Positions 1-64,000 of a stretch of DNA of 64,000 nucleotides are shown piece by piece. Position numbers and translations under genes: made by a program. The notes under the pieces are model-generated. The model ran no database searches, had not been told where the DNA came from, and saw nothing but the letters and a program-made list of their open reading frames with translations. The DNA comes from a virus. Location of the stretch: IMG/VR virus record IMGVR_UViG_3300035681_000001, positions 96,001-160,000 of that record. One strand, given 5' to 3'. Positions within the stretch are counted from its first letter, which is position 1. Each line of letters starts with the position of its first letter.

Positions 1-1034
1 GAACTAGAGTCAATAGCTTCGTAAGCATAACCAAGGATGTAGTTACCTTTGTTAGGGTTAAAGACAGCCATACCATTTACGGTAGTAGCTGTGGTAGCCG
101 TTACGTTACGAACTACATAAGCATCTTTGGTAGCTGAATGGTTAATAACCGGGGAGGTTACTAGGAGTTCAGTAACAGTATTAGCTGTACCGGTACCACT
201 ACCCACACCAGTAGCAGTAAAGATAGTACCTACAGTATTAGCGGCAGCACCTATCAGAGTAAAGTTGGTGCTACCTACACTAACAATCTCGTAACTGGTT
301 CCTACCACAAAGGAAGCGGCCGTTACGGAAGAACCTACTAACCGCAGAGAATAACCAGGGCGAATAAACGGCTTAACTACTGAGTAGTTATGACCCGTAG
401 AGTCTGCTTTATCCAACAGCACGTATTGATAAGCATCAATAGCCGCTGCAGCTGTTTCTACCTTTACTACGTTAGTAGCAGTAGAAACTGCAGTGGTACG
501 TGTGCCGGCGTCTACGTAATCAGTAACGTGCAGCTGCAAGTTAGCTCGACCGTTAAGAGTCGAGTGATTAACCTTAGTAACAGCACTTTTTACACGTTCG
601 TTTAGGTCCCTGCGAACCAAAGCAGAAGAAACGTAATTAAGCTCTACTGCTAACCCCACAGTGTAGTTAGTAGTATCAGGCAGCACAGAGGTGCTAGGGC
701 TAACACTTTCATAACCCACTACAGGCTCTAGGTCCGGATTACCTGCACCTAGATAAAAAGTAGCAGAACCGGCGGTAGACTGCGGAACAGCTCGGGCAAT
801 GGTGAAATTAGTAGCTCCTAGGACTAGAGCATCTTGAATTTCTAAAGAAGCTGCAGAAGTACTTTCACCGTAAAGACGTACGATTTCCTCCCTAGAAGAA
901 ACTTGACGCGGCTCTACAGGGCCTCGGGGAAACTCACCAATCACACCAATACGATCGCGCCACGGCCTAGTTTGTGGAGTAGGCCCGATGATTGATTCGG
1001 TGAAAGAAATATTAGGGTAGCTGAGATCTGCCAT
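1..1034 (-). CDS. Tail sheath protein, 5' part (runs off left window edge; absent from the ORF track)
   Basis: Manual translation from ATG at 1034: MADLSYPNISFTESIIGPTPQTRPWRDRIGVIGEFPRGPVEPRQVSSREEIVRLYG..., matching the sheath N-terminal pattern (YP-x-hhEE...hhG-x-x-x-RGP...S-x-x-E-x-x-x-hYG). I found no stop in this frame down to position 1. Confidence 0.8.
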   Translation of the reverse strand, partial: MADLSYPNISFTESIIGPTPQTRPWRDRIGVIGEFPRGPVEPRQVSSREEIVRLYGESTSAASLEIQDALVLGATNFTIARAVPQSTAGSATFYLGAGNPDLEPVVGYESVSPSTSVLPDTTNYTVGLAVELNYVSSALVRRDLNERVKSAVTKVNHSTLNGRANLQLHVTDYVDAGTRTTAVSTATNVVKVETAAAAIDAYQYVLLDKADSTGHNYSVVKPFIRPGYSLRLVGSSVTAASFVVGTSYEIVSVGSTNFTLIGAAANTVGTIFTATGVGSGTGTANTVTELLVTSPVINHSATKDAYVVRNVTATTATTVNGMAVFNPNKGNYILGYAYEAIDSS

Positions 1035-1125
1035 GGGCTTTCCTAGAAAGGACGTACTACGAGTTCAATGGTCAGTAAGACCCTGTCTATAAAAATACTA
1101 CGTGGGTTAAGCAAAAAGACAAATC

Positions 1126-1953
1126 TTATTTGCTGTCCTCTGTAATTATCACTTGTGGAACAGGAAAAGTATAAGGACTATCTGGCAGTGCACTAGTGCC
1201 TGAGTTGTTTAGTCCAGGTTCTTGGATGTCGTACTCAATGCACATATAAGCTGTATGAAAAACCACGTTGGATCCTTCTCGGATCCAATTACTGGTGGGG
1301 TAGTCAACGTAAAGGATATTAGGGTTACGGTGGTAAAAAGGATGCAATATAGGAATGTTTCGGATCACAAAACGTAATAACGGCATGTAATCACGTAGGA
1401 TCTCTTCACCTGGTAAGATTTGTACGTTCAGTACAGACTGTTCTGTTTGAAAGTAAACTCGATCAGGCAGCAAAGACTGCTGAGGCTCATCAGTAATCTG
1501 AACCAACTCACCGTGAGGGATGTTAGTAGTGAGGTCTGTTTGGCTTACTAAGTCAGACTTTATTTGTATAGGTGCGTTAAATACTGTGTCTTGGTAGTAA
1601 AGCTGAACTATGAGCCGTATTGTAGCTGCGACTGCAGCTTGACCTACAGCGCCTATTTGAGCAGACTTATGCTTTTCATCAAAATGCATAGATTTATCTG
1701 CTATCAACCGAGAATAAACCCCACTGCTCAGTTTATAACCTGAATGGTAAGGAAAAACAGACAGCGTCAGTCCAGGTTCTATTAGCTCTAAACCACCAAA
1801 CAACCTCCAATTTTGAATTAGTACCTGACTAGTAGGCGTAGCCTCGTTTACTATTGCCGGGTAGTAAATACCGGGGTTTTTAATCAAAGGGTGAGTAGCT
1901 ATAGCGTTAAGCAAAGCCCGACAAAGCTGCCGCTCGCTGGCATAAAGACTCAT
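1126..1953 (-). CDS. Putative neck/tail-completion protein
   Basis: 275-aa ORF between the head genes and the sheath gene in a co-oriented structural operon. The call is positional only. Confidence 0.4.
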   Translation of the reverse strand: MSLYASERQLCRALLNAIATHPLIKNPGIYYPAIVNEATPTSQVLIQNWRLFGGLELIEPGLTLSVFPYHSGYKLSSGVYSRLIADKSMHFDEKHKSAQIGAVGQAAVAATIRLIVQLYYQDTVFNAPIQIKSDLVSQTDLTTNIPHGELVQITDEPQQSLLPDRVYFQTEQSVLNVQILPGEEILRDYMPLLRFVIRNIPILHPFYHRNPNILYVDYPTSNWIREGSNVVFHTAYMCIEYDIQEPGLNNSGTSALPDSPYTFPVPQVIITEDSK

Positions 1954-3626
1954 AAGTAAAAAGGATCTTCTATGGACTTAGACTCATCTAAAATAGACTG
2001 CCACAACCTGGGGGTCGGTCTTTTTACTACGTAGGCTTGTTCTTTTTTTAATACGCCGTCTACTACACCACCAGTACCGTTCAAAGGATTTTTGACTCTT
2101 ATAGATTTAGGGTTGCTGGAGTACAAAGTAAGATCCCTCATACGGTTACCAGTAGCAGTTTCTATGTCTGCTGGTACTTCTAGTATATCTAGCACTACGT
2201 GAGTAATAACCGTAGAATTACTCCACGCTATGAGTTCTACAGCAGACGTAGGTCCGGCTGCAGTAGGAGGATCATTACGTATTAAGGCTCCGGTCACCCT
2301 AGTGTTTACATTTAGCTCAGCTAGTGCGTTGAGTAATGCTAAGGATACTTGTGAATACCTATCAGCATCTAAAGCAGCTTGTGCTTCTGGGTCTGTGTCG
2401 TACAACCTAGGAATGTCTACAGTAACCTCAGTGGCTAATTCAGCTGCACTCAACGTAGGCTGCCAAGGTTGTACCCTAAAACGCAGGTGAGCTAAATCTT
2501 CTGGTACTGTAGGTTCTTTAGAAAGTACATTCCTAAAGTAAACCACCACGGGGTCGTAGTTTTCAGCTATAGAACTAGCACTACTGAGTTTGTTGTACCG
2601 CAGCACTACCATACTGCCGTTAACCGGATAAGTATTAAGTGAGCTGCCATGGTTACCCCAAATAAAAGGTGACCGGTTTACAGGCCAATCAGGAGTAGTA
2701 TCGGGCCCTGTTAACAGTAGGATTTCAACTTTAAGGTTTATTGAGTAAGCCAGCATCCCAGGCTGCGGGTTACGTGGGTAAAAGACTAGTTGGTGGTACT
2801 GAGTAGCATTAGGGTTAATAGGATTTGTTAAGTAAGGACCAGAAAGGTCAGCCGCAGCTAGTAAAGCAGTATCTGGGTTCAAAACAATCTGAGAGTTCAT
2901 ATCGTCCGCTACTGCGTTGACTATCTGCCACGTACTAACACTACCTGTGTAGTCAGCTACCCTAGACCAACTATTAGAAACCCCAGGAACCTGCCACTCA
3001 ACCCGTAAAGTTTTACCATTAGGGATGATTAAGTCTTTAGGTTCAAAGTAAAAGCCTACTGGTAAGTCTTGCTCTGATTCAGCTGGAGTCTGTACCGCGG
3101 ACTCAGACAGCTGGTAAGTTTCTACTATACGATCTAAATCGGCTAGAGCGTTTTTCTCAATTATCTGAGCATGTTCTGCTTGTTCTTTAACCTGCGACAG
3201 CTGAGCTATCAAAGTGGCGGCAGTTAAAGCAGCAGCTACACGCCTAATACCATCACTAAACAAATTACGGTTAGCTAAGCCGGTACCAGTAGGAGCTCGG
3301 GCAGCATCATTAAACATTATTTCTTTAACTGCTGCTAAACCGCCAAAAAGAGGAAAGTTATCTTTCCTTCGTTTGGCAGCAGCCAGAATCAAAGCTATTC
3401 GAGGGTCAGCTTGGCTGGTAATTATATTAAAGATTTCTAGAGTAGTCCTTCTTTGCAAAAGCAAAGAATAGGCCCGGACCATCCGGGCCATATCAGCTAA
3501 GTCTTGAGACTCTGCTTCTAAATCAGCATCAGTTAAAGACTGAGCATCAACTGCAGGCGTACCACTACCTACTCCATCAGCTGCTGGGTAAGAAAAACGA
3601 TCAGCAAAGCTAAAAGTGGTAGCCAT
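1950..3626 (-). CDS. Hypothetical virion structural protein (558 aa)
   Basis: Long ORF with a 4-nt overlap to the next gene, within the head-neck-sheath operon. No recognised motif. Confidence 0.55.
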   Translation of the reverse strand: MATTFSFADRFSYPAADGVGSGTPAVDAQSLTDADLEAESQDLADMARMVRAYSLLLQRRTTLEIFNIITSQADPRIALILAAAKRRKDNFPLFGGLAAVKEIMFNDAARAPTGTGLANRNLFSDGIRRVAAALTAATLIAQLSQVKEQAEHAQIIEKNALADLDRIVETYQLSESAVQTPAESEQDLPVGFYFEPKDLIIPNGKTLRVEWQVPGVSNSWSRVADYTGSVSTWQIVNAVADDMNSQIVLNPDTALLAAADLSGPYLTNPINPNATQYHQLVFYPRNPQPGMLAYSINLKVEILLLTGPDTTPDWPVNRSPFIWGNHGSSLNTYPVNGSMVVLRYNKLSSASSIAENYDPVVVYFRNVLSKEPTVPEDLAHLRFRVQPWQPTLSAAELATEVTVDIPRLYDTDPEAQAALDADRYSQVSLALLNALAELNVNTRVTGALIRNDPPTAAGPTSAVELIAWSNSTVITHVVLDILEVPADIETATGNRMRDLTLYSSNPKSIRVKNPLNGTGGVVDGVLKKEQAYVVKRPTPRLWQSILDESKSIEDPFYL

Positions 3627-3636
3627 AAACCCTCAG

Positions 3637-4092
3637 TTATTTGTCAGTAACTTCGACTGAAGCCCCAGAATCTTTAGTAACCTTAGCTTTAGTCTTAGGT
3701 TTAGGAGCTGCTGTCAGTGCGTTAAGTAAAACTTCACCATCAGCAGCATTTTGTTTGTAAATGTCCTCAATAGGAGCTACTGTATTAGCCGCTAGAGTGC
3801 CATCGGTTTCGACAGTTTCTGCCGGTGGGACATACACCCCGTCTTCTTTAGAAGGTACCGTAGGCAATGTCCCGTCCGAGAAAAAACCACCAGGAACAGA
3901 CTGCTCTTGAATAGCAGGTGCTGATTCTTCTTCTAGGTGCTCAATAACGATAAATTTGTCACTGTACGGACCAGCCAGAACGGTAGCCCCATCTTCATTA
4001 GAAAGAAAGGGCCGATCGCCTGCTTCTACCTTATAGCTACGACCCGATACGAAAATCGTACACGGAGCTAGAGCTTTAAGACGATAAGACAT
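3637..4092 (-). CDS. Hypothetical protein, acidic low-complexity C-terminal half
   Basis: ORF in the structural operon. ATG at 4092 preferred over TTG at 4098. Confidence 0.55.
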   Translation of the reverse strand: MSYRLKALAPCTIFVSGRSYKVEAGDRPFLSNEDGATVLAGPYSDKFIVIEHLEEESAPAIQEQSVPGGFFSDGTLPTVPSKEDGVYVPPAETVETDGTLAANTVAPIEDIYKQNAADGEVLLNALTAAPKPKTKAKVTKDSGASVEVTDK

Positions 4093-4120
4093 GTTCAATT
4101 AGCAGGGTTAAAAAACAGAT

Positions 4121-5128
4121 TTACGGATTAGTCAGATTACCAGTAGCATTCAGCACACTACGAGCGGGCGAGAGCACGTAAATATTAGCTGCCGTTACCG
4201 GAGTGATGTTTACGGTCTTGGTACCCGTAGTACCTGTATAAGCAGCACCCAAAGTAATAACACCTGTGCTGGAGTTATAACCAGTAGCAGCTAACGTAGC
4301 ACTGTCAATTTGCAGCAAGTTAGTATTAGTAACAGAAGCTGCAAGGTCAGCCATAGTAGCCCGACTAGCTGCAGCAACAGTAACTGAAGTACTACCGTTA
4401 GTAAACGTAGCAGTTATAGCTTCAGGCAACACGTGGTAGTAAATGCTAGCAGTTACCAGCTCCAAAGAAGCAGAATCCCGCAGCAGCGCTTTAGAATTAG
4501 AAGAAACGTACGGGGGGTACTGATTCTCAATATAAATACGCTTTTCTACTTGCTCTACGGTAAAGTTAGCCGAGGCAACTTTAGCGATGTTTTCACCGCC
4601 CCAAGTACGGTTTTTACCAGACTGGGCAGGGCTAGCAGGAGCTTCGAACGAAGGGTCAATAGCACTCCAAGCTGTACCGTCATAACGGTAAAAAGCGGTG
4701 GCGGAGAAGTACTCACTGTAGTCAACAACTGAACAATAAGCATCACCTGCAGCTACTGCATCGCCGTTCAAACGAGTAGTAGGAGCCGAACCACCCAACA
4801 CTACTGGAATTAGTGCACGGGTAGGATTAAGGTAAACCCTACGGTTAGTAAAACCATCAGGAGCGCTAGTGGAAGGTGCTACGGACACGTTAACGCTGCT
4901 ACCCAAAGTAGCAAGCTGACCATCAAGGTAAGCAGTACCTGCTGAAAAACTTACGGTAACTGCTTGAGGGGTAGCTGAAGGGGCAGTAGCTACTAAGGAC
5001 CAACTAGCTACTAGACCAGAGTTAACAGAAGAATAGGGGTAATAAGAAAGACCACCCTGACGACCAGTAGGGTAAAGGTCCTTCCAAAACCTGAAGCCGG
5101 GAGCGCCGGTAATAGGAACAGTAGGCAT
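4121..5128 (-). CDS. Putative head decoration/minor capsid protein
   Basis: Immediately downstream of the major capsid gene; Thr/Ala/Gly-rich beta-type composition. Confidence 0.45.
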   Translation of the reverse strand: MPTVPITGAPGFRFWKDLYPTGRQGGLSYYPYSSVNSGLVASWSLVATAPSATPQAVTVSFSAGTAYLDGQLATLGSSVNVSVAPSTSAPDGFTNRRVYLNPTRALIPVVLGGSAPTTRLNGDAVAAGDAYCSVVDYSEYFSATAFYRYDGTAWSAIDPSFEAPASPAQSGKNRTWGGENIAKVASANFTVEQVEKRIYIENQYPPYVSSNSKALLRDSASLELVTASIYYHVLPEAITATFTNGSTSVTVAAASRATMADLAASVTNTNLLQIDSATLAATGYNSSTGVITLGAAYTGTTGTKTVNITPVTAANIYVLSPARSVLNATGNLTNP

Positions 5129-5160
5129 CTAGAGTCTCCGTAAAAGGTCAGGTTAAATGA

Positions 5161-6483
5161 TCAGAATGTACCGTAGTTGACGTTAGCCTCAAGGATCAGC
5201 GAGCTGGTGAGGTCATTAGGTTCACAAACAGTCAAGTTAGCAATCCAATGGGGGTACACAGCAAAAGGCAAGAACGCGTCACCCATTTGCATAACCCGAC
5301 CCGGAGGAGAAGGAGGTGCAGCATCAGGGCTGGTACGCATATAAATGCCAGCAGTACCGTCAGGCGCTTCACCCACGCAGTGTTGAGTCATACCCAAAGA
5401 AGCACCACCACCTTGCATATCACGAGGAGCTACCAGCGCTACTTTGTTAGCAGGCCAGTAAACTTTGATGGTGTTAGTAACAGGATCACGGTACAAACCG
5501 TTAATCTCTCGAATACGCAAACCAGCAATAGAAGTCAGGCGACCACCTGGACCAAAAGTAGCCCAACCAGCAGGCAGAGCACCTTGAGAAGCACCGACTG
5601 CTGCATTACCTGCTACCGAACCAGCTTGGTTAAGTACCATCAAACCAGGTAGACCTTGGTAAGCCTTAAGGTACTCGTTAGTAGACTGAATAACAGTCAG
5701 CAACTGAGGAGACATAACAATCTCCGTAAAACGGTTTTTGTTAGTCAGCTCTAGGTATTGAGCAATCAGTTGAATACAACGAATGATGTTAGCTCGGGGG
5801 TGAGTCCAAGGTACACCAAAGCGATCATCCGAAGAAGTAAAGAAAGCAGCTTCGGTACGACCTGCATCATTAACCAAAGCGGTAGCTGCAGTATAAGAAG
5901 TACCAGCAATAGTTTGAGTAGCACCAGCAGCTACTGCACCATTCCAGCCTTTATAGCTAAAGAAATTCTGGGCCGGGATATTGGTACTTACGTTAATACT
6001 TACACCAGTACGAGGATCAGTGTAGTTAATACCACCCAACAGAGTCTTGGAACGGAAAAGCTCCTTAACGCGCATGTGGCGGTTAACGAGCTTCTGAACC
6101 CGACGAGACACAATCTCAGCAGGTGACCACTGTTGATTTACAGTGCCCGGCTGGCGAAGTTGGTTAATAAGAGCTTGTTCGATAAAGTCTTCTTCCCGCA
6201 CTGAAGCAGGAGTTACGCGCATCGAACGAGTCCGGTCGGGCTCTACAAAACCACCACCAGGAACACCAAAACGAACAATAGGCATAATGCCCAGACCTTC
6301 GATGATCTGTTCGATCACGATAGTCCGTTCGTTAATAGTAGTATCTGGGAAAAGGTCTTGTAGGCCACCAATTTCCACAGTCTCAAAAGATCGCGCCAGC
6401 ATAGTCAGCTGCAGCGAACCTAGAGAAGGAATATCACCTGTATACGCGTAAGGAGTAGTCTCAGCCTGAAACTCTAGAGCCAT
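5161..6483 (-). CDS. Major capsid protein (HK97 fold, lambda gpE/Mu-like family)
   Basis: 440 aa, directly after the protease/scaffold gene. Contains LFP...TIVIEQ...G-hMPhV and a terminal 'FLPFAVYPHWIANLTV' segment typical of gpE-like capsids. Confidence 0.8.
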   Translation of the reverse strand: MALEFQAETTPYAYTGDIPSLGSLQLTMLARSFETVEIGGLQDLFPDTTINERTIVIEQIIEGLGIMPIVRFGVPGGGFVEPDRTRSMRVTPASVREEDFIEQALINQLRQPGTVNQQWSPAEIVSRRVQKLVNRHMRVKELFRSKTLLGGINYTDPRTGVSINVSTNIPAQNFFSYKGWNGAVAAGATQTIAGTSYTAATALVNDAGRTEAAFFTSSDDRFGVPWTHPRANIIRCIQLIAQYLELTNKNRFTEIVMSPQLLTVIQSTNEYLKAYQGLPGLMVLNQAGSVAGNAAVGASQGALPAGWATFGPGGRLTSIAGLRIREINGLYRDPVTNTIKVYWPANKVALVAPRDMQGGGASLGMTQHCVGEAPDGTAGIYMRTSPDAAPPSPPGRVMQMGDAFLPFAVYPHWIANLTVCEPNDLTSSLILEANVNYGTF

Positions 6484-6513
6484 TTGTTTGCCTCGAAGGG
6501 ATTAAATAGAAAA

Positions 6514-7533
6514 TCAGACTTGAGCAGCCCGAGCTTGGTTAGCAGCTATAATATGAGCATAAGGGTTTTCTTCAGCAACTCCAGCCGAATCTGCCGCAGA
6601 TTCTTGAGAACCTTTAGGCTCGCTATAAACTTGCTTGTTATCGCTAGACAAAGTACGAAGCAGACCCATTACCTGCTCAGCCTGAGGCTCAGAAAGTACT
6701 TCTTGACGAAGCATTTCAGAATACTTTTCTTTAACAGGAGCAGCTAGGTTCAGCGAAGACACTTCAGACAAACGCTGATCCAAAGCCTGAGCTTTCAGAC
6801 GAGCACGGGTTTGAGCTAGTTCAGTTTTTGTACCTTCCAGTTCACCTCGAAGGGTTTCTACTGCAGTTACTAGTTCAGTAAACTTTTCGAGATCAACTGC
6901 ACTAGCAGCGACCTGAACCGGAGCAGTTTCAGTGGCCATAACATCAGAATCAGGGTTAGCTAAAACAGAAACGGCAAACAGCGTAGGGGCTGTGCCATCA
7001 GACTCAGAGAACTGTAGGTGTTCCCCAGCCTCTACACGAGGCATACGAGTCAAGAACGGTGTGTTAGTAAGTGCAGCACCTACTAATAGAGTACCAATAG
7101 ATTCGCCAGTTTCTTTAGAGTTTGCATCACGCACAATCTCTGCAGAAGAATAGCGGAACTTCCCTTGCTTCGTGTTTTGAAAGGCCTCGTCGTCTACCGG
7201 TTCATATTCCCCAAAAAGGGTATCTGATTCTTGGTAGAGCTTATTCAAAAAGGCAACTGCCGGAGCACCACCTACAGTACTACGATCAGTAGGGTGACCT
7301 AGGTATAGAGGAGGCTCATAACCCGTTACTCGTGCATTCCAGTTACTTTGTATTTGGTCAAAGTCTTTCTGAGAAAAAGTAACCTGACCGTATTGGGGGT
7401 GCACCCACTCTCCCATAACAGCAATAGGTACTCGGATGTACCGATTACCCTTTGAATCGGAAGATTCAGAGAGCTCCCATCTGCGGTTATAAGGTAGCGG
7501 AAATTGATTCATTGGAATCTTCATCTCATACAC
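6514..7533 (-). CDS. Prohead protease/scaffold (Mu gp32 / I-protein-like)
   Basis: LYLGH (catalytic His region), FRYSSAE (catalytic Ser region), 'LVGAALTNTPFL' motif, then a C-terminal coiled-coil scaffold. Confidence 0.8.
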   Translation of the reverse strand: MYEMKIPMNQFPLPYNRRWELSESSDSKGNRYIRVPIAVMGEWVHPQYGQVTFSQKDFDQIQSNWNARVTGYEPPLYLGHPTDRSTVGGAPAVAFLNKLYQESDTLFGEYEPVDDEAFQNTKQGKFRYSSAEIVRDANSKETGESIGTLLVGAALTNTPFLTRMPRVEAGEHLQFSESDGTAPTLFAVSVLANPDSDVMATETAPVQVAASAVDLEKFTELVTAVETLRGELEGTKTELAQTRARLKAQALDQRLSEVSSLNLAAPVKEKYSEMLRQEVLSEPQAEQVMGLLRTLSSDNKQVYSEPKGSQESAADSAGVAEENPYAHIIAANQARAAQV

Positions 7534-7578
7534 AAATGTAAGGGCAAACGAAAGGAAAAAACAAGAGGTATTTTTGGA

Positions 7579-8400
7579 TCAACCAAAAGCCTTAGTTACT
7601 GAACCATGCTTTGCTCTGTATTTCGATACGTACTTCTGACGAGTGTACTCCAAAGCCATAGCAGAATCAGGGTTACTAAACCTAGTTACAGTCATGTCTC
7701 TAGCTTCACTATATAACTCAGGGTCTGCAAAAACTAGGGGTTGAGGGTTAATAACTACTGGAGCTGGTACTACTGGAGCAGGTTCACTAGGTAGCGATAC
7801 AGCTGTAGTAGCAGGTAGTTCAGTCGCTGGTGCCGGTGCCGGTGCTACTGGCGTAGGCACTACCTGTGGTGCTACAACTGGTTGAACTGGAACTACAGGT
7901 TCAGTTAGAACTTCAGTAGGCTTAGTTTCTAACTTGTTTAACAGCTCGTTGGCAGAATCAGAAAAAGCTTGGTTGGGCACTACACCAGCATCAGGCTTTA
8001 CTGATCCGTAAAGCTCAAAAGCACTACACGTATAACCTGAGCTACAAGGAAAGTCAAACTTGGTGCAGTAGCCTGCACGATCTCTACCGTAAGATTCACC
8101 ATAACTAGTCTCAAAATAGTGGCACTTGGCGCAACTCTTAGAAGGACCGTAATCGCTAGGAAGAGAACCTACCGGGTTACAGCAGCTAAATTTCCGTAGA
8201 GTTTCCTGAGACATAACACGTTGAGACATAATAGGTGTCGAGGGAGGTACCACCTCAGAAAACTGCTGGGGAGGTGCTACTTGAGGTTGTGAGTAAATAC
8301 CTGCTGTAGGTGAACCACCAAAAATAGGTTCTATAGCAGACCCGGTACTCGCAGCAGTTAGTCGAGTACTCTGATTGATAAAATCGTTCAGTAAATCCAA
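7579..8400 (-). CDS. Hypothetical protein with Cys cluster and Pro/Val-rich linker
   Basis: CAKCHYF...GYCTKFDFPC...YTCSAF cluster, PVV/PA linker, small helical C-terminal domain. Confidence 0.55.
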   Translation of the reverse strand: MDLLNDFINQSTRLTAASTGSAIEPIFGGSPTAGIYSQPQVAPPQQFSEVVPPSTPIMSQRVMSQETLRKFSCCNPVGSLPSDYGPSKSCAKCHYFETSYGESYGRDRAGYCTKFDFPCSSGYTCSAFELYGSVKPDAGVVPNQAFSDSANELLNKLETKPTEVLTEPVVPVQPVVAPQVVPTPVAPAPAPATELPATTAVSLPSEPAPVVPAPVVINPQPLVFADPELYSEARDMTVTRFSNPDSAMALEYTRQKYVSKYRAKHGSVTKAFG

Positions 8401-8476
8401 AGGACGTTAGCCGCATTACTCTAACTTACCTTACACTACACCAGAAAAACAAAGAACACCCAATGAGGAAAAAACA

Positions 8477-9058
8477 ATGCACACCCCCAGACTAATAGCA
8501 GTAAGGACAGAGCTAAATGAAGCTCTGAAAAAAGTTAAAGAAGTTACTTTTTCAGCAGCTGAAGACTGTTTGTACATAAACCAAAAAAAGTTACCTCTAA
8601 ACGCTCCAGCCTTAAAGGATCCAGCATTTGTCAAACGCTGGGCTCTAGCTCGCATCCTACTAAATGAACCTGTCCTGAATGAAGAAAAACTAGTTGCTTC
8701 AGCGTGTATAGAACAAATAATAGAAACACAAGTAGACCGGGCACTTATAAAACAAGGTTTTGTAAGGTGGACTTGTTGGGGTAAAGCTAGGTCTTTAGAC
8801 CTAAAAGAAGCGCCTGCAGAACTTTGGTTGGTAGCAGCCAAAGCACTACAAGAAGGGTACGTACTTAAAGAAGCTGTAGGTTCGCACTTTTGGGTAACAG
8901 CCCCTTCGGGCCTACAGCATGTAACTACTTTTAGGGAGTGTAACTGTGTAGAATTCTCAAGGCGGCATGAATGTGTACACCACCAACTTGTTCTTGCAGC
9001 CCAAGCTAAGAGGAGCTTATTCCTCCAACACCAATTAATTGAACAATGCTTCCTATGA
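8477..9058 (+). CDS. SWIM zinc-finger protein
   Basis: C-terminal 'ECNCVEFSRRHECVHH' fits the SWIM pattern CxC-xn-CxH, preceded by a beta-strand segment (FWVTAPSG). Confidence 0.7.
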   Translation: MHTPRLIAVRTELNEALKKVKEVTFSAAEDCLYINQKKLPLNAPALKDPAFVKRWALARILLNEPVLNEEKLVASACIEQIIETQVDRALIKQGFVRWTCWGKARSLDLKEAPAELWLVAAKALQEGYVLKEAVGSHFWVTAPSGLQHVTTFRECNCVEFSRRHECVHHQLVLAAQAKRSLFLQHQLIEQCFL

Positions 9059-9660
9059 TTAGCGCAGAAGCTCTTAGCTTACTGAAACCTAGAATTGTAG
9101 AAATTGAACCTGGCTGGGCTCCTAGACCAGCTAACCAAGGTGATGTCGGGGCGGACTTAAAGCTGTATATAGAACCCGGAGAAGAAGAATACTACTGTGA
9201 CTGTGTATTAACTCCTAATTTAGTAGTTGATGGAAAACTAGTAGAAGACTACTCTGCCGCTCAAACTTTAATAGATACTAGTCGTATCGTAGTCTTGCAA
9301 CCTGGCCAAACTAGGATCTTCAATGCGGGCTTTAAGATTGCCGTAAATGCCGTTGCTAGTCTCGCACCTCTTATTCCTGTCTACTACATAGTTAGTCGTT
9401 CTGGGTTATCCACCAAGTTCAAAGTATCTGTCACCAATCGTCCAGGTGTTATAGATCCCGTAACGTATAGAGGTTGGGTAAAAGTCTCGCTGGAAAACAC
9501 CGGTGTGTGCACCCACGTTTTTACGCACGGTGCAAGAATCGCTCAAGGTATTTTACAGTTAGTAATTGACCAGTCTTACTGGTCACCGGAAGAACTAATC
9601 GTAGAATCTTTAGAAGAAACTGTTCGTGGTACCGGCGGCTTCGGGTCCACAGGGGTGTGA
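9046..9660 (+). CDS. dut: Trimeric dUTPase
   Basis: All five motifs present: GADL, SRSG, GVID(PVT)YRG, RIAQ, RGTGGFGSTG. Confidence 0.95.
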   Translation: MLPMISAEALSLLKPRIVEIEPGWAPRPANQGDVGADLKLYIEPGEEEYYCDCVLTPNLVVDGKLVEDYSAAQTLIDTSRIVVLQPGQTRIFNAGFKIAVNAVASLAPLIPVYYIVSRSGLSTKFKVSVTNRPGVIDPVTYRGWVKVSLENTGVCTHVFTHGARIAQGILQLVIDQSYWSPEELIVESLEETVRGTGGFGSTGV

Positions 9661-9661
9661 G

Positions 9662-10126
9662 ATGTCAATAGAATTCATTAAAAAAGAAGGATTGGGTGAC
9701 ACCTGGGCTGAGTACCAAACCAGGTTTCCGTCACTACCAGAGTTTTACTTCAAAACTCTGCAATATCCTACTAGCTGCTCTAAAGCCGAGGAGCTAGTAA
9801 GACTAATCCAACTTGAAATGAATTCTATTGATGCTCAATTCATAGAACGTCGAGTAGAACTGGAAACAGTAAACACAGCCCAAAAAGACTCAGTTACCGC
9901 AGAACACGAACGGTGGAAACTAAAAGCCTTAAGGGCAGTGAGGATGAAAGCTGCACAAATACAAATACTGCAAGCTTGGATAGCAGATAACTCAAAAACC
10001 CACGAAAGCCGCTTTACACAACTTGAGTCTGAGTTATCTGCTTTACGTAAGGCCTTACTAAAGCTGGTATCGTCAGTAGAAATCTCAGACTCAACTTATT
10101 GTGAAATTATTAAGCTGCTGGCTTAG
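9662..10126 (+). CDS. Hypothetical coiled-coil protein
   Basis: ATG at 9662 directly after the dut stop; heptad-like helical content. Confidence 0.6.
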   Translation: MSIEFIKKEGLGDTWAEYQTRFPSLPEFYFKTLQYPTSCSKAEELVRLIQLEMNSIDAQFIERRVELETVNTAQKDSVTAEHERWKLKALRAVRMKAAQIQILQAWIADNSKTHESRFTQLESELSALRKALLKLVSSVEISDSTYCEIIKLLA

Positions 10127-11567
10127 CTGGCAACCTAGCTTGACGATTAGGCATACTATTTCCAGTAGGACGACCTCTACCACCCGTACCGCCCTTACCT
10201 GTTTCATCAGCACCAGGTTTAGGTAGTAAAGGATTAATAACTACCTGTTGAATAAATCGCAAATCATCAGCATCCATCTTACGATCTGACAACCTAACCA
10301 TCTGCCTAACCATGTCCCAATCTTGCGGGTTAGTAGGGTTTAGGTAACCAGTATCAGTAAGACCTTTAACCATTTGCATGGTAGCCACGCGGTCTTCGGG
10401 ACGATCTGAATAAACCCTAGTAAAAGTAGGGGGTATCTTTGCAGAAGCTCTGCTGAAGTTCCACTCTACTAACGGCATCATTACTTTACGCAACACCACT
10501 GAGGTTAAGTTCCGGCGGTGAGAATCTAGAGCATTGTAGTAAGCTTCCATGCGGCGCTCTTTAGCTTCAGGGTCAGCTTTACTATTAGCTGCTTGGTGAT
10601 CTGAAATTAAGAAATAAGGCAGAATGTGTTTGGTTGACTCTTGGTCGGTATAGGCAATAGCATCTAAGAAAGTAGTTCCTACGTTATCAAACAACGGAAC
10701 TGAATTTACTGTAGGTTTGTTTTCTGGGCTCTGCTGAGGCAAAAACAGAAACTCAGGAGGACCTTCGATGTTCTCTAGTTGCTCCCTAACTAGATCCAAA
10801 GTAGTAATAGGTTTTTGTTCACCAGTAGAAACGTCCAGCCGTTTTTCAGGTAACTCGTAACTAGGGATAGAAATAGAAGTCATACGGGACCCAGTTTTAT
10901 CCAACGCGGCGCCCATCATGTCAATAATGGCTTCTTTTAAGCGATACCACTTGTAACTAGGAGCTATCAACGATCGACCGTAATAATTACCGTAGTCAGA
11001 CTCATTAGCTAAATAAAGGGTCTTCCACAGCGGCAGCTTTACTTCAGCTTGCAACGGGTTCAAACCTACTTGGTAAAAACCTGATTTATGGTAACCATCC
11101 ATAGTAGGCTTACCCTCTGTCAATCGCCCGTGCTTGTCTGGGTAAATCAAGCACGTTGAAGGGTGGTAGGTTAGCAAGTCATGCAAATACAACTGCCCAA
11201 ACTTGAGATCAAACATTACCTCCGTAAGAGAATATCCAGCCCAAAAGCTAGTGTGCTGGATAGTAGACAAACAGTTCTGCCAAGACCTACCGTGTTCGTC
11301 TTCTAGTTGTTTTATGTTGTCGTTTAGAAATTCAGCTATTTCTGGATCAGGGTGAGTTAGTTCACCAATAGTCCCTACTATGGAATTAACTTGTGTGTGC
11401 AGAGCAGTTTTGATAGTTAAGTCTTGTCTCCACATTCTTTCATAAAGCCTTAGCCTAGCTATTAAAGGTCGGCGTATAGCATCTGTTAAAGAAAAGCTGC
11501 CTAGTTGTGCAAACTTACCCCGAGCTGCACTCTTAGACAAATAACTTAGATCTCCAGATACAGGCAT
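10110..11567 (-). CDS. Portal protein (DUF935 / Mu gp29-like)
   Basis: LYERM..D..IKTAL, GYSLTEV, YGNYYGRSLI, ALDKTG motifs; 485 aa. Confidence 0.85.
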   Translation of the reverse strand: MPVSGDLSYLSKSAARGKFAQLGSFSLTDAIRRPLIARLRLYERMWRQDLTIKTALHTQVNSIVGTIGELTHPDPEIAEFLNDNIKQLEDEHGRSWQNCLSTIQHTSFWAGYSLTEVMFDLKFGQLYLHDLLTYHPSTCLIYPDKHGRLTEGKPTMDGYHKSGFYQVGLNPLQAEVKLPLWKTLYLANESDYGNYYGRSLIAPSYKWYRLKEAIIDMMGAALDKTGSRMTSISIPSYELPEKRLDVSTGEQKPITTLDLVREQLENIEGPPEFLFLPQQSPENKPTVNSVPLFDNVGTTFLDAIAYTDQESTKHILPYFLISDHQAANSKADPEAKERRMEAYYNALDSHRRNLTSVVLRKVMMPLVEWNFSRASAKIPPTFTRVYSDRPEDRVATMQMVKGLTDTGYLNPTNPQDWDMVRQMVRLSDRKMDADDLRFIQQVVINPLLPKPGADETGKGGTGGRGRPTGNSMPNRQARLPAKPAA

Positions 11568-12118
11568 TAGTTAAAAGCGCGGTGCATAGACTCGTTGGCT
11601 CTACCAAAGTTTAAATTAGACCCTACATTCATAGAATCTAACTTAAACTGTTGTTCTTTTTCCTGTTGAGCACGACGAACACGTTCAGCGTGCTCAGTGG
11701 TTTCTTTTAGTATCGCATCCATAATAACAGTTGGGTAGCCATATTGTTCAACCCACCAATCACTACCCAACCAGTCCTTCAAGCATACTGACCCACCTAA
11801 AGCTGTAAATTCACGTATACGGTATTTATTAGTGTAGTGCTGTAAGTGCTCTAGCTTTACTAGTTCTTTGTCCAAAATAAACTGGTTGTATTCTTGTTCT
11901 GTCCAACCAGACCAGGGGCCGAAGCCCCACCAGTCTGGGTGAACTGAAGTAGCTCCGTAAGTAGCTCCGTAGTAGTCAAACTCTAAAGATTGAGGTACTG
12001 GAGGTACGTAGTTTAAGTAAGGTATCAGTCCTGAGTTACTACCAAGGCTGAGCGAGTAGTACCTTTCGCTTTTGATTCTGGTTTCACTGACCCACCGCGC
12101 CGACCTAACTGCTTTCCC
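11567..12118 (-). CDS. Tail assembly chaperone GT extension (-1 frame product)
   Basis: The 11567..11875 ORF stays open upstream to a G GGA AAG heptamer at 12118-12112. It has no ATG in that extension and is closed by a -1-frame TAA at 12127-12125. Confidence 0.75.
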   Translation of the reverse strand, partial: GKAVRSARWVSETRIKSERYYSLSLGSNSGLIPYLNYVPPVPQSLEFDYYGATYGATSVHPDWWGFGPWSGWTEQEYNQFILDKELVKLEHLQHYTNKYRIREFTALGGSVCLKDWLGSDWWVEQYGYPTVIMDAILKETTEHAERVRRAQQEKEQQFKLDSMNVGSNLNFGRANESMHRAFN

Positions 12119-12792
12119 AGGGTCTTAGCTGACTCAGTTTGAGCATCATCAATAGTAAACATATTGATGAAAATCAAGTTAGCAACTTGAACATCCATAA
12201 TAGGCAGTGGATCTAAAATAGCCACTGGGTCTTTTTTAGCAGTACGATCAATTTCTACTCCATCAATATGCGTGATGCAAATCGACATCAGCATTTCTTC
12301 CAAAGAACACCCGTTAGTTTCAGGACCTTGGTGACTGCGATCAGCAGACATCTGAGTACCAGTGTTGGGCCTAGTAAAAGTTACTGTATGTAAGTTAGAA
12401 GGCAAAAAGTCTTTAGCTAGGGTGTAACTAAGAGTAGGGGCACCCAACGCAAGGTTTTGTGCTTGTTGTCTAGCCACTCGTGCTTCAGCAGGAGACATAA
12501 AGTAACCTTCCATAAAAGCAATCAGCAGAAACTGTTTGTCTTCAATGCTGAGGTTGCTAAGCCGGTCGATTACATCCCGAGCGTTATTATCAAATTCTTT
12601 ACCGTTAACACCTACAAAAGAAAGAGCAAACAGCAGTTCTTCTACGCTGTAACCTGGTGAAGGCTGATTCTGACCAGGGTAAGGATAACGCTTGCGGGCT
12701 TCTCTCCAATCCCCAAAAGTCGGTTCCTTGAGTAGGATAGAGAAAGACTTAGAAGGAATCTGATCCTTCTCAATGGTAATCAGCTCGGTCAT
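12025..12792 (-). CDS. Tail assembly chaperone (gpG-like, two internally repeated domains)
   Basis: Repeats 'LKEPTFGDWREA..YSVEELLFALSFVGVNG' and 'FTRPNTGTQMSA..CSLEEMLMSICITHIDG'. Slippery GGA-AAG (Gly-Lys) near the 3' end; adjacent to the giant gene. Confidence 0.75.
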   Translation of the reverse strand: MTELITIEKDQIPSKSFSILLKEPTFGDWREARKRYPYPGQNQPSPGYSVEELLFALSFVGVNGKEFDNNARDVIDRLSNLSIEDKQFLLIAFMEGYFMSPAEARVARQQAQNLALGAPTLSYTLAKDFLPSNLHTVTFTRPNTGTQMSADRSHQGPETNGCSLEEMLMSICITHIDGVEIDRTAKKDPVAILDPLPIMDVQVANLIFINMFTIDDAQTESAKTLGKQLGRRGGSVKPESKAKGTTRSALVVTQD

Positions 12793-12853
12793 GTTCAATT
12801 TGGTTAGTTTAGGGGCCTAGACCCTACCTAATCATACACCTCTAATTTACTGA

Positions 12854-15800
12854 ATGAACCCAGAAGAAAACCTAGATCTAAATGACGAACTAGACTCTGA
12901 GCTAGGGGAACTAGGTGGCGAGGATTCAGTAAAAGACCAAATAGCAGACGAGCTAGAAGGTAAGCACGATATTGCTGACGGTGACCACCAAAGCTCAGTC
13001 AAAGAATTCTTTCGTATTTACGACATTAAGGCTGGTGATCCTTTTAAAGCCGTAGAACTAGAAAGTACTGCATTCTTAGAAAAGGTAACAGCGCAAGAAC
13101 TACAAAATGTCAATCGGCTTAATAAACAAGAAGATCAACGAGCAGCAATTAATAAAACTCTAGAGACGTACCGAGAAGCACAGTCACAAATCACACAGCT
13201 GCAAGGTAACCGCTTAAGACAGTCACTGACTGCTTACGGTCACGCTATAACAGAACGCAGCGGAGGTTACATAGGACCTCAAACAGGCCTAACGTTCAGG
13301 GCTAGAACTGAAGACTATTTAGCCTTTAGTAGATCACTAGGTACCAGCCGGCTGGATATGGCTGTGTTCCAAGTACAAAACCAAGAACTACTAGGTGGTT
13401 TTTTGCGCGGTGGTGTGCGGAAATTGCAAATAACCACTCAACTAGATGAACCTATCGCGGCCTCTAGTGAAAGTGTTAGTAAGTGGTACGAAAACGAAAA
13501 ACAGAGATTTGGTATTACAGGGCCTAACGAAGTACTAGCCAGTGCTTTTAGGAATAGCCCACACTTAGGCCGAGCTGAAGTAACTGTGAGTGGTAGTTAT
13601 ATTAAAAAACCCAACGACACCCAACGCGGCTTGATGCACGCCAAAATAGCTGCTTTGTATGAAGGAGACGAGACAAACCAAAAACTAGTAGGTGCTTTTA
13701 TAGGCACACAAAACTTTACTAGAGCTCTAGCCAACACACGTACTGAAGAAGAAACTCTGTTTATCTCCTTAAAAGGAGATCAAAAGTATCTTGACGGTCA
13801 AGATCAACTAGAACGAGGTCGCGCACTGATCAGACAAAGAATAGCTAACGAGATAGCACTAGTTACTGAAGGAATCAGAGAAAACTTTACTGAAGCTCGT
13901 ACTAGTAGGCAACTAACCACAGACATAGACCGCAAACTGCAAAGAAGAAACGTAAGCTACGGTACGCACGTGTTGCCAGTAATAGGCGAGATGCTCAGTA
14001 CCGCTGTTACTGAAAAGAGACACGTGCTGTTGAATATGCAATATATAGAAAAGTTCTTAGCTGCTGAAGGAGAACACGAAGGTAAAATCTACGGCAGCTT
14101 AGCCACACTAGCCGCCGAAGGTCGCTTAACAGTAGCTGTCTCTGAGACCAGCTTAGCTAAAGGTACAGGCTATTACTCTTTAATGGACCAAGTAAGAAAA
14201 GATACGGTCAACAACACCTTAATACAAACACTGCTACAAAAAGATGCTTTTGCAGTGCTACCAACCAGGTTCTTACACACTAAAAGCATTGCTATTTTTG
14301 GAGACTCAACGCTAAGTAACTTAGTTGAGTACGGTATAGGCTCACAAAACCTTAGTGAAGAAAAATACACCTCCGCAGAATTAAACTTTGAAACTTGGGT
14401 CCGGTTAACTCAAGGTGGTCTGCCAGGAGACCTGGAAGACGAACTAACTGCGTTGGGAGTACACAGGTCTAGTGGTCAACTAGCAGCTACAGCTAGAACT
14501 CGCTCGCAACTATATGTAGACCGCATGGGGTCTGCTGCACAAGTAGCAAACTTAATAGACAAATTGGGTGAAATGGGTGGAGCCGATACACATTTGTTTG
14601 ACACACTAGAACCTGGAAAAAGGTTTAAATACAACGTTAGGTATAAGACTCCCAGCTTGATTCCAAACCTAGCCCAAAACTCAGCCCGATCAATAGCTGA
14701 AAAGGCTATGTCTGGTGTAGATATCTACCTACCTAGTGCTAACAACTACCGCTTGAGCGCGACCATAAGTGAAGAATATACTCACGACCTTAAAAGAAAA
14801 ATGCCGGTGGTTTACCTAAACACCGGCAACCGTATCATCACAGGTGCTATCTATCGTATAGCACGAGACCTAGAAGGTCAGGTTATGCTGCCTAACGGCA
14901 AAATAGCTAAAGCTGGAGACACCATAAAACTTGGTGCTCTAGAGGTATTCCAAAGTTTTATTGAAACCGTAATCAAAGCCACTGAGTACGAACGTAACTA
15001 CCGAGCGCCGGTACTGGTACTTAGGTCCATGGGTGTTGAAAAGCTAAGTCGATTTATTGACTCAGTACCTGGAGACCCGCAGGGTAAAAGAGACTTACTG
15101 TACCAACTACTAAGTCCAGAAAATAAAGGACAGCAAGCGCAAGGTTCACTAGAAGCTATACGACTATTACAATCCGTAATACGAGCTGACCCTACCGGCC
15201 GACTGCAGCGGATGGAAGCCGGGTTTGTGTCTACTGGTATTAGAAACGTAGTATCAAATATCTCAGCTAGTTTCTTACAACCACACGAAGAACTTTACTC
15301 AGGTGGGCACCTGACAGCAATCATGCCTATATTTGGCATGGACAATACCATATTCAGTAAGCACTTTAGTGGTAACTCCGGCACCGCTTTACTAAACCCT
15401 TACAAGCTGTCTCACTACGACTTAATAAACACCGGCGGGTTGGATTTATTCCGTGGAGTACAAGATTCTACTCAAATACGTACTACTAACTGGCAAGACC
15501 TAGAAGGAGGGTTGTACCACTCAGAAGGCGGCCCTACCAAAGTAACTGACATAGCCCAGTTCATCAGATCTACTAAAAATATGGCTGTTATTAATGAACA
15601 GTCGTTAAGAGAGTCTCAAGCGTTAGGGTTGACCAGCAACATACAGCTCACACCTGGTACTAATTTATACGTGATGCCTTACGGCAAGGCAGAACAAATT
15701 TCCGCTCGCTTGAAAAACAAAAAATCAGAACGGGTACTGCTAGAACCTAGTGACGAGCTGCTGAAATTCATACAACAAGGAGGCCGGAATGCTAATAACT

Positions 15801-18800
15801 TAATCCAAAACAACAACTTAATCAGAAATGCAGTTTCAGTAGACTTACCACCTGAGCAATTTGCTATCTATCGTCAGATCCTGGCAGAACAAAGAGGTGA
15901 TACTCAAAAAACTCTAGAAATACTACGTGAAAGGCAATCCAACCCTTTAACTGCTATGCAAGGGTTGTTAGGTGCTAGTCAGTATCAAAAAGTACTGATC
16001 TCAGCCGGTTTTAGTATGCAGTCTGATTTCTCGTACTTTAATGAAAAGTATCTAGACAGACCCTTAGTAGACCAAACCATAAAGTCTTACTCTTTTAGCA
16101 GCGATAACGTAGGCTCAGCTTTAACGCTAGCCAGACAAGCTAAAGAAAAACTCCGTAAGGGTACTATATTCCTAGCCGAGGACATAGACCTAGAAGATTA
16201 CTCTAGGCTAGTAGGAGGAGAAAGCTATTCCGACGCTTTTGTAAAAGCGTACCTAGTTAAAAGCGAAAGTACTTATTCGTGGGGTGAAAACGTAGATGCA
16301 GAAACCAGAAAACAACTGAACAAAATGGTGTTTGTGGATCTTACTGATCCTGCAAAACCCATACTAAAACTTAAAAAGGGTGTTTACTACAACGACAGCC
16401 AAGAAATACTGGGTCTACAAAAGATCGGTAAAATGAACTCTACTTCTCTAACCTTTACCATTGACGGCCTAGAGGTACAAAGCAGAGAAAACCGCAAGCT
16501 CAGAACCTTCACTCTACCGCTGGATAACTCAGCTATTTCTCGTCGAGCTCACCGATCTATAGCTGTGTTAAAAGAAGATGCTATGGTCAGCCAACAAGGA
16601 CCCAACGTACGATTAGAAGCTACTTACAGTACGTTGCTGTTTGGTCAAACCGGGATGCGTACGATAGGAGCCAAAGGTCCTATCTATTCCGTGATGGAAA
16701 GTTTCTTTGAAGGACTAGCTAAAAACAGAGGTTGGGATAACAGCGCTGTAGCAGTAATAAACCCTAGTCAGATCAAAGACTATAACTTCGGAGACGGGTT
16801 CTCTAAGCTGTCTGATAAAAACCACTTTTTAAGAACTGGTGCAGCTGACGCTGACCAACTAGAGTACTTTAGGCAAGGTCTGCAATACCTAATAGACACT
16901 GGTAGGAACACTGAAAAAAACCTACTAGCACGTGGCGGCCCACTAAAGTGGGGTTGGGACATATATGAACTTTTAGGAGACTTAGAGCTTAACGAAATAC
17001 AACAAATCACCACTGAACAAGCTGCAGAAAAACTCAAAAGAGTACAGCAGTTTAGTGCAAAAATCTATGGTAACAAAAACTACTTCCAAGGCGGAGCCAT
17101 AGTATCTAACACATTAACTCGCGGTCTGAGCATACTAGCCACAGTTAGCTCTCAAGCTGAAGACATCGCCACGCAAAAAGAACTGTATTTAAGTAGAAAA
17201 AAACCGGGTGCACTAGAAACAGAAATAAACTACGACAGTGTGGCACTACAAGAATACCTCTATGACTCGCAGAACCCTCGTAACCGCACTAGGGAATCCC
17301 AAGCTTTGATCTTTGGTATAAATCTAAGGAACTTAAGAGAAAACGAATTAGCGGCAGCTTTCCAATTAATGGAAGCTACGTATGGTAACAACATAATGCT
17401 ACGAGCAAACATAGACTTGAGTTTCAGCCGGATTGCCGTTTCGATGGGCATGAAAACTGAAACCAAACTAGAAGCTGCCTACGCAATGGCCATGACTCAA
17501 AACCAGCTAAAAGCGTACACTTACCAAAAAGGCGGCGCTGAAGGCCTGCAAGGTGCGCTGGTAATGCTGGCTCAGTTAAACAATCGTGTAGTAAGCACTG
17601 ACGCCGTAAGCAGATACTACTCATTTGCACAAGAAACAAACTTACTAGAATTTGGTCTTAAAGAAAAAGCCAAAAAGTCTAAAAACTGGAGGGATCAGTT
17701 AAGAGCCAACGCGTTTGTGGCTGCTTTTACGAGTAAGTACTCCATATACTCCAGACAAGACCTGGTTGAAATAGAAGAAGACCGACAGCGCCGAGTCAGA
17801 GAGGAACCTATCAAAAGTTTGGTAGACGAATTTGAAAGAGGATTGTACAGGGACATAATCCCTAAAACTGAGCTGCTAACTGCACCTACTAACATTCTGT
17901 TAAACAGAATGGAAACCTATGGCGGCATCATGAGTTCTGGAACAGTAGAGCAAGCCGCTAAAGCAATGATCGAACAGTTAAAAATAGTTAGAGGTACAGA
18001 GTTTAGAGCAGGTATGCAGCAAAATTACGGAAAATTAGAATCAGGGAAACTCACTAGTAAAAAAGCTGGTGCTAAAAGGTTTACAGAAAGTGGCAGCTTT
18101 TATAAGGAGTGGTTTTACTCAAAAGAAGCAAAATCTGATCGTTTTACTTTTACTAAAAGCATAGAAATACCATCTAATATATTCTCTCCAAAAGGGCTAA
18201 GTGAAAACTTTTTGCAATATGCAGGGTCTTTTATAGAAGAACGGTTAGGTAAAGGAAACCTACTTAAAATTACGAATTATGTCCAACTGCTAGATACTAT
18301 AAAAAAAGCAGAAACTACTCCAAGCGGGTCGCTAACATTCAAAAGTTACTACGAAAAACGCTTCAGAGAAACTTTTGATACTCCAGAGACCTTAGAGTAC
18401 TACACAAACCTAATAACTAAAAGCCGGGAACGCATTTCTAGTAACGATGGCTCAGAATACCTAGAATCCATGCGCTCCCTGGCTCTTTATGCAAAAAAAG
18501 ACTCAACACTAATGCGCACCGTACAGCAATCTCAGTTGCTGCACCTACCTATGTTAGAAATGACTGGTAGCGGTGACTCGCTAAGGTACCACCTGTCAGA
18601 TCAAGTAGTAAGTGGTGCCAGGTACGGTCTGGACATCCTAGAGCAAATTAGCTTAGTGTTCCACGGCTACAGCTCAAACATTTTAATAGAACAGCGTAAT
18701 CTACAGTCTTACTTAACAGAAGCCATCCGCAGTGGGTTGCTAAAGAAAATAACTCAAGGGATCCAGCAAGGAGAGGCTTACCAAGGCTTAGACCTAAATG

Positions 18801-21800
18801 CTAAAGAAGTAGAACTCTATCAAAACCTAGTAAACACTTTAGGTAGTACGCCGCAAAGCATTCAAACACTGTTTGAAGCTAAAGACGTAATGCGTCAAAG
18901 TGAAGGCGACCGCCTCAAGATGTCAGGTACTACCTTTGTAGGTATTAACAGTGCCTTAGTAGCTGTTAAGGACTTGATATTAGGTGACCAAATCGAGCAT
19001 GTTTTTAACACTGGAGGCACCAAAGGTACTGAAGGGTTAGCTCAAACTTTAATAAAAGAACTAAACGCAACTAGCAAACGCGCTCAAGAAGCTACAAACC
19101 AAGCTCTAGCCATAAAAAGACTGTACTTAGTCGACAGCGGCTTTAGTGACCTACCTACCGAACAAAGCTTTAAAACACAAAGCAAAGCACTAAAAGAAAT
19201 AGCAAGCGAATGGAAAACAGCCGGTAAAGATAAAGAAGCCAGAAAAGTACACGAGCTAAGGTTCTACGAAACTATGCTAGGTCTGAGTGCCGGAGACCTA
19301 AGTACAGAAGAAAAACTAAAAACCCACACTGAGAAATTGTCGTCACTATACAGAGTAGCTAATGCAGTTCGTACTGGCGCACCTTACGGCATAGCACAAG
19401 ACTCAGCTTTGATTCCAGTACAAGTCAAGGGTTTAGACGCTTTAAAAACCGCTGGTACCACTACTGGTACGTTGTTGCAGCCAGGCAGGCACAACACCAC
19501 AGCTATGATCAGCTCTAGTTTGTCGTATATGTTTACGCAACTAGGAGACTACGACGGGGATACTTTCCAAGTAGCTTTTCCTGCAATAGTACAAGAACTA
19601 GCTAAAATAAAACTTACTCAAAACAAATTAGCCAGCCTAAAACCAGGTACCGAGGCCTTTAAAAACACTTCAACAGACCTAGTTGATTTACAAAAACAAC
19701 ACACTGAAGCCATAAATGCACTTACTGGACACCTGCAGAACATCGCAGAAATGCAAAAATCTGCGCTGCAGCGGTTTAGTTCACGTTACTACGGCTTCGA
19801 TAAAGAACTACTGCGATACATGACCAATGAAGAACTGCAGCACCTTAGCTTGCAGTTCCGGGATACTATGTCAGGTTCAGACAAAGGAGCTGAGTACGTC
19901 AATGAAAGCTGGCGGCTAATCACTAGGTTAGTAAAAGCTGCTGAAGCAGTAAATCCCACTAAGCTACTTGACTACGGAACTCTATTAGAGGACTTACAAC
20001 TCACTGATGGAGAACTGAAAAAAGACCTAGCTCAGGCTTTGGACCCTGAAAAAAAGTTCACAGAAATAAACGGATTAACTGTAAGAGAGTACATAAACCA
20101 GCTGCAAATCCTTAAAAACGCAGAATTTGCAGAAACTAACGTCCGCAGCATGTTAAAAAATAGTATGGGTACTGTACTAAGCGGCGTAGAACTAGAAACC
20201 CTAGGTGCTGTAGTAGGTACTACTGGTATGGGTATGCTCGGAGTTACCTATAATTCCGTCACACCTTTGATGGAATTAGTACAAGGTCAAGAAATGGCCC
20301 AACGGGCTTTGAGTAAGCCTGAAGGTGATTCTTTGTTGCAAGGCTTAGTCAACCAAACTCAAGCAGCACTCAATACGACAGTAAAACTAGAAAAAAACCA
20401 ATTAATCAAAACACTAGACCTACAAGTAGGCATAGCCCATAATTTCTCCTTGACCACGCAGCAATTCATGCGTGATGCTGCGCTGAAGCCTAAGCAAGGC
20501 GGAGGCATACTACAGCTAGCTGCTGAATATAAGTTAAGTGAAAAGCTAAAAGAAGCTGCTAACAGTCAAACAACAGAAGAACTAAAAAGAACTGCAGTAG
20601 AACGTACTCTAAAAACTTTCATTAATACTAAAGTAGGCTCTCAACTGGGCGTAGGCAGTGCTAATAATTACAGTGCGTTCGCAGCTCTAACACTAGTAAA
20701 TGAATACTTAGGTAGTAGACTCACAGCCGAAGAAATAATAAATGATGGTATGCTAAGCAGCTACCTACAGAACAAATGGAGAGAAAACCGAGACCTAACA
20801 GCAGACCGACTAGTAGCTACCGAAATAACAAAATTACATAACCTGTTCAAAATAGACTACGTAACCAACCACATCCTAAAAGTAGACTCTAGTGTAAACG
20901 GAGGTGTACAAAGGCTAGTAGAAGTAATTAAACAGACTGCTTATGGCCAAAGTGTTAAAAATGCGGGGTACGATGACGAAGCTTACGTTAAAGGTTACCT
21001 AGACCAGCGGTTTAACAGCAAAGAATACACCGAAGGTTCAGTAGACCTACTAATACAAGGCAAACAATTTAGTCAAGAACTCCAAAAAATAGCCGCAGGA
21101 GAAAGTCCTTTAATAGGTGCTTTAGGTAAAGGTGTTTCTCAGTACCTAGCTGCAGCTACGCTGCACAACCGTAAAGGCGGAGACCAAACCGCTCGTCTTA
21201 ACTTGATGAACCAGCTAAGAACTAGTTCTGACAACTTTTACGAGAACTTTACCGAAAACGTTACTTCTAAAAAAGAAGAAACCTACAAAGCTGCTCTAGC
21301 TATAAGTGCTGTAAGTGGTCTGCTACCTATAAAAATTGCATCAGCACTTCAAAACGCTACCCCCGAGCAAAGAGGTAAGTTCTTAACTTCACCTGAAGTT
21401 CAAAATTACATAAACGCTACTTTAAGAGAGTCAGGAACCATAGCCACTGGTGTAACAGCAAACGAGCAGCAAATGCGTTTGTTAAGGCAAGTACTAAATA
21501 CTGACACTAGTGACAGCGGTACTATTCAACTTCAAGCACTATCAAGAGGTGCGGCACCTATTTCAGGTGTTGCGGAGAACCCAGAAATTGAAGCACTGCA
21601 AAGAAGCATAGACGACGTATGGGCTAAAACAGAACCTATAATGGCAGCAGAAAACCAGCAACGAATTGCAGAATCAGAAGCTCGGATAAAAACTGAAACT
21701 ACTAGGTTAGTAAAAGCTCATCGTAAGGCTGAAATATTCTCAATACTAGCTGTACCCGCATTGTTAGCTACTTTCTCAGGACAAACCCTAAAACCAGAAG

Positions 21801-22489
21801 AAATAGGCTCTATAGCCACCAACGTATTCCAAGCTGGATTGATGGCTACCAGCTTTAACAATTCAGCAGTAGGTCAGTTCTTAGCTCCTGATAAAGTAGA
21901 CGCTAAGTCCATAAAAGTCCTAGCTGAAGCTGATCGAGCTATGCAATATACCCGGTTGCGGGAGTTTGTTAGGTCTAATGAAAACCCACTAACGGGAGTA
22001 GCCCAAGCTGCTGCTTTTGAGGCTTCAGGTAGAGCTGCCAGTCATGCCGCTGCGTTGTTAATACAACGTGCAGCTCCTAGGTTAGCTGAATCAAGCGCAG
22101 GTCGAGGTACCACTGAAGTCTTAGGCGGGTTATTAGGCTTAGCTGTGAGCGGTGTATTAACCAACCGACCTATAACTGGATTAAATGAAGGCATGGGTTC
22201 AGTAGTAACCTACGCCGCTGCGGCCCTACAAAACCTACAAATTTCACTACAAGAAGCTCAAAACCGGTATATGTCTTCTTATTTAGATCCAGAAGATTCT
22301 ACTGAGATGTCCTTAAGCATATCAGGAGATACTGATTCCAGCGTTTACCCTTCAGAGCTAGAACTACAAGCTAGGACAGGCTGGGATCCCAGAGTAGAGC
22401 TCTATGATCCAGTAGCTTTTGAAGGCACTATAGATATAGAACCCCAATTACTGGGACCTGATTCCATTGAATCTATAAGCCTCGGATGA
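12854..22489 (+). CDS. Giant virion protein: N-terminal PLD-like nuclease + single-chain two-barrel RNA polymerase + hydrophobic C-terminus (putative virion RNAP, possibly tape-measure-fused)
   Basis: HAK(262-264)..GTQN(284-287) and HTK(475-477)..GSQN(496-499); MRTIGAKG(1268-1275) followed by AVINP; RTGAP(2173) upstream of QLGDYDGDTFQV (D2232/D2234/D2236); hydrophobic helices near the C-terminus; located in the tail module. Confidence 0.65.
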   Translation: MNPEENLDLNDELDSELGELGGEDSVKDQIADELEGKHDIADGDHQSSVKEFFRIYDIKAGDPFKAVELESTAFLEKVTAQELQNVNRLNKQEDQRAAINKTLETYREAQSQITQLQGNRLRQSLTAYGHAITERSGGYIGPQTGLTFRARTEDYLAFSRSLGTSRLDMAVFQVQNQELLGGFLRGGVRKLQITTQLDEPIAASSESVSKWYENEKQRFGITGPNEVLASAFRNSPHLGRAEVTVSGSYIKKPNDTQRGLMHAKIAALYEGDETNQKLVGAFIGTQNFTRALANTRTEEETLFISLKGDQKYLDGQDQLERGRALIRQRIANEIALVTEGIRENFTEARTSRQLTTDIDRKLQRRNVSYGTHVLPVIGEMLSTAVTEKRHVLLNMQYIEKFLAAEGEHEGKIYGSLATLAAEGRLTVAVSETSLAKGTGYYSLMDQVRKDTVNNTLIQTLLQKDAFAVLPTRFLHTKSIAIFGDSTLSNLVEYGIGSQNLSEEKYTSAELNFETWVRLTQGGLPGDLEDELTALGVHRSSGQLAATARTRSQLYVDRMGSAAQVANLIDKLGEMGGADTHLFDTLEPGKRFKYNVRYKTPSLIPNLAQNSARSIAEKAMSGVDIYLPSANNYRLSATISEEYTHDLKRKMPVVYLNTGNRIITGAIYRIARDLEGQVMLPNGKIAKAGDTIKLGALEVFQSFIETVIKATEYERNYRAPVLVLRSMGVEKLSRFIDSVPGDPQGKRDLLYQLLSPENKGQQAQGSLEAIRLLQSVIRADPTGRLQRMEAGFVSTGIRNVVSNISASFLQPHEELYSGGHLTAIMPIFGMDNTIFSKHFSGNSGTALLNPYKLSHYDLINTGGLDLFRGVQDSTQIRTTNWQDLEGGLYHSEGGPTKVTDIAQFIRSTKNMAVINEQSLRESQALGLTSNIQLTPGTNLYVMPYGKAEQISARLKNKKSERVLLEPSDELLKFIQQGGRNANNLIQNNNLIRNAVSVDLPPEQFAIYRQILAEQRGDTQKTLEILRERQSNPLTAMQGLLGASQYQKVLISAGFSMQSDFSYFNEKYLDRPLVDQTIKSYSFSSDNVGSALTLARQAKEKLRKGTIFLAEDIDLEDYSRLVGGESYSDAFVKAYLVKSESTYSWGENVDAETRKQLNKMVFVDLTDPAKPILKLKKGVYYNDSQEILGLQKIGKMNSTSLTFTIDGLEVQSRENRKLRTFTLPLDNSAISRRAHRSIAVLKEDAMVSQQGPNVRLEATYSTLLFGQTGMRTIGAKGPIYSVMESFFEGLAKNRGWDNSAVAVINPSQIKDYNFGDGFSKLSDKNHFLRTGAADADQLEYFRQGLQYLIDTGRNTEKNLLARGGPLKWGWDIYELLGDLELNEIQQITTEQAAEKLKRVQQFSAKIYGNKNYFQGGAIVSNTLTRGLSILATVSSQAEDIATQKELYLSRKKPGALETEINYDSVALQEYLYDSQNPRNRTRESQALIFGINLRNLRENELAAAFQLMEATYGNNIMLRANIDLSFSRIAVSMGMKTETKLEAAYAMAMTQNQLKAYTYQKGGAEGLQGALVMLAQLNNRVVSTDAVSRYYSFAQETNLLEFGLKEKAKKSKNWRDQLRANAFVAAFTSKYSIYSRQDLVEIEEDRQRRVREEPIKSLVDEFERGLYRDIIPKTELLTAPTNILLNRMETYGGIMSSGTVEQAAKAMIEQLKIVRGTEFRAGMQQNYGKLESGKLTSKKAGAKRFTESGSFYKEWFYSKEAKSDRFTFTKSIEIPSNIFSPKGLSENFLQYAGSFIEERLGKGNLLKITNYVQLLDTIKKAETTPSGSLTFKSYYEKRFRETFDTPETLEYYTNLITKSRERISSNDGSEYLESMRSLALYAKKDSTLMRTVQQSQLLHLPMLEMTGSGDSLRYHLSDQVVSGARYGLDILEQISLVFHGYSSNILIEQRNLQSYLTEAIRSGLLKKITQGIQQGEAYQGLDLNAKEVELYQNLVNTLGSTPQSIQTLFEAKDVMRQSEGDRLKMSGTTFVGINSALVAVKDLILGDQIEHVFNTGGTKGTEGLAQTLIKELNATSKRAQEATNQALAIKRLYLVDSGFSDLPTEQSFKTQSKALKEIASEWKTAGKDKEARKVHELRFYETMLGLSAGDLSTEEKLKTHTEKLSSLYRVANAVRTGAPYGIAQDSALIPVQVKGLDALKTAGTTTGTLLQPGRHNTTAMISSSLSYMFTQLGDYDGDTFQVAFPAIVQELAKIKLTQNKLASLKPGTEAFKNTSTDLVDLQKQHTEAINALTGHLQNIAEMQKSALQRFSSRYYGFDKELLRYMTNEELQHLSLQFRDTMSGSDKGAEYVNESWRLITRLVKAAEAVNPTKLLDYGTLLEDLQLTDGELKKDLAQALDPEKKFTEINGLTVREYINQLQILKNAEFAETNVRSMLKNSMGTVLSGVELETLGAVVGTTGMGMLGVTYNSVTPLMELVQGQEMAQRALSKPEGDSLLQGLVNQTQAALNTTVKLEKNQLIKTLDLQVGIAHNFSLTTQQFMRDAALKPKQGGGILQLAAEYKLSEKLKEAANSQTTEELKRTAVERTLKTFINTKVGSQLGVGSANNYSAFAALTLVNEYLGSRLTAEEIINDGMLSSYLQNKWRENRDLTADRLVATEITKLHNLFKIDYVTNHILKVDSSVNGGVQRLVEVIKQTAYGQSVKNAGYDDEAYVKGYLDQRFNSKEYTEGSVDLLIQGKQFSQELQKIAAGESPLIGALGKGVSQYLAAATLHNRKGGDQTARLNLMNQLRTSSDNFYENFTENVTSKKEETYKAALAISAVSGLLPIKIASALQNATPEQRGKFLTSPEVQNYINATLRESGTIATGVTANEQQMRLLRQVLNTDTSDSGTIQLQALSRGAAPISGVAENPEIEALQRSIDDVWAKTEPIMAAENQQRIAESEARIKTETTRLVKAHRKAEIFSILAVPALLATFSGQTLKPEEIGSIATNVFQAGLMATSFNNSAVGQFLAPDKVDAKSIKVLAEADRAMQYTRLREFVRSNENPLTGVAQAAAFEASGRAASHAAALLIQRAAPRLAESSAGRGTTEVLGGLLGLAVSGVLTNRPITGLNEGMGSVVTYAAAALQNLQISLQEAQNRYMSSYLDPEDSTEMSLSISGDTDSSVYPSELELQARTGWDPRVELYDPVAFEGTIDIEPQLLGPDSIESISLG

Positions 22490-22965
22490 CTTCAGCCCGT
22501 ACTGAAAACTTTAGCTACCAAACGTTAGCCTATATGGTAGGTAGGTCTTACGTGCTGGGCATAGGAAAAACTTCAAGCTGGGCTGTAGAAGCGGCACCAC
22601 CTAACGTGGATCCCTCAATAACTGAAGTTCCGGAGTTAGGATTGTTAATACCTGCTGCTTTAACAGCCGTTTATTGGGATCCTAACGGACTTATAAGTGT
22701 AAACGGCGTGCACTACTCAACAGCTAACAACCTAGCAGATATAACCACTAACCACGCTACTAGGCTTTTGGCTACAGCTACTTTAAGTCACAACAACCTA
22801 ACCCTAGCTAGCTACCGTGCGTTAGGATTGTATCTAGCTAGTCCTAGTGGTGTGGGCCCTTGGTTACCTGCTGCGGTGACTGCTAGGACATTAGTATACG
22901 CAACGTACCAACCACCTACTACAGTTACGGCTAATTTGACAGAAAACATAAAGCTGGTCTTCTGA
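22486..22965 (+). CDS. Putative baseplate wedge subunit
   Basis: 'YVLGIGKTSSWAVEAAPP' resembles the T4 gp8-like wedge motif; 4-nt overlap with the giant gene. Confidence 0.45.
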   Translation: MTSARTENFSYQTLAYMVGRSYVLGIGKTSSWAVEAAPPNVDPSITEVPELGLLIPAALTAVYWDPNGLISVNGVHYSTANNLADITTNHATRLLATATLSHNNLTLASYRALGLYLASPSGVGPWLPAAVTARTLVYATYQPPTTVTANLTENIKLVF

Positions 22966-23801
22966 TGCTGAACTATACAGACCAATCACTGCTGGACTAC
23001 TTCCAACCCTTAGCTGGTGAAGTTTTAAGTGCTACCACCGGTCCAGCTAGTACTCCAGCCCAGCTAAAAGCTGAAGCCGTGGCCTCGGCTGCCATTTGGG
23101 CTAAAGAATACACCACTGCTTATGACCTTACACGGCTACCACAACTAGACGCCAAAGCGCTAGCAGCTCAAGAAAAGTCCTTTGAAAAAGCTAAAATAAC
23201 AGCTCGGCAAAACAGAGATTCTGGTACCGAAGACTTTTTCAAGATCCTTTACACCAACGTAAAAGGTCAAAAGAAATCTTTCGTGTTTGCTTTGTTACCT
23301 GCCATAGACCTAAGCAGTCGGGGTGTAGGGAACTCAAACGTACCCGACCTAAAAGCTGGTGTAGTAATAAGAACTTCTATGCGTCAGAAAAACATTCCCA
23401 TACCAGGTGGTACACCCATAATTCAAACCATAGGGGTAGACAGCACTATTATGCAAGTGGTGGGGGCTTTCATCGGCAGTGAGAGAATAACTAATCCAGC
23501 TGACTCCTCACGTGGGGACCTAAGTACTATTTATACTGGCTTACAAAACCTTAGTACTGCAGAATCTTCAGAAACTAAAGCACGAGCTTTTATGTCTGAA
23601 GTTGTACACTCAGGTCGGCCGGTAGAATTCCACGCTAAGTCAGTATCCCGTACCAGTGATAACCCTAAAGCTAAAGCAGAAGGCATGGAGCTAAAATACA
23701 AAGGCGTAATAGTTAACTTCAAGTTTTATGCTGCTAGGCGTAACCGCAGCTACTACGCGATAGACTTAATCTTAAGTGAATATGACGTTAATAAAGCATG
23801 A
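22965..23801 (+). CDS. Putative tail tube initiator/baseplate hub protein
   Basis: 'IPIPGGTPIIQTIGVDSTIMQVVGAFIG' resembles tube-initiator/gpU-type proteins; position in the tail module. Confidence 0.4.
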   Translation: MLNYTDQSLLDYFQPLAGEVLSATTGPASTPAQLKAEAVASAAIWAKEYTTAYDLTRLPQLDAKALAAQEKSFEKAKITARQNRDSGTEDFFKILYTNVKGQKKSFVFALLPAIDLSSRGVGNSNVPDLKAGVVIRTSMRQKNIPIPGGTPIIQTIGVDSTIMQVVGAFIGSERITNPADSSRGDLSTIYTGLQNLSTAESSETKARAFMSEVVHSGRPVEFHAKSVSRTSDNPKAKAEGMELKYKGVIVNFKFYAARRNRSYYAIDLILSEYDVNKA

Positions 23802-24766
23802 CCTTAAACGCCCGCGCTGATTATTTATTTGGTCCGTTTGGAGGCTACGAGGGCGCCTTGGAGCTTTGGGGTCTAGAAGACCTGCAAGAAATGGTGCAAT
23901 TCTACGGATATACAGCTTACCTAACACCTAGACAAACAGTGATAGAAGTACCCGTTACTGAAGGTTCACCTCCTATCACCACTATCAAAGACGTAATAAC
24001 ACCTGTACCTAATAATTCTTGGGAAGACTACGGCTGGTTGCCCGGTACACCCATACAAATTCTTAGTCGAGATTACTCACAAATCATAGAAACCGAGCTG
24101 CAACAAATACCTTACACTGACCGTTGGTGTTGGGGTGTATCAGAAGCCCAACGAGCTTGGGTAGCTTCTAAACCTCATGGTTCTAGGTGGTGGGGCAGAA
24201 TACAAACCGCTAACGGGTTTAGGGTGTTGCAACTCTTAGTAAACCTTAAAATACCAGGAGTTGCAACACCAGAGCCGCCTGCTACCGCACCAAGTAACGA
24301 GGTAATCTTGCAGTTGGGTAACTACCCTAAGATCCGGTTGCATTTAGGGTCTACCACACTAATAAAAAGTGCCGGCGAGTACGTTTACTGGAAGCCTCAA
24401 GGTAACGAGACCTTAAGTTACGAAGCTGTACTAACCAGCCCCGGTTACGATTTAGTAGGTAAAACCCTAACCGCAGCGGATACTTTACTAGTAGCTGCAG
24501 GTTTGACCCGACAACCTAACGGTTTAATCTACACTCGCACCGGAACCACAGAACTTAAAGTTACGTTAGGAGTGTCCAATAACATAATAGTTACGTCAGA
24601 AGAAGACGCTTGGGTACCACTTAATTTGTCTGCGGTTATGGGTACGGAATCTTGGAGACTAAAACAAACCGTTACCGGTAAAGCGGTATTTGAATCTAGG
24701 TCCCGTTTAAGCGGGTTAGGTTGGACACCCGCTGCTAAGGCTAGCATCACAGCTTTAATAAGTTAA
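23798..24766 (+). CDS. Hypothetical structural (baseplate-region) protein
   Basis: 322-aa ORF, translationally coupled to the previous gene. Confidence 0.5.
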   Translation: MTLNARADYLFGPFGGYEGALELWGLEDLQEMVQFYGYTAYLTPRQTVIEVPVTEGSPPITTIKDVITPVPNNSWEDYGWLPGTPIQILSRDYSQIIETELQQIPYTDRWCWGVSEAQRAWVASKPHGSRWWGRIQTANGFRVLQLLVNLKIPGVATPEPPATAPSNEVILQLGNYPKIRLHLGSTTLIKSAGEYVYWKPQGNETLSYEAVLTSPGYDLVGKTLTAADTLLVAAGLTRQPNGLIYTRTGTTELKVTLGVSNNIIVTSEEDAWVPLNLSAVMGTESWRLKQTVTGKAVFESRSRLSGLGWTPAAKASITALIS

Positions 24767-25017
24767 CGGAACCCCAAACGTACCTTTACTTCTACTAAAT
24801 AAGTCAATAAAGCACTCAAAGCGGCTATCTGGCAGTGGTCAGGACCTACAGCTACCACGCTACTTATAATTACAATCAAGTGGTCTAAGTGGTCACCACA
24901 CGAAAGTTCATGTAAGTACTTAACGTACTGAGCTACTGTTAGGCCGCGTCGCTGGGCTGCGGCTCTAAGTGCTACAGCGGTCTGCGGATCTAAGTTGAAC
25001 GAGGGCATCAGGGGCAA
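24763..25017 (-). CDS. Small hypothetical protein, ribbon-helix-helix-like N-terminus
   Basis: 'FNLDPQTAVALRAAAQRRGLTVAQYVKYL' is RHH-like. Confidence 0.4.
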   Translation of the reverse strand: MPLMPSFNLDPQTAVALRAAAQRRGLTVAQYVKYLHELSCGDHLDHLIVIISSVVAVGPDHCQIAALSALLTYLVEVKVRLGFR

Positions 25018-25294
25018 CTAAAGAACAACTAGGGTACTGGGGTTCTAGCAAAGCAGTCCAAGCTTTAGTACCGTCATCACTAAGAGAAAGTACAGCAGAA
25101 GACTGCACCACTACACCTGGGTAATGAAAATACAACGCTTCAGAGTCCTTAGTAACAGACAACCCACAAGGGTGTGTTATTACTACTCGACCACCCGCAC
25201 GAGTAACGCGTAGTCTGAAAAATTGCCTTAAAAGCCAGAACATCAACCTACCAACGTAGTAACAGAACCTGGTCCGGTAACCAGACCAGCGCAT
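24965..25294 (-). CDS. Hypothetical protein (start uncertain)
   Basis: ORF between the PAAR gene and the RHH-like gene, overlapping both. Confidence 0.35.
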   Translation of the reverse strand: MRWSGYRTRFCYYVGRLMFWLLRQFFRLRVTRAGGRVVITHPCGLSVTKDSEALYFHYPGVVVQSSAVLSLSDDGTKAWTALLEPQYPSCSLVAPDALVQLRSADRCST

Positions 25295-25539
25295 GAATCA
25301 GCATCACCCACTCGTATTACCAAAGCACCCCCTATAAAAGTACAGGCGGTACTGGGATACAAACTCGTAGGGTCACCGCACACCCCTAGGTCCCCAGCTA
25401 CTACTGGTACCTTACCACTTACTAAAGTAGTAACCGACCGCCCGTACACTATGCTACCCGTAGGTGACCAAGTTCCTTCAGGAGGATGAGGACAACCCGG
25501 ACAAGTTAGCGAGTCCCCCACTAGAGCTAATGGTTTCAT
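25243..25539 (-). CDS. PAAR-like spike-tip protein
   Basis: 98 aa: 'ALVGDSLTCPGCPH', 'VSGKVPVVAGD', 'GGALVIRVGDADSC...VTGPGSVTTLVG', with Cys/His metal ligands. Confidence 0.8.
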   Translation of the reverse strand: MKPLALVGDSLTCPGCPHPPEGTWSPTGSIVYGRSVTTLVSGKVPVVAGDLGVCGDPTSLYPSTACTFIGGALVIRVGDADSCAGLVTGPGSVTTLVG

Positions 25540-26329
25540 CGCGTACCCAAAAAACCCATTCTACAAAGTAGTCTCCATCAACTATAGCAGCTAAATCTCC
25601 CTTACGACCTAAAGGCGCTTCGTAGGGACCAAACTCACCTACTACCCTTAAGTCCAACAAGTCACCAGTAGGTACCGGAGGGATACCTGTTGAGTTATAG
25701 TGAGTTTCTAAAAAGCGCTCTAGTAACACCGGATATTCACCTAGCCCAGCTTGTGGTAAACGTGAAGTATTAGCGGCACCACCTAACGACGTAACAAACG
25801 AAGGTGTTCCCGGAGCGTTGATTAAAGCAGTCACCTGAGCCCTTAAAGCGCCAACACGGTCGATACTAACTACAGACCCACCAGTAGGGTCTAGCACCAC
25901 CGGCCACCGGGCGTCCCACACTAAGTCAGAAGCTGTAGGTACGGGAATACCAGCCCAAACATACCCAGTAGTAGTACGAGTGTAGTAACCTTCAAAAGGC
26001 AACGCTAAAGGATCCGGTGGCGGGTAAACACCTCCCACTATAGGAGTAGTAACGTAAGTATACGAGTCTAAATAGAGCTCTAAGTCCACCGCATTACCTA
26101 AATGCCTAAAAGCTGCGCCGGCGGAACGAGTGTAGTTAGCTGTTAAGTAAACAGCTATGTTCTCAGGCCCTAAAGTAAATAACGGTGAATAAACTAACGC
26201 CGCAGCCATAACTGACTCAGACCGCGCCGGTACGTAAGGTAGTTGAGGGTAAATAAAACCCTCACTAACAGCCGCCAACAACCTAGAGTGTAACCCCGGC
26301 GGGTCAGTATTAATAGGGTAATAAGTCAC
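25478..26329 (-). CDS. Hypothetical virion-associated protein
   Basis: 283-aa Pro/Tyr-rich ORF co-oriented with Dps and PAAR. Confidence 0.5.
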   Translation of the reverse strand: MTYYPINTDPPGLHSRLLAAVSEGFIYPQLPYVPARSESVMAAALVYSPLFTLGPENIAVYLTANYTRSAGAAFRHLGNAVDLELYLDSYTYVTTPIVGGVYPPPDPLALPFEGYYTRTTTGYVWAGIPVPTASDLVWDARWPVVLDPTGGSVVSIDRVGALRAQVTALINAPGTPSFVTSLGGAANTSRLPQAGLGEYPVLLERFLETHYNSTGIPPVPTGDLLDLRVVGEFGPYEAPLGRKGDLAAIVDGDYFVEWVFWVRDETISSSGGLANLSGLSSSS

Positions 26330-26769
26330 GCTACCGCCGAACTAAGTAAAAACCCTAAAGAACAATGAGTCTCACTAATACCACCTAGCAAATTCATACC
26401 ACCCAACGACCGAGGGTCTGTGCTGGTGGCTAAAGCCGAATTAGCTTCGTAAACAGACTTAAGAACGGCGGTGTTAGCTGTTACTAAAGCATCCAAATAA
26501 GAACCAGCAGGTAACACACCAGTCACAGGAACCAAAGTAGTTAGTTCACTCAACAACGCCAAAGTCGCGGGCGCCCGTACACCTACACCCCTAAGGTACT
26601 CAGCCAAACGGTCTACGTTAGCATAAGACTCTTTGTAAACCCGGTCATACAACAAGTGGTGCGCGTAGAAATTAGAACCGGAGGTGTTCCAGTGCGCGTT
26701 CGAAGCCAACAACGCAAAAGAATAAACATCAGCAAACGCAGTTAACAGCTCAGACACTAGCAGTAACAC
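26326..26769 (-). CDS. dps: Dps-family ferritin-like DNA protection protein
   Basis: 'AHWNTSGSNFYAHHLLYDRVY..VDRLAEYLRGVG' fits the Dps signature HWN-x-x-G-x-x-F-x-x-x-H...D-x-x-AE-x-x-R-x-x-G. Confidence 0.9.
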   Translation of the reverse strand: MLLLVSELLTAFADVYSFALLASNAHWNTSGSNFYAHHLLYDRVYKESYANVDRLAEYLRGVGVRAPATLALLSELTTLVPVTGVLPAGSYLDALVTANTAVLKSVYEANSALATSTDPRSLGGMNLLGGISETHCSLGFLLSSAVA

Positions 26770-26905
26770 GAACGATACCAGTTTACTACGGGGCTAACCC
26801 AAAAAGAAAAAAAGAATAGCCAAAATTACGTAAAAAACCAAAACCCAAAACCCAACCCAAAACCCCCACTTAGGGTTTAAAGCCCAGAATAGGAAAACTA
26901 AGTGG

Positions 26906-27043
26906 AAAAATCCGAAATGGAAAAAATGGTGCGCGGGAAAACGTGAAATGGATTAAAGATTAAAAAATCCGAAATTTGGAAAAAATGGTGCGCAGGAAAA
27001 TCTGGTAAAAACCGAAATTTGGAAAAAATAGTGCGCGGGAAAA
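26906..27043. repeat. Three ~37-bp imperfect direct repeats AAAAA(T)CCGAAAT(TT)GGAAAAAAT(G/A)GTGCGC(G/A)GGAAAA
   Basis: Copies at about 26906-26941, 26962-27000 and 27007-27043, in the gap between the minus-strand virion genes and the plus-strand cassette array. Confidence 0.9.
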
Positions 27044-27108
27044 TTAGTCTGTTATAGGTGTAACACCCTAGCGTTTCAGTCTTAGTGACTTAATCAGGTG
27101 TTAGTACA

Positions 27109-27142
27109 CCCCCCGACAACTACCTAGTCGGGGGTTTTTTTG
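27109..27142 (+). promoter_or_regulatory. Hairpin/T-tract/G element, copy 1
   Basis: CCCCCGAC..GTCGGGGG TTTTTTT G, then GTGGG..CCCAC, GGAG; ATG at 27173. Confidence 0.8.
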
Positions 27143-27172
27143 TGGGCTTCTTACTACACCCACGGAGTTAAC

Positions 27173-27370
27173 ATGACCAAGACTGCTGTCTTGTTTGCCC
27201 TTGCAGCTCTCTTTGGAGGGCTGTTAATGGGAAGGGCTTCGGCCCCTCAACCTTTCAGTACCGAGGAAACTCGGTACTGCAAGGAATCCTTGCGTACTGC
27301 AAGGACGGAGCAAAAGCTCCGCAAGGCCTTAGTGGAGGCCTTGACTCCCTTAGGAGTTGAGGTCCAGTAA
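27173..27370 (+). CDS. Small membrane/secreted protein (cassette 1)
   Basis: GGAG RBS; hydrophobic N-terminus MTKTAVLFALAALFGG. Confidence 0.7.
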   Translation: MTKTAVLFALAALFGGLLMGRASAPQPFSTEETRYCKESLRTARTEQKLRKALVEALTPLGVEVQ

Positions 27371-27381
27371 CTAACTTAACT

Positions 27382-27408
27382 AAGCCCCCGGAAACGGGGG
27401 CTTTTTTG
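27382..27408 (+). promoter_or_regulatory. Hairpin/T-tract/G element, copy 2
   Basis: AAGCCCCCG GAAA CGGGGGC TTTTTT G, then GTGGG..CCCAC GGAG; ATG at 27439. Confidence 0.85.
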
Positions 27409-27438
27409 TGGGCTCTTTATTACACCCACGGAGTTACA

Positions 27439-27615
27439 ATGACCTTCACCATCGCCGTCTATTGCCAACCCGTTGGGGCCACCCCCCAACGGAGGGGCAG
27501 CCACAGTGCTGCCTCCTTTGAAGAGGCGGTCGCACTGGGCGACCAACTCGTGGCCAACTACCACGAGGTCCTCAATACTGAGGGCTACGAGGTGTATTGC
27601 GAACTCATTGAATGA
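27439..27615 (+). CDS. Small hypothetical protein (cassette 2)
   Basis: GGAG RBS; 58 aa. Confidence 0.7.
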   Translation: MTFTIAVYCQPVGATPQRRGSHSAASFEEAVALGDQLVANYHEVLNTEGYEVYCELIE

Positions 27616-27651
27616 GTTTGAGACCTAAGCAAGTCCAGTAAACTGCTTACT

Positions 27652-27678
27652 AAACCCCCTGTGAAGGGGGTTTTTTTG
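27652..27678 (+). promoter_or_regulatory. Hairpin/T-tract/G element, copy 3
   Basis: AAACCCCCT GTGA AGGGGG TTTTTTT G, then GTTC..GAAC. Confidence 0.8.
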
Positions 27679-27693
27679 TTCTGTTTCATTCTT

Positions 27694-27777
27694 ATGGAAC
27701 TCTTTTTTGGTTGTTTTGCTGCTAACCTAGCAGCCGCAGGGCTGCTAGCTGTTATTTACCTGAGGTGCCTTAGGTAA
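27694..27777 (+). CDS. 27-aa hydrophobic peptide (cassette 3; below the ORF-track cutoff)
   Basis: MELFFGCFAANLAAAGLLAVIYLRCLR* fills the space between elements 3 and 4. Confidence 0.55.
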   Translation: MELFFGCFAANLAAAGLLAVIYLRCLR

Positions 27778-27785
27778 ACTTTTTA

Positions 27786-27809
27786 CCCCCGGAAACGGGG
27801 GCTTTTTTG
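27786..27809 (+). promoter_or_regulatory. Hairpin/T-tract/G element, copy 4
   Basis: CCCCCG GAAA CGGGGG C TTTTTT G, then GTAC GTGGG..CCCAC. Confidence 0.8.
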
Positions 27810-27844
27810 TACGTGGGTCACCATACCCACACTGCTTCAAAGAC

Positions 27845-28006
27845 ATGGCTGATTTCCAGATCGTCATCACCCCCTGGGGTGAAGCAAAAGTGGAGGCCTT
27901 AGGGTCTCCTGTTTTGCCCGGTTACACCGGACCGTTTACCTACCCGAAAGGGTGGGTGGTTGAGGGTGCCCTCCGGCACCTGAGGAGGTTGCACTTGATT
28001 AACTAG
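27845..28006 (+). CDS. 53-aa hypothetical protein (cassette 4; below the ORF-track cutoff)
   Basis: MADFQIVITPWGEAKVEALGSPVLPGYTGPFTYPKGWVVEGALRHLRRLHLIN*. Confidence 0.6.
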   Translation: MADFQIVITPWGEAKVEALGSPVLPGYTGPFTYPKGWVVEGALRHLRRLHLIN

Positions 28007-28012
28007 TCTAAT

Positions 28013-28039
28013 AAGCCCTCGGAAACGGGGGCTTTTTTG
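28013..28039 (+). promoter_or_regulatory. Hairpin/T-tract/G element, copy 5
   Basis: AAGCCCTCG GAAA CGGGGGC TTTTTT G, then GTGGG..CCCAC GGAGG; ATG at 28069. Confidence 0.85.
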
Positions 28040-28068
28040 TGGGCCTCGTTAACACCCACGGAGGTAAC

Positions 28069-28608
28069 ATGTCTCGCACCAGCCGCGTCAACGGCCTACG
28101 CGACGGTCGTCGTGTGCCTAAAGCCCACCAGGGTTTTAGAAAGGTTCTGAGGGCCGAAGCCCTCAATCTGGATTTTCAGGTCCAGATTGAGGAGGATGGG
28201 ACAGATCACTCCTTTGAGGAGGATTGGACAGATCAGATGTACAACTGGGAGCAGTACAACTGGGAGCAGTACAAGTTATTAAACCGTGTCATTTATGACG
28301 ACGGTTTAGTAAAACTTGAGGTTGAAGCGTATATGCCTGTAAGGCAGTTATGCCTACACCTAAACTTAACTACGTGGTGGGGTAACCACTACGTAGGGAG
28401 GGATATTATTCCCCACTGCTCCATAAAAGGTGTAATCAAGGCTTTTAGAGCCTACGTTGAAGAGCTCAAGTGCAAAGAGGTAGAAATACCTTTTTGCATA
28501 TGTCCCTACGACGAAGACGGAAAAAGGGACTACCGAGTCTGTGTGTATCAGAAATTAGGGTTTGAAATAGACCCTGATGATCCAGATTTCCTAATCTTCT
28601 GGACTTGA
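28069..28608 (+). CDS. Hypothetical protein (cassette 5)
   Basis: GGAGG RBS. The C-terminal 'KRDYRVCVYQKLGF' is weakly reminiscent of a GNAT motif B. Confidence 0.7.
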   Translation: MSRTSRVNGLRDGRRVPKAHQGFRKVLRAEALNLDFQVQIEEDGTDHSFEEDWTDQMYNWEQYNWEQYKLLNRVIYDDGLVKLEVEAYMPVRQLCLHLNLTTWWGNHYVGRDIIPHCSIKGVIKAFRAYVEELKCKEVEIPFCICPYDEDGKRDYRVCVYQKLGFEIDPDDPDFLIFWT

Positions 28609-28614
28609 TTTTAT

Positions 28615-28638
28615 ACCCCCGGAAACGGGGGTTTTTTT
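28615..28638 (+). promoter_or_regulatory. Hairpin/T-tract element, copy 6
   Basis: ACCCCCG GAAA CGGGGG TTTTTTT, then AC GTAGGT-CTAGT-ACCTAC hairpin; ATG at 28672. Confidence 0.8.
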
Positions 28639-28671
28639 ACGTAGGTCTAGTACCTACACCACTAACAAACC

Positions 28672-28890
28672 ATGGCTATCTGCAAAACCTACTGGTCCCA
28701 AGTTTCTGCTTGGGCAGAAACCCTAATATGGAAGGGGGAGGTAAAGCTCCCTACTTCATATTCAGCTGCCTTGTTAAAGGCAGACCTGCTAGTTGCTTTA
28801 AAGCAATTAGCGGGCGAGAGCCCAGTTAAGTACCGCCTGCAAAGGCGGAGGGCGCCTTACCTGCACTTTGTGCTGGAAATAAGGCGGTAA
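28672..28890 (+). CDS. Small hypothetical protein (cassette 6)
   Basis: 72-aa ORF between elements 6 and 7. Confidence 0.65.
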   Translation: MAICKTYWSQVSAWAETLIWKGEVKLPTSYSAALLKADLLVALKQLAGESPVKYRLQRRRAPYLHFVLEIRR

Positions 28891-28899
28891 TCTAACTTT

Positions 28900-28937
28900 C
28901 CCCCGGAGGGTGCCCCTGCACTCCGGGGGCTTTTTTG
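28900..28937 (+). promoter_or_regulatory. Hairpin/T-tract/G element, copy 7
   Basis: CCCCCGGAG..CTCCGGGGG C TTTTTT G, then GTG-C-TTAGC AATTCA GCTAA-CAC. Confidence 0.8.
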
Positions 28938-28977
28938 TGCTTAGCAATTCAGCTAACACTTAAGCCCTCGGAGGGTC

Positions 28978-29073
28978 ATGGTCAAATCTACTTTCGGCAA
29001 CTTTATAGCCGTACGTCGCCGTGAGCGGCGTAAGAAGCTGTGGGCTACCTTTAAGAGGTGGTTGCGCAAGTAA
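28978..29073 (+). CDS. 31-aa basic peptide (cassette 7; below the ORF-track cutoff)
   Basis: GGAGG RBS; MVKSTFGNFIAVRRRERRKKLWATFKRWLRK*. Confidence 0.6.
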   Translation: MVKSTFGNFIAVRRRERRKKLWATFKRWLRK

Positions 29074-29081
29074 CTGCCTTT

Positions 29082-29103
29082 AACCCCTACGGGGGTTTTT
29101 TTG
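29082..29103 (+). promoter_or_regulatory. Hairpin/T-tract/G element, copy 8
   Basis: AACCCC TACG GGGG TTTTTTT G, then GTGGG..CCCAC GGAGG; ATG at 29134. Confidence 0.85.
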
Positions 29104-29133
29104 TGGGCTATCGTTAACACCCACGGAGGTAAC

Positions 29134-29400
29134 ATGTCGAGACTACAGCACCGCTTCGCAGCACGGGCTTACAACCTGTGCTGCGAGGCGGAAGCCTACG
29201 GTTTCGTCAATTCGGGCTGGTTACCACCGGCTCGACTTGACGACGACCACCTCCAGGTGTGGGTTGCAACGCTTTTAGGGCGCTGCAACCACTTAGCAGA
29301 GTTCTTGCTAAGGGCTACTCTGGTTTATCCAGAGGCAGCACACACCCTTAACCGGGTACGTCGGCTGGTCAAAGACTACCGACGTGGCCACTTAGGTTAA
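29134..29400 (+). CDS. Small hypothetical protein (cassette 8)
   Basis: GGAGG RBS; 88 aa. Confidence 0.7.
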   Translation: MSRLQHRFAARAYNLCCEAEAYGFVNSGWLPPARLDDDHLQVWVATLLGRCNHLAEFLLRATLVYPEAAHTLNRVRRLVKDYRRGHLG

Positions 29401-29402
29401 CT

Positions 29403-29428
29403 AAAACCCCCGTAAGGGGGTTTTTTTG
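29403..29428 (+). promoter_or_regulatory. Hairpin/T-tract/G element, copy 9
   Basis: AAAACCCCC GTAA GGGGG TTTTTTT G, then GTGGG..CCCAC; ATG at 29459. Confidence 0.85.
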
Positions 29429-29458
29429 TGGGCCTCGTTAACACCCACTAAGCTAACC

Positions 29459-29833
29459 ATGTTCAACCTATTCCGTGCCGTTGCCGCTGATGCCTCCACC
29501 CCCATGGAAGCAATTAGTGCGCAACAGCAGCAGGACACTGTTGCTACCGAGGTCGCGTTGAAAGACGCGACTAAGATCAAGCAACAGGCAATGCTGCTAC
29601 GCAACGCAGCTGCAGACGCAAAACGTCTGCGGTTAGAGTTGCGCAAAGCCGAAAGGGTACAGGCTGAAGCCTGTGCTGAATTAGTTGCTGCTGAGGCAGA
29701 GGTTCTGGCTCTTCTTGATAGAGGGTTGGATAATCTTACTTTGGAGCCCCAAGGGACTCCAGAACCACAGGTCCCAGAACCTCAGTTGCAATTTGTAGCT
29801 GAAGACTTTCCTGCCCCGCCTGCACTGCCTTAA
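29459..29833 (+). CDS. Coiled-coil protein, paralog A (cassette 9)
   Basis: Shares 'STPMEA..LKDA..KQA.LLRNAA.DAKRLR.EL.KA..VQAEACAELV.AE' with the next gene. Confidence 0.75.
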   Translation: MFNLFRAVAADASTPMEAISAQQQQDTVATEVALKDATKIKQQAMLLRNAAADAKRLRLELRKAERVQAEACAELVAAEAEVLALLDRGLDNLTLEPQGTPEPQVPEPQLQFVAEDFPAPPALP

Positions 29834-29847
29834 TTAAGTAATCAACT

Positions 29848-29874
29848 AAGCCCCCGGAAACGGGGGCTTTTTTG
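29848..29874 (+). promoter_or_regulatory. Hairpin/T-tract/G element, copy 10
   Basis: AAGCCCCCG GAAA CGGGGGC TTTTTT G, then GTGGG..CCCAC; ATG at 29905. Confidence 0.85.
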
Positions 29875-29904
29875 TGGGCTCCGTTAACACCCACTGAGCT
29901 AATC

Positions 29905-30282
29905 ATGTTCAACTTTCGTGCCCGTGCTGCCAAGCCTACTTCCACCCCCATGGAGGCAGTGCTTGCTCAGCAAGCGGCAGATGCTGCCGGTACTGAAGCC
30001 GCGTTGAAAGACGCGGTTTCAGTAAAGAAGCAGGCCGTGTTGCTTCGCAATGCGGCAGTAGACGCAAAACGTCTGCGGGTTGAGCTATTAAAGGCTCAAA
30101 AAGTGCAGGCTGAGGCTTGTGCTGAACTGGTCTTAGCAGAGCAAGAGGTATTTGATCTTCTTAACGGAGGGTTGGATGCTCTTACTCTGCAGCAACCAGA
30201 GCAGCCAATGCCAACGCCGCCTCCACTGCCAGTGATCCAACCACTAGCAGTGGAGGACTACTTCCCTCCTAAACTTAACTAA
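29905..30282 (+). CDS. Coiled-coil protein, paralog B (cassette 10)
   Basis: Paralog of 29459..29833. Confidence 0.75.
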   Translation: MFNFRARAAKPTSTPMEAVLAQQAADAAGTEAALKDAVSVKKQAVLLRNAAVDAKRLRVELLKAQKVQAEACAELVLAEQEVFDLLNGGLDALTLQQPEQPMPTPPPLPVIQPLAVEDYFPPKLN

Positions 30283-30294
30283 AATTAAGTAACT

Positions 30295-30319
30295 AAGCCC
30301 CTTAACGGGGGCTTTTTTG
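30295..30319 (+). promoter_or_regulatory. Hairpin/T-tract/G element, copy 11
   Basis: AAGCCCCT TAAC GGGGGC TTTTTT G, followed by a structured non-coding unit instead of an ORF. Confidence 0.8.
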
Positions 30320-30430
30320 TAAGCTTTAGCTTAACCAATAAGAGCCGTTGCTCTGGCTGTGTATCGCACAGGTTGGTTAAGTTAAAGCTGCACCCCCTAA
30401 ACGTGCTAGCACATACGGGGGAAACTACTA
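30319..30430 (+). ncRNA. Candidate structured small RNA (three-way junction plus 3' hairpin) occupying cassette 11
   Basis: AGCTTTAGCTTAACCAA (30322) pairs with TTGGTTAAGTTAAAGCT (to 30389; one G-U pair), enclosing AGAGC-CGTT-GCTCT and CTGTG-TATCG-CACAG. A CCCCC..GTGCTAGCAC..GGGGG hairpin follows. Confidence 0.55.
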
Positions 30431-30471
30431 CTACTTATTAGTACACGGGGGCAAGTTTATAACCTTAACGT

Positions 30472-30496
30472 ACATCCGGAAACGGGGGTTTTTTTG
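30472..30496 (+). promoter_or_regulatory. Hairpin/T-tract/G element, copy 12 (weakened left arm)
   Basis: ACATCCG GAAA CGGGGG TTTTTTT G, then CCTGGC AATTCA GCTAGG; ATG at 30527. Confidence 0.75.
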
Positions 30497-30526
30497 TCCT
30501 GGCAATTCAGCTAGGCGTTAACACCC

Positions 30527-32368
30527 ATGGTTAAAATGACCCGCACCCGCCGCCAAGCAACTGCAGCTAAGGCTGCACGCATCAAAGCCTCCCAAGTTAA
30601 AAGTGCACGTCGTGCACTCCAGTTGCAATTTGACTACTACAACTTTGAATTAGTAACTGCAGGCAAAGCTGCGGTTGCATGGAACGAATCTGGAAAAGCT
30701 ACACCTATAAAATTTGTTACCGGTACCGGTACCAGCCAAGCTTCTGGTTGGTACCAAGAAGCTTGTACCAAAGCTGCTGCGGTAGCAGCGGAAGCTGTTG
30801 CTAGAACAGCACGTAAAACTGAACAAGCGGCACGTGCTCCTTGGGAGCAGCTTTGGGTGCTGCTTAAAGCTCAATATGGGCTGCAATTCAGTATTACTGC
30901 TGCTGAGTGGGAATCCCGGCAGTTAGATGCTGCTAAAGCTAAAGCTTTAGGACTTAGGTCTCCTAAACTTTCAAAAGCCCTAGTAGCTTTAGGGGTACCT
31001 ACCTCAGAAGTCTCCTTATTGTTAGGAGCTACTAAAACGGCGGTAACAGCTGCCGCAACTAACACAGACACTTGGGTGTCTAGTGATCTTAAAGACCTGT
31101 GGGATCAAGGCAATTCTAAACACTACTCAAGCTGTCAAGCTACTGACAGCCGTGCGGCTTGGGGTGGTGATACAAATTGGTGTGACATAGCTGCAGAAAC
31201 TAAGCACCTAGGTCAGCACCTGTTCTTATGGCTAATAGGCCAGAGGATGTCCATAGATGGCACCGGTTTTACGGCACGTGCTAAATTACGCGTGCTGTAT
31301 TATGACGAGGAGGCTACCGAGATAGCTGGTCTTTACATAGACCGCCCTTACGGAGCAGCGAGTACGTTAAAAGCTGGGTTAGCTCAGCTAGCTGAGTGGT
31401 GGGCTACTCGCAGCCACACTCCTATCTTTATGCCCACTACGTGGGAACGCCGAGACGGTGCCGGCAATGACTTTCAGTACCAATATGGTGGGCTACACGA
31501 GGAAAAACTATATTCACCCTCATCAACCTCAGGCTACCAGGACACCTGCACGCAGGGTGCCGGACCTTACGACTTTATGGTGCCAGTAGCACAACACGGC
31601 AGCCTTATACGGCGTGCTTTTACCGCACGTCCCAAAGAAGGTAACGTGTACCTACTGCCCCTAGCAGCAGTTAAGTACAACCCTCAAACTGATAAGTTTA
31701 CGGTACCTAAAGTGGCTACTAGGTCAGCACGGAGGCCTATTACGGAATCCTACCGCTATGTACGTAGTTTAGCTGTCAGCCTTGGGCTAACCGACTTTAA
31801 ATATGTTGGACAACAAGGAGTCGGCTATGGCACTCCTACCACTATTTACCAAGCAGGTAGTTATAAGTTTTTCGTCAACAAGAACTTAATACAACTAACT
31901 GATGACATGGGCCACACTACATACTGTGAGTGGGAAGAAGGAAGGCTGACAGTAAAAGAAGGTAATGTAGAATTAGGCTTAGTAATATCACAATCCTTAC
32001 CTTACGATTATAACGCTTCAGAGCGGTCCTTAACGGTATCAGCAGAAGAGTATTGGTGTCCAGATGTAGTCCGGGACTATGGATTTATGAAAGCTGAAGA
32101 ACTACCTTATACGCACGATAGTAAAGAACTTAGAGTGGTATCAGAGACTGGGGATTTTGAACTAGCAATAGAGCTACAGTACACCTGTAGTCCTGGACTA
32201 CTAGTAGTAGTACACGAGCCCATAGGATGGTATAAAGCAGTGGCTTTAGATAAAAGTAATATATCAGCTAATGTAGGTCACGTCTACATTAAAGACCACG
32301 AAGATTTTCTAGTGTATCATAAGCTTTTATGGGCAGAAAAGGATATTTTGTGGTGGAACTATAGATAG
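30527..32368 (+). CDS. Large hypothetical early protein (613 aa)
   Basis: Basic N-terminus; central 'SSDLKDLWDQGNSKHYSSCQ' and 'KLRVLY..YIDRPYG'. Function not assigned. Confidence 0.75.
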   Translation: MVKMTRTRRQATAAKAARIKASQVKSARRALQLQFDYYNFELVTAGKAAVAWNESGKATPIKFVTGTGTSQASGWYQEACTKAAAVAAEAVARTARKTEQAARAPWEQLWVLLKAQYGLQFSITAAEWESRQLDAAKAKALGLRSPKLSKALVALGVPTSEVSLLLGATKTAVTAAATNTDTWVSSDLKDLWDQGNSKHYSSCQATDSRAAWGGDTNWCDIAAETKHLGQHLFLWLIGQRMSIDGTGFTARAKLRVLYYDEEATEIAGLYIDRPYGAASTLKAGLAQLAEWWATRSHTPIFMPTTWERRDGAGNDFQYQYGGLHEEKLYSPSSTSGYQDTCTQGAGPYDFMVPVAQHGSLIRRAFTARPKEGNVYLLPLAAVKYNPQTDKFTVPKVATRSARRPITESYRYVRSLAVSLGLTDFKYVGQQGVGYGTPTTIYQAGSYKFFVNKNLIQLTDDMGHTTYCEWEEGRLTVKEGNVELGLVISQSLPYDYNASERSLTVSAEEYWCPDVVRDYGFMKAEELPYTHDSKELRVVSETGDFELAIELQYTCSPGLLVVVHEPIGWYKAVALDKSNISANVGHVYIKDHEDFLVYHKLLWAEKDILWWNYR

Positions 32369-32389
32369 AAATTCTAAGTTAGCTTTACC

Positions 32390-32417
32390 AGCCCCCTCTT
32401 AGGAGGGGGCTTTTTTG
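32390..32417 (+). promoter_or_regulatory. Hairpin/T-tract/G element, copy 13
   Basis: AGCCCCCTC TTAG GAGGGGGC TTTTTT G, then GTCTTAGC AATTCA GCTAGGAT. Confidence 0.85.
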
Positions 32418-32454
32418 TCTTAGCAATTCAGCTAGGATTTTCGCCTCGCAAAAC

Positions 32455-33030
32455 ATGTTCGAGACTACTCGCATTGAACAGCTTGTAAAGAGCACAGACT
32501 ACCGCTTTTACATTCAGGACCACCACAACGTTTTGGTGTGGTGCTTGGGGCAAGGAGAAGACTCAGATACTAGTTACGGTGGTGAGTCTTTAGAGTCTGC
32601 CTTAGAATGCTATAACGCTAGTTTAAAAGCTGAATGGCAACCTACCCAAGCTCTTAGCTTGCTGGCCAGCGACGTACAGCTGGTACGAATGGATTTACCA
32701 ATAAACACAGCGTATCAATCGGAGATAGATTTTCTCCTAAACCTGGAGAGTATAATAGGTACTGAGATGATGAAGGAAGATAATGAACCTGCGGCTGCTT
32801 TTAAGAAAACTCATCGTATTGAAGCTGCCGCTGTCGCGTTGCAAAGAGGTAAAGTTGTAAGGGTCCGCAAAGGAGACTTAGGTTCAAAAGTAGGTACAGA
32901 ATTACAAAGACTTAAAGTAGAAATTGAGAGGCTCCTTGTTAACAATGAGTCAAGTAACGTTGAAGATAAATGGAGGCTAAGCATAGCTCCTAGCCAAGGT
33001 GATTATCTATTGAGAGCCCGCCGCGTTTGA
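32455..33030 (+). CDS. Hypothetical protein (cassette 13)
   Basis: 191-aa ORF between elements 13 and 14. Confidence 0.7.
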   Translation: MFETTRIEQLVKSTDYRFYIQDHHNVLVWCLGQGEDSDTSYGGESLESALECYNASLKAEWQPTQALSLLASDVQLVRMDLPINTAYQSEIDFLLNLESIIGTEMMKEDNEPAAAFKKTHRIEAAAVALQRGKVVRVRKGDLGSKVGTELQRLKVEIERLLVNNESSNVEDKWRLSIAPSQGDYLLRARRV

Positions 33031-33041
33031 GTAGTTAAATT

Positions 33042-33068
33042 AAGCCCCCTTAACCGGGGGCTTTTTTG
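33042..33068 (+). promoter_or_regulatory. Hairpin/T-tract/G element, copy 14
   Basis: AAGCCCCC TTAACC GGGGGC TTTTTT G, then GTGC-TTCG-GCAT. Confidence 0.85.
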
Positions 33069-33125
33069 TGCTTCGGCATAGTGGTACCTAGCGCACTATA
33101 AAATGCTGGGTTTGCCTCAAAAAAA

Positions 33126-33653
33126 ATGAGCTCCACTAAAGATGCAGTCAAAGCCACCATTAAGTGGTTGGTTACAGAAACACCCAACCAGCCCCCGTGC
33201 TGGGTTAGGGCCACAGCCGCAGTAGTAGCACTGTTGGCTACTTACGGCATTTTAGCTTATGAGTTTATTGCTGAAGTCTGGTCCTTAGGAGTAGAAGGCT
33301 TATATGACCTAAACGATATACTGGCCGAACATTGGGTTAGCTGGTGGTGCCCTGGTTACGTAAAAGCAATAGAAACTCCAGTAAAACCTACGGTTGAGGT
33401 TACTACTAAATTTGTGGTAAAAGCTGTGGTAAAAGCTATAGAAACCGTAGTAGTAAGTGAAGTAAGTGAAGTAAGTGAAGTAAGTGAAGTAGCTACAGTA
33501 GAAACCAAGTTAGCTGAAGTAGCTGAAGTAGCTGAAGTCAAGGCAACAGCTCCCGCACCTACTGAAATCTTAGGAGAAATGGTAGATATTTTTAGTGTGA
33601 GTGCTACGCCTAACCGGGCTACTCGCCGCCGCCGCAGCCGCACCACTAAGTAA
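33126..33653 (+). CDS. Membrane-anchored low-complexity protein
   Basis: One hydrophobic segment; (VSE)4 and (AEV)3 repeats encoded by 9-nt tandem repeats; Arg-rich tail. Confidence 0.65.
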   Translation: MSSTKDAVKATIKWLVTETPNQPPCWVRATAAVVALLATYGILAYEFIAEVWSLGVEGLYDLNDILAEHWVSWWCPGYVKAIETPVKPTVEVTTKFVVKAVVKAIETVVVSEVSEVSEVSEVATVETKLAEVAEVAEVKATAPAPTEILGEMVDIFSVSATPNRATRRRRSRTTK

Positions 33654-33830
33654 TCTCTCAGCGCCGGCCGGACAGGCGCTATACAAATTAGATCACACCT
33701 ACTAGTAGGGCCGGCAGCTGTGTTAAGGGACTATGAAATGAGTTACCTAGACAGTCCAGCTACAAGTCTTGCACGTGCTAGTGCAAGACTTGAAACACTC
33801 ACCCAACCCCCTCAACTCACCAACCCCCTC

Positions 33831-36800
33831 ATGAACACCGCCACCACAGCAAAAAACAAAGAAAACCAAAAAGGTAACGAAAAGACCATGCCCCAAGTGG
33901 TATTCAAGTTCTACCACCACGAGGTTAATCCAGAAGCCACCAAAGTGGCAATTCTGGCGCCAGGCCATGCTGCTGGTCCGGTGAACGCTAATGTGCCAGT
34001 TAACTTTGATACCGGCCACCTGGACAAGGCATGGGATACCATGAACCTACAAGGGGTCAACCGCCGTATTGACTGGCAAGGTACTCGCCTGGGTGCTGGA
34101 TCTGCTCAGTTCCGCGAAACTGACGGTAGTTTTAGTCCGGTAGTGTGGTCCTCGACACCCCGCACACGTAACTTGCGTGCGCCGGTGCAACTACTGTTGG
34201 CAACTTTAGTGGGAGGTCAACCTGATTGGGTAACGGGTGCGGTACCTTCTGGAAACGATGCTGCTATTCGGCAGCACGTAGCGGCAGCTATAGCTGCAGG
34301 TAAGTCACATGACTACTCGCAACACGGCTTCAGTTTGGAAGCCTACGTGTCTTTGAGTGAGATCCTAGCTCAACCTGGAGCTATACACCCTGTAACTGGA
34401 GCACCTACCGGGCGGCATTGGTTTGGTGTAATAGGTCAAGTTTACTCCATGGATACTTGTACCACTGGCGGTGCAGTACAAACGCGCTACAACTGTAGTG
34501 CATTTGATTTGTATTACTTGCCAGAGCCTGAATTCGGGCACAGTTCTTTAACACCACTCGACCCTTACGGTAAGTTAAATTTGTACGAGTCTTTGACTTA
34601 CGTACCCGAAGCCAAGGTGCTGCCCACTACTACGGTGGTGCTGCCTGCCGTACCTACGGCAGTACCTACTGCCGTACCTACTGCCGTAGGTAGTACCACA
34701 GTGTCAACTGCTGACACGCGTCGGTACTGGAATAGCTTTGGTATTCACGGTCTGCAGGTGCAGGAAATAACAGTAGATTCAGTAGTCCACGACTTTGATC
34801 TGATCAATAATTTTGAGGGCTGGAGTGAAATCCAATCTTTATTCCGTCTAGACGGCAGCGCGGCAGCTGCTGCAGTAACCGTTGCTGATGCAGCGCGGTA
34901 TTGGGTGTCCAAGAAGATGTATGGGAGTTACCAAAAAATAGGCGACCTAGCAGCCTACGAATGGACTGTTGCAGACTTGAAAGACTTGATCGAAATCATT
35001 GTAAAAGTGGGTACCAGCCGTGGCCTTGACGCTGACCACTTACCCTGTTGGTCTGGTGAGATGCTGCAGTTTGGGGCCGGCGGTCCTGCCTTTAAGGTGC
35101 TAGATAAGCGTATATATGACTACCGTGGGCGGTTGTTGCAAAACGTAGTAGAGCTAAAGGTTAGCTCCCACGTAAACGAATCAGGTCGGATGGAGTATAC
35201 CCTAGATGGTCTCCAGCAGGTCTCCAGTGCTACCCAGCTGCTTAAGTTGGTGTATTTCGGCTACTTGCCGCTATTAGCTCAGTCCATTACACAAGTAATG
35301 GACGCACTACCTGCAAACTTTAGTGAGTTTTGTAGGAATGCCTGGGTAGGAGCTAACCTAGTTAGTTGGTCGAAAGACCAAGTACTAGAACAAAACTCCG
35401 CCGCACGGCTGCGGATGGATAACTGCTATCCGATGACTATACGTCAGCCATATAGCCCGTTGAGCGGATCCTATTGGGTTCGCCTTAACGAAGACGGCCG
35501 CTTTGCGGCTAACTTAGTTAGCCACTACGAGAAACAAATCCGGTACTCCTCCAAAGAGTGTTCGGATTTGTTTAAAGAAGCCATTCGAGTAGCTTACCGT
35601 GAAGGTGGTCTAGACTACCGCTTTGACAAAAAGCTGTTAGTTGGTGGTGGCTTAGGTGCTGTAAACTGCCGGCTGTTGGCAGCTAATGACCCTGCAGCTT
35701 TTGCTGCTTTGCAGGCTAAGTTTGGGGTTACTGAGAGCTCAGTGCTATCTGGCACCCTGAAACTAGCTAAGGGTCTAAAGCGGCTGTTTTTGTCAATGGC
35801 ACAATCAGTGCCTGTCAAAGGTGCACTCCCAGCTGGGTTCTTGTTTAGAGGCCAAGAGTCTCCTGTGGAAGGGTTTTTGGCAGCAGTAGCATTAGCACCT
35901 ACTGTGGTGTTTACACCCGGTATGTCTGCCAGCGTAGGTGCTAAACCTGTAGCTGAAGTACGTAAGACCGTTAGGAATTACGTATTGCACTCTTTTGGCA
36001 CTGAACCTGAGTTCTTGATGGGCTTAGGGTGTGCTATCAAGCCTAACAACGTAGTTACTGAAACTACGCTGGGGATCACCCGTTATACGCTGGTAAGACC
36101 CACACCCATCAAGCCTAATGATTTACTGATACAAGTCGCTAACCCTAGTGGCTCAGTAAATGATGTAGTAAACACCTCTACATTTGAGGGTGATCTACAG
36201 TGGCTGGAATGGCAAGTCGTTCCTAGTATGCTGCCAGGGCAGACAGAGCTTAAACTCAGTTGGGAATTCCTAACTTACGAGAGCGATATGAAAGCTCGCT
36301 CGATTGCTAAAGCGCTGCTGGTAGACGTTAATCCAGACGTAATATTCGCTCATAATAAAGACCTAGGTGATGTAGACATCATCCACTTCCAAGACTCTTT
36401 GAAGGTGGATTTGTGGTGGTCTTACCTGATGTGTGCTGGGACTACCTTACGTTACAACTGGGATAAGCCTGAAGTAGCAGAACTCCGCCGGTTGGCGGTA
36501 GCCATTAACTCTAGGTTTGGGTTTGCAGCCTTTCAAGGCATACTAATAGACCCCGTGCATATAGCACTAGGTCACTACGACGCGTTCCAAGCTGAGTTCC
36601 GTAGGCTTTTCAGTCGGCCATTGTGGTTTAAGTTCGCTCAACTAGCCGAGTTCGGGCGTTTGTTATATGACATGCACCAGTCAGACCAATACGAACGGGT
36701 GGACTTGGGTGACGGTTACGAAAGTTACGTCACTAAAGGTGCTGACCCTAACGCACCAGACACCAACATCACCTCTTTTGTGGTGGAGTCCGGTACCGTC

Positions 36801-39800
36801 ACCGAAATCTGGCAGCGCGGGATGTGTCTAGTAGGCACTGAAACCTGCCCGGTTTATAACGTGGAACTCTTCGAGTCTACTACACCTAAAGAAAACGTAG
36901 GTGAGTCCTGGCAGTTCCCTTCAGAGCTGCGTGCACTGCAGTCCATCACCAGCAATGGTGTAAACCCTAAAGCGTTGGATGAGCTCACCAACACGATAAA
37001 AGCAGACATCCTGCCTAATTTGGCTATGGCTAAAATCCTGGAAGGGATGGCTAGCGGTAGTCTACTCGGAGGTAAGCGCACCATAGCAGTAGAAGCTGCA
37101 GCCGACGGGCACTACCAAGTATCTACTGCAGTGCACGCCCGGTTGCAGCAAATAGTAGCAGAACTAGGTGTAAACCTAGCCGCACCCGCAGAAGCTTTTG
37201 AAAAGCTGTCTGTAAGACTAAAAGACGTAGTCTTTACCTTTAAGGTGTCTGGCAAAGAGACCAGCATTTGGCTTCCTGCATTGTGGGAACTCAATAAGCT
37301 GCGTTCTACCAACGAGTCTGGGCAAACTTTGTCCAGTGTGTTCTACCGTTATTTCTTAGTGCCGCTGTGTCTCAACAACCACGTTGAAGCTGCAGTAGTA
37401 ATAAGACTTCGCGGTCAGCTTAGTTCGTTGTTGTACTCTAGCGAAACACCTAAGCTGCTGAAAGGCCGCACTAAAATAGGTGGTCGCCGTGTAGGTTTAC
37501 CTTGTATCCCCATAAGTGAAACTTGGGTGTTGTATTCAGATGACCCGAGTTCTGAGTACCAAAACGCACTGCAGTATTGCCGGCGTGCATCGTTAAACCT
37601 AGAAATAGGCCTTAACGACCACTTGGTCGGTTACAACTCACGTGCACCACTAGCAGCTGGCTGGTTGTCTAAACTGCGTGTGATTACACCTGCAGAAAAC
37701 ACCAGTAACTATTGGCAACTGAGCCCTTACTATTTGGGTATCAGTCCAGTAGCGCTGTACATAGACGGTGGTGATTGTGACGGTGACTCAGGCTATTGGG
37801 CTGAACAAGGACCTGAGTTTGAGAGTGAAATCCTGGACTACCAAACCGTTATAAATATCCGCAATGCGGGTATGGATGGCGACTGTCGGTATACAGGTAG
37901 TTACGCTTACGCGCACTACACGCGTAAGGATTGGGCTAAAGCTACCGTAACTATGTCTTCGGGAGTTATCAGTGGGTGTGTAATGACAGAAGAGCAGTAT
38001 TGCTCTTATAACGTCGGTGCACACATCGTACAACACGAAGCTGTCGGGTCCAGCTATAAGCTGTACATGCTAGGTGAACACTTGATTGACTGTGCTCAAG
38101 CTTATGAAAAACTAGGCATTGAGTGTGAGTTGTTGAAGCCCTTTATGGGTGCTCTAGCACCTAGTTTGGTGCTGATACTGGCAGAAATCTACGAGACTAT
38201 TCTCGGCGGTTTTACTCCAGAAGCACTGGAGTTGTTTGAAAGCTACCTCAAACCGGCTATCAAACAAGGTAAGCCTATCGCACTTAAGCAGCTTACTGAT
38301 TTTCGTAAGTTGCTGGAGCGCTTTGGAGCTAACTCTTTAAGAGCTGAGGAAATCCTAAAGTTGATCAATGTGATCTCTTTAGTAGCTGCCAGTGAAGTCA
38401 ACGGGTATCTGTCCCGTGAATACACTGGTTGGGATGGCCTAGCTTTAAGTGCAGCTCATGTTGTATTCGAGCTGGGTCGCGGTCGCTTTCACGGTATGTC
38501 AGCCTTTACTAAAGGTCAAATGCCTCAAACGCGTCAAGCGTTAGGGCAAAAAGCCGCACTAGTTAAGTTCTACGAACTGCTGCTAGGTGGACTGCAGACT
38601 AACCGTGAGTTGTACCACCGCTTATCGGAGACTTCTTCAGTAATAGGTTGCGGTAGGGTGCTGTTCAAGCACCTGCACGTAGAACTCGGGTTGATTAGTT
38701 CTAATTATCCCTGGTTGCGTCCAAACCTAACAGAACTGCAATGGCTTCCAGAAGTCTTTGAGCAGTTTAAGTGCTGTCAGCTTGCACCAGCTACTACCGA
38801 ACTTACTGAGACTACAACCGAAATTACAGTTGAAGCTACTACTGTAGCTACACCTGAACCTACTACTGCTACTACTACTAAACCTATTACAGTTCAAGTT
38901 ACACCGGAACCTACGTCAGCCGCACTACTTGAAACACTAAAGAAAAGTGTTTTATTTGAGCTTTGTGCTGAGCGTGGTCTTACAGTAGCCAAAAAAGCTA
39001 CCAAAGAGCAGTTGGTAAGCGCTTTACTAACTGACCCTAACGGACCACCCTCAGAGGCTTTAGTTATTGAGGTTTCACAAGACCCGGCAACTAAAGCTCT
39101 GAAGCAACGTATTGCTGAACTAGAAGCTCAAGTTGCCCAACTGGAGGCTCAAGTTACGCAAGACCCAGAAGATCCTGAAGAGCCACTCGCTGTAGTGTCT
39201 AAACCTAAACCGGACCCCAAACCTGATTCAGGTGCTGGGACAAGCGAACCCACCACACCCATTGCACCCGCTACCATGTCCGCTACATCAACGGCAGTCA
39301 ACGTACCTGCAGGTATGCCGGCTGACCTAACACCTTCTCAGATTAGAGCGTTTGAGTTGTTTCAACAAGGCCACAATTTGGTCATCACTGGAGCAGCAGG
39401 TACAGGTAAAACCTACCTTAGTAACTTGCTTAGGGAATACGCCCTTAAGAAAAACTACAAACTAGTAGTAGTAGGTTCCACAGGCACTTCGGTACTAAAT
39501 ATCAAAGGTGACGGCACCCTTAACTCCGTATTTGGGTTGGGTCTAGGTTTTAGTGGTAAACGCCCTTCGGGGCTAGAGGCCGACAGTTTACTAGCTGCTT
39601 CCAGAAGATCCCAGATTTGTAACGAGTACTTAGCGCTTACTGATGAAGCTGGTTTGATAATACTGGTAGACGAAGTAAGCATGGTAGATACTAAACTAGC
39701 TCGCCTAACGTGGGATATCACAGCACTACAAAACCACCCTACTCAGTGGGTGTTGATAGGCGATCCAGGACAGTGTACTCCTCCAGGAGGAGAGCTGTTC

Positions 39801-40679
39801 TTTAAGGATTCTACGTTGGACTATGAAGACTACACTGAACCGTATGAGTCTTTGCTAAAAATCGGTGATTTTAAATGCGTAGCCTTAAAAGAAGTCGTAC
39901 GTCAAGCTAACGATCCTGCTTTTTTAGCAGATCTAAACGACTTGCGAGTAGGTAAGACCCCAGGTTTAGTACTAAGAGAGCGCTTTGTGGCGTCTATTAA
40001 AGGATTACCGGAGCAAGCTATACACGCTTATTACAACAACGCAGACGTTGCTTTACACAACCGTAAGGGTACTGAACAACTTATTGCTGCCGGTGCTGAG
40101 TCTAGGGTATACCATGCCACGGTAAGAAAAATAAGTTCTGGGGCTCCTGATTGGCCCGCACAATTCAGCCCTATTGAGCCTCAAATGACACTGGCTATTG
40201 GTATGCCAGTAATGGTACGTAAGAACCTAAAAGCAGCAGATAGAACTTTACTAGCGTCTAACGGCACCACTGGTGTGGTAATAAAACTAAATCCAGATTC
40301 AGTGGTGCTAAAACTGAAAAACGGTAAAACTATCACTATCTCCCAACAAGAACTAGACGGCCCTAAAGACGGTAAAGGTCGTGATCTAGGTAAATACAAA
40401 CAACTGCCCTTGCACCCAGCGTTTGCCATTACCGGGCATAAGCTGCAAGGTCTAACCCTAGACGAACCTTTGGTGGTACACCTCTACCAAAGCGGCAGGT
40501 ACGGTCAAAGAGCAATCAATACTGCAGGCTGGTTGTACGTAGTATGCTCCAGAGTTACAGAAGCTCGACATTTATACTTTGCAGTAGGAGATGCTGATCC
40601 AACCGTAGTGTTTAATTGGTTCCTGAGTGGCAACCGAGTTGATCAGTCAGCGCTGGAATGGCTTCAGAGCCTGGAATAA
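33831..40679 (+). CDS. Two-barrel RNA polymerase-like protein fused to a SAP/HeH-like motif and a C-terminal Pif1-family (SF1B) helicase
   Basis: Numbering from 33720: MKARSIAKALL (K858/R860/K864), then DVDIIHF; KLLKGRTKIGGR..GLP; NSRAPL (R1308); LGISPVALYIDGGDCDGD (D1352/D1354/D1356). Helicase motifs: GAAGTGKT (1891-1898), LVDEVSM, IGDPGQ, LKEVVRQAND, AITGHKLQGLTLD, YVVCSRV. ATG 33831 (C/A-rich leader) or 33888 is preferred over 33720. Confidence 0.8.
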   Translation: MNTATTAKNKENQKGNEKTMPQVVFKFYHHEVNPEATKVAILAPGHAAGPVNANVPVNFDTGHLDKAWDTMNLQGVNRRIDWQGTRLGAGSAQFRETDGSFSPVVWSSTPRTRNLRAPVQLLLATLVGGQPDWVTGAVPSGNDAAIRQHVAAAIAAGKSHDYSQHGFSLEAYVSLSEILAQPGAIHPVTGAPTGRHWFGVIGQVYSMDTCTTGGAVQTRYNCSAFDLYYLPEPEFGHSSLTPLDPYGKLNLYESLTYVPEAKVLPTTTVVLPAVPTAVPTAVPTAVGSTTVSTADTRRYWNSFGIHGLQVQEITVDSVVHDFDLINNFEGWSEIQSLFRLDGSAAAAAVTVADAARYWVSKKMYGSYQKIGDLAAYEWTVADLKDLIEIIVKVGTSRGLDADHLPCWSGEMLQFGAGGPAFKVLDKRIYDYRGRLLQNVVELKVSSHVNESGRMEYTLDGLQQVSSATQLLKLVYFGYLPLLAQSITQVMDALPANFSEFCRNAWVGANLVSWSKDQVLEQNSAARLRMDNCYPMTIRQPYSPLSGSYWVRLNEDGRFAANLVSHYEKQIRYSSKECSDLFKEAIRVAYREGGLDYRFDKKLLVGGGLGAVNCRLLAANDPAAFAALQAKFGVTESSVLSGTLKLAKGLKRLFLSMAQSVPVKGALPAGFLFRGQESPVEGFLAAVALAPTVVFTPGMSASVGAKPVAEVRKTVRNYVLHSFGTEPEFLMGLGCAIKPNNVVTETTLGITRYTLVRPTPIKPNDLLIQVANPSGSVNDVVNTSTFEGDLQWLEWQVVPSMLPGQTELKLSWEFLTYESDMKARSIAKALLVDVNPDVIFAHNKDLGDVDIIHFQDSLKVDLWWSYLMCAGTTLRYNWDKPEVAELRRLAVAINSRFGFAAFQGILIDPVHIALGHYDAFQAEFRRLFSRPLWFKFAQLAEFGRLLYDMHQSDQYERVDLGDGYESYVTKGADPNAPDTNITSFVVESGTVTEIWQRGMCLVGTETCPVYNVELFESTTPKENVGESWQFPSELRALQSITSNGVNPKALDELTNTIKADILPNLAMAKILEGMASGSLLGGKRTIAVEAAADGHYQVSTAVHARLQQIVAELGVNLAAPAEAFEKLSVRLKDVVFTFKVSGKETSIWLPALWELNKLRSTNESGQTLSSVFYRYFLVPLCLNNHVEAAVVIRLRGQLSSLLYSSETPKLLKGRTKIGGRRVGLPCIPISETWVLYSDDPSSEYQNALQYCRRASLNLEIGLNDHLVGYNSRAPLAAGWLSKLRVITPAENTSNYWQLSPYYLGISPVALYIDGGDCDGDSGYWAEQGPEFESEILDYQTVINIRNAGMDGDCRYTGSYAYAHYTRKDWAKATVTMSSGVISGCVMTEEQYCSYNVGAHIVQHEAVGSSYKLYMLGEHLIDCAQAYEKLGIECELLKPFMGALAPSLVLILAEIYETILGGFTPEALELFESYLKPAIKQGKPIALKQLTDFRKLLERFGANSLRAEEILKLINVISLVAASEVNGYLSREYTGWDGLALSAAHVVFELGRGRFHGMSAFTKGQMPQTRQALGQKAALVKFYELLLGGLQTNRELYHRLSETSSVIGCGRVLFKHLHVELGLISSNYPWLRPNLTELQWLPEVFEQFKCCQLAPATTELTETTTEITVEATTVATPEPTTATTTKPITVQVTPEPTSAALLETLKKSVLFELCAERGLTVAKKATKEQLVSALLTDPNGPPSEALVIEVSQDPATKALKQRIAELEAQVAQLEAQVTQDPEDPEEPLAVVSKPKPDPKPDSGAGTSEPTTPIAPATMSATSTAVNVPAGMPADLTPSQIRAFELFQQGHNLVITGAAGTGKTYLSNLLREYALKKNYKLVVVGSTGTSVLNIKGDGTLNSVFGLGLGFSGKRPSGLEADSLLAASRRSQICNEYLALTDEAGLIILVDEVSMVDTKLARLTWDITALQNHPTQWVLIGDPGQCTPPGGELFFKDSTLDYEDYTEPYESLLKIGDFKCVALKEVVRQANDPAFLADLNDLRVGKTPGLVLRERFVASIKGLPEQAIHAYYNNADVALHNRKGTEQLIAAGAESRVYHATVRKISSGAPDWPAQFSPIEPQMTLAIGMPVMVRKNLKAADRTLLASNGTTGVVIKLNPDSVVLKLKNGKTITISQQELDGPKDGKGRDLGKYKQLPLHPAFAITGHKLQGLTLDEPLVVHLYQSGRYGQRAINTAGWLYVVCSRVTEARHLYFAVGDADPTVVFNWFLSGNRVDQSALEWLQSLE

Positions 40680-40751
40680 ACCTAGCTCACGTAGCGGTCA
40701 TATTAGAGTAACTTAGCGTAGCAGTCATAACTTAAAAAGTATTAAGTTAAA

Positions 40752-40793
40752 CGTCCCAGCGTCTCCTACCTGAGGGGGCGCGGGGGGGTTTTT
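40752..40793 (+). terminator. Probable intrinsic terminator after the RNAP-helicase gene
   Basis: GC-rich imperfect stem ending in GGGGGGG TTTTT. Confidence 0.55.
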
Positions 40794-40983
40794 AAAAAAG
40801 TAAAACGGGCGCCTCGTTTTTGCAAATGTCTCAAAAAAGCAAAGCACCTGTCAGTCCAATACTGGCAGCTTTAAATAAGGTGGAGGTCCTCAAGACCCCG
40901 CCCAAAGCTTAGTTTTTGAGCCTTATCCAAAAAAGGATAGGGCTCGTCCACCAACCCCACTCAACTCAACGCAACCTCCTACT

Positions 40984-41382
40984 ATGACTGTTTACCTGAT
41001 GAACACAACCGTCATCCCCTCGGGAACAGACGGTATCTGGGAAACTCGGGCTCTACCTGTAGAGGCAGCCCGCCTAAATCTTAAGGACTGGGTTTCCGCT
41101 GTGGGGCATGACTCCACAGCGGAGATTATGTCTGAGCTACTCGGGGTAGACATACCCGTCAACCGGGTAGCCGTTAAGCCCGTCCCCGGCGACCGACTGC
41201 TCTGTTTTAAGTTGAAGGGCCGCGCACCAGAAGGTGTTGTGCTCGATCGCCAGCAGCTTGAAAAAATCGGATACGAATGGGTCCTCATGACCTATCACGG
41301 TACGGTTGGCGCAGCGATCGACGCTGCCTTCAAAGACGTAGATAACTACATCATGGCGGTGAGGACTCACCCTCACCTATGA
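40984..41382 (+). CDS. acrIII-1: AcrIII-1 family ring nuclease (DUF1874), anti-type III CRISPR
   Basis: SAVGH(42)DSTAEIMSELLGVDIPVNR(61)...GDRLLCFKLKGR(80)APE(83)G. The H-R-R-E spacing of +19/+19/+3 is identical to that recalled for SIRV1 gp29 (H47/R66/R85/E88). Confidence 0.9.
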   Translation: MTVYLMNTTVIPSGTDGIWETRALPVEAARLNLKDWVSAVGHDSTAEIMSELLGVDIPVNRVAVKPVPGDRLLCFKLKGRAPEGVVLDRQQLEKIGYEWVLMTYHGTVGAAIDAAFKDVDNYIMAVRTHPHL

Positions 41383-41522
41383 ATGGCCAGCCGGGAGCCT
41401 GTCCCGGCAACTCCCCACTGCCAATTACAATCAAGCCACAGGACAACTTCCGCTCTATTGGGGGCTCAACTTTTTGCTCAATTTGCAGTAAGTCATTTTG
41501 ATAAAACTGAAAACTGGGACGT

Positions 41523-41957
41523 ATGTCCTATAGAACCACAACCCTAAACCACCTCATGTATTTCACTGAATCGCTACTAAGCTTCAATACAGAAAAACTA
41601 CTAGACCTAAGTAAACATTATCAACGACTGGCATCTCAAACCTCCTACGACGACTTAAGAACATTTCAGGCTTTCAAAAGGGCCAAGCTTGAAATTGATT
41701 GCGAAATAGCTAAGCGTAAAACCCGCCCAACCTACACGCGCTTAACTGACTACCGTACCGGCGAGCCAATCTACTTTGACTCTTCAGTAGTTCCTTTAGT
41801 GGTAAAACAGGAGAAAGACCCTGGTTACCACTACACATTAGTAGTAACTAATCACGGTAGTTACTCCGTTAGAGAAACCGCAGCAGAAGTACTATCAGCT
41901 AGCGGATGCAGTATTTATACACCAGCTCCACGCTGGACAGCAAAAATAGCACCTTAA
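41523..41957 (+). CDS. Hypothetical protein, paralog of 43129..43704
   Basis: Shared blocks FQA.KR.KL.IDCEI..R and HYT...T.H..YSV.ETA.EVL...PAPRWTAKIA. Confidence 0.7.
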   Translation: MSYRTTTLNHLMYFTESLLSFNTEKLLDLSKHYQRLASQTSYDDLRTFQAFKRAKLEIDCEIAKRKTRPTYTRLTDYRTGEPIYFDSSVVPLVVKQEKDPGYHYTLVVTNHGSYSVRETAAEVLSASGCSIYTPAPRWTAKIAP

Positions 41958-41977
41958 ACCACTCACCCCTTACACCC

Positions 41978-42202
41978 ATGAAACTATTCAGCTGCTACAA
42001 CTGTGGTGTAGTACTAGACCCCAAAGTTCTTGCTTGGCCTACTAAACACTTCGACTACTCCAGACAACCTAGATACTCTGGGGATCTCAGTCCATGTGGA
42101 AGGCTAGTAGCAGTGGGGCCGGAGGGCGACTTAAGATGGAAACCTACCCTACCCTGCCCTGTTTGCCAAAACCCCCTAACTGAACCTGGAGCCAATGACT
42201 AA
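41978..42202 (+). CDS. Small zinc-finger protein
   Basis: CYNC...CPVC; ATG 41978 follows a C/A-rich leader. Confidence 0.65.
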   Translation: MKLFSCYNCGVVLDPKVLAWPTKHFDYSRQPRYSGDLSPCGRLVAVGPEGDLRWKPTLPCPVCQNPLTEPGAND

Positions 42203-42413
42203 CCTACCACCACCCGCGACTTGGGGATACATACGCTGGCATAGCAAGCTAACTAGAAGAGAAGGTGGTTGCAACTACCCAATAGCCAACCCTGCCGAGA
42301 AAGTTGCTCAGTTAAATTCGTCAAAGCCTACACTAGAGCACTGGTATATCCCTGTATCAGTAACCCTCCCCTCACCTAGCCAATGGACTTCACCCACCCC
42401 ACAAACGAAGTAA
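42195..42413 (+). CDS. Small hypothetical protein
   Basis: Coupled overlaps with both neighbours. Confidence 0.5.
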   Translation: MTNLPPPATWGYIRWHSKLTRREGGCNYPIANPAEKVAQLNSSKPTLEHWYIPVSVTLPSPSQWTSPTPQTK

Positions 42414-42803
42414 ACCTCGAATATCAAAATGGCAATAAGTACTCAATTGATAAAGAAGGAAATTTAATATACCGTAAGTTTGAAAACGGCGACCAAGAAT
42501 GGTACGAAGGCGCAAAGCTGATTCGTAAAAAAATATGCAAATGGCAGAGAGAAATCTTATTGTTCCGCTGGTACCGTAACCTACCAACAGACTGAACAGA
42601 AGTTGGAGATTTGGTATGACGAGGGACGTATGGAAACTCGTCGTAGGTATCCTAACGGCGATGAAGAGTGGTATGACAAGTTCCATAGGGAAATAAGATC
42701 AGTTTCAGAAGGCCTTACAAAAGAATATACCTACGACGCAGATGGCTACCGTAGAGCCGTAAATCTAAAATACAAGCAAGTTTCTCCTAAGGCCCTGTTC
42801 TGA
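42383..42803 (+). pseudogene. NG-x-x-EWY repeat protein split by a +1 frameshift in an A7 run
   Basis: Removing one A at 42527-42533 joins 42383..42595 to 42603..42803 and restores four units: YQNGNKY, FENGDQEWY, YANGREKSY, YPNGDEEWY. Confidence 0.7.
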
Positions 42804-42820
42804 AACCTTAAAACCCTAAA

Positions 42821-43117
42821 ATGAACACTCCTGAACTAACGTGGGAATCTCGGCAAACCAGATATAGTAATACAGTTAAAACCTACAGAGATGACGGCCT
42901 TTGGTTAGCAGTACGTTTTAAAATCAATCAAGGTTGTTTGTCCTCTTCTGTTAAGACATACAAAACCGACACTTTACTAAACGAAATAAACCTTGATATG
43001 GGTAAGTTTAGTTCTGACGAAGGGGCCAAACTTTTCGCCCAGTTTGCAGTAAGTCATTTTGATAAAACTGAAAACTGGGACGTATGTCCTAACTTAAAAG
43101 TCATTAGTATCTACTAA
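42821..43117 (+). CDS. Hypothetical protein
   Basis: 98-aa ORF whose 3' end is duplicated at 41461-41530. Confidence 0.65.
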   Translation: MNTPELTWESRQTRYSNTVKTYRDDGLWLAVRFKINQGCLSSSVKTYKTDTLLNEINLDMGKFSSDEGAKLFAQFAVSHFDKTENWDVCPNLKVISIY

Positions 43118-43128
43118 CCCACACTCTC

Positions 43129-43704
43129 ATGGATTCTTACGAAGAGACCTTCCACAACTTGATCAAAGATGTGCCCTTAGAAGAGCTACAAGAACTCAGC
43201 AAAAGAGGACAGATTGTAGCTCACGCAGCTCGCGACAATTCAACGTTTCAAGCTGCTAAAAGAACCAAGCTCAGGATTGACTGCGAAATAGGTCGGCGTA
43301 GAGCCCAATCAGTTGCAGTATCTGACTTCCCACGTGCAGTATCTCACCTCCCACATTCCATGAACAACTCCACTATTACTGATTCCCGGGACCAAATGTT
43401 ACAGCAGCCTACGAACTCTGAAGCTCTCAAAAAAACCGAGCCAGTCAACGGGAGTAGACCTCAACCTACAGCACCTTACGTGTGTCTGACAGAGTACGCC
43501 ACTGGAGAGCTTATGTATTGTGACTTTGCAGCAGATCAGCCGTTAATGATAAGAACTATAAGAGCTCCTAACTACCATTACACGCATATTATGACAGCCC
43601 ACGCTGAATACAGCGTTAAAGAAACGGCAGATGAAGTGCTGTTAGCTACCGGGCGGGGTAGCTTTAGACCAGCTCCACGCTGGACAGCAAAAATAGCACG
43701 TTAA
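43129..43704 (+). CDS. Hypothetical protein, paralog of 41523..41957 with an internal insertion
   Basis: See the paralog entry. Confidence 0.7.
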   Translation: MDSYEETFHNLIKDVPLEELQELSKRGQIVAHAARDNSTFQAAKRTKLRIDCEIGRRRAQSVAVSDFPRAVSHLPHSMNNSTITDSRDQMLQQPTNSEALKKTEPVNGSRPQPTAPYVCLTEYATGELMYCDFAADQPLMIRTIRAPNYHYTHIMTAHAEYSVKETADEVLLATGRGSFRPAPRWTAKIAR

Positions 43705-43739
43705 GTCACTACCCACCTACTAACCTACACTCTAGACTC

Positions 43740-43928
43740 ATGAACCCTAACCCCACCACCGCTACCTACCTAAAATGCTCGATGTCTAACTCTGCCATCA
43801 CACTAGCAAAAAAGTGGGAACGCAAGGGTTTTAACCTACGGGTTAAACTCCTCAAACTAAACACCACCACCCAATGGCATCTCCTTACTGGGAACCCACA
43901 GACCAAGGTTCAGACCGAGAAGACCTAG
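43740..43928 (+). CDS. Small hypothetical protein
   Basis: ATG after a C/A-rich leader. Confidence 0.45.
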   Translation: MNPNPTTATYLKCSMSNSAITLAKKWERKGFNLRVKLLKLNTTTQWHLLTGNPQTKVQTEKT

Positions 43929-44055
43929 GTCTAGTCGAACTGTTAGAAGAAACTGCCGGAGATCTCCGGCAAGCTTTGCTCGGTTTGATGAATAAACAGG
44001 AGGAATAAAAAAAGAAAAGCGCCAGGCTGGGTAACCACTCAGCCTGGTCAACACT

Positions 44056-44310
44056 ATGGAACCTTTAGAACTCACGCTAACCCAAAAGTTTGAACTAGAA
44101 AAGTACCAACGGATCATTAGGGAAACCGAAGACCTAGCAGGCCTTAAGAGCCTAGCGGAGACTTTATTTCAAGCTTGGCAGTCACAAAAAGCAGCCACTC
44201 AGTGGCTAATGCGCCAAAACCTCAGCAGACAAACTTATGTCAGTAGCTTGCCCACCGCGCCCACCACGCCCGCCGAGCCCCTACCCGCCCAGCCCACCCA
44301 ACCCACCTAA
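44056..44310 (+). CDS. nblA: NblA-like phycobilisome degradation adaptor
   Basis: 'PLELTLTQKFEL' matches the NblA N-terminal P-h-x-LSLEQ-x-F motif; two amphipathic helices in about 56 aa, ending 'KAATQWLMRQNL'; then a Pro-rich tail. Confidence 0.6.
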   Translation: MEPLELTLTQKFELEKYQRIIRETEDLAGLKSLAETLFQAWQSQKAATQWLMRQNLSRQTYVSSLPTAPTTPAEPLPAQPTQPT

Positions 44311-44324
44311 ACGGTAAACGTTAA

Positions 44325-44405
44325 GGGGGTATGGTGGAACAGCAGACACGCTTGGTTTAGGTCCAAGTGCCGAAAGGTGTGCAGGTTCAAGTCCTGTTAC
44401 CCTCA
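44325..44405 (+). tRNA. trnL: tRNA-Leu (anticodon TAG)
   Basis: Acceptor GGGGGTA/TACCCTC; anticodon arm CTTGG-TTTAGGT-CCAAG; long variable arm; T arm GCAGG-TTCAAGT-CCTGT; CCA not encoded. Confidence 0.95.
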
Positions 44406-44410
44406 CTACA

Positions 44411-44743
44411 ATGCCTAAAACTGATAACCGCCACATGTCTCGGGATTTTACCGGAGACATCTCTGAGTTAGACGACCAGCACCTCAAAAACGTCCTAAAC
44501 CTGCACTTACGGTCTATCGCCACAGCAGGTTATGAAAACTCCTTAAACCGAGTGTGGGTGCTGCCGCCTTACTTAGCAGAAGCCCGGAAACGTAACCTAA
44601 AGTTTCCATCTAAAGGGGCATTCCCTGAAATCATTAGTCGCATAGACAATGAAGACTGGGAGTGGGAATTCGAGTCGTTAGGCCGGGCAGATGCCTACGA
44701 GTTTGAAGAATTCTATGGTATTACCTCTTACGTAGACCTTTAA
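44411..44743 (+). CDS. Hypothetical protein
   Basis: 110-aa ORF directly after the tRNA. Confidence 0.6.
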   Translation: MPKTDNRHMSRDFTGDISELDDQHLKNVLNLHLRSIATAGYENSLNRVWVLPPYLAEARKRNLKFPSKGAFPEIISRIDNEDWEWEFESLGRADAYEFEEFYGITSYVDL

Positions 44744-45070
44744 AACTAGTGGATCGAACGCTGGTTAAACTTAGGCAACCTGAGGGGGTTGGGGCTAAGT
44801 TTAAACTCCCAGATCGGATTAACTCAAAATAAAGAGGCCCTTTAAGCTGCGGCCATAATACCGCAGCAGTTCTGTGAAACCGGATACCGGCACTAGCAGA
44901 CTTGGTAGAGCCTTACTGCCACCGAGTCCACTACCACTGAGTCCACTACCACCAACCGTTGCAGGTTGGTGGTAACACTCTAGGTTGCACTTGTTAGTAC
45001 TTTGAAAAACAAAGGAAAGCACACGGTCACAAGACCACCTAAAAAACCAAAAAGCCAAAAAACCAAAACC

Positions 45071-46024
45071 ATGACTACTACTAACGCCAACACTGCCACT
45101 GCTGCCGCAACTCAAGCTCAAGCCGTCGCTGCTGGGTGTAAACGGTCGCAACCTTATGCTTTCTTCGTGAAAGAGGTCGCAAAGGATGAAAATCTCGCTC
45201 GTTGCGTACCAGCGTGCTTCAAAGCACAGGCCCAAAAAGGTGCTTCATGCTTTTCGCTGTCTAGCGAAGACATAACCCAGCGTCGTTTCTCGATCGTCAT
45301 CAACGATCCGACGTTGATGCAACCGGAAATGGGAATGCTGCTGGACGACGAGACCAAAGCTAGTTTCTCGGAACTCCCGCTTAGTGCAACTGCACCTGGT
45401 AACAGGTACGCATATTTGCAAGCCAAAGTGTTGGAGCACTACAAACAAGCCTTTCAAGCCGGCAACAACCCGTACACCGGCGTGAAGCTGAAGTTGCACC
45501 TTAGTGCAATTATGGACTCACAAGGCAAAATGGTGATTCAAGTTCCTGGTGCTAAAGAGTTGCCTGAGGGTACCGGTTGGCTTAAGGGCTTTAAATCAGC
45601 CACTCTTCTGGTGGGCCCTGAATACGTAGAGCAAGGGCTTTTCTCTCTAGAGGAGTACCACGGGCTGCACGAATACGCCACTTTGGCGGGTCTTATTACC
45701 CAACTCGACGGTACCCGTTACAGCTCAGTAAACGCCAAGCAGCGTCAGTATCTAACCCCTAAACCAGGGGTTGAGGCTACATTTCAGTTCCAGATGGTTC
45801 CTAGGCTAAATCCTACCAGTAACGTTTACGTGCCTGGCCTAGCCGACATCCGTTGGTTTGGATTCATGGTAGTTGGTCTCAATAGCGGCGGTCTCGCACA
45901 AGAAACCGCACGCCCGGCAACCACAGCTCCTCAGGAAACTGCTGACCTGCCCCCACTGCCTCCCCTGCCCGTACCTACTACTGCCCCGGTACCTACTACC
46001 GAGGACGAGGACATTAAGTTCTAA
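45071..46024 (+). CDS. Putative single-stranded DNA-binding protein
   Basis: Flexible Pro/Thr linker ending in an acidic tail with a terminal aromatic residue (TEDEDIKF), the typical SSB C-terminal pattern; A-rich leader; followed by a terminator. Confidence 0.5.
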   Translation: MTTTNANTATAAATQAQAVAAGCKRSQPYAFFVKEVAKDENLARCVPACFKAQAQKGASCFSLSSEDITQRRFSIVINDPTLMQPEMGMLLDDETKASFSELPLSATAPGNRYAYLQAKVLEHYKQAFQAGNNPYTGVKLKLHLSAIMDSQGKMVIQVPGAKELPEGTGWLKGFKSATLLVGPEYVEQGLFSLEEYHGLHEYATLAGLITQLDGTRYSSVNAKQRQYLTPKPGVEATFQFQMVPRLNPTSNVYVPGLADIRWFGFMVVGLNSGGLAQETARPATTAPQETADLPPLPPLPVPTTAPVPTTEDEDIKF

Positions 46025-46050
46025 AAAGCCTAGCTTAAAGCAGCTTAACC

Positions 46051-46076
46051 AGCCCCCTTAACCGGGGGCTTTTTTT
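46051..46076 (+). terminator. Intrinsic terminator (same hairpin as element 14, without the following G/hairpin)
   Basis: AGCCCCC TTAACC GGGGGC TTTTTTT AAAT. Confidence 0.8.
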
Positions 46077-46151
46077 AAATAACCGGGAGCTTTTTTAAAC
46101 AAACAAAGGGGCTCACTAAAAAAAGCAAAGCACTCGGTAAAGAAAAAACCA

Positions 46152-46670
46152 GTGAACCCTACACGCTTTCGAGGCACTGTACTGACAACGGAATTCGTCC
46201 CTAAGTTGGACGAAAACCTTAGTTCGGCTCGGCAGTGTAATATGCCCGTACGAGCCCTACGGCTCCGGTTGTCAGTAACACACGCCCAACCTGAAACTGA
46301 ATCTCCTGAGGGAGATTGGTACGAGATTAGGGAGCCCGGTTACCCTGATATCATAGTAGATCAACTAGTAGGCTACACCCCCGGACAAATCCACCTCTGG
46401 GCTGGGCCTGAAGAATCCCGCTACGGCGGTAGTTATGACTTTGACCTAGAAGCCGCTACTGAAGTATGGGTTTGGTCACCTAATGATACCCCTAAAGTTA
46501 AATACATTAGCTATAACTGTCCACGACGTAGCTCCCGAGAAACCGGTAGTCGGGTGTTGCATCAATTTACATACCCAAACGTGTTTCAGCGAGTGGAGCA
46601 ATCACTAGCACTAGCTCCCCCTAACGTTGAAAAATGCGTAATGCCGCTGCCGCTGCCGCTGCCGGTTTAG
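46152..46670 (+). CDS. Hypothetical protein
   Basis: 172-aa ORF, GTG start. Confidence 0.55.
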   Translation: MNPTRFRGTVLTTEFVPKLDENLSSARQCNMPVRALRLRLSVTHAQPETESPEGDWYEIREPGYPDIIVDQLVGYTPGQIHLWAGPEESRYGGSYDFDLEAATEVWVWSPNDTPKVKYISYNCPRRSSRETGSRVLHQFTYPNVFQRVEQSLALAPPNVEKCVMPLPLPLPV

Positions 46671-46900
46671 GTGTTTTACTGGCATTACCCGCATGGTTCT
46701 TAAAAGACTCATCGAACCTCAGTAAAAAAGCGTACCGCTACGAAGGCCCGTATGTAATAACACGGGCCTTTCCTAACCGTACCTACACCGTGCGGGTCTC
46801 CAACCAACTCGTAACAGTCAGTTCACTAACACCACTACCACCCACTGGCATCGCAGTAATCACCAATGACGGCTTCGCTAAAACTATTAGTAGGCGCTAG
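46634..46900 (+). CDS. Small signal-peptide/membrane-anchored protein
   Basis: Hydrophobic N-terminus followed by a small beta domain. Confidence 0.55.
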   Translation: MRNAAAAAAAGLGVLLALPAWFLKDSSNLSKKAYRYEGPYVITRAFPNRTYTVRVSNQLVTVSSLTPLPPTGIAVITNDGFAKTISRR

Positions 46901-47219
46901 TATCGGACTTATCGTACTCGCGTTGCTTAACCCACCACCACCCACCGCCACCACCACTTATGCTACACGTGCTACTGTTATCAGCTCCACTACCCCCGGT
47001 AACTACATTAGTACGCCCGGTGGAGTGCTGGCCATTAATGACCGGCTCGCTGTTGGTTCTACTTGGACTAACGTTAAGGTTACTGCCGGCAGATTCTCCG
47101 GCACGCTAGTCCGTGGGGCTGGCGGGAACGTATGCCGCAGTCTTTTAAGCCCCGAGGCCAGGAGGAGTACCCTTTATCGTGATAAAGAAACCGGTACGTA
47201 CGGGGTACTAGAATGCTAA
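46866..47219 (+). CDS. Small signal-peptide/membrane-anchored protein
   Basis: Hydrophobic N-terminus followed by a Thr-rich beta region. Confidence 0.55.
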   Translation: MTASLKLLVGASIGLIVLALLNPPPPTATTTYATRATVISSTTPGNYISTPGGVLAINDRLAVGSTWTNVKVTAGRFSGTLVRGAGGNVCRSLLSPEARRSTLYRDKETGTYGVLEC

Positions 47220-48250
47220 TATTTATCCCACTAGGTTTAATAGCCGTATTTACAGGTGCTCATGGAATCGGGTCCAGTTACCTAGCAGCCGCCTTAGCAC
47301 TAGGAGTTTGTAATTGGGTAGGTCTCAGCCCTACTGATACTACTTCTATAACGGTAGGTTGTTACTTGTTAAACCTACTAGCTGGTGCAGCTCATGAATT
47401 TGGTGGCACGTCTTCAGATGCAGCTTTGGCACTAGGGGCCTATACCCCGGAACCCGTACCGGTAAGGATACTGCAGTGCAGTAATTGGAAAGCCGCCGCG
47501 TTAGGCATAAGTGCGTGCTTGCCTATAGGTAACCCACCTCACCTAATGGGTGTAGGCGGGTTGGTGCTGGCGGGTATATTACTACTACTAGTACGTAAGC
47601 TCAGCACCGGCGTGTTGGTAGTGGTAGTAGCTTCCGGAGTGTTATACGCTATAGCGTGGCACTTGGTAGCACCTACTAGTACCCTAGCTTCACTAGGGTT
47701 AATAGCTGGGTTGTTCGTACCTAGCTTATTGTGGCCCGGACCTGCACGCCCCACCGACCCAGAAACTTACCCTAACCCGCTAGGTGTATTAGCCGCTGGG
47801 TTTTACAGTTGGATAACTCCTGGTTTCACTACTGGTCTGGCTACTACTACGTTGTTAAACCCTACTATTTACCGCCCAGCAGTAACAGCTGTAATCGGCG
47901 GGGCTATAGAAGGTTGGAACCTACAGCTAATAGAACGCGGCGGGGAATCTAGTAAAACCCCACTAGGTAACTTACTAGGTACTCAACTAGAACCGTGCCA
48001 CGGCATGATTCTACTAGCGGTGACGTTAGCCTTGGTAACTTTCTTTTTCCCTATAGGGAATAGATTCGTACCGCACGCCAGGTGGGTTTCCATAGGGTCT
48101 TTAATAACCCAATCCGTGTTGACCACTGGGGTAATAGGAACCTTAACGTTCCTAGTAGCCGGGGTGTTAGCTCGTTACCTACAAACACTAGTACCGGGTT
48201 CAGAAGAAACCCGCAGTTTAGCTTTCCTAATCCCCGTAGCTACTAGCTAG
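47213..48250 (+). CDS. Polytopic membrane protein (TctA/DUF112-like, tentative)
   Basis: Many Gly/Leu/Ala-rich hydrophobic segments. 'LAAGFYSWITPGFTTGLA' resembles TctA G-x-x-PG helices. Confidence 0.55.
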   Translation: MLIFIPLGLIAVFTGAHGIGSSYLAAALALGVCNWVGLSPTDTTSITVGCYLLNLLAGAAHEFGGTSSDAALALGAYTPEPVPVRILQCSNWKAAALGISACLPIGNPPHLMGVGGLVLAGILLLLVRKLSTGVLVVVVASGVLYAIAWHLVAPTSTLASLGLIAGLFVPSLLWPGPARPTDPETYPNPLGVLAAGFYSWITPGFTTGLATTTLLNPTIYRPAVTAVIGGAIEGWNLQLIERGGESSKTPLGNLLGTQLEPCHGMILLAVTLALVTFFFPIGNRFVPHARWVSIGSLITQSVLTTGVIGTLTFLVAGVLARYLQTLVPGSEETRSLAFLIPVATS

Positions 48251-48571
48251 CCGGGGGTTTTTTGACGTAACAGCCTTTAACCTACTAGTACCTACCTAAG
48301 CTAGTGACCCTAACACCGTACGTGGAGTTAAAACTCACCTAGCGCGGCAACCTTAGTGACTACCCAGCTAGGTAGTACCGCGCCCGTTAAAGGTACTAGG
48401 TGACCACTAAAGTGTGACACTTGATAAACCGGCACTAAAAACTTGATTTTTACCTTTGCTCTTTTTTTACTTTACGTGCGTAAAAAAGATGCTAGTATTA
48501 GTCAAGGGGACACCCCTGCTAATTACCTACCGACTACACTACCAGCTTCACTACCAAGGGCTAGACCGAAT

Positions 48572-48704
48572 TCCCACAGCACCTAGAGCACCCACAGCAC
48601 CGTACCGAATTACGTTTAGTAAGACATCCCAAAGCGAATCCCACGGCCAGAGCGAATTCCGACCTAAAGCGAAACCCACGGCCAGAGCGAATTACGTTTA
48701 GTAA
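48572..48704. repeat. Interleaved direct repeats in the non-coding gap
   Basis: CCCACAGCACC x2; CGAATTACGTTTAGTAA at 48606 and 48688; AAAGCGAA(T/A)CCCACGGCCAGAGCGAATT at 48631 and about 48667. Confidence 0.85.
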
Positions 48705-48826
48705 AACCTGAAACGACCCCCACTGAGCCTAAAAACACCTGCTAGGCAGGGTAGCTTTTAACTAGTATTTACTAAGACCTAACTAACAGACTTTACTAAA
48801 TACCAGTTAAAGGTTAAAATTTTTAG

Positions 48827-48880
48827 GGTAACAGCCCGGATAGGATAATATTTTTTTGAGGTAACAGCCCGGATAGGATA
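48827..48880. repeat. Exact 21-bp direct repeat GGTAACAGCCCGGATAGGATA x2
   Basis: Copies at 48827-48847 and 48860-48880, separated by an AT-rich spacer. Confidence 0.9.
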
Positions 48881-49931
48881 CTGTGTAGTAGTATGCTTTA
48901 AGGTGTGGGCTGTGTAAGCCCTAAAACCTGCTTTTACTTAAAGTTTTCGTCTAAGTCCTTTAAGGGGCTTATTTTTTTTGAGTGGTGTTTTCTTATTTAA
49001 AGCCGGTAAACCGGCTACTGTAAGTTTAGCTCCTTATTACCCTGCTACCTACTCTCTAGTTACTCAGTTAATCCTAAACCTTACCTATGCTAAGGTTTTA
49101 CCCTGCGGCTTTCTGCGCTTCTAGTCAGTATTATTCCCGGCCGCCGGGTCCTACCGTTTCACAGTCAGTTTTTAGCACCGGTTTTTACTACGAGTACCAC
49201 CCCAAGCAGCTATCACGACGACTAAGAAAGATTTTTTGAACTTTTTACCAGTATCACTTCATTAACTATTGAATGGCTAAAGTCAGCCCGCCCTAGGGTT
49301 CCTAGGCACGCGTCAACTACTAGTACCACCTCACTTACTTCCCCTAATGAAAACCCCAGGCTCTTTTGACCTTAACTTTTTTGGCCGGCGCTGAATTTGT
49401 TGCATCTCATGATGAATCTGGCCTAAGGTTAGGTCTTTCTAAGCCCGATTAACAACTACACCCTGAAATTAAAGTACCGCCTGAGGTAGATTGTTACTAC
49501 GATAACGGTAAGATTAACGCTTTTATGGACTTTTTAAATCAAACCTGACCTCACCGCTCATGACACTTTACTGCTATCGAGTCACCACCAAAGCTGGTAC
49601 TTTTGACGTAATGGCCGCCACACCAGCAAAAGCTATTAGCCAGGCTTTTTACCTTGCTAACACCCGACGGCCGCCGGTAGTCATTTCTTGTCTGCAAATG
49701 GGAGAATGGTAGGTTTGGAAGGACGGTAAATCAACTCAACCTGCTTACCCAACTTACTTTAAACAGCTCGCATCACCGTTTATCTCCAACCCGATGAAAC
49801 TATTCCTGAAGCTCTATTTAGAGTTTTAGGAATAGCACCATCCGAGAAAACAGTCCTTCCGCCAGGTATTGGTATTATTGGGAGCAACCTACGCTCCACA
49901 CGCATTACCCCTCCGCACATTTTTGAGAATC

Positions 49932-50216
49932 ATGACCTACCCACTTGATAAGTCTGGAAATGAAACCTGCATTCTTTTTCAAGGATCATGGAACGTAAAG
50001 GATGGAATAGCATCCTTTACCTCCTCGCTAACAAACACCATTAGTAGATACAACCGACAAGCTCTGGAGCTTGCTATTCAAAACGTAAAAAATACTCGCT
50101 CGTCGTACAAAACTTACGATGCCTATATAGCTAGCTTGTTTCATTTTCAGAGCGGATTGTCAATGCTTAATGCCCGCACTGGCCTGAAACTGAGCAGTAC
50201 CGCTGTCAAGTGTTAA
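49932..50216 (+). CDS. Hypothetical protein
   Basis: ATG 49932 preferred over TTG 49869. Confidence 0.55.
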   Translation: MTYPLDKSGNETCILFQGSWNVKDGIASFTSSLTNTISRYNRQALELAIQNVKNTRSSYKTYDAYIASLFHFQSGLSMLNARTGLKLSSTAVKC

Positions 50217-50743
50217 ACATGAAAGTAATCACAAAAAGCCGAAGATCGGGCAAAACAACCGAACTATTAAAGCTCGCTCAAAACTCTCAATATGCTTTTG
50301 TGTGTTGTGATTTACATGAATACCACAGAATAAAAGCGCTGCAGCCTAATATTCCTTTGTTTACGTTTAACGAGCTAAAACGCCAAGCGTGCAAAGGTTA
50401 TAAGATTAAGGGATTTGTTATTGACAATGCCGACCTGTGTATTCCTAATACAATTTGGACTGATAACTGGGAGGATGCTCAGACAGAGCTGATTGAATTG
50501 TCGGCAAAACACTGGAAATATATCTCTGTCTGTGAGCATTCTCAAGCTTACTCCATAGCTACAAAAGCAAAAGAGTTAGGCTATAACATTCCTTTTCCTG
50601 TTTTGCATAACGAACGCTGCCACGTCAAACCAACACTGTTTTTCGATCCAGAAAAGTACTTGCAAAAGATTGCCGGCGGACCCATTGAGTATGTGACTAC
50701 TTCTAGTGTTAACACTTGTTACCTAACACTGCCACATCTCTAA
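50210..50743 (+). CDS. Small P-loop NTPase-like protein
   Basis: 'SRRSGKTT' Walker A and 'VIDNAD' Walker B-like segment. Confidence 0.6.
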   Translation: MLNMKVITKSRRSGKTTELLKLAQNSQYAFVCCDLHEYHRIKALQPNIPLFTFNELKRQACKGYKIKGFVIDNADLCIPNTIWTDNWEDAQTELIELSAKHWKYISVCEHSQAYSIATKAKELGYNIPFPVLHNERCHVKPTLFFDPEKYLQKIAGGPIEYVTTSSVNTCYLTLPHL

Positions 50744-51492
50744 TGAGCGTCACCTTTTTGCTGCAAGTAGGTCCTGTAATGACCTCAGAAAAAGTGATTT
50801 GTGTCTTTTCTAACTATTCCTATAAGTTCTGTAAGTATGAAGACCTAAAGAAAATACCCACTAGCCGGCGCTTTGAGTACGTACCGGTAGGTTCTGTAGA
50901 GTGGACCTGTGCTTATTGTCAACACGTAGGTATTACCCTACCACCTAGCATTTCATACCTTGGCGACTCACACTTACACCGTAAGGTCCGTAAAGGGCAG
51001 TACCACGAAGCTGGTATCGACGAATTTGTAAAACCTGTACAAACCAAGATCTTTACGGGTAACCTTAAGCGGGCTTTAGTAACTGAACAACCGCTAATTG
51101 ATCCTAACACTGAAGTCTGGATTTCTGAACCGGTAACATTCGAGTCAGAATTCCGGTTCTATATACACGACTATGCACACGGACCTGAAATCAAAGGGTG
51201 GGCTAGGTATGACGATCTTTCAATAGACAACCCAGACCCAGACCACGAATTAGTAAGGCGTATTGCTGCAGAACTACACTCCAGCCTAGGACCTGGAGCG
51301 TATTCAATTGACATCGGGTGGCGACCTGACCTACAACGCTACACTTTAGTAGAACTTAACGATGGGTGGTCATTAGGGTACTATGCTGGTATGCACAGCC
51401 CTACTAGGCAACAATACGCCGACATGCTAGTTGACCGCTGGCTGCAGATTCTCCTACAACTGCCCTTAAACAAAGTAAACCACGGACTCTAA
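50743..51492 (+). CDS. ATP-grasp protein, R2K clade (DUF4343-like)
   Basis: 'FVKPVQTKIFTG', 'VWISEPVTFESEFRFYI', 'AYSIDIG', 'LVELNDGWSLGYY'. Confidence 0.75.
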   Translation: MSVTFLLQVGPVMTSEKVICVFSNYSYKFCKYEDLKKIPTSRRFEYVPVGSVEWTCAYCQHVGITLPPSISYLGDSHLHRKVRKGQYHEAGIDEFVKPVQTKIFTGNLKRALVTEQPLIDPNTEVWISEPVTFESEFRFYIHDYAHGPEIKGWARYDDLSIDNPDPDHELVRRIAAELHSSLGPGAYSIDIGWRPDLQRYTLVELNDGWSLGYYAGMHSPTRQQYADMLVDRWLQILLQLPLNKVNHGL

Positions 51493-51553
51493 ATGAACGA
51501 CTGTTGGAGTTGCACTCATTTAGAAAAAGAACACATTCAACCACTAGCTAAAA

Positions 51554-54077
51554 ATGGCGCACCTTAAACCCGTCAAAGAACTTAAAAAGTTAGACCTCTA
51601 CTTTCAGCACTTGGAGTCAATAGACTCCATGATAACTAGTATTGATGAGTTTAAAGCATCACTAATCCAGTTTAAAGAAGAAGGATGGGAAGGTAATGAG
51701 TGGGATGGTTCACTAGGTAGCCTTTACAAATTTCACTGGGTAGAAGATGAAGAATATGACCGAGCAATCACTTTAGCCCTACAAAACAAACCTAGCTGGG
51801 ATGAAGCTCCAGAAGACGCAGAATCTCTAGCTATTGCTATTTGGGATTCTGACTACCAATACCAGTGGGTGTGGTTTTATCACCGAGACCCTATAGATAC
51901 CGTTTTTGCTGAAAACCGACCTACAAGTAAAAAATGACTGACGATCCTAGACCTCAAGCAGCACAACGAATTGCAGATGCTTTCTATTGTAAAGTCCCAC
52001 CAAACTACCAACAAGGAGGACTTAGCGCTGCCCTTCGTCAATTAATTGAAGAATGTGCATGAGGTGAAAACAAACAGAGTTTTTTTGTCTGTAAGAGACA
52101 TTGTTGACATTATCACTGAACTGGAATCGAAAAGACTACTTAACGAAATCTACCAAGAAGCAAAGCAGATCTACGAATCTCGTCTCAGCTGGGGAGAAAA
52201 GTATCATTTGATTTTTTCCGAGAGGATTTCCAAACAAACATCATTTAGTTGGTGTGATCCAGACACATCATACAAAGATGATGTAACCGCATACATGGAC
52301 GGATTTGATTACTACATGGTGAATCAAAATGACTAATCTCCTAGTGACCCTAAATGCTTATCAAGCCCTAATACTATGTTGGGGTATTGCAGTCGCACTT
52401 AACCTACTACCTCAATGAAAACAACCGGCCGCATACCACTTCCAGAATATCAAACTGAACCAAAGGTTTACACTCTTCAAATCACTGAAAAGCAGGTCCA
52501 AGCACTTAAAAAAGCAACAGACCTGCTAATGAGAGTTCAACTGGGTCAGTGGAGAGAAATCACAGACCACCTGCCTCTAAAACAACCAATTGATTATGCT
52601 GAGCTTCATCAACACCTAGACCTTATTGGTAGGATTTTATCTGTTTACCTAATTGATTCAATTGATGGTTATGGTTCATCATTAGGTGTTGGGCACAAAA
52701 AACTTCCAGAGTCTAATAGCATCCTTTATGACCTTCATTGCATACTTCGCCGGCAACTCGCCGTTGAGAGAGCAGTTGAAAGCGGTCAGATTGAAAATGA
52801 AAATGTTCCTAGGAGTCAAATGCCTTGCGGTGTAGATTTTGATACTCCTTACCATTGGGGGTCTGAACCGTTAGCAAAAATTGAGAGAAGATCCAATGAA
52901 AAGACTATTTGAATTTCTATTTCCCGCAGGAGCAAAATGAAAGCTTATAAAGTTGAGTTACTGATAGTAGATTCAGAAAACGTAGGTGAACAGGAGATTG
53001 TACACTCACTTCAGAGTGTAAGGTACTTGTACCCCACCGTAAAATCCATACAAGCTAGAGACATTGGGTACTGGCATGACGACCACCCTCTAAACCAAGG
53101 CGATGAAAGCTACTATCAAAAGTTGTTTAAAGACCCTTTAAGTATGAAATGAAATTTTATTATGTGGAGTGGGATGACTATTCTTTTCATGAAATTGAAG
53201 GCGAATATGTTGAAGTTTCACGAAAATTTCAACATAGAGGTAAATATGCTAAACTTGAAGGGTTAAAAAAACCTGTACCAATTGATTATGATTCTCTTTC
53301 TATAATTCATCCAAATTATAGTTCAAGTCTGGAAAAGTTAAGAAATGAAGTAATTGAATGGGTAGAAGGTCATATACTATATCACAAATATCACTTAGAG
53401 CAAACTGAAAAGACACTTGGTGAAATTAAAAATAGTCTAGAATGCCTAGAAAGAAGGACTAAGCACCTCTTTGAGGTGTTTCCTCAAAAACTACATCATG
53501 AACCCAAACCTACACTTCAAGAATTTACACCATGAGCACACTACACCTCAGCGCTTCCAGAGAAGTTTACACAAAATCTGGCAAGAAGGACACTCAAACA
53601 AAGTTCATTGATCTTCTTCAAACTCCGACTGAAATCACTTATAAAATCTTAGAGTCCGGTACTTTTGAAGAGCAATTAGACGCTTATTGTAAGTGGTCTG
53701 AGCAACAAGAAGCTGAACGGGCAACAGACGAACACTACCCAGACGACTGGATGGAAATCTACGATAGTGAGATTCGATCTAAGGAATCTTACTTAACTTT
53801 TGATATTGACATTGAACGGCATACGGCTTCAGGATACTCAGCCGAAGTTTACGATAACCTTACAATCTTAAGGGTAGTGCTTAAAGGTGAACCTGAGTTT
53901 GATGAAATCTTGAGTCAAAAAGATAAGGATATGGCTTTTATACACCACAACGAAGCCCAGAATCATATCGGTGTAGGTTATCGTTTAGTGGTAGAAGCTA
54001 CAAATTCAGCCTCAGTTCGCAAGCAAATTTCCGCAATGCGGAGAGACGATTATGAATTGGAGTTCTTTGCTATGTAA
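51554..54077 (+). other. Run of small hypothetical CDS (51554..51937, 52046..52336, 52415..52912, 52937..53152, 53149..53535, 53532..54077)
   Basis: Co-oriented, tightly packed ORFs with coupled overlaps; no recognised motifs. Confidence 0.6.
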
Positions 54078-54130
54078 GCAAAAAGTAATCTTGAAACTAG
54101 CACATCAAACTACTTCAATCGGAATTTACA

Positions 54131-54296
54131 ATGCCAGTGACAACTGCTTACAACATCTACACTGAAGAAGACAATCAAGCAGACGGCGACCACGAGGGAG
54201 TGGTTCAGTACGTCAAATAGTTACACTCAAACCAGACCTTTTGAAGACTGGTATGAAGACGCTGAGCTAGTGGTAGTCTCCTGCAGGCCCTTGTAG
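54131..54296 (+). pseudogene. Small ORF with an internal TAG
   Basis: MPVTTAYNIYTEEDNQADGDHEGVVQYVK*LHSNQTFEDWYEDAELVVVSCRPL*, with TAG at 54218-54220. Confidence 0.4.
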
Positions 54297-54359
54297 GAAC
54301 ACCGCTTGACACTAAAGCGTACCTCTAATTTCACTAACCCCACTAACCTCACTAACCTA

Positions 54360-55022
54360 ATGACCACGAGGCCTTCCACAATCGACCAGCTACTTGATTA
54401 CTGGCCAGGAAACATTCCCTTTAAGACAAAACTAGTTAGCGATGACGGTTGCATGTGCGCCCAGGCTCAGGCGCTGTATTTTCTGGGAAATCTGACTGAT
54501 GATGAAATCCGCGCCATGGGTCAAGCCGACGCTGATAGGCGAGTTGCCAAACTGTTTGGGATTAGCCTTGCTCACTCGGTCTTGCTGCGCATTGTAAACG
54601 ACGGGCAAAAGGGTGCGCCTTCTAGTGTAATTAGAAATCCGGAACAAGTTTTAGGAGATCAAGCGCACGCTGTCCTTGCGTTTTGGCGGCATCTTGATGG
54701 TATAACGCCAGCAGCCTGGGCACCAGTCAAGGCAGCAACCGAGGCAGCAGCCGAGGCAGCAACCATAGCCAAAAGAACAGCTGAGGCAGCAGCTGAGGCA
54801 GCAGCCGGGGGAACAGCCAAGGTAGCAGCCTGGGGAGCAGCCATGGCATCAGCCATGGTAGTACCCAGCTCAAGACCCAACGCAGCAGCCTACGCTTCCA
54901 ACGAGATCCAGGGCGCTGCTGTTATGTGTGCAAACAATAAACCGTTTTTCTATTTGCCGCTATTTGGGTTTTCAGATCCACAAGCGGTAATTGATGCTTC
55001 TGAGACCAATACCACTTGTTAA
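54360..55022 (+). CDS. Hypothetical protein with Ala-rich repeats
   Basis: 'GCMCAQAQ' motif; AAEAAA repeats; ATG 54360 after CACTAAC repeats. Confidence 0.65.
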   Translation: MTTRPSTIDQLLDYWPGNIPFKTKLVSDDGCMCAQAQALYFLGNLTDDEIRAMGQADADRRVAKLFGISLAHSVLLRIVNDGQKGAPSSVIRNPEQVLGDQAHAVLAFWRHLDGITPAAWAPVKAATEAAAEAATIAKRTAEAAAEAAAGGTAKVAAWGAAMASAMVVPSSRPNAAAYASNEIQGAAVMCANNKPFFYLPLFGFSDPQAVIDASETNTTC

Positions 55023-55183
55023 CTAATGAAATATGAACAGCAACTGGCAGCTATTTTTCAAATCCACGCAGTTCCTGAAAAGGTACAAATAGAGCTTAGA
55101 GCTCTATTTAAGAAAAGTAACCGCGAGTCCTTTCACCAAGGTTGGGCAGAGTGTGACACAAACAGGTCATACGATTAACCAAC

Positions 55184-55228
55184 CCCACTAATCCCACTAA
55201 TCCCACTAATCCCACTAATCCCACTAAT
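55184..55228. repeat. Tandem 9-mer CCCACTAAT x5
   Basis: Ends 3 nt before ATG 55232. Confidence 0.95.
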
Positions 55229-55231
55229 CCA

Positions 55232-56005
55232 ATGACTGACACTCCCACCGAATTTGATGAAATCCTACCAGCAGAAGCTGTATCAATCAAACTACTAAAA
55301 ATCCCAGCAGGTAGCTTTTTAATGGGCTCTCCACCAGAGTCAAACTCAGATTATGAAAAACCTCAACACCTAGTAACTCTAGAGTCTTTCTGGCTTTCTC
55401 AAATACCTATTACTCAAGCCCAATGGTCTATAGTAGCAAACTGGCCGACCGTAAACGTACCCCTCAAACCAAACCCTTCTTATTTCAAGGGACCAAATAA
55501 GCCTCTAGAGCAAGTAAGTTGGGAGGATGCGATCGAATTTTGTAATCGCCTGTGCCAGCGCACTGGCCGCTATTATAGTTTACCTAGCGAGGCACAATGG
55601 GAATATGCTTGCCGAGCTGGCACCACCACTCCTTTCCACTTTGGCGAAACGATCAGCTCTGAGTTGGCAAATTACAATGGAAATTACACCTATGGTAAGG
55701 GTCAAAAAGGGGTTTATCGCAAACAAACCACCAACGCCGGCAGCTTCCCCGCCAATGCCTGGGGGTTGCACGACATGCATGGCAACGTGTGGGAGTGGTG
55801 CGCTGATCACTGGCATGACAACTATAACGGAGCACCAGCAGATGGTAGCCCGTGGACTAACGACACTAATTATGTAGGAACTAGGCTGCTGCGCGGCGGC
55901 TCGTGGAGCAGCAACCCCGGGATCTGCCGCTCGGCTTACCGCAGCAGCTCCCCCCCGGGCTTCCAGCTCGGCAATGTGGGGTTCCGCGTCTGTTGCCTCC
56001 CCTAA
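55232..56005 (+). CDS. FGE-sulfatase (C-type lectin fold) protein with a DGR-like variable region
   Basis: IPAGSFLMGS, P.EQVSWEDA.EFC, YSLPSEAQWEYACRAGT, NAWGLHDMHGNVWEWC, RGGSW..CRSAYR..GFRV. Confidence 0.92.
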   Translation: MTDTPTEFDEILPAEAVSIKLLKIPAGSFLMGSPPESNSDYEKPQHLVTLESFWLSQIPITQAQWSIVANWPTVNVPLKPNPSYFKGPNKPLEQVSWEDAIEFCNRLCQRTGRYYSLPSEAQWEYACRAGTTTPFHFGETISSELANYNGNYTYGKGQKGVYRKQTTNAGSFPANAWGLHDMHGNVWEWCADHWHDNYNGAPADGSPWTNDTNYVGTRLLRGGSWSSNPGICRSAYRSSSPPGFQLGNVGFRVCCLP

Positions 56006-56039
56006 GATCAAGTTTTGCCTTTAGCTCTCAAAAGCAATT

Positions 56040-56466
56040 ATGACAGCCTTGCCAACGACGAAAGCTACCTAAAGCTTTGATTAGCTACTGGTCTTTCTTT
56101 AATTCAACGGCTCCGCTTAACCCAATCCACCAAGATTTTTTACATCCGGAGTACGCAGTGTCTCTCAATTTTGAACCAAACCCTACTGTTGCAGGGTTTA
56201 ATAGCATTCCTTAAGACGAGAAGAAAGACTTAAGCGATGATCAACTACGTGAAAGGACCACCCGCAACTTTGCGGGTGATACTGTGGAAATAGCAAAACT
56301 AACTGGCGATGCTACCGCCGCTCAGCCTTTTATTGAGCGGCGCAAGGTAGTTGTTCCCTGGTTGCTAGAGTTTGCTGTTCAAGCCGCTAATAACGGTTTT
56401 CCTCGTGCTGCTGGAAAGTTGACGTTAGCTGCCCAACTTTTGGGCGAGCGTCTGGACTCTGAATAA
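56040..56466 (+). pseudogene. Degenerate ORF (probable frameshift near the 5' end plus an internal TAA)
   Basis: Frame reads ...PKALISYWSFF...GFNSIP*DEKKDLSDDQLRERTT...LDSE*, with TAA at 56212-56214. Confidence 0.35.
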
Positions 56467-56612
56467 GCTAAAGCCCTCAACACAGTATTTCACTTAACGT
56501 TAGGCTAGCAGTTCAGGCAGCTTATGTGTTGTGCCCAGCAACTTTCGAGGCTGGCACAAGCGTTTTTGGTTACTGAAATTTAACTTAAACCCCACCACTC
56601 CAACTACTTCAA

Positions 56613-56891
56613 ATGACTGTAACTTCAGCTGGCGTTAATTCAACAGCTCACGCCAACTACATTAAATTGCAGACGCAGGCCTGGGATGACGCCGCGAAAG
56701 CTTGGTTTGCAGCCGCAGGCGAGCTTCGGGCTTTGCTTCAACACAAGGGTGAAGATTACCCCGAAAACAGCGAATGGCTAGACATGCGAAATCGTGGAGT
56801 CTACGCCTTGGTACAGAAAGCTGTTTTGTTAGAGACGGTAGCCAAAGGTAATCCCTCAGAGTACATCTGGCGGGCAAAGATAGCATCGTAA
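56613..56891 (+). CDS. Hypothetical protein
   Basis: 92-aa ORF after a C/A-rich leader. Confidence 0.55.
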   Translation: MTVTSAGVNSTAHANYIKLQTQAWDDAAKAWFAAAGELRALLQHKGEDYPENSEWLDMRNRGVYALVQKAVLLETVAKGNPSEYIWRAKIAS

Positions 56892-57046
56892 CTGCAGCAA
56901 TTTATCAAAAGTTGGCCTGTTTCGGCGATTTGCCAACATTCCTGATCGAGAGACGACAACTGCCTATCAAAATAGGCAGTTGCGAGTCCTAACACCACGA
57001 CCCACCGGAGTCTATCCGGTAACTATTCATTTTTACATCAAGTACC

Positions 57047-58261
57047 ATGCAATTTTTCACCACCAATGGCGTTCCGGTCAAAGCTTGGACTGATGGAGTA
57101 CCAGTCGAAGACAAAGCTATGCAACAGCTAAATGCTCTCGCTTCGATGCCTTTTGTTTACAAACATATTGCCGCAATGCCTGATGTTCACTGGGGACTTG
57201 GTGCAACAATAGGCTCCGTAATCGCTACCAAAGGGGCTGTAATTCCTGCCGCCGTTGGCGTTGATATTGGCTGCGGCATGTCTGCTCAGCGGACTACATT
57301 AACCGCTAGCGATTTGCCTGACGACTTAGGGACGCTCAGGTCTGCCATCGAGGCTGTAATTCCTCATGGTCGCACAGATAACGGCGGCCCAAATGATCGG
57401 GGCGCTTGGGGGAACGCTACCCGTACAGCTGAAGCTGCAATGCAAATACTGCAGCCGGGACTTGATGGCATTACTTCCAAGCATCAGGCAATTAGCAAGG
57501 CAGCTCAACGTGCAGTCTTGCACGCTGGTACGCTCGGAGGCGGCAACCACTTTGTTGAGATTTGCCTTGACGAAGATCAAAGAGTTTGGATTATGTTGCA
57601 CAGCGGGAGTCGTGGTGTTGGCAACAGGATTGGCACCTACTTTATCGAGAAAGCTCGTAAAGAGATGGAGCGATACTTCATCAACCTCCCCGACAAAGAC
57701 CTTGCATATTTAGTAGACGGTAGTGAGCTGTTTGGCGACTATGTTCAAGCAGTCGGCTGGGCGCAAGATTACGCCATGGCCAATAGGTCGTTAATGATGG
57801 ACGCAGCTTTACACGTATTAAAACAAGCTGTGCCGAAACCATTTGCTTGTGACTGCAGTGCAGTTAACTGTCATCACAACTATGTATCCAGGGAGCGTCA
57901 TTTTGGCTCTGACGTACTACTTACTCGCAAGGGAGCCGTATCTGCCAAAGAGGGTGAGCTGGGGATTATTCCTGGCAGTATGGGAGCAAAATCATTTATC
58001 GTGAAAGGCAAGGGCAATCGCGAATCATTTTGCTCCTGCTCTCATGGAGCTGGTCGTAAGATGGGCCGAAATGAAGCCAAGAAGCGTTTTACGATTGAGG
58101 ATCACATTGCTGCCACTGCCGGCATTGAATGTAGAAAGGATCTCAATGTAATCGACGAAACACCGGCAGCATATAAAGATATTGATGCCGTTATGGCGGC
58201 ACAGGCTGATCTGGTTTCGGTGGTTCACACGCTTAAACAGGTTGTTTGTATTAAAGGGTAA
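57047..58261 (+). CDS. rtcB: RtcB RNA ligase (3'-phosphate/5'-OH)
   Basis: MPDVH, VGVDIGCG, GTLGGGNHF, HSGSRG, HHNY, RKGA, PGSMG, SHGAGR and DE.P.AYK are all present. Confidence 0.97.
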   Translation: MQFFTTNGVPVKAWTDGVPVEDKAMQQLNALASMPFVYKHIAAMPDVHWGLGATIGSVIATKGAVIPAAVGVDIGCGMSAQRTTLTASDLPDDLGTLRSAIEAVIPHGRTDNGGPNDRGAWGNATRTAEAAMQILQPGLDGITSKHQAISKAAQRAVLHAGTLGGGNHFVEICLDEDQRVWIMLHSGSRGVGNRIGTYFIEKARKEMERYFINLPDKDLAYLVDGSELFGDYVQAVGWAQDYAMANRSLMMDAALHVLKQAVPKPFACDCSAVNCHHNYVSRERHFGSDVLLTRKGAVSAKEGELGIIPGSMGAKSFIVKGKGNRESFCSCSHGAGRKMGRNEAKKRFTIEDHIAATAGIECRKDLNVIDETPAAYKDIDAVMAAQADLVSVVHTLKQVVCIKG

Positions 58262-58492
58262 CTCAACTCACAGCCCACCAAAGCCCATCTGCTAACTATC
58301 CCAGCGCTATTAAAACCCATGAAAGACTCCAAGCAGTTGCATTGGAGTACCCTTTACCTTTAACTGCAAACTGCTGAGACCTACGTCGGTAATATAGTCA
58401 ATATACCTGCCGGCGTAGGCTACTAGTAATCAACTCAAGTTTGGCCTACCAAAACACAAACAAAGTAAATCACAAGAAGACCAAAGGCTCTT

Positions 58493-58819
58493 ATGTCTCC
58501 AAAGCTTAAACCTCTAATCTACCTCGCTGCTGCAATTGGCGGTATTGCCTTAATTTGGGGTGTCGGCTTTTTAAGCCTCGGCTATTATTCTTTCTTTGCT
58601 CCTAAACAACAAGCTGTTGAACGGCAAGTTTTTGAATATAGCCCGTCAGCTATAAGGGGCAGTATTCAAGACATCCGCCGCTACTATGCTGAGTACTTAG
58701 CAACCCAAGACCCAGCACAACGTGCTGCTTTAGCCATTTTGATCACCACAGCATACGATCAAATCCCACCTGACCGTCTAAGTTTAGAAATCCAAAACAT
58801 CTACGACAAAGTAAAATGA
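58493..58819 (+). CDS. Membrane-anchored hypothetical protein
   Basis: N-terminal TM helix; translationally coupled to the lipoprotein gene. Confidence 0.7.
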   Translation: MSPKLKPLIYLAAAIGGIALIWGVGFLSLGYYSFFAPKQQAVERQVFEYSPSAIRGSIQDIRRYYAEYLATQDPAQRAALAILITTAYDQIPPDRLSLEIQNIYDKVK

Positions 58820-59310
58820 AAAAGCTCGTCGCCTTAGCAGCACTGTTATTGCCTTTAACTGCTTGTGGGACACCTACTGCAGATTCTACCGACCAAAAAA
58901 ACCAAGAAGTCCTTCAAGCTGAATCAGTTCGTCAGGTAGGACTACCTAAAATCAAAAACTTTACTGTTAAAAAGCAGCTCAGAAGAATCCAAGAAGCAGT
59001 AGACCAAGCTAATTTGCTGACCTACTCATACACCAAGTCAGACCACACCGGAAAACTGGTGTGGTTTTGTGACTCAGTCGGTTATACAGTATCATCTGCT
59101 GTTCAATTTACTAATCCCAGTAAGGTAGTTTACGACACCAACGGCCCGGTAGTAGTCCCTCAAGCAGATCCTGATGGTACGTTTAGGCCTACTTCTGCTG
59201 AAGGTAGCTGGGTTTTCTGTATACATAACGGAAAAGCAAAGCCCGTTTACTCAGAAGAACGCATTAGTACTTTCCCATACCGCAGAGCTGAAATTCTAGG
59301 AAGCTATTAA
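58816..59310 (+). CDS. Putative lipoprotein
   Basis: MKK + hydrophobic core + lipobox LTA-C. Confidence 0.75.
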   Translation: MKKLVALAALLLPLTACGTPTADSTDQKNQEVLQAESVRQVGLPKIKNFTVKKQLRRIQEAVDQANLLTYSYTKSDHTGKLVWFCDSVGYTVSSAVQFTNPSKVVYDTNGPVVVPQADPDGTFRPTSAEGSWVFCIHNGKAKPVYSEERISTFPYRRAEILGSY

Positions 59311-59374
59311 TAAAGGTAGCCGTTAAGAGTACTGCCACCTTTACGTACGACCCGCAATCAAAGCTACACCAACT

Positions 59375-60852
59375 ATGACTAACGCCATCCAAAAGCTAAT
59401 TGCAGACGACTCTTGGGCAGCTACTTTTCAAACTCTTAGACAGTACCGTAGCGCCTTACTAGAAGCACTTGCAGAAGCACCTACTACTACCCCAAAAACA
59501 GATGACGAAATCCTAGAATTTCTGGAAGAATTTCAACTGGAAAACCAACCATTACAGATTGAAGGAGATCTAGAAAGAAGTAGAGATGGTAAATTATGCT
59601 GGGTTATTGATCAAGAAATTGATGCTACAGATGCAGTTTTATACCTAGCCCGTTATGCTGTCGGCTCTTCAACAGGATCAATACTTCAACCTATAAAAGT
59701 TAAGTTTTTTCAAGACAAGAATCTACAAATTGAAGCTTGTAATCGCAAGTGTACTCATTTTGTGATTGTAAAATACGAGGGTTCGTATTACAACCGTCAA
59801 AATGAAAGATTCCTAAGTAAAAATGGTATCTGGGAGCCAAATACTGGTAATTATGAAGTGTTTCTAGAGAAATTTAGTTGGCCTACTGTACGAGAAGCTC
59901 GTCAAGCCTTAGAAGACTTTTTCCCACCAAGCCCTGTACCATTAACTTACGGACAACAAGCAGCCAGAATTACTGAACTCGAAACACAACTCCGCGCCGC
60001 ACATGCCAACCACCCTAACAGTTAACCTCACGTATTTCAAAAGCTCTGGGAAGTATTATGATCAGGGCTCTTATGAAGTTGATGCTTCAGTGTATTTACA
60101 TCAAATCTGGGACCAAGTTAAACAGCTTCGTGATACTGGTCGACTTCCTGGACTACACGACGGAGCTAGCAACTATAACATCTTAATAAACGTTCCTGGT
60201 CACCCTGCTGAACACCCTCACCTTTTAATGCAATGACACGTCGCAGAGAAATCAGAGAGTACGCTAAAGACCATACTGGTCAGGTCATAGAAAATGACCT
60301 TGAAGAAGAGCCATCAGACCTTAAAAGGCTTATTGAGACCCTAGAATCATTTTTGAGCCAAGGGTACACCTCACGTCAGGTCGATGTTTACCATACATTT
60401 AACGGAAACGCCGTTGCAAGAATAAAGTACTACAAAACCAGACAAGAAACAGATGAGGAAATTAAAGAGCGTGTAGAAGAAGAAAACAAACGAAAAAGAC
60501 GACTTGAAAACAGACAAAAAGTTATTGATGGTCTAACACCTGAACAGAAAGAGGCTCTAAACCTAACATGATCAACACAATCTACATCAGTCCCTACACC
60601 ATAAACCTAGAGCATATAGCTGCAATTAAAGACGCCCAGTACTATACTAAAGATTCTACAATAAAATTTGATATAGTGCTGATTAGTGGTGCTATACTCA
60701 AAATTGATCTAGGTGAGGCGGATGAAACAGCACTAGAGTTACAAAAAGAGTTTATTAGTTGGGTAATTGACAGTTGGAAAGCAGGTGAGTGCTTGTCTGT
60801 CACTTATAAAAAACAGTTTGCTACTCTAAAGTGGACTAAACACACTAGTTAA
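59375..60852 (+). other. Run of hypothetical CDS (59375..60025, 60003..60236, 60233..60571, 60568..60852)
   Basis: Co-oriented coupled ORFs. Confidence 0.6.
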
Positions 60853-60857
60853 TCTTC

Positions 60858-60937
60858 GGGGGCGTAGGAGAACGGCAGATCCAACAAACTTAAAATTTGT
60901 AGCTTCGGCATTGCGGGTTCGAATCCCGCCGTCCCCA
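60858..60937 (+). tRNA. trnL: tRNA-Leu (anticodon TAA), intronless
   Basis: Acceptor GGGGGCG/CGTCCCC; anticodon arm ACAAA-CTTAAAA-TTTGT; variable arm; T arm GCGGG-TTCGAAT-CCCGC; CCA not encoded. Confidence 0.93.
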
Positions 60938-61013
60938 CTGTTTACCTAATGACCTTGTTAGTAAAAATTGCACTAACAGTATAACCAGACTTTACCACGC
61001 CACTAGTTCTTAA

Positions 61014-61277
61014 ATGATCTACACTACACTTCAAGTTATTGCTTGGATAACACAGATATTGGTCATTGGGACTTTAATAAACCTATTAGCTCAAACCGCA
61101 GCTGACTGGGTCTTCAGCTACTTTGATAAGTTGTACGACCGCATTTATTGGCACCAGGCCAAACGTTTGTGGATAATACTGACCTTAAGAAACTATTGCA
61201 GCACTCTAACTTATATTTTTTTGCTGGTAGTACCCATAGTAACCTGCCTACTGCACCTTAAAAACCATTGGCCATGA
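61014..61277 (+). CDS. Small membrane protein
   Basis: Two hydrophobic segments. Confidence 0.55.
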   Translation: MIYTTLQVIAWITQILVIGTLINLLAQTAADWVFSYFDKLYDRIYWHQAKRLWIILTLRNYCSTLTYIFLLVVPIVTCLLHLKNHWP

Positions 61278-61627
61278 CTACAGACCCACACCTTTACCGA
61301 ATAATAGACTACCACTACGAGAACGCCTACGTACTACCCACCAGCACGACCCTAATAACTGTACAACACCTACAAATAGTAAAAACTACGAGGTGTGGTG
61401 TGTGGGTTAGGAAGCCAGACTTTTCACTTCGATGGGTTTCTAATAGTTCTACCAAGAGGTACGCCTGGCCTACTGAAGCTGAGGCTTGGGAATCCTTTAA
61501 AGCACGCAAAGCCAAGCAGCTAGCTATTTACCAAAATAAACTAGCTCAAGCAACCGTAGCTTTTGAACTAGCAAAATTACCAGACACACTAAAAGACCTA
61601 ATAAAGAAAAACACCCGTAGCTTTTGA
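61268..61627 (+). CDS. Hypothetical protein truncated by a 61-bp tandem duplication
   Basis: See the repeat at 61554-61677. Confidence 0.6.
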   Translation: MAMTTDPHLYRIIDYHYENAYVLPTSTTLITVQHLQIVKTTRCGVWVRKPDFSLRWVSNSSTKRYAWPTEAEAWESFKARKAKQLAIYQNKLAQATVAFELAKLPDTLKDLIKKNTRSF

Positions 61628-61677
61628 ACTAGCAAAATTACCAGACACACTAAAAGACCTAATAAAGAAAAACACCC
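61554..61677. repeat. Exact 61-bp tandem duplication
   Basis: CCGTAGCTTTTGAACTAGC...AAGAAAAACAC at 61554-61614 and 61615-61675. Confidence 0.95.
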
Positions 61678-61755
61678 CTAGCCGTAATACTACTTTGGAG
61701 CTTCAGTGGGAAGCTGACCCACCGTACCCACGTAGCTTAAACACTCAAAAAATGC

Positions 61756-62156
61756 TTGATCCAGGTTTCCATAACACACTACACCTCTACTAAAATGAGT
61801 TACCTTGTGGTCAAAGCTACTGTTTATTTTTTGTGGTTTTTAGTAAACCTGTGGGTCAGCTGCAGGCTTTGCTTCTTGATTGCCTACAAAACTATGTATG
61901 GCCACAACACTAAGTTACTAGAGCTATTAGCCTACAGTATCTGGGTAGGGTGGGTAGTAGTAGTGTTCTTATAGCCCTAACTAGTGTGATGTTGTACTTT
62001 GTAATTAGTACCTGCTTTTTGTGTCTAAATTTGTTGGCTGCTCGGCAGCTTTACGGTACCTTAAAGCGGTTTGTTAAGAACGACAACCTAGCTAAAAGTT
62101 ATACGCTGTGGCTGCTAGGTGGTTGCTACTTTTTGGTAGTGTTGGTATTTAGGTAA
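61756..62156 (+). other. Two small hydrophobic ORFs (61756..61974, 61950..62156)
   Basis: TM-like segments; starts uncertain. Confidence 0.45.
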
Positions 62157-62157
62157 C

Positions 62158-62670
62158 ATGGAACGTTTTGTTTACTCAGATCCGCATTTTGGTCATCGCA
62201 AAATCGTAGGGTTTACGTTACTAGACGGCAGCCCTATGAGACCTTGGGGTACTTTAGAAGAAATGCATGAAGCCCTAGTAGCTAACTGGAATTCTGTAGT
62301 TACTAAAAACGACCGCGTGTTGGTTGTAGGTGATGTGGTGTGGGACCTACCTACTTTACCTATCTTAAAACGGCTAGCAGGTATCAAAACCTTAATACGC
62401 GGTAACCACGACGTATTTCCAGCTCGCAAGTACTTGGATTACTTTGAAGACGTTTTAGGTGTTCTAAAAAAAGGAAACCGGCTGTTCAGTCACTATCCTG
62501 TACACCCAGATTCAATTTCATATTCCATCCAACAAAACATCCACGGGCACTTACATGAAAAAGTAGTGTGTCTACCTGACGGCTCACCAGACCCACGATA
62601 CTTTAACGTTTCGGTCGAGCGTATCAACTACACACCTTTGAGTTGGGACCTTTTACCTAAAATCCAATGA
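62158..62670 (+). CDS. Calcineurin-like metallophosphoesterase
   Basis: SDPHFGH, VGD, RGNHD, FSHYP, HGHLH. Confidence 0.92.
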   Translation: MERFVYSDPHFGHRKIVGFTLLDGSPMRPWGTLEEMHEALVANWNSVVTKNDRVLVVGDVVWDLPTLPILKRLAGIKTLIRGNHDVFPARKYLDYFEDVLGVLKKGNRLFSHYPVHPDSISYSIQQNIHGHLHEKVVCLPDGSPDPRYFNVSVERINYTPLSWDLLPKIQ

Positions 62671-63239
62671 CGCAGTTGCCTACCAAAACCCTAAATACAG
62701 AACAACCAACACCAAAAACACAAGCACGTTTAGTAATCTTAAGCAGACTGTTATCGTGTCCTACTATAACAGGCCGCTGGTCCAACACTTCAGCTACTAA
62801 TAAACCAGTAGTAGGAGATCTTGTTTCACTAAGCTGTGCGCCTCCTTCTAAATACTATGTGTCTTGGCTTCGAGATTTTGACCTTAAAAATGATTGGCCC
62901 CGGTACTTACTAGAAAGCATTGAAGACGGTGAGCTTTCTTGGTGAAGTAACGTCAATATCAGCATCTATAGCCGAGAAATTGCCTGCAACCCTTCATGGC
63001 AGTGGGATGATGAGCAGTTCGCTTTTAATAACCGGTGGCTTCAAGTTTGCCGGGATAATAACGCTTACGACATTTTAGGTTGTGAGCCTGTATTTAACAA
63101 CAAAACAGTTTTGTTGACCACACGCATTCGTTGGACACAAAACAAATCTGCTCGGTTATTTCCAAATTGGAAAACAGTTACCAACACGCAAATGGATGAC
63201 TGGTATAAAGAATGCAAACAACAGTACGTATCAACTTAG
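62667..63239 (+). pseudogene. Hypothetical gene with an in-frame TGA (nonsense mutation or readthrough)
   Basis: GELSW*SNVNISIY... continues open for 97 codons after TGA at 62943-62945, with no separate start near the stop. Confidence 0.6.
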
Positions 63240-63343
63240 CTGTGCTTGGTCCAGAGCCCAGCACTAGTACCTACTAGTGCTGCATCTTTTATAAAACCTA
63301 CTTACACGTAGGTAAACACTGTAATTTACCTCTCACTACCAGC

Positions 63344-63766
63344 ATGTTCGCTTTAATCGAAACTAAAGGCGCTACTCACATAGCAGTCTGCATTCCAAGA
63401 GAAAATGCAGATAAATCAATTCCTGCTATCGTTGGCTTGTTTGAAGACAACACAAAATTTATTCAGAAAGGCTTCTCAGAACTAAGTGTCTGTAAGCCTA
63501 ACATTACCATAGTGCTAGGTCAAGTACTTACTTTTGAGAACTACCAAAACGAAATGGTAGTAACTATACCGGACAGCAACACTGTTTTTGAAGGCTACGA
63601 CCCCCTAACACCTGAAGTGTTGTTATCAAATAAAAAAGCAATAGAAGCAAAAGACCAAGAAATCGCACGCTTGAGAGCTGAACTGACTTTGACAGAAAAC
63701 AGACTAGCTAGGGCAAAAGACGAACTAGCTTCAGCAGGTTTAACAACAGGAATCCTAGCTAACTAA
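63344..63766 (+). CDS. Hypothetical protein with C-terminal coiled coil
   Basis: 140-aa ORF, followed by a CCGGCACTG/CAGTGCCGG hairpin. Confidence 0.65.
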   Translation: MFALIETKGATHIAVCIPRENADKSIPAIVGLFEDNTKFIQKGFSELSVCKPNITIVLGQVLTFENYQNEMVVTIPDSNTVFEGYDPLTPEVLLSNKKAIEAKDQEIARLRAELTLTENRLARAKDELASAGLTTGILAN

Positions 63767-63830
63767 ATACTAGAACCTCCGGCACTGTTTCCAGCAGTGC
63801 CGGTTTAACTACACTCACCTAACCAAGCTC

Positions 63831-64000
63831 ATGGAACTGCTTGTTTGGAACAAACTGGTCATAATGTTGTCGTTGTATATACCGCTTAACGTAGTTCCTA
63901 TAGAACTAGCTCGAACCATAAAATCAAACTCCCAACACCCTTTGGTGGCTGTGCTGCTAAACACCATAGTAGTATTGATCGCCGTAGGTAGCTTTAACAC
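63831..64000 (+). CDS. Small membrane protein (runs off right window edge)
   Basis: MELLVWNKLVIMLSLYIPLNVVPIELARTIKSNSQHPLVAVLLNTIVVLIAVGSFN..., after a C/A-rich leader. Confidence 0.5.
   Translation, partial: MELLVWNKLVIMLSLYIPLNVVPIELARTIKSNSQHPLVAVLLNTIVVLIAVGSFN

Follow-up and report, generated by a model that had tools for sequence, protein, structure and literature searches.

A predicted two-barrel RNA polymerase fused to an SF1B helicase in a large freshwater phage

A large uncultured freshwater phage encodes a fusion protein of 2,282 residues, in which a complete SF1B helicase follows an N-terminal half whose modelled structure supports a single-chain two-barrel RNA polymerase, sharing its fold with QDE-1 and the RNA polymerases of cells. 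The pairing of the two enzymes, either fused or encoded by neighbouring genes, is conserved across an old, diverse and undescribed family of giant phage proteins. The original prediction, made from the sequence without database searches, knew of no characterised example, and we likewise found no description of such a polymerase-helicase fusion in the literature.

Gene and domain organization

An uninterrupted forward-strand frame of 2,319 codons runs from a GTG at 33720 to 40679 in the translation of the window (the whole 64,000-nucleotide stretch of phage DNA that was analysed). Residue numbers are counted from this upstream GTG (P0001) and not from Met38, the start of the gene (nt 33831; Table 1), where the alignment with three relatives (~60% identity) begins, in agreement with the start first proposed. 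On three further metagenome contigs, from other assemblies, gene callers arrive at exactly the same protein of 2,282 aa; the linker is therefore unlikely to be misassembled or to conceal a stop, and the earlier observation that no stop or frameshift separates polymerase from helicase stands. All of the motifs described in the original prediction can be read from the translation at the positions it gave.

Table 1. Features of the fusion gene and its predicted product (all on the + strand)
Feature	Residues	Nucleotides	Strand	Basis or remarks
RNA polymerase-helicase fusion (predicted), whole gene		33831..40679	+	2,282 codons + stop
N-terminal region	38-386	33831..34877	+	common only to nearest relatives P0002-P0005
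Family-conserved region ahead of first barrel	387-779	34878..36056	+	invariant residues
First double-psi beta-barrel (beta-like, DPBB-B), predicted	~780-905	36057..36434	+	invariant residues and structural alignments
Second double-psi beta-barrel (beta'-like, DPBB-A), predicted	~1245-1374	37452..37841	+	three beta'-like motifs
KLLKGRTKIGGRRVGLP motif	1245-1261	37452-37502	+	read from translation; K1245..K/R1256..P1261
NSRAPL	1306-1311	37635-37652	+	includes R1308, P1310
GGDCDGD, predicted metal-binding	1350-1356	37767-37787	+	G1351-D1352-C-D1354-G-D1356
Helical region downstream of catalytic barrel	1375-1690	37842..38789	+	secondary structure of model
Linker	1691-1865	38790..39314	+	Thr/Pro-rich, SAP/Rho_N-like, coiled-coil-like, Pro/Ser/Thr-rich tail
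Thr/Pro-rich stretch	~1691-1730		+	read from translation
LETLKKSVLFELCAERGL..KATKEQLVSALL, SAP/Rho_N-like helix-extended-helix	1737-1770	38928-39029	+	
Coiled-coil-like heptad run AELEAQVAQLEAQV	~1785-1820	~39072-39179	+	
SF1B helicase (Dda/RecD2/Pif1-like)	1866-2319	39315..40676	+	Pfam, PHROG 325, Pif1 structures
Walker A GAAGTGKT	1891-1898	39390-39413	+	K1897
Walker B	D1984-E1985	39669-39674	+	

The N-terminal region is confined to the nearest relatives: phmmer with aa 38-540 matched only P0002-P0005, plus three others through short matches. Pfam has no family for aa 38-386, and pLDDT in the AlphaFold model of this region is below 50. The segment that follows (aa 387-779) contains the invariant residues D467/R469/R471 (YDYRGR), D553 and K681/K684/K687/R688, and is possibly equivalent to the N-terminal lobe or protrusion of RNA polymerase beta subunits.

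The two halves had been proposed to be joined via a SAP/HeH motif. By eye, the spacing L..L....L..L...RGL.......K..L...L is compatible with such a motif, and the language-model (Atlas) features of the linker point the same way: the best-scoring cluster (0.91, with 178 of 256 features shared) has members that carry Rho_N (12%) or SAP (11%) domains, and further SAP and Rho_N clusters score 0.84-0.85. However, a Pfam search with aa 1691-1867 returned no SAP, HeH or Rho_N family at E≤10 and only weak coiled-coil families, and we treat the motif as a lead. It is not a general junction between polymerase and helicase, because the SAP-like and coiled-coil block (alignment columns 1731-1863) is missing in P0002-P0004, the three closest relatives; it is an insertion peculiar to this phage and not a conserved connector.

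The polymerase half

A model of aa 780-1700 (pLDDT 82.8, pTM 0.79) contains two double-psi beta-barrels, and the PDB chains that resemble it most closely, out of 48,161, are two-barrel RNA polymerases, so that both the RNA polymerase assignment and the barrel fold sought in the N-terminal part are borne out at the level of predicted structure. Nearly all of the best 50 Foldseek matches are two-barrel RNA polymerases, at weak E-values (0.01-0.3), and the neighbours found in the ESM Atlas are Rpb1/Rpb2-domain proteins of phages, PolD DP2 and LEF-9. The N-terminal 1,650 aa have no match in Pfam, PHROG or PDB sequences, and a family profile has no RNA polymerase match among PDB sequences at E≤10. 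None of the characterised RNA polymerases is thus linked to this half by sequence in the Pfam, PHROG and PDB profile searches or by hhalign against gp66 (see below). When four family members were compared by tblastn with 50,697 phage records, the only matches, if any, were to helicases.

The three beta'-like motifs noted originally (Table 1) prove to be the most conserved positions of the family. R1308, P1310, G1351, D1352, D1354, G1355 and D1356 are invariant in an alignment of 31 diverse sequences, and GD.DG[DGR] is found in 59 of the 67 proteins of the family set. From sequence, D1352/D1354/D1356 form the DxDxD triad of the superfamily of two-barrel polymerases within the beta'-like barrel, and K858, R860 and K864 (nt 36291-36311) supply the conserved basic residues expected of the beta-like barrel. 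These three, together with D892 and K895, are invariant in the 31 sequences and also across the family alignment. Structural alignments with QDE-1, RDR2 and P74 gp62 begin at model residues 42-75 (aa 821-854); K858/R860/K864 sit at the start of the stretch aligning with the first barrel of QDE-1, and are predicted to lie at the active site. Downstream of the catalytic barrel, the model has a 42-residue helix at aa ~1424-1465 that may be the bridge-helix equivalent, and alignments with Rpb1/beta' structures extend to model residue ~869.

By modelled structure, the closest relative is probably QDE-1 of Neurospora crassa (PDB 2J7N, 7Y7P), which like plant RDR2 is a single-chain two-barrel RNA polymerase of eukaryotic RNAi, although no sequence similarity to either was detected. 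The protein differs from both in being phage-encoded and in having ~740 additional N-terminal residues, and whereas its SF1B helicase is fused, the helicase partner of QDE-1 is separate and of RecQ type. Among phage enzymes, gp66 of Cellulophaga phage phi14:2 (the crAss-like virion RNA polymerase, PDB 6VR4) is also a giant single-chain two-barrel protein (2,180 aa), extremely divergent in sequence from cellular RNA polymerases and placed in a QDE-1-like clade by its authors' comparisons. The family profile does not match it by hhalign (Prob 0.1%, E 0.5), nor was it found in the PDB sequence profile search or among the best 50 rows of three PDB fold searches. The gp66 gene adjoins tail genes, the protein is found in virions and it has no helicase, in contrast to the fusion gene and its setting among small ORFs. 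The non-virion polymerases of P23-45 and P74-26 (gp64 and gp62; PDB 8F5M, 8F72) are much smaller (~600 aa), lack a helicase and have no sequence similarity to the fusion polymerase, and the virion polymerase gp96 (8H2M) is fused to a tape-measure protein and not to a helicase.

The helicase and its coupling to the polymerase

The claim that the C-terminal part is a complete SF1B helicase is upheld by Pfam, PHROG and structural comparison. All of the Pfam matches exceed their cut-offs (AAA_30, 3.5e-11; PIF1, 1.1e-08; AAA_19), with PIF1 at 35.5 bits (cut-off 25.9), and AAA_30 and PHROG 325 ('Dda-like helicase', 9.5e-46) scoring higher; the Pif1 structures 5fhd and 7ada are matched at 1e-14 to 1e-15. 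Seven motifs align with Bacteroides Pif1 (5fhd): I (GAAGTGKT), Ia (STGTS), II (DEVSM), III (GDPGQ), IV (RQ), V (HKLQG) and VI (VCSR). These are shared over ~390 residues with the SF1B helicases T4 Dda (PHROG 325), bacterial and eukaryotic Pif1 (PDB 5FHD, 7ADA, 5O6B) and RecD2, although the core of the Pif1 signature motif, which lies between motifs II and III and reads PFGG in the Bacteroides protein, is absent and is HPTQ in the phage helicase. Dda, Pif1 and RecD2 are free-standing or act in repair and replication complexes, whereas here the helicase forms a polymerase's C-terminal domain. A 5′-3′ polarity is predicted from family membership.

A profile of aa 545-1699 run against 1.84 billion representatives recovered 64 cluster representatives, mostly of 1,400-4,500 aa; the set of 67 proteins includes the fusion protein itself along with three close relatives (four in all). 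A homologous C-terminal helicase is fused in 33 of the 67. Where it is not fused, the same helicase is the next gene downstream in five of six instances examined (E 4e-14 to 6e-66 against the helicase of this phage). Fused and split forms are interleaved in a tree of the core; for instance, P0044, with its helicase as an adjacent gene, is the sister of the fused P0035 (support 100). The coupling is not absolute, since the P0019/P0021 lineage has no fused helicase and the P0021 locus has no adjacent one. Giant relatives also contain NADAR, AlkB-like and amidoligase domains, reminiscent of injected polyvalent proteins.

Genome context and possible roles

Apart from the fusion, the genome has genes for a DNA polymerase/exonuclease, a clamp loader, a DnaG-type primase and two other DNA helicases. 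The separate primase and helicases anticipated as a check are thus present, which makes the primase-helicase role suggested earlier unlikely, and the fusion is therefore read as an enzyme of transcription that carries its own unwinding motor. At all of the loci examined (at least nine) the gene is found in an array of small, unannotated ORFs with one common orientation, apart from head and tail genes. Sigma-70-like promoters are scarcer around the gene (3 found, 15.9 ± 3.5 expected) and terminator-like hairpins are commoner in the region (40 found, 19 expected). We note that the window contains another giant gene, at 12854-22489, which encodes a GDYDGD motif and adjoins portal, PAAR and tail genes.

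On balance we lean towards a phage single-chain two-barrel DNA-dependent RNA polymerase tethered to a 5′-3′ SF1B helicase, predicted to carry out sigma-70-independent, early, non-virion transcription with unwinding. The polymerase would belong to the clade of the QDE-1, YonO, crAss gp66 and P23-45 polymerases, and phage genes would be transcribed independently of the host sigma-70 polymerase, in favour of which we count the depletion of sigma-70-like promoters. From gene position alone, the enzyme would be made early and not packaged, because the gene belongs to a small-ORF array and lies outside the structural module. The helicase would travel 5′-3′ on the non-template strand and the polymerase would read the template 3′-5′, which is physically one and the same direction; the duplex would thus be opened and single-stranded template handed to the polymerase. 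The SAP-like insert may add a DNA-binding point in this phage.

To our knowledge, two-barrel single-chain polymerases are minimal relatives of cellular RNA polymerase for which duplex opening without sigma, clamps or other subunits is unexplained; the linkage to a helicase appears to solve this problem. It offers an experimental system in which a single polypeptide carries two active sites that can be separated (D1352/D1354/D1356 and K1897) and natural split versions serve as controls, and a self-unwinding RNA polymerase is a possible laboratory enzyme. The family lies beyond Pfam, PHROGs and the PDB, and annotation could now reach giant 'hypothetical' genes in the genomes of many freshwater phages. 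It also bears on the proposed phage origin of eukaryotic RNAi polymerases, which are likewise helicase-dependent: QDE-1 performs best on single-stranded DNA and requires RPA as well as QDE-3, a helicase that is a separate protein (bioRxiv 10.1101/2020.03.07.982082, section 9). A more far-reaching version, which we offer tentatively, is that the fusion is the first recognised member of an ancient and widespread phage transcription module, in which a QDE-1-like polymerase restricted to single-stranded DNA is obligatorily coupled to a template-making 5′-3′ helicase. If so, promoter opening and elongation on duplex DNA would proceed without a sigma-like factor, and the module would correspond, on the viral side, to the partnership of QDE-1 with QDE-3 and RPA that starts eukaryotic RNA interference, and may be ancestral to it.

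It is unlikely that the same enzyme instead travels inside the capsid and enters the cell along with the DNA, in the manner of crAss-like gp66, transcribing the first genes of the incoming duplex while the helicase perhaps draws DNA in. The characterised phage relatives of the clade do include virion enzymes (phi14:2 gp66 and P23-45 gp96), and the accessory domains of the giant members resemble those of injected polyvalent proteins; however, no sequence link to gp66 was found, the gene stands apart from head and tail genes, and the giant gene beside the portal is a more obvious virion candidate.

Small two-barrel polymerases are without much of the cellular apparatus that separates RNA from DNA, and RNA:DNA hybrids are unwound by Pif1-type helicases; Rho ends transcription comparably. 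A helicase trailing the polymerase might thus strip the transcript from the template (R-loops) or release RNA at hairpin/T-tract terminators, with which the density of terminator-like hairpins and the Pif1/Dda-like character of the helicase are consistent. The sequence gives no sign of which strand or nucleic acid the helicase loads on, and we regard this role as rather improbable, although it fits most of the evidence for transcription with a leading helicase and both could be true together. Least probable, given the replication genes encoded elsewhere in the genome, is a primase-helicase priming origins or forks with RNA, or a two-barrel DNA polymerase resembling PolD and acting with a coupled helicase.

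The RNAP-helicase gene, its helicase domain and its linker

A single open frame spans positions 33720–40679, and the alignment of its product with three relatives of ~60% identity starts at Met38 (nt 33831; residues are numbered from the upstream GTG at 33720). The original prediction was of one gene with no stop between a polymerase-like and a helicase part, and this holds, with the frame uninterrupted throughout and an identical 2,282-aa protein called by gene callers on three contigs from other assemblies. Misassembly within the linker is unlikely because this same protein is encoded on three independent contigs. All of the motifs named in that prediction are present where it had placed them.

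The C-terminal part (aa 1866–2319) is a complete SF1B helicase, as had been proposed, and several comparisons agree on this assignment. Pfam AAA_30, PIF1 and AAA_19 all exceed their cut-offs, there is a match to PHROG 325 (‘Dda-like helicase’) at 9.5e-46 and to solved Pif1 helicases at ~1e-15, and motifs I–VI correspond residue by residue to those of Bacteroides Pif1, including K1897 and D1984-E1985. It is not necessarily a member of Pif1 proper, since it lacks the PFGG core of that family's signature motif. The suggestion that the two halves are joined via a SAP/HeH motif fares less well. Language-model features (top score 0.91) provide a lead to a SAP/Rho_N-like block in the linker, but Pfam gives no support for SAP/Rho_N there, and the SAP-like and coiled-coil block (aa ~1731–1830) is missing in the three closest relatives. 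It is one of the family's lineage-specific inserts rather than a conserved connector.

Sequence family and predicted fold of the polymerase part

The N-terminal 1,650 aa have no match in Pfam, PHROGs or PDB sequences. Searches of Pfam and PHROGs with the whole protein and with aa 38–779, and of all PDB sequences with phmmer and a 24-sequence profile, gave no link to known polymerases, and tblastn of the fusion protein (P0001) and of proteins P0037, P0030 and P0012 against 50,697 phage records returned helicase matches only, or none. Likewise, hhalign detected no sequence relation between this polymerase family and gp66, the crAss-like virion RNAP of phi14:2. Relatives were recovered in two ways: a word-index search returned only three, all of the same architecture, and a profile of aa 545–1699 searched against 1.84 billion cluster representatives yielded 64 proteins, mostly of 1,400–4,500 aa, with 28 of the 64 scoring below 1e-30. 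A pattern search of IMG/VR built from the close-relative alignment matched nothing related, and the diverse family alignment contains no stretch conserved enough for such a search. The positions that are invariant in 31 diverse members (K858, R860, K864, D892, K895, Y953, R1033, E1052, R1308, P1310 and G1351-D-x-D-G-D1356) fall where a beta-like barrel should carry its basic residues and a beta'-like barrel its ‘NRAP’ and ‘NADFDGD’ motifs.

An AlphaFold2 model of aa 780–1700, with the family alignment as input, has a pLDDT of 82.8 and a pTM of 0.79. Foldseek comparison of this model with the PDB gave no match at E≤0.001; the best 50 matches are nearly all two-barrel RNA polymerases. The best structural match of the polymerase part is QDE-1, the single-chain two-barrel RNA polymerase of Neurospora RNAi. 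Neighbours of the polymerase part in the ESM Atlas include phage Rpb1/Rpb2-domain proteins, PolD DP2 and baculovirus LEF-9. Because these matches, although moderate in score, agree with each other and fit the invariant motifs, we accept a two-barrel polymerase fold for the modelled segment, in keeping with the RNAP-like N-terminal half originally proposed, and an RNA polymerase is more likely than a DNA polymerase. The model of aa 38–800 is poor (pLDDT 53.5). As a lead for this N-terminal third, an order of beta-like N-terminus, beta barrel and beta' barrel would fit; an ESM Atlas hint of an ADP-ribosyltransferase in the same region was not borne out.

Pairing with the helicase across the family

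A C-terminal helicase homologous to that of P0001 is present in 33 of the 67 family proteins, a set of 67 that includes P0001 and its three close relatives. Among six unfused members whose contigs were examined, the next gene downstream encodes a helicase in five, and these match the P0001 helicase domain with E-values from 4e-14 to 6e-66. A FastTree phylogeny built on the polymerase core places fused as well as split members to either side of the midpoint root, and also joins the two forms as sister pairs. From this interleaving and from the helicases adjoining unfused members we conclude that the pairing is ancestral, with at least two events of fusion or fission. Between the DxD motif and the helicase lie 319 to 1,447 residues, depending on the protein, and the family collects accessory enzymes, since NADAR and AlkB-like 2OG-Fe(II) oxygenase domains lie between polymerase and helicase in the giant relatives P0013 (aa 2725–3053) and P0025 (aa 1285–1376), and in a further relative an Amidoligase_2 domain precedes the polymerase on its N-terminal side.

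Genomic setting and possible roles

The IMG/VR source record (189,763 bp, of which bases 96001–160000 form the window) is an estimated 96% complete phage. In this phage and in at least eight related loci, the RNAP-helicase gene belongs to a co-directional series of small ORFs without annotation and is not grouped with structural genes, which favours an early-made, non-virion enzyme. A scan of 26500–44500, around the gene, found far fewer sigma-70-like promoters than expected (3 against 15.9) and more terminator-like hairpin sites than expected (40 against 19). On the plus strand of 27300–33100, AAGCCCCC-GNRA-GGGGGCTT hairpins followed by T6-7 and GT recur between small genes. There is no such hairpin/T-tract unit between the upstream 175-aa ORF and the RNAP-helicase gene, and the two may therefore be co-transcribed.

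Coordinates of features in the window and at three other loci of the same phage genome (L008, L009, L012)
Feature	Coordinates	Strand
Head genes (major head protein, protease, portal)	left part of window	−
Major head protein	5161–6483	−
3,211-aa ORF beside portal, PAAR and tail genes	12854–22489	+
175-aa ORF	33126–33653	
Gene directly downstream of RNAP-helicase, STIV_B116-like / phrog_5063 match	40984–41382	+
tRNA-Leu, two genes (anticodons TAG and TAA)	44325–44406 and 60858–60938	+
RtcB RNA ligase	57047–58261	+
1,712-aa giant ORF, no Pfam match	L008:10764–15902	−
2,261-aa giant ORF, no Pfam match	L009:230–7015	−
450-aa ORF with partial DNA polymerase match	L009:16329–17681 (genome 33028–34380)	+
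4,148-aa giant ORF with PLDc_2 domain	L012:129–12575	−
1,236-aa ORF interrupted by intein (Intein_splicing, LAGLIDADG_3, PT-HINT)	L012:13188–16898	−

The original prediction had raised the question of a separate primase and helicase elsewhere in the genome. Both are present: a replication module at genome 33–60 kb encodes a primase and two other DNA helicases, as well as a DNA polymerase/exonuclease, clamp loader and ribonucleotide reductase. A role in transcription is most likely for the fusion protein, because a full replication set is encoded elsewhere in the phage and the best structural matches are RNA polymerases. QDE-1 transcribes single-stranded DNA and in vivo needs the helicase QDE-3 and RPA (bioRxiv 10.1101/2020.03.07.982082). 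If the helicase runs 5'-3' along the non-template strand, it travels the same way as the polymerase, which reads its template 3'-5'. From this shared direction and the requirements of QDE-1 we propose that the helicase opens the duplex and feeds the template to the polymerase. A serious alternative is that it strips the transcript or aids termination, and this could coexist with duplex opening. Known phage single-chain two-barrel RNAPs are YonO, crAss gp66, and P23-45 gp64 and gp96; we found no paper on such an enzyme with an SF1B helicase, whether as a fusion or by genetic coupling, consistent with the earlier impression that there is no characterised example.

The 3,211-aa ORF contains a pair of invariant half-sites of the HKD (phospholipase D) type, H262/K264/N287 and H475/K477/N499; homologues of 3,024–3,229 aa are present in the same syntenic relatives. 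Its GDYDGD (aa 2231–2236) aligns with the GDxDGD of the RNAP-helicase family; hmmsearch and hhalign gave no significant link to that family, aligning only 17 columns around GDxDGD, and no link to gp66 was found. Should this protein be a virion polymerase, a virion enzyme would be followed by a non-virion one in a polymerase cascade like that of P23-45.

The major head protein is ~30% identical, over 93–98% of its length, to its counterparts in the Microcystis phages Ma-LMM01 and MaMV-DC and the Microcoleus phage My-WqHQDG. This likeness indicates that the phage is probably distantly related to freshwater cyanophages, and hints at a freshwater cyanobacterial host. The closest cultured phages by major capsid protein are Ma-LMM01, MaMV-DH01 and My-WqHQDG. 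A search of these three with the family profile gave no homologue, although this search had no positive control and shows little. The sole DNA polymerase match in the phage is the 450-aa ORF, which matches only positions 672–989 of the 1,445-position PHROG 17 profile and an exonuclease family; the gene for the DNA polymerase may be in pieces or carry an interruption.
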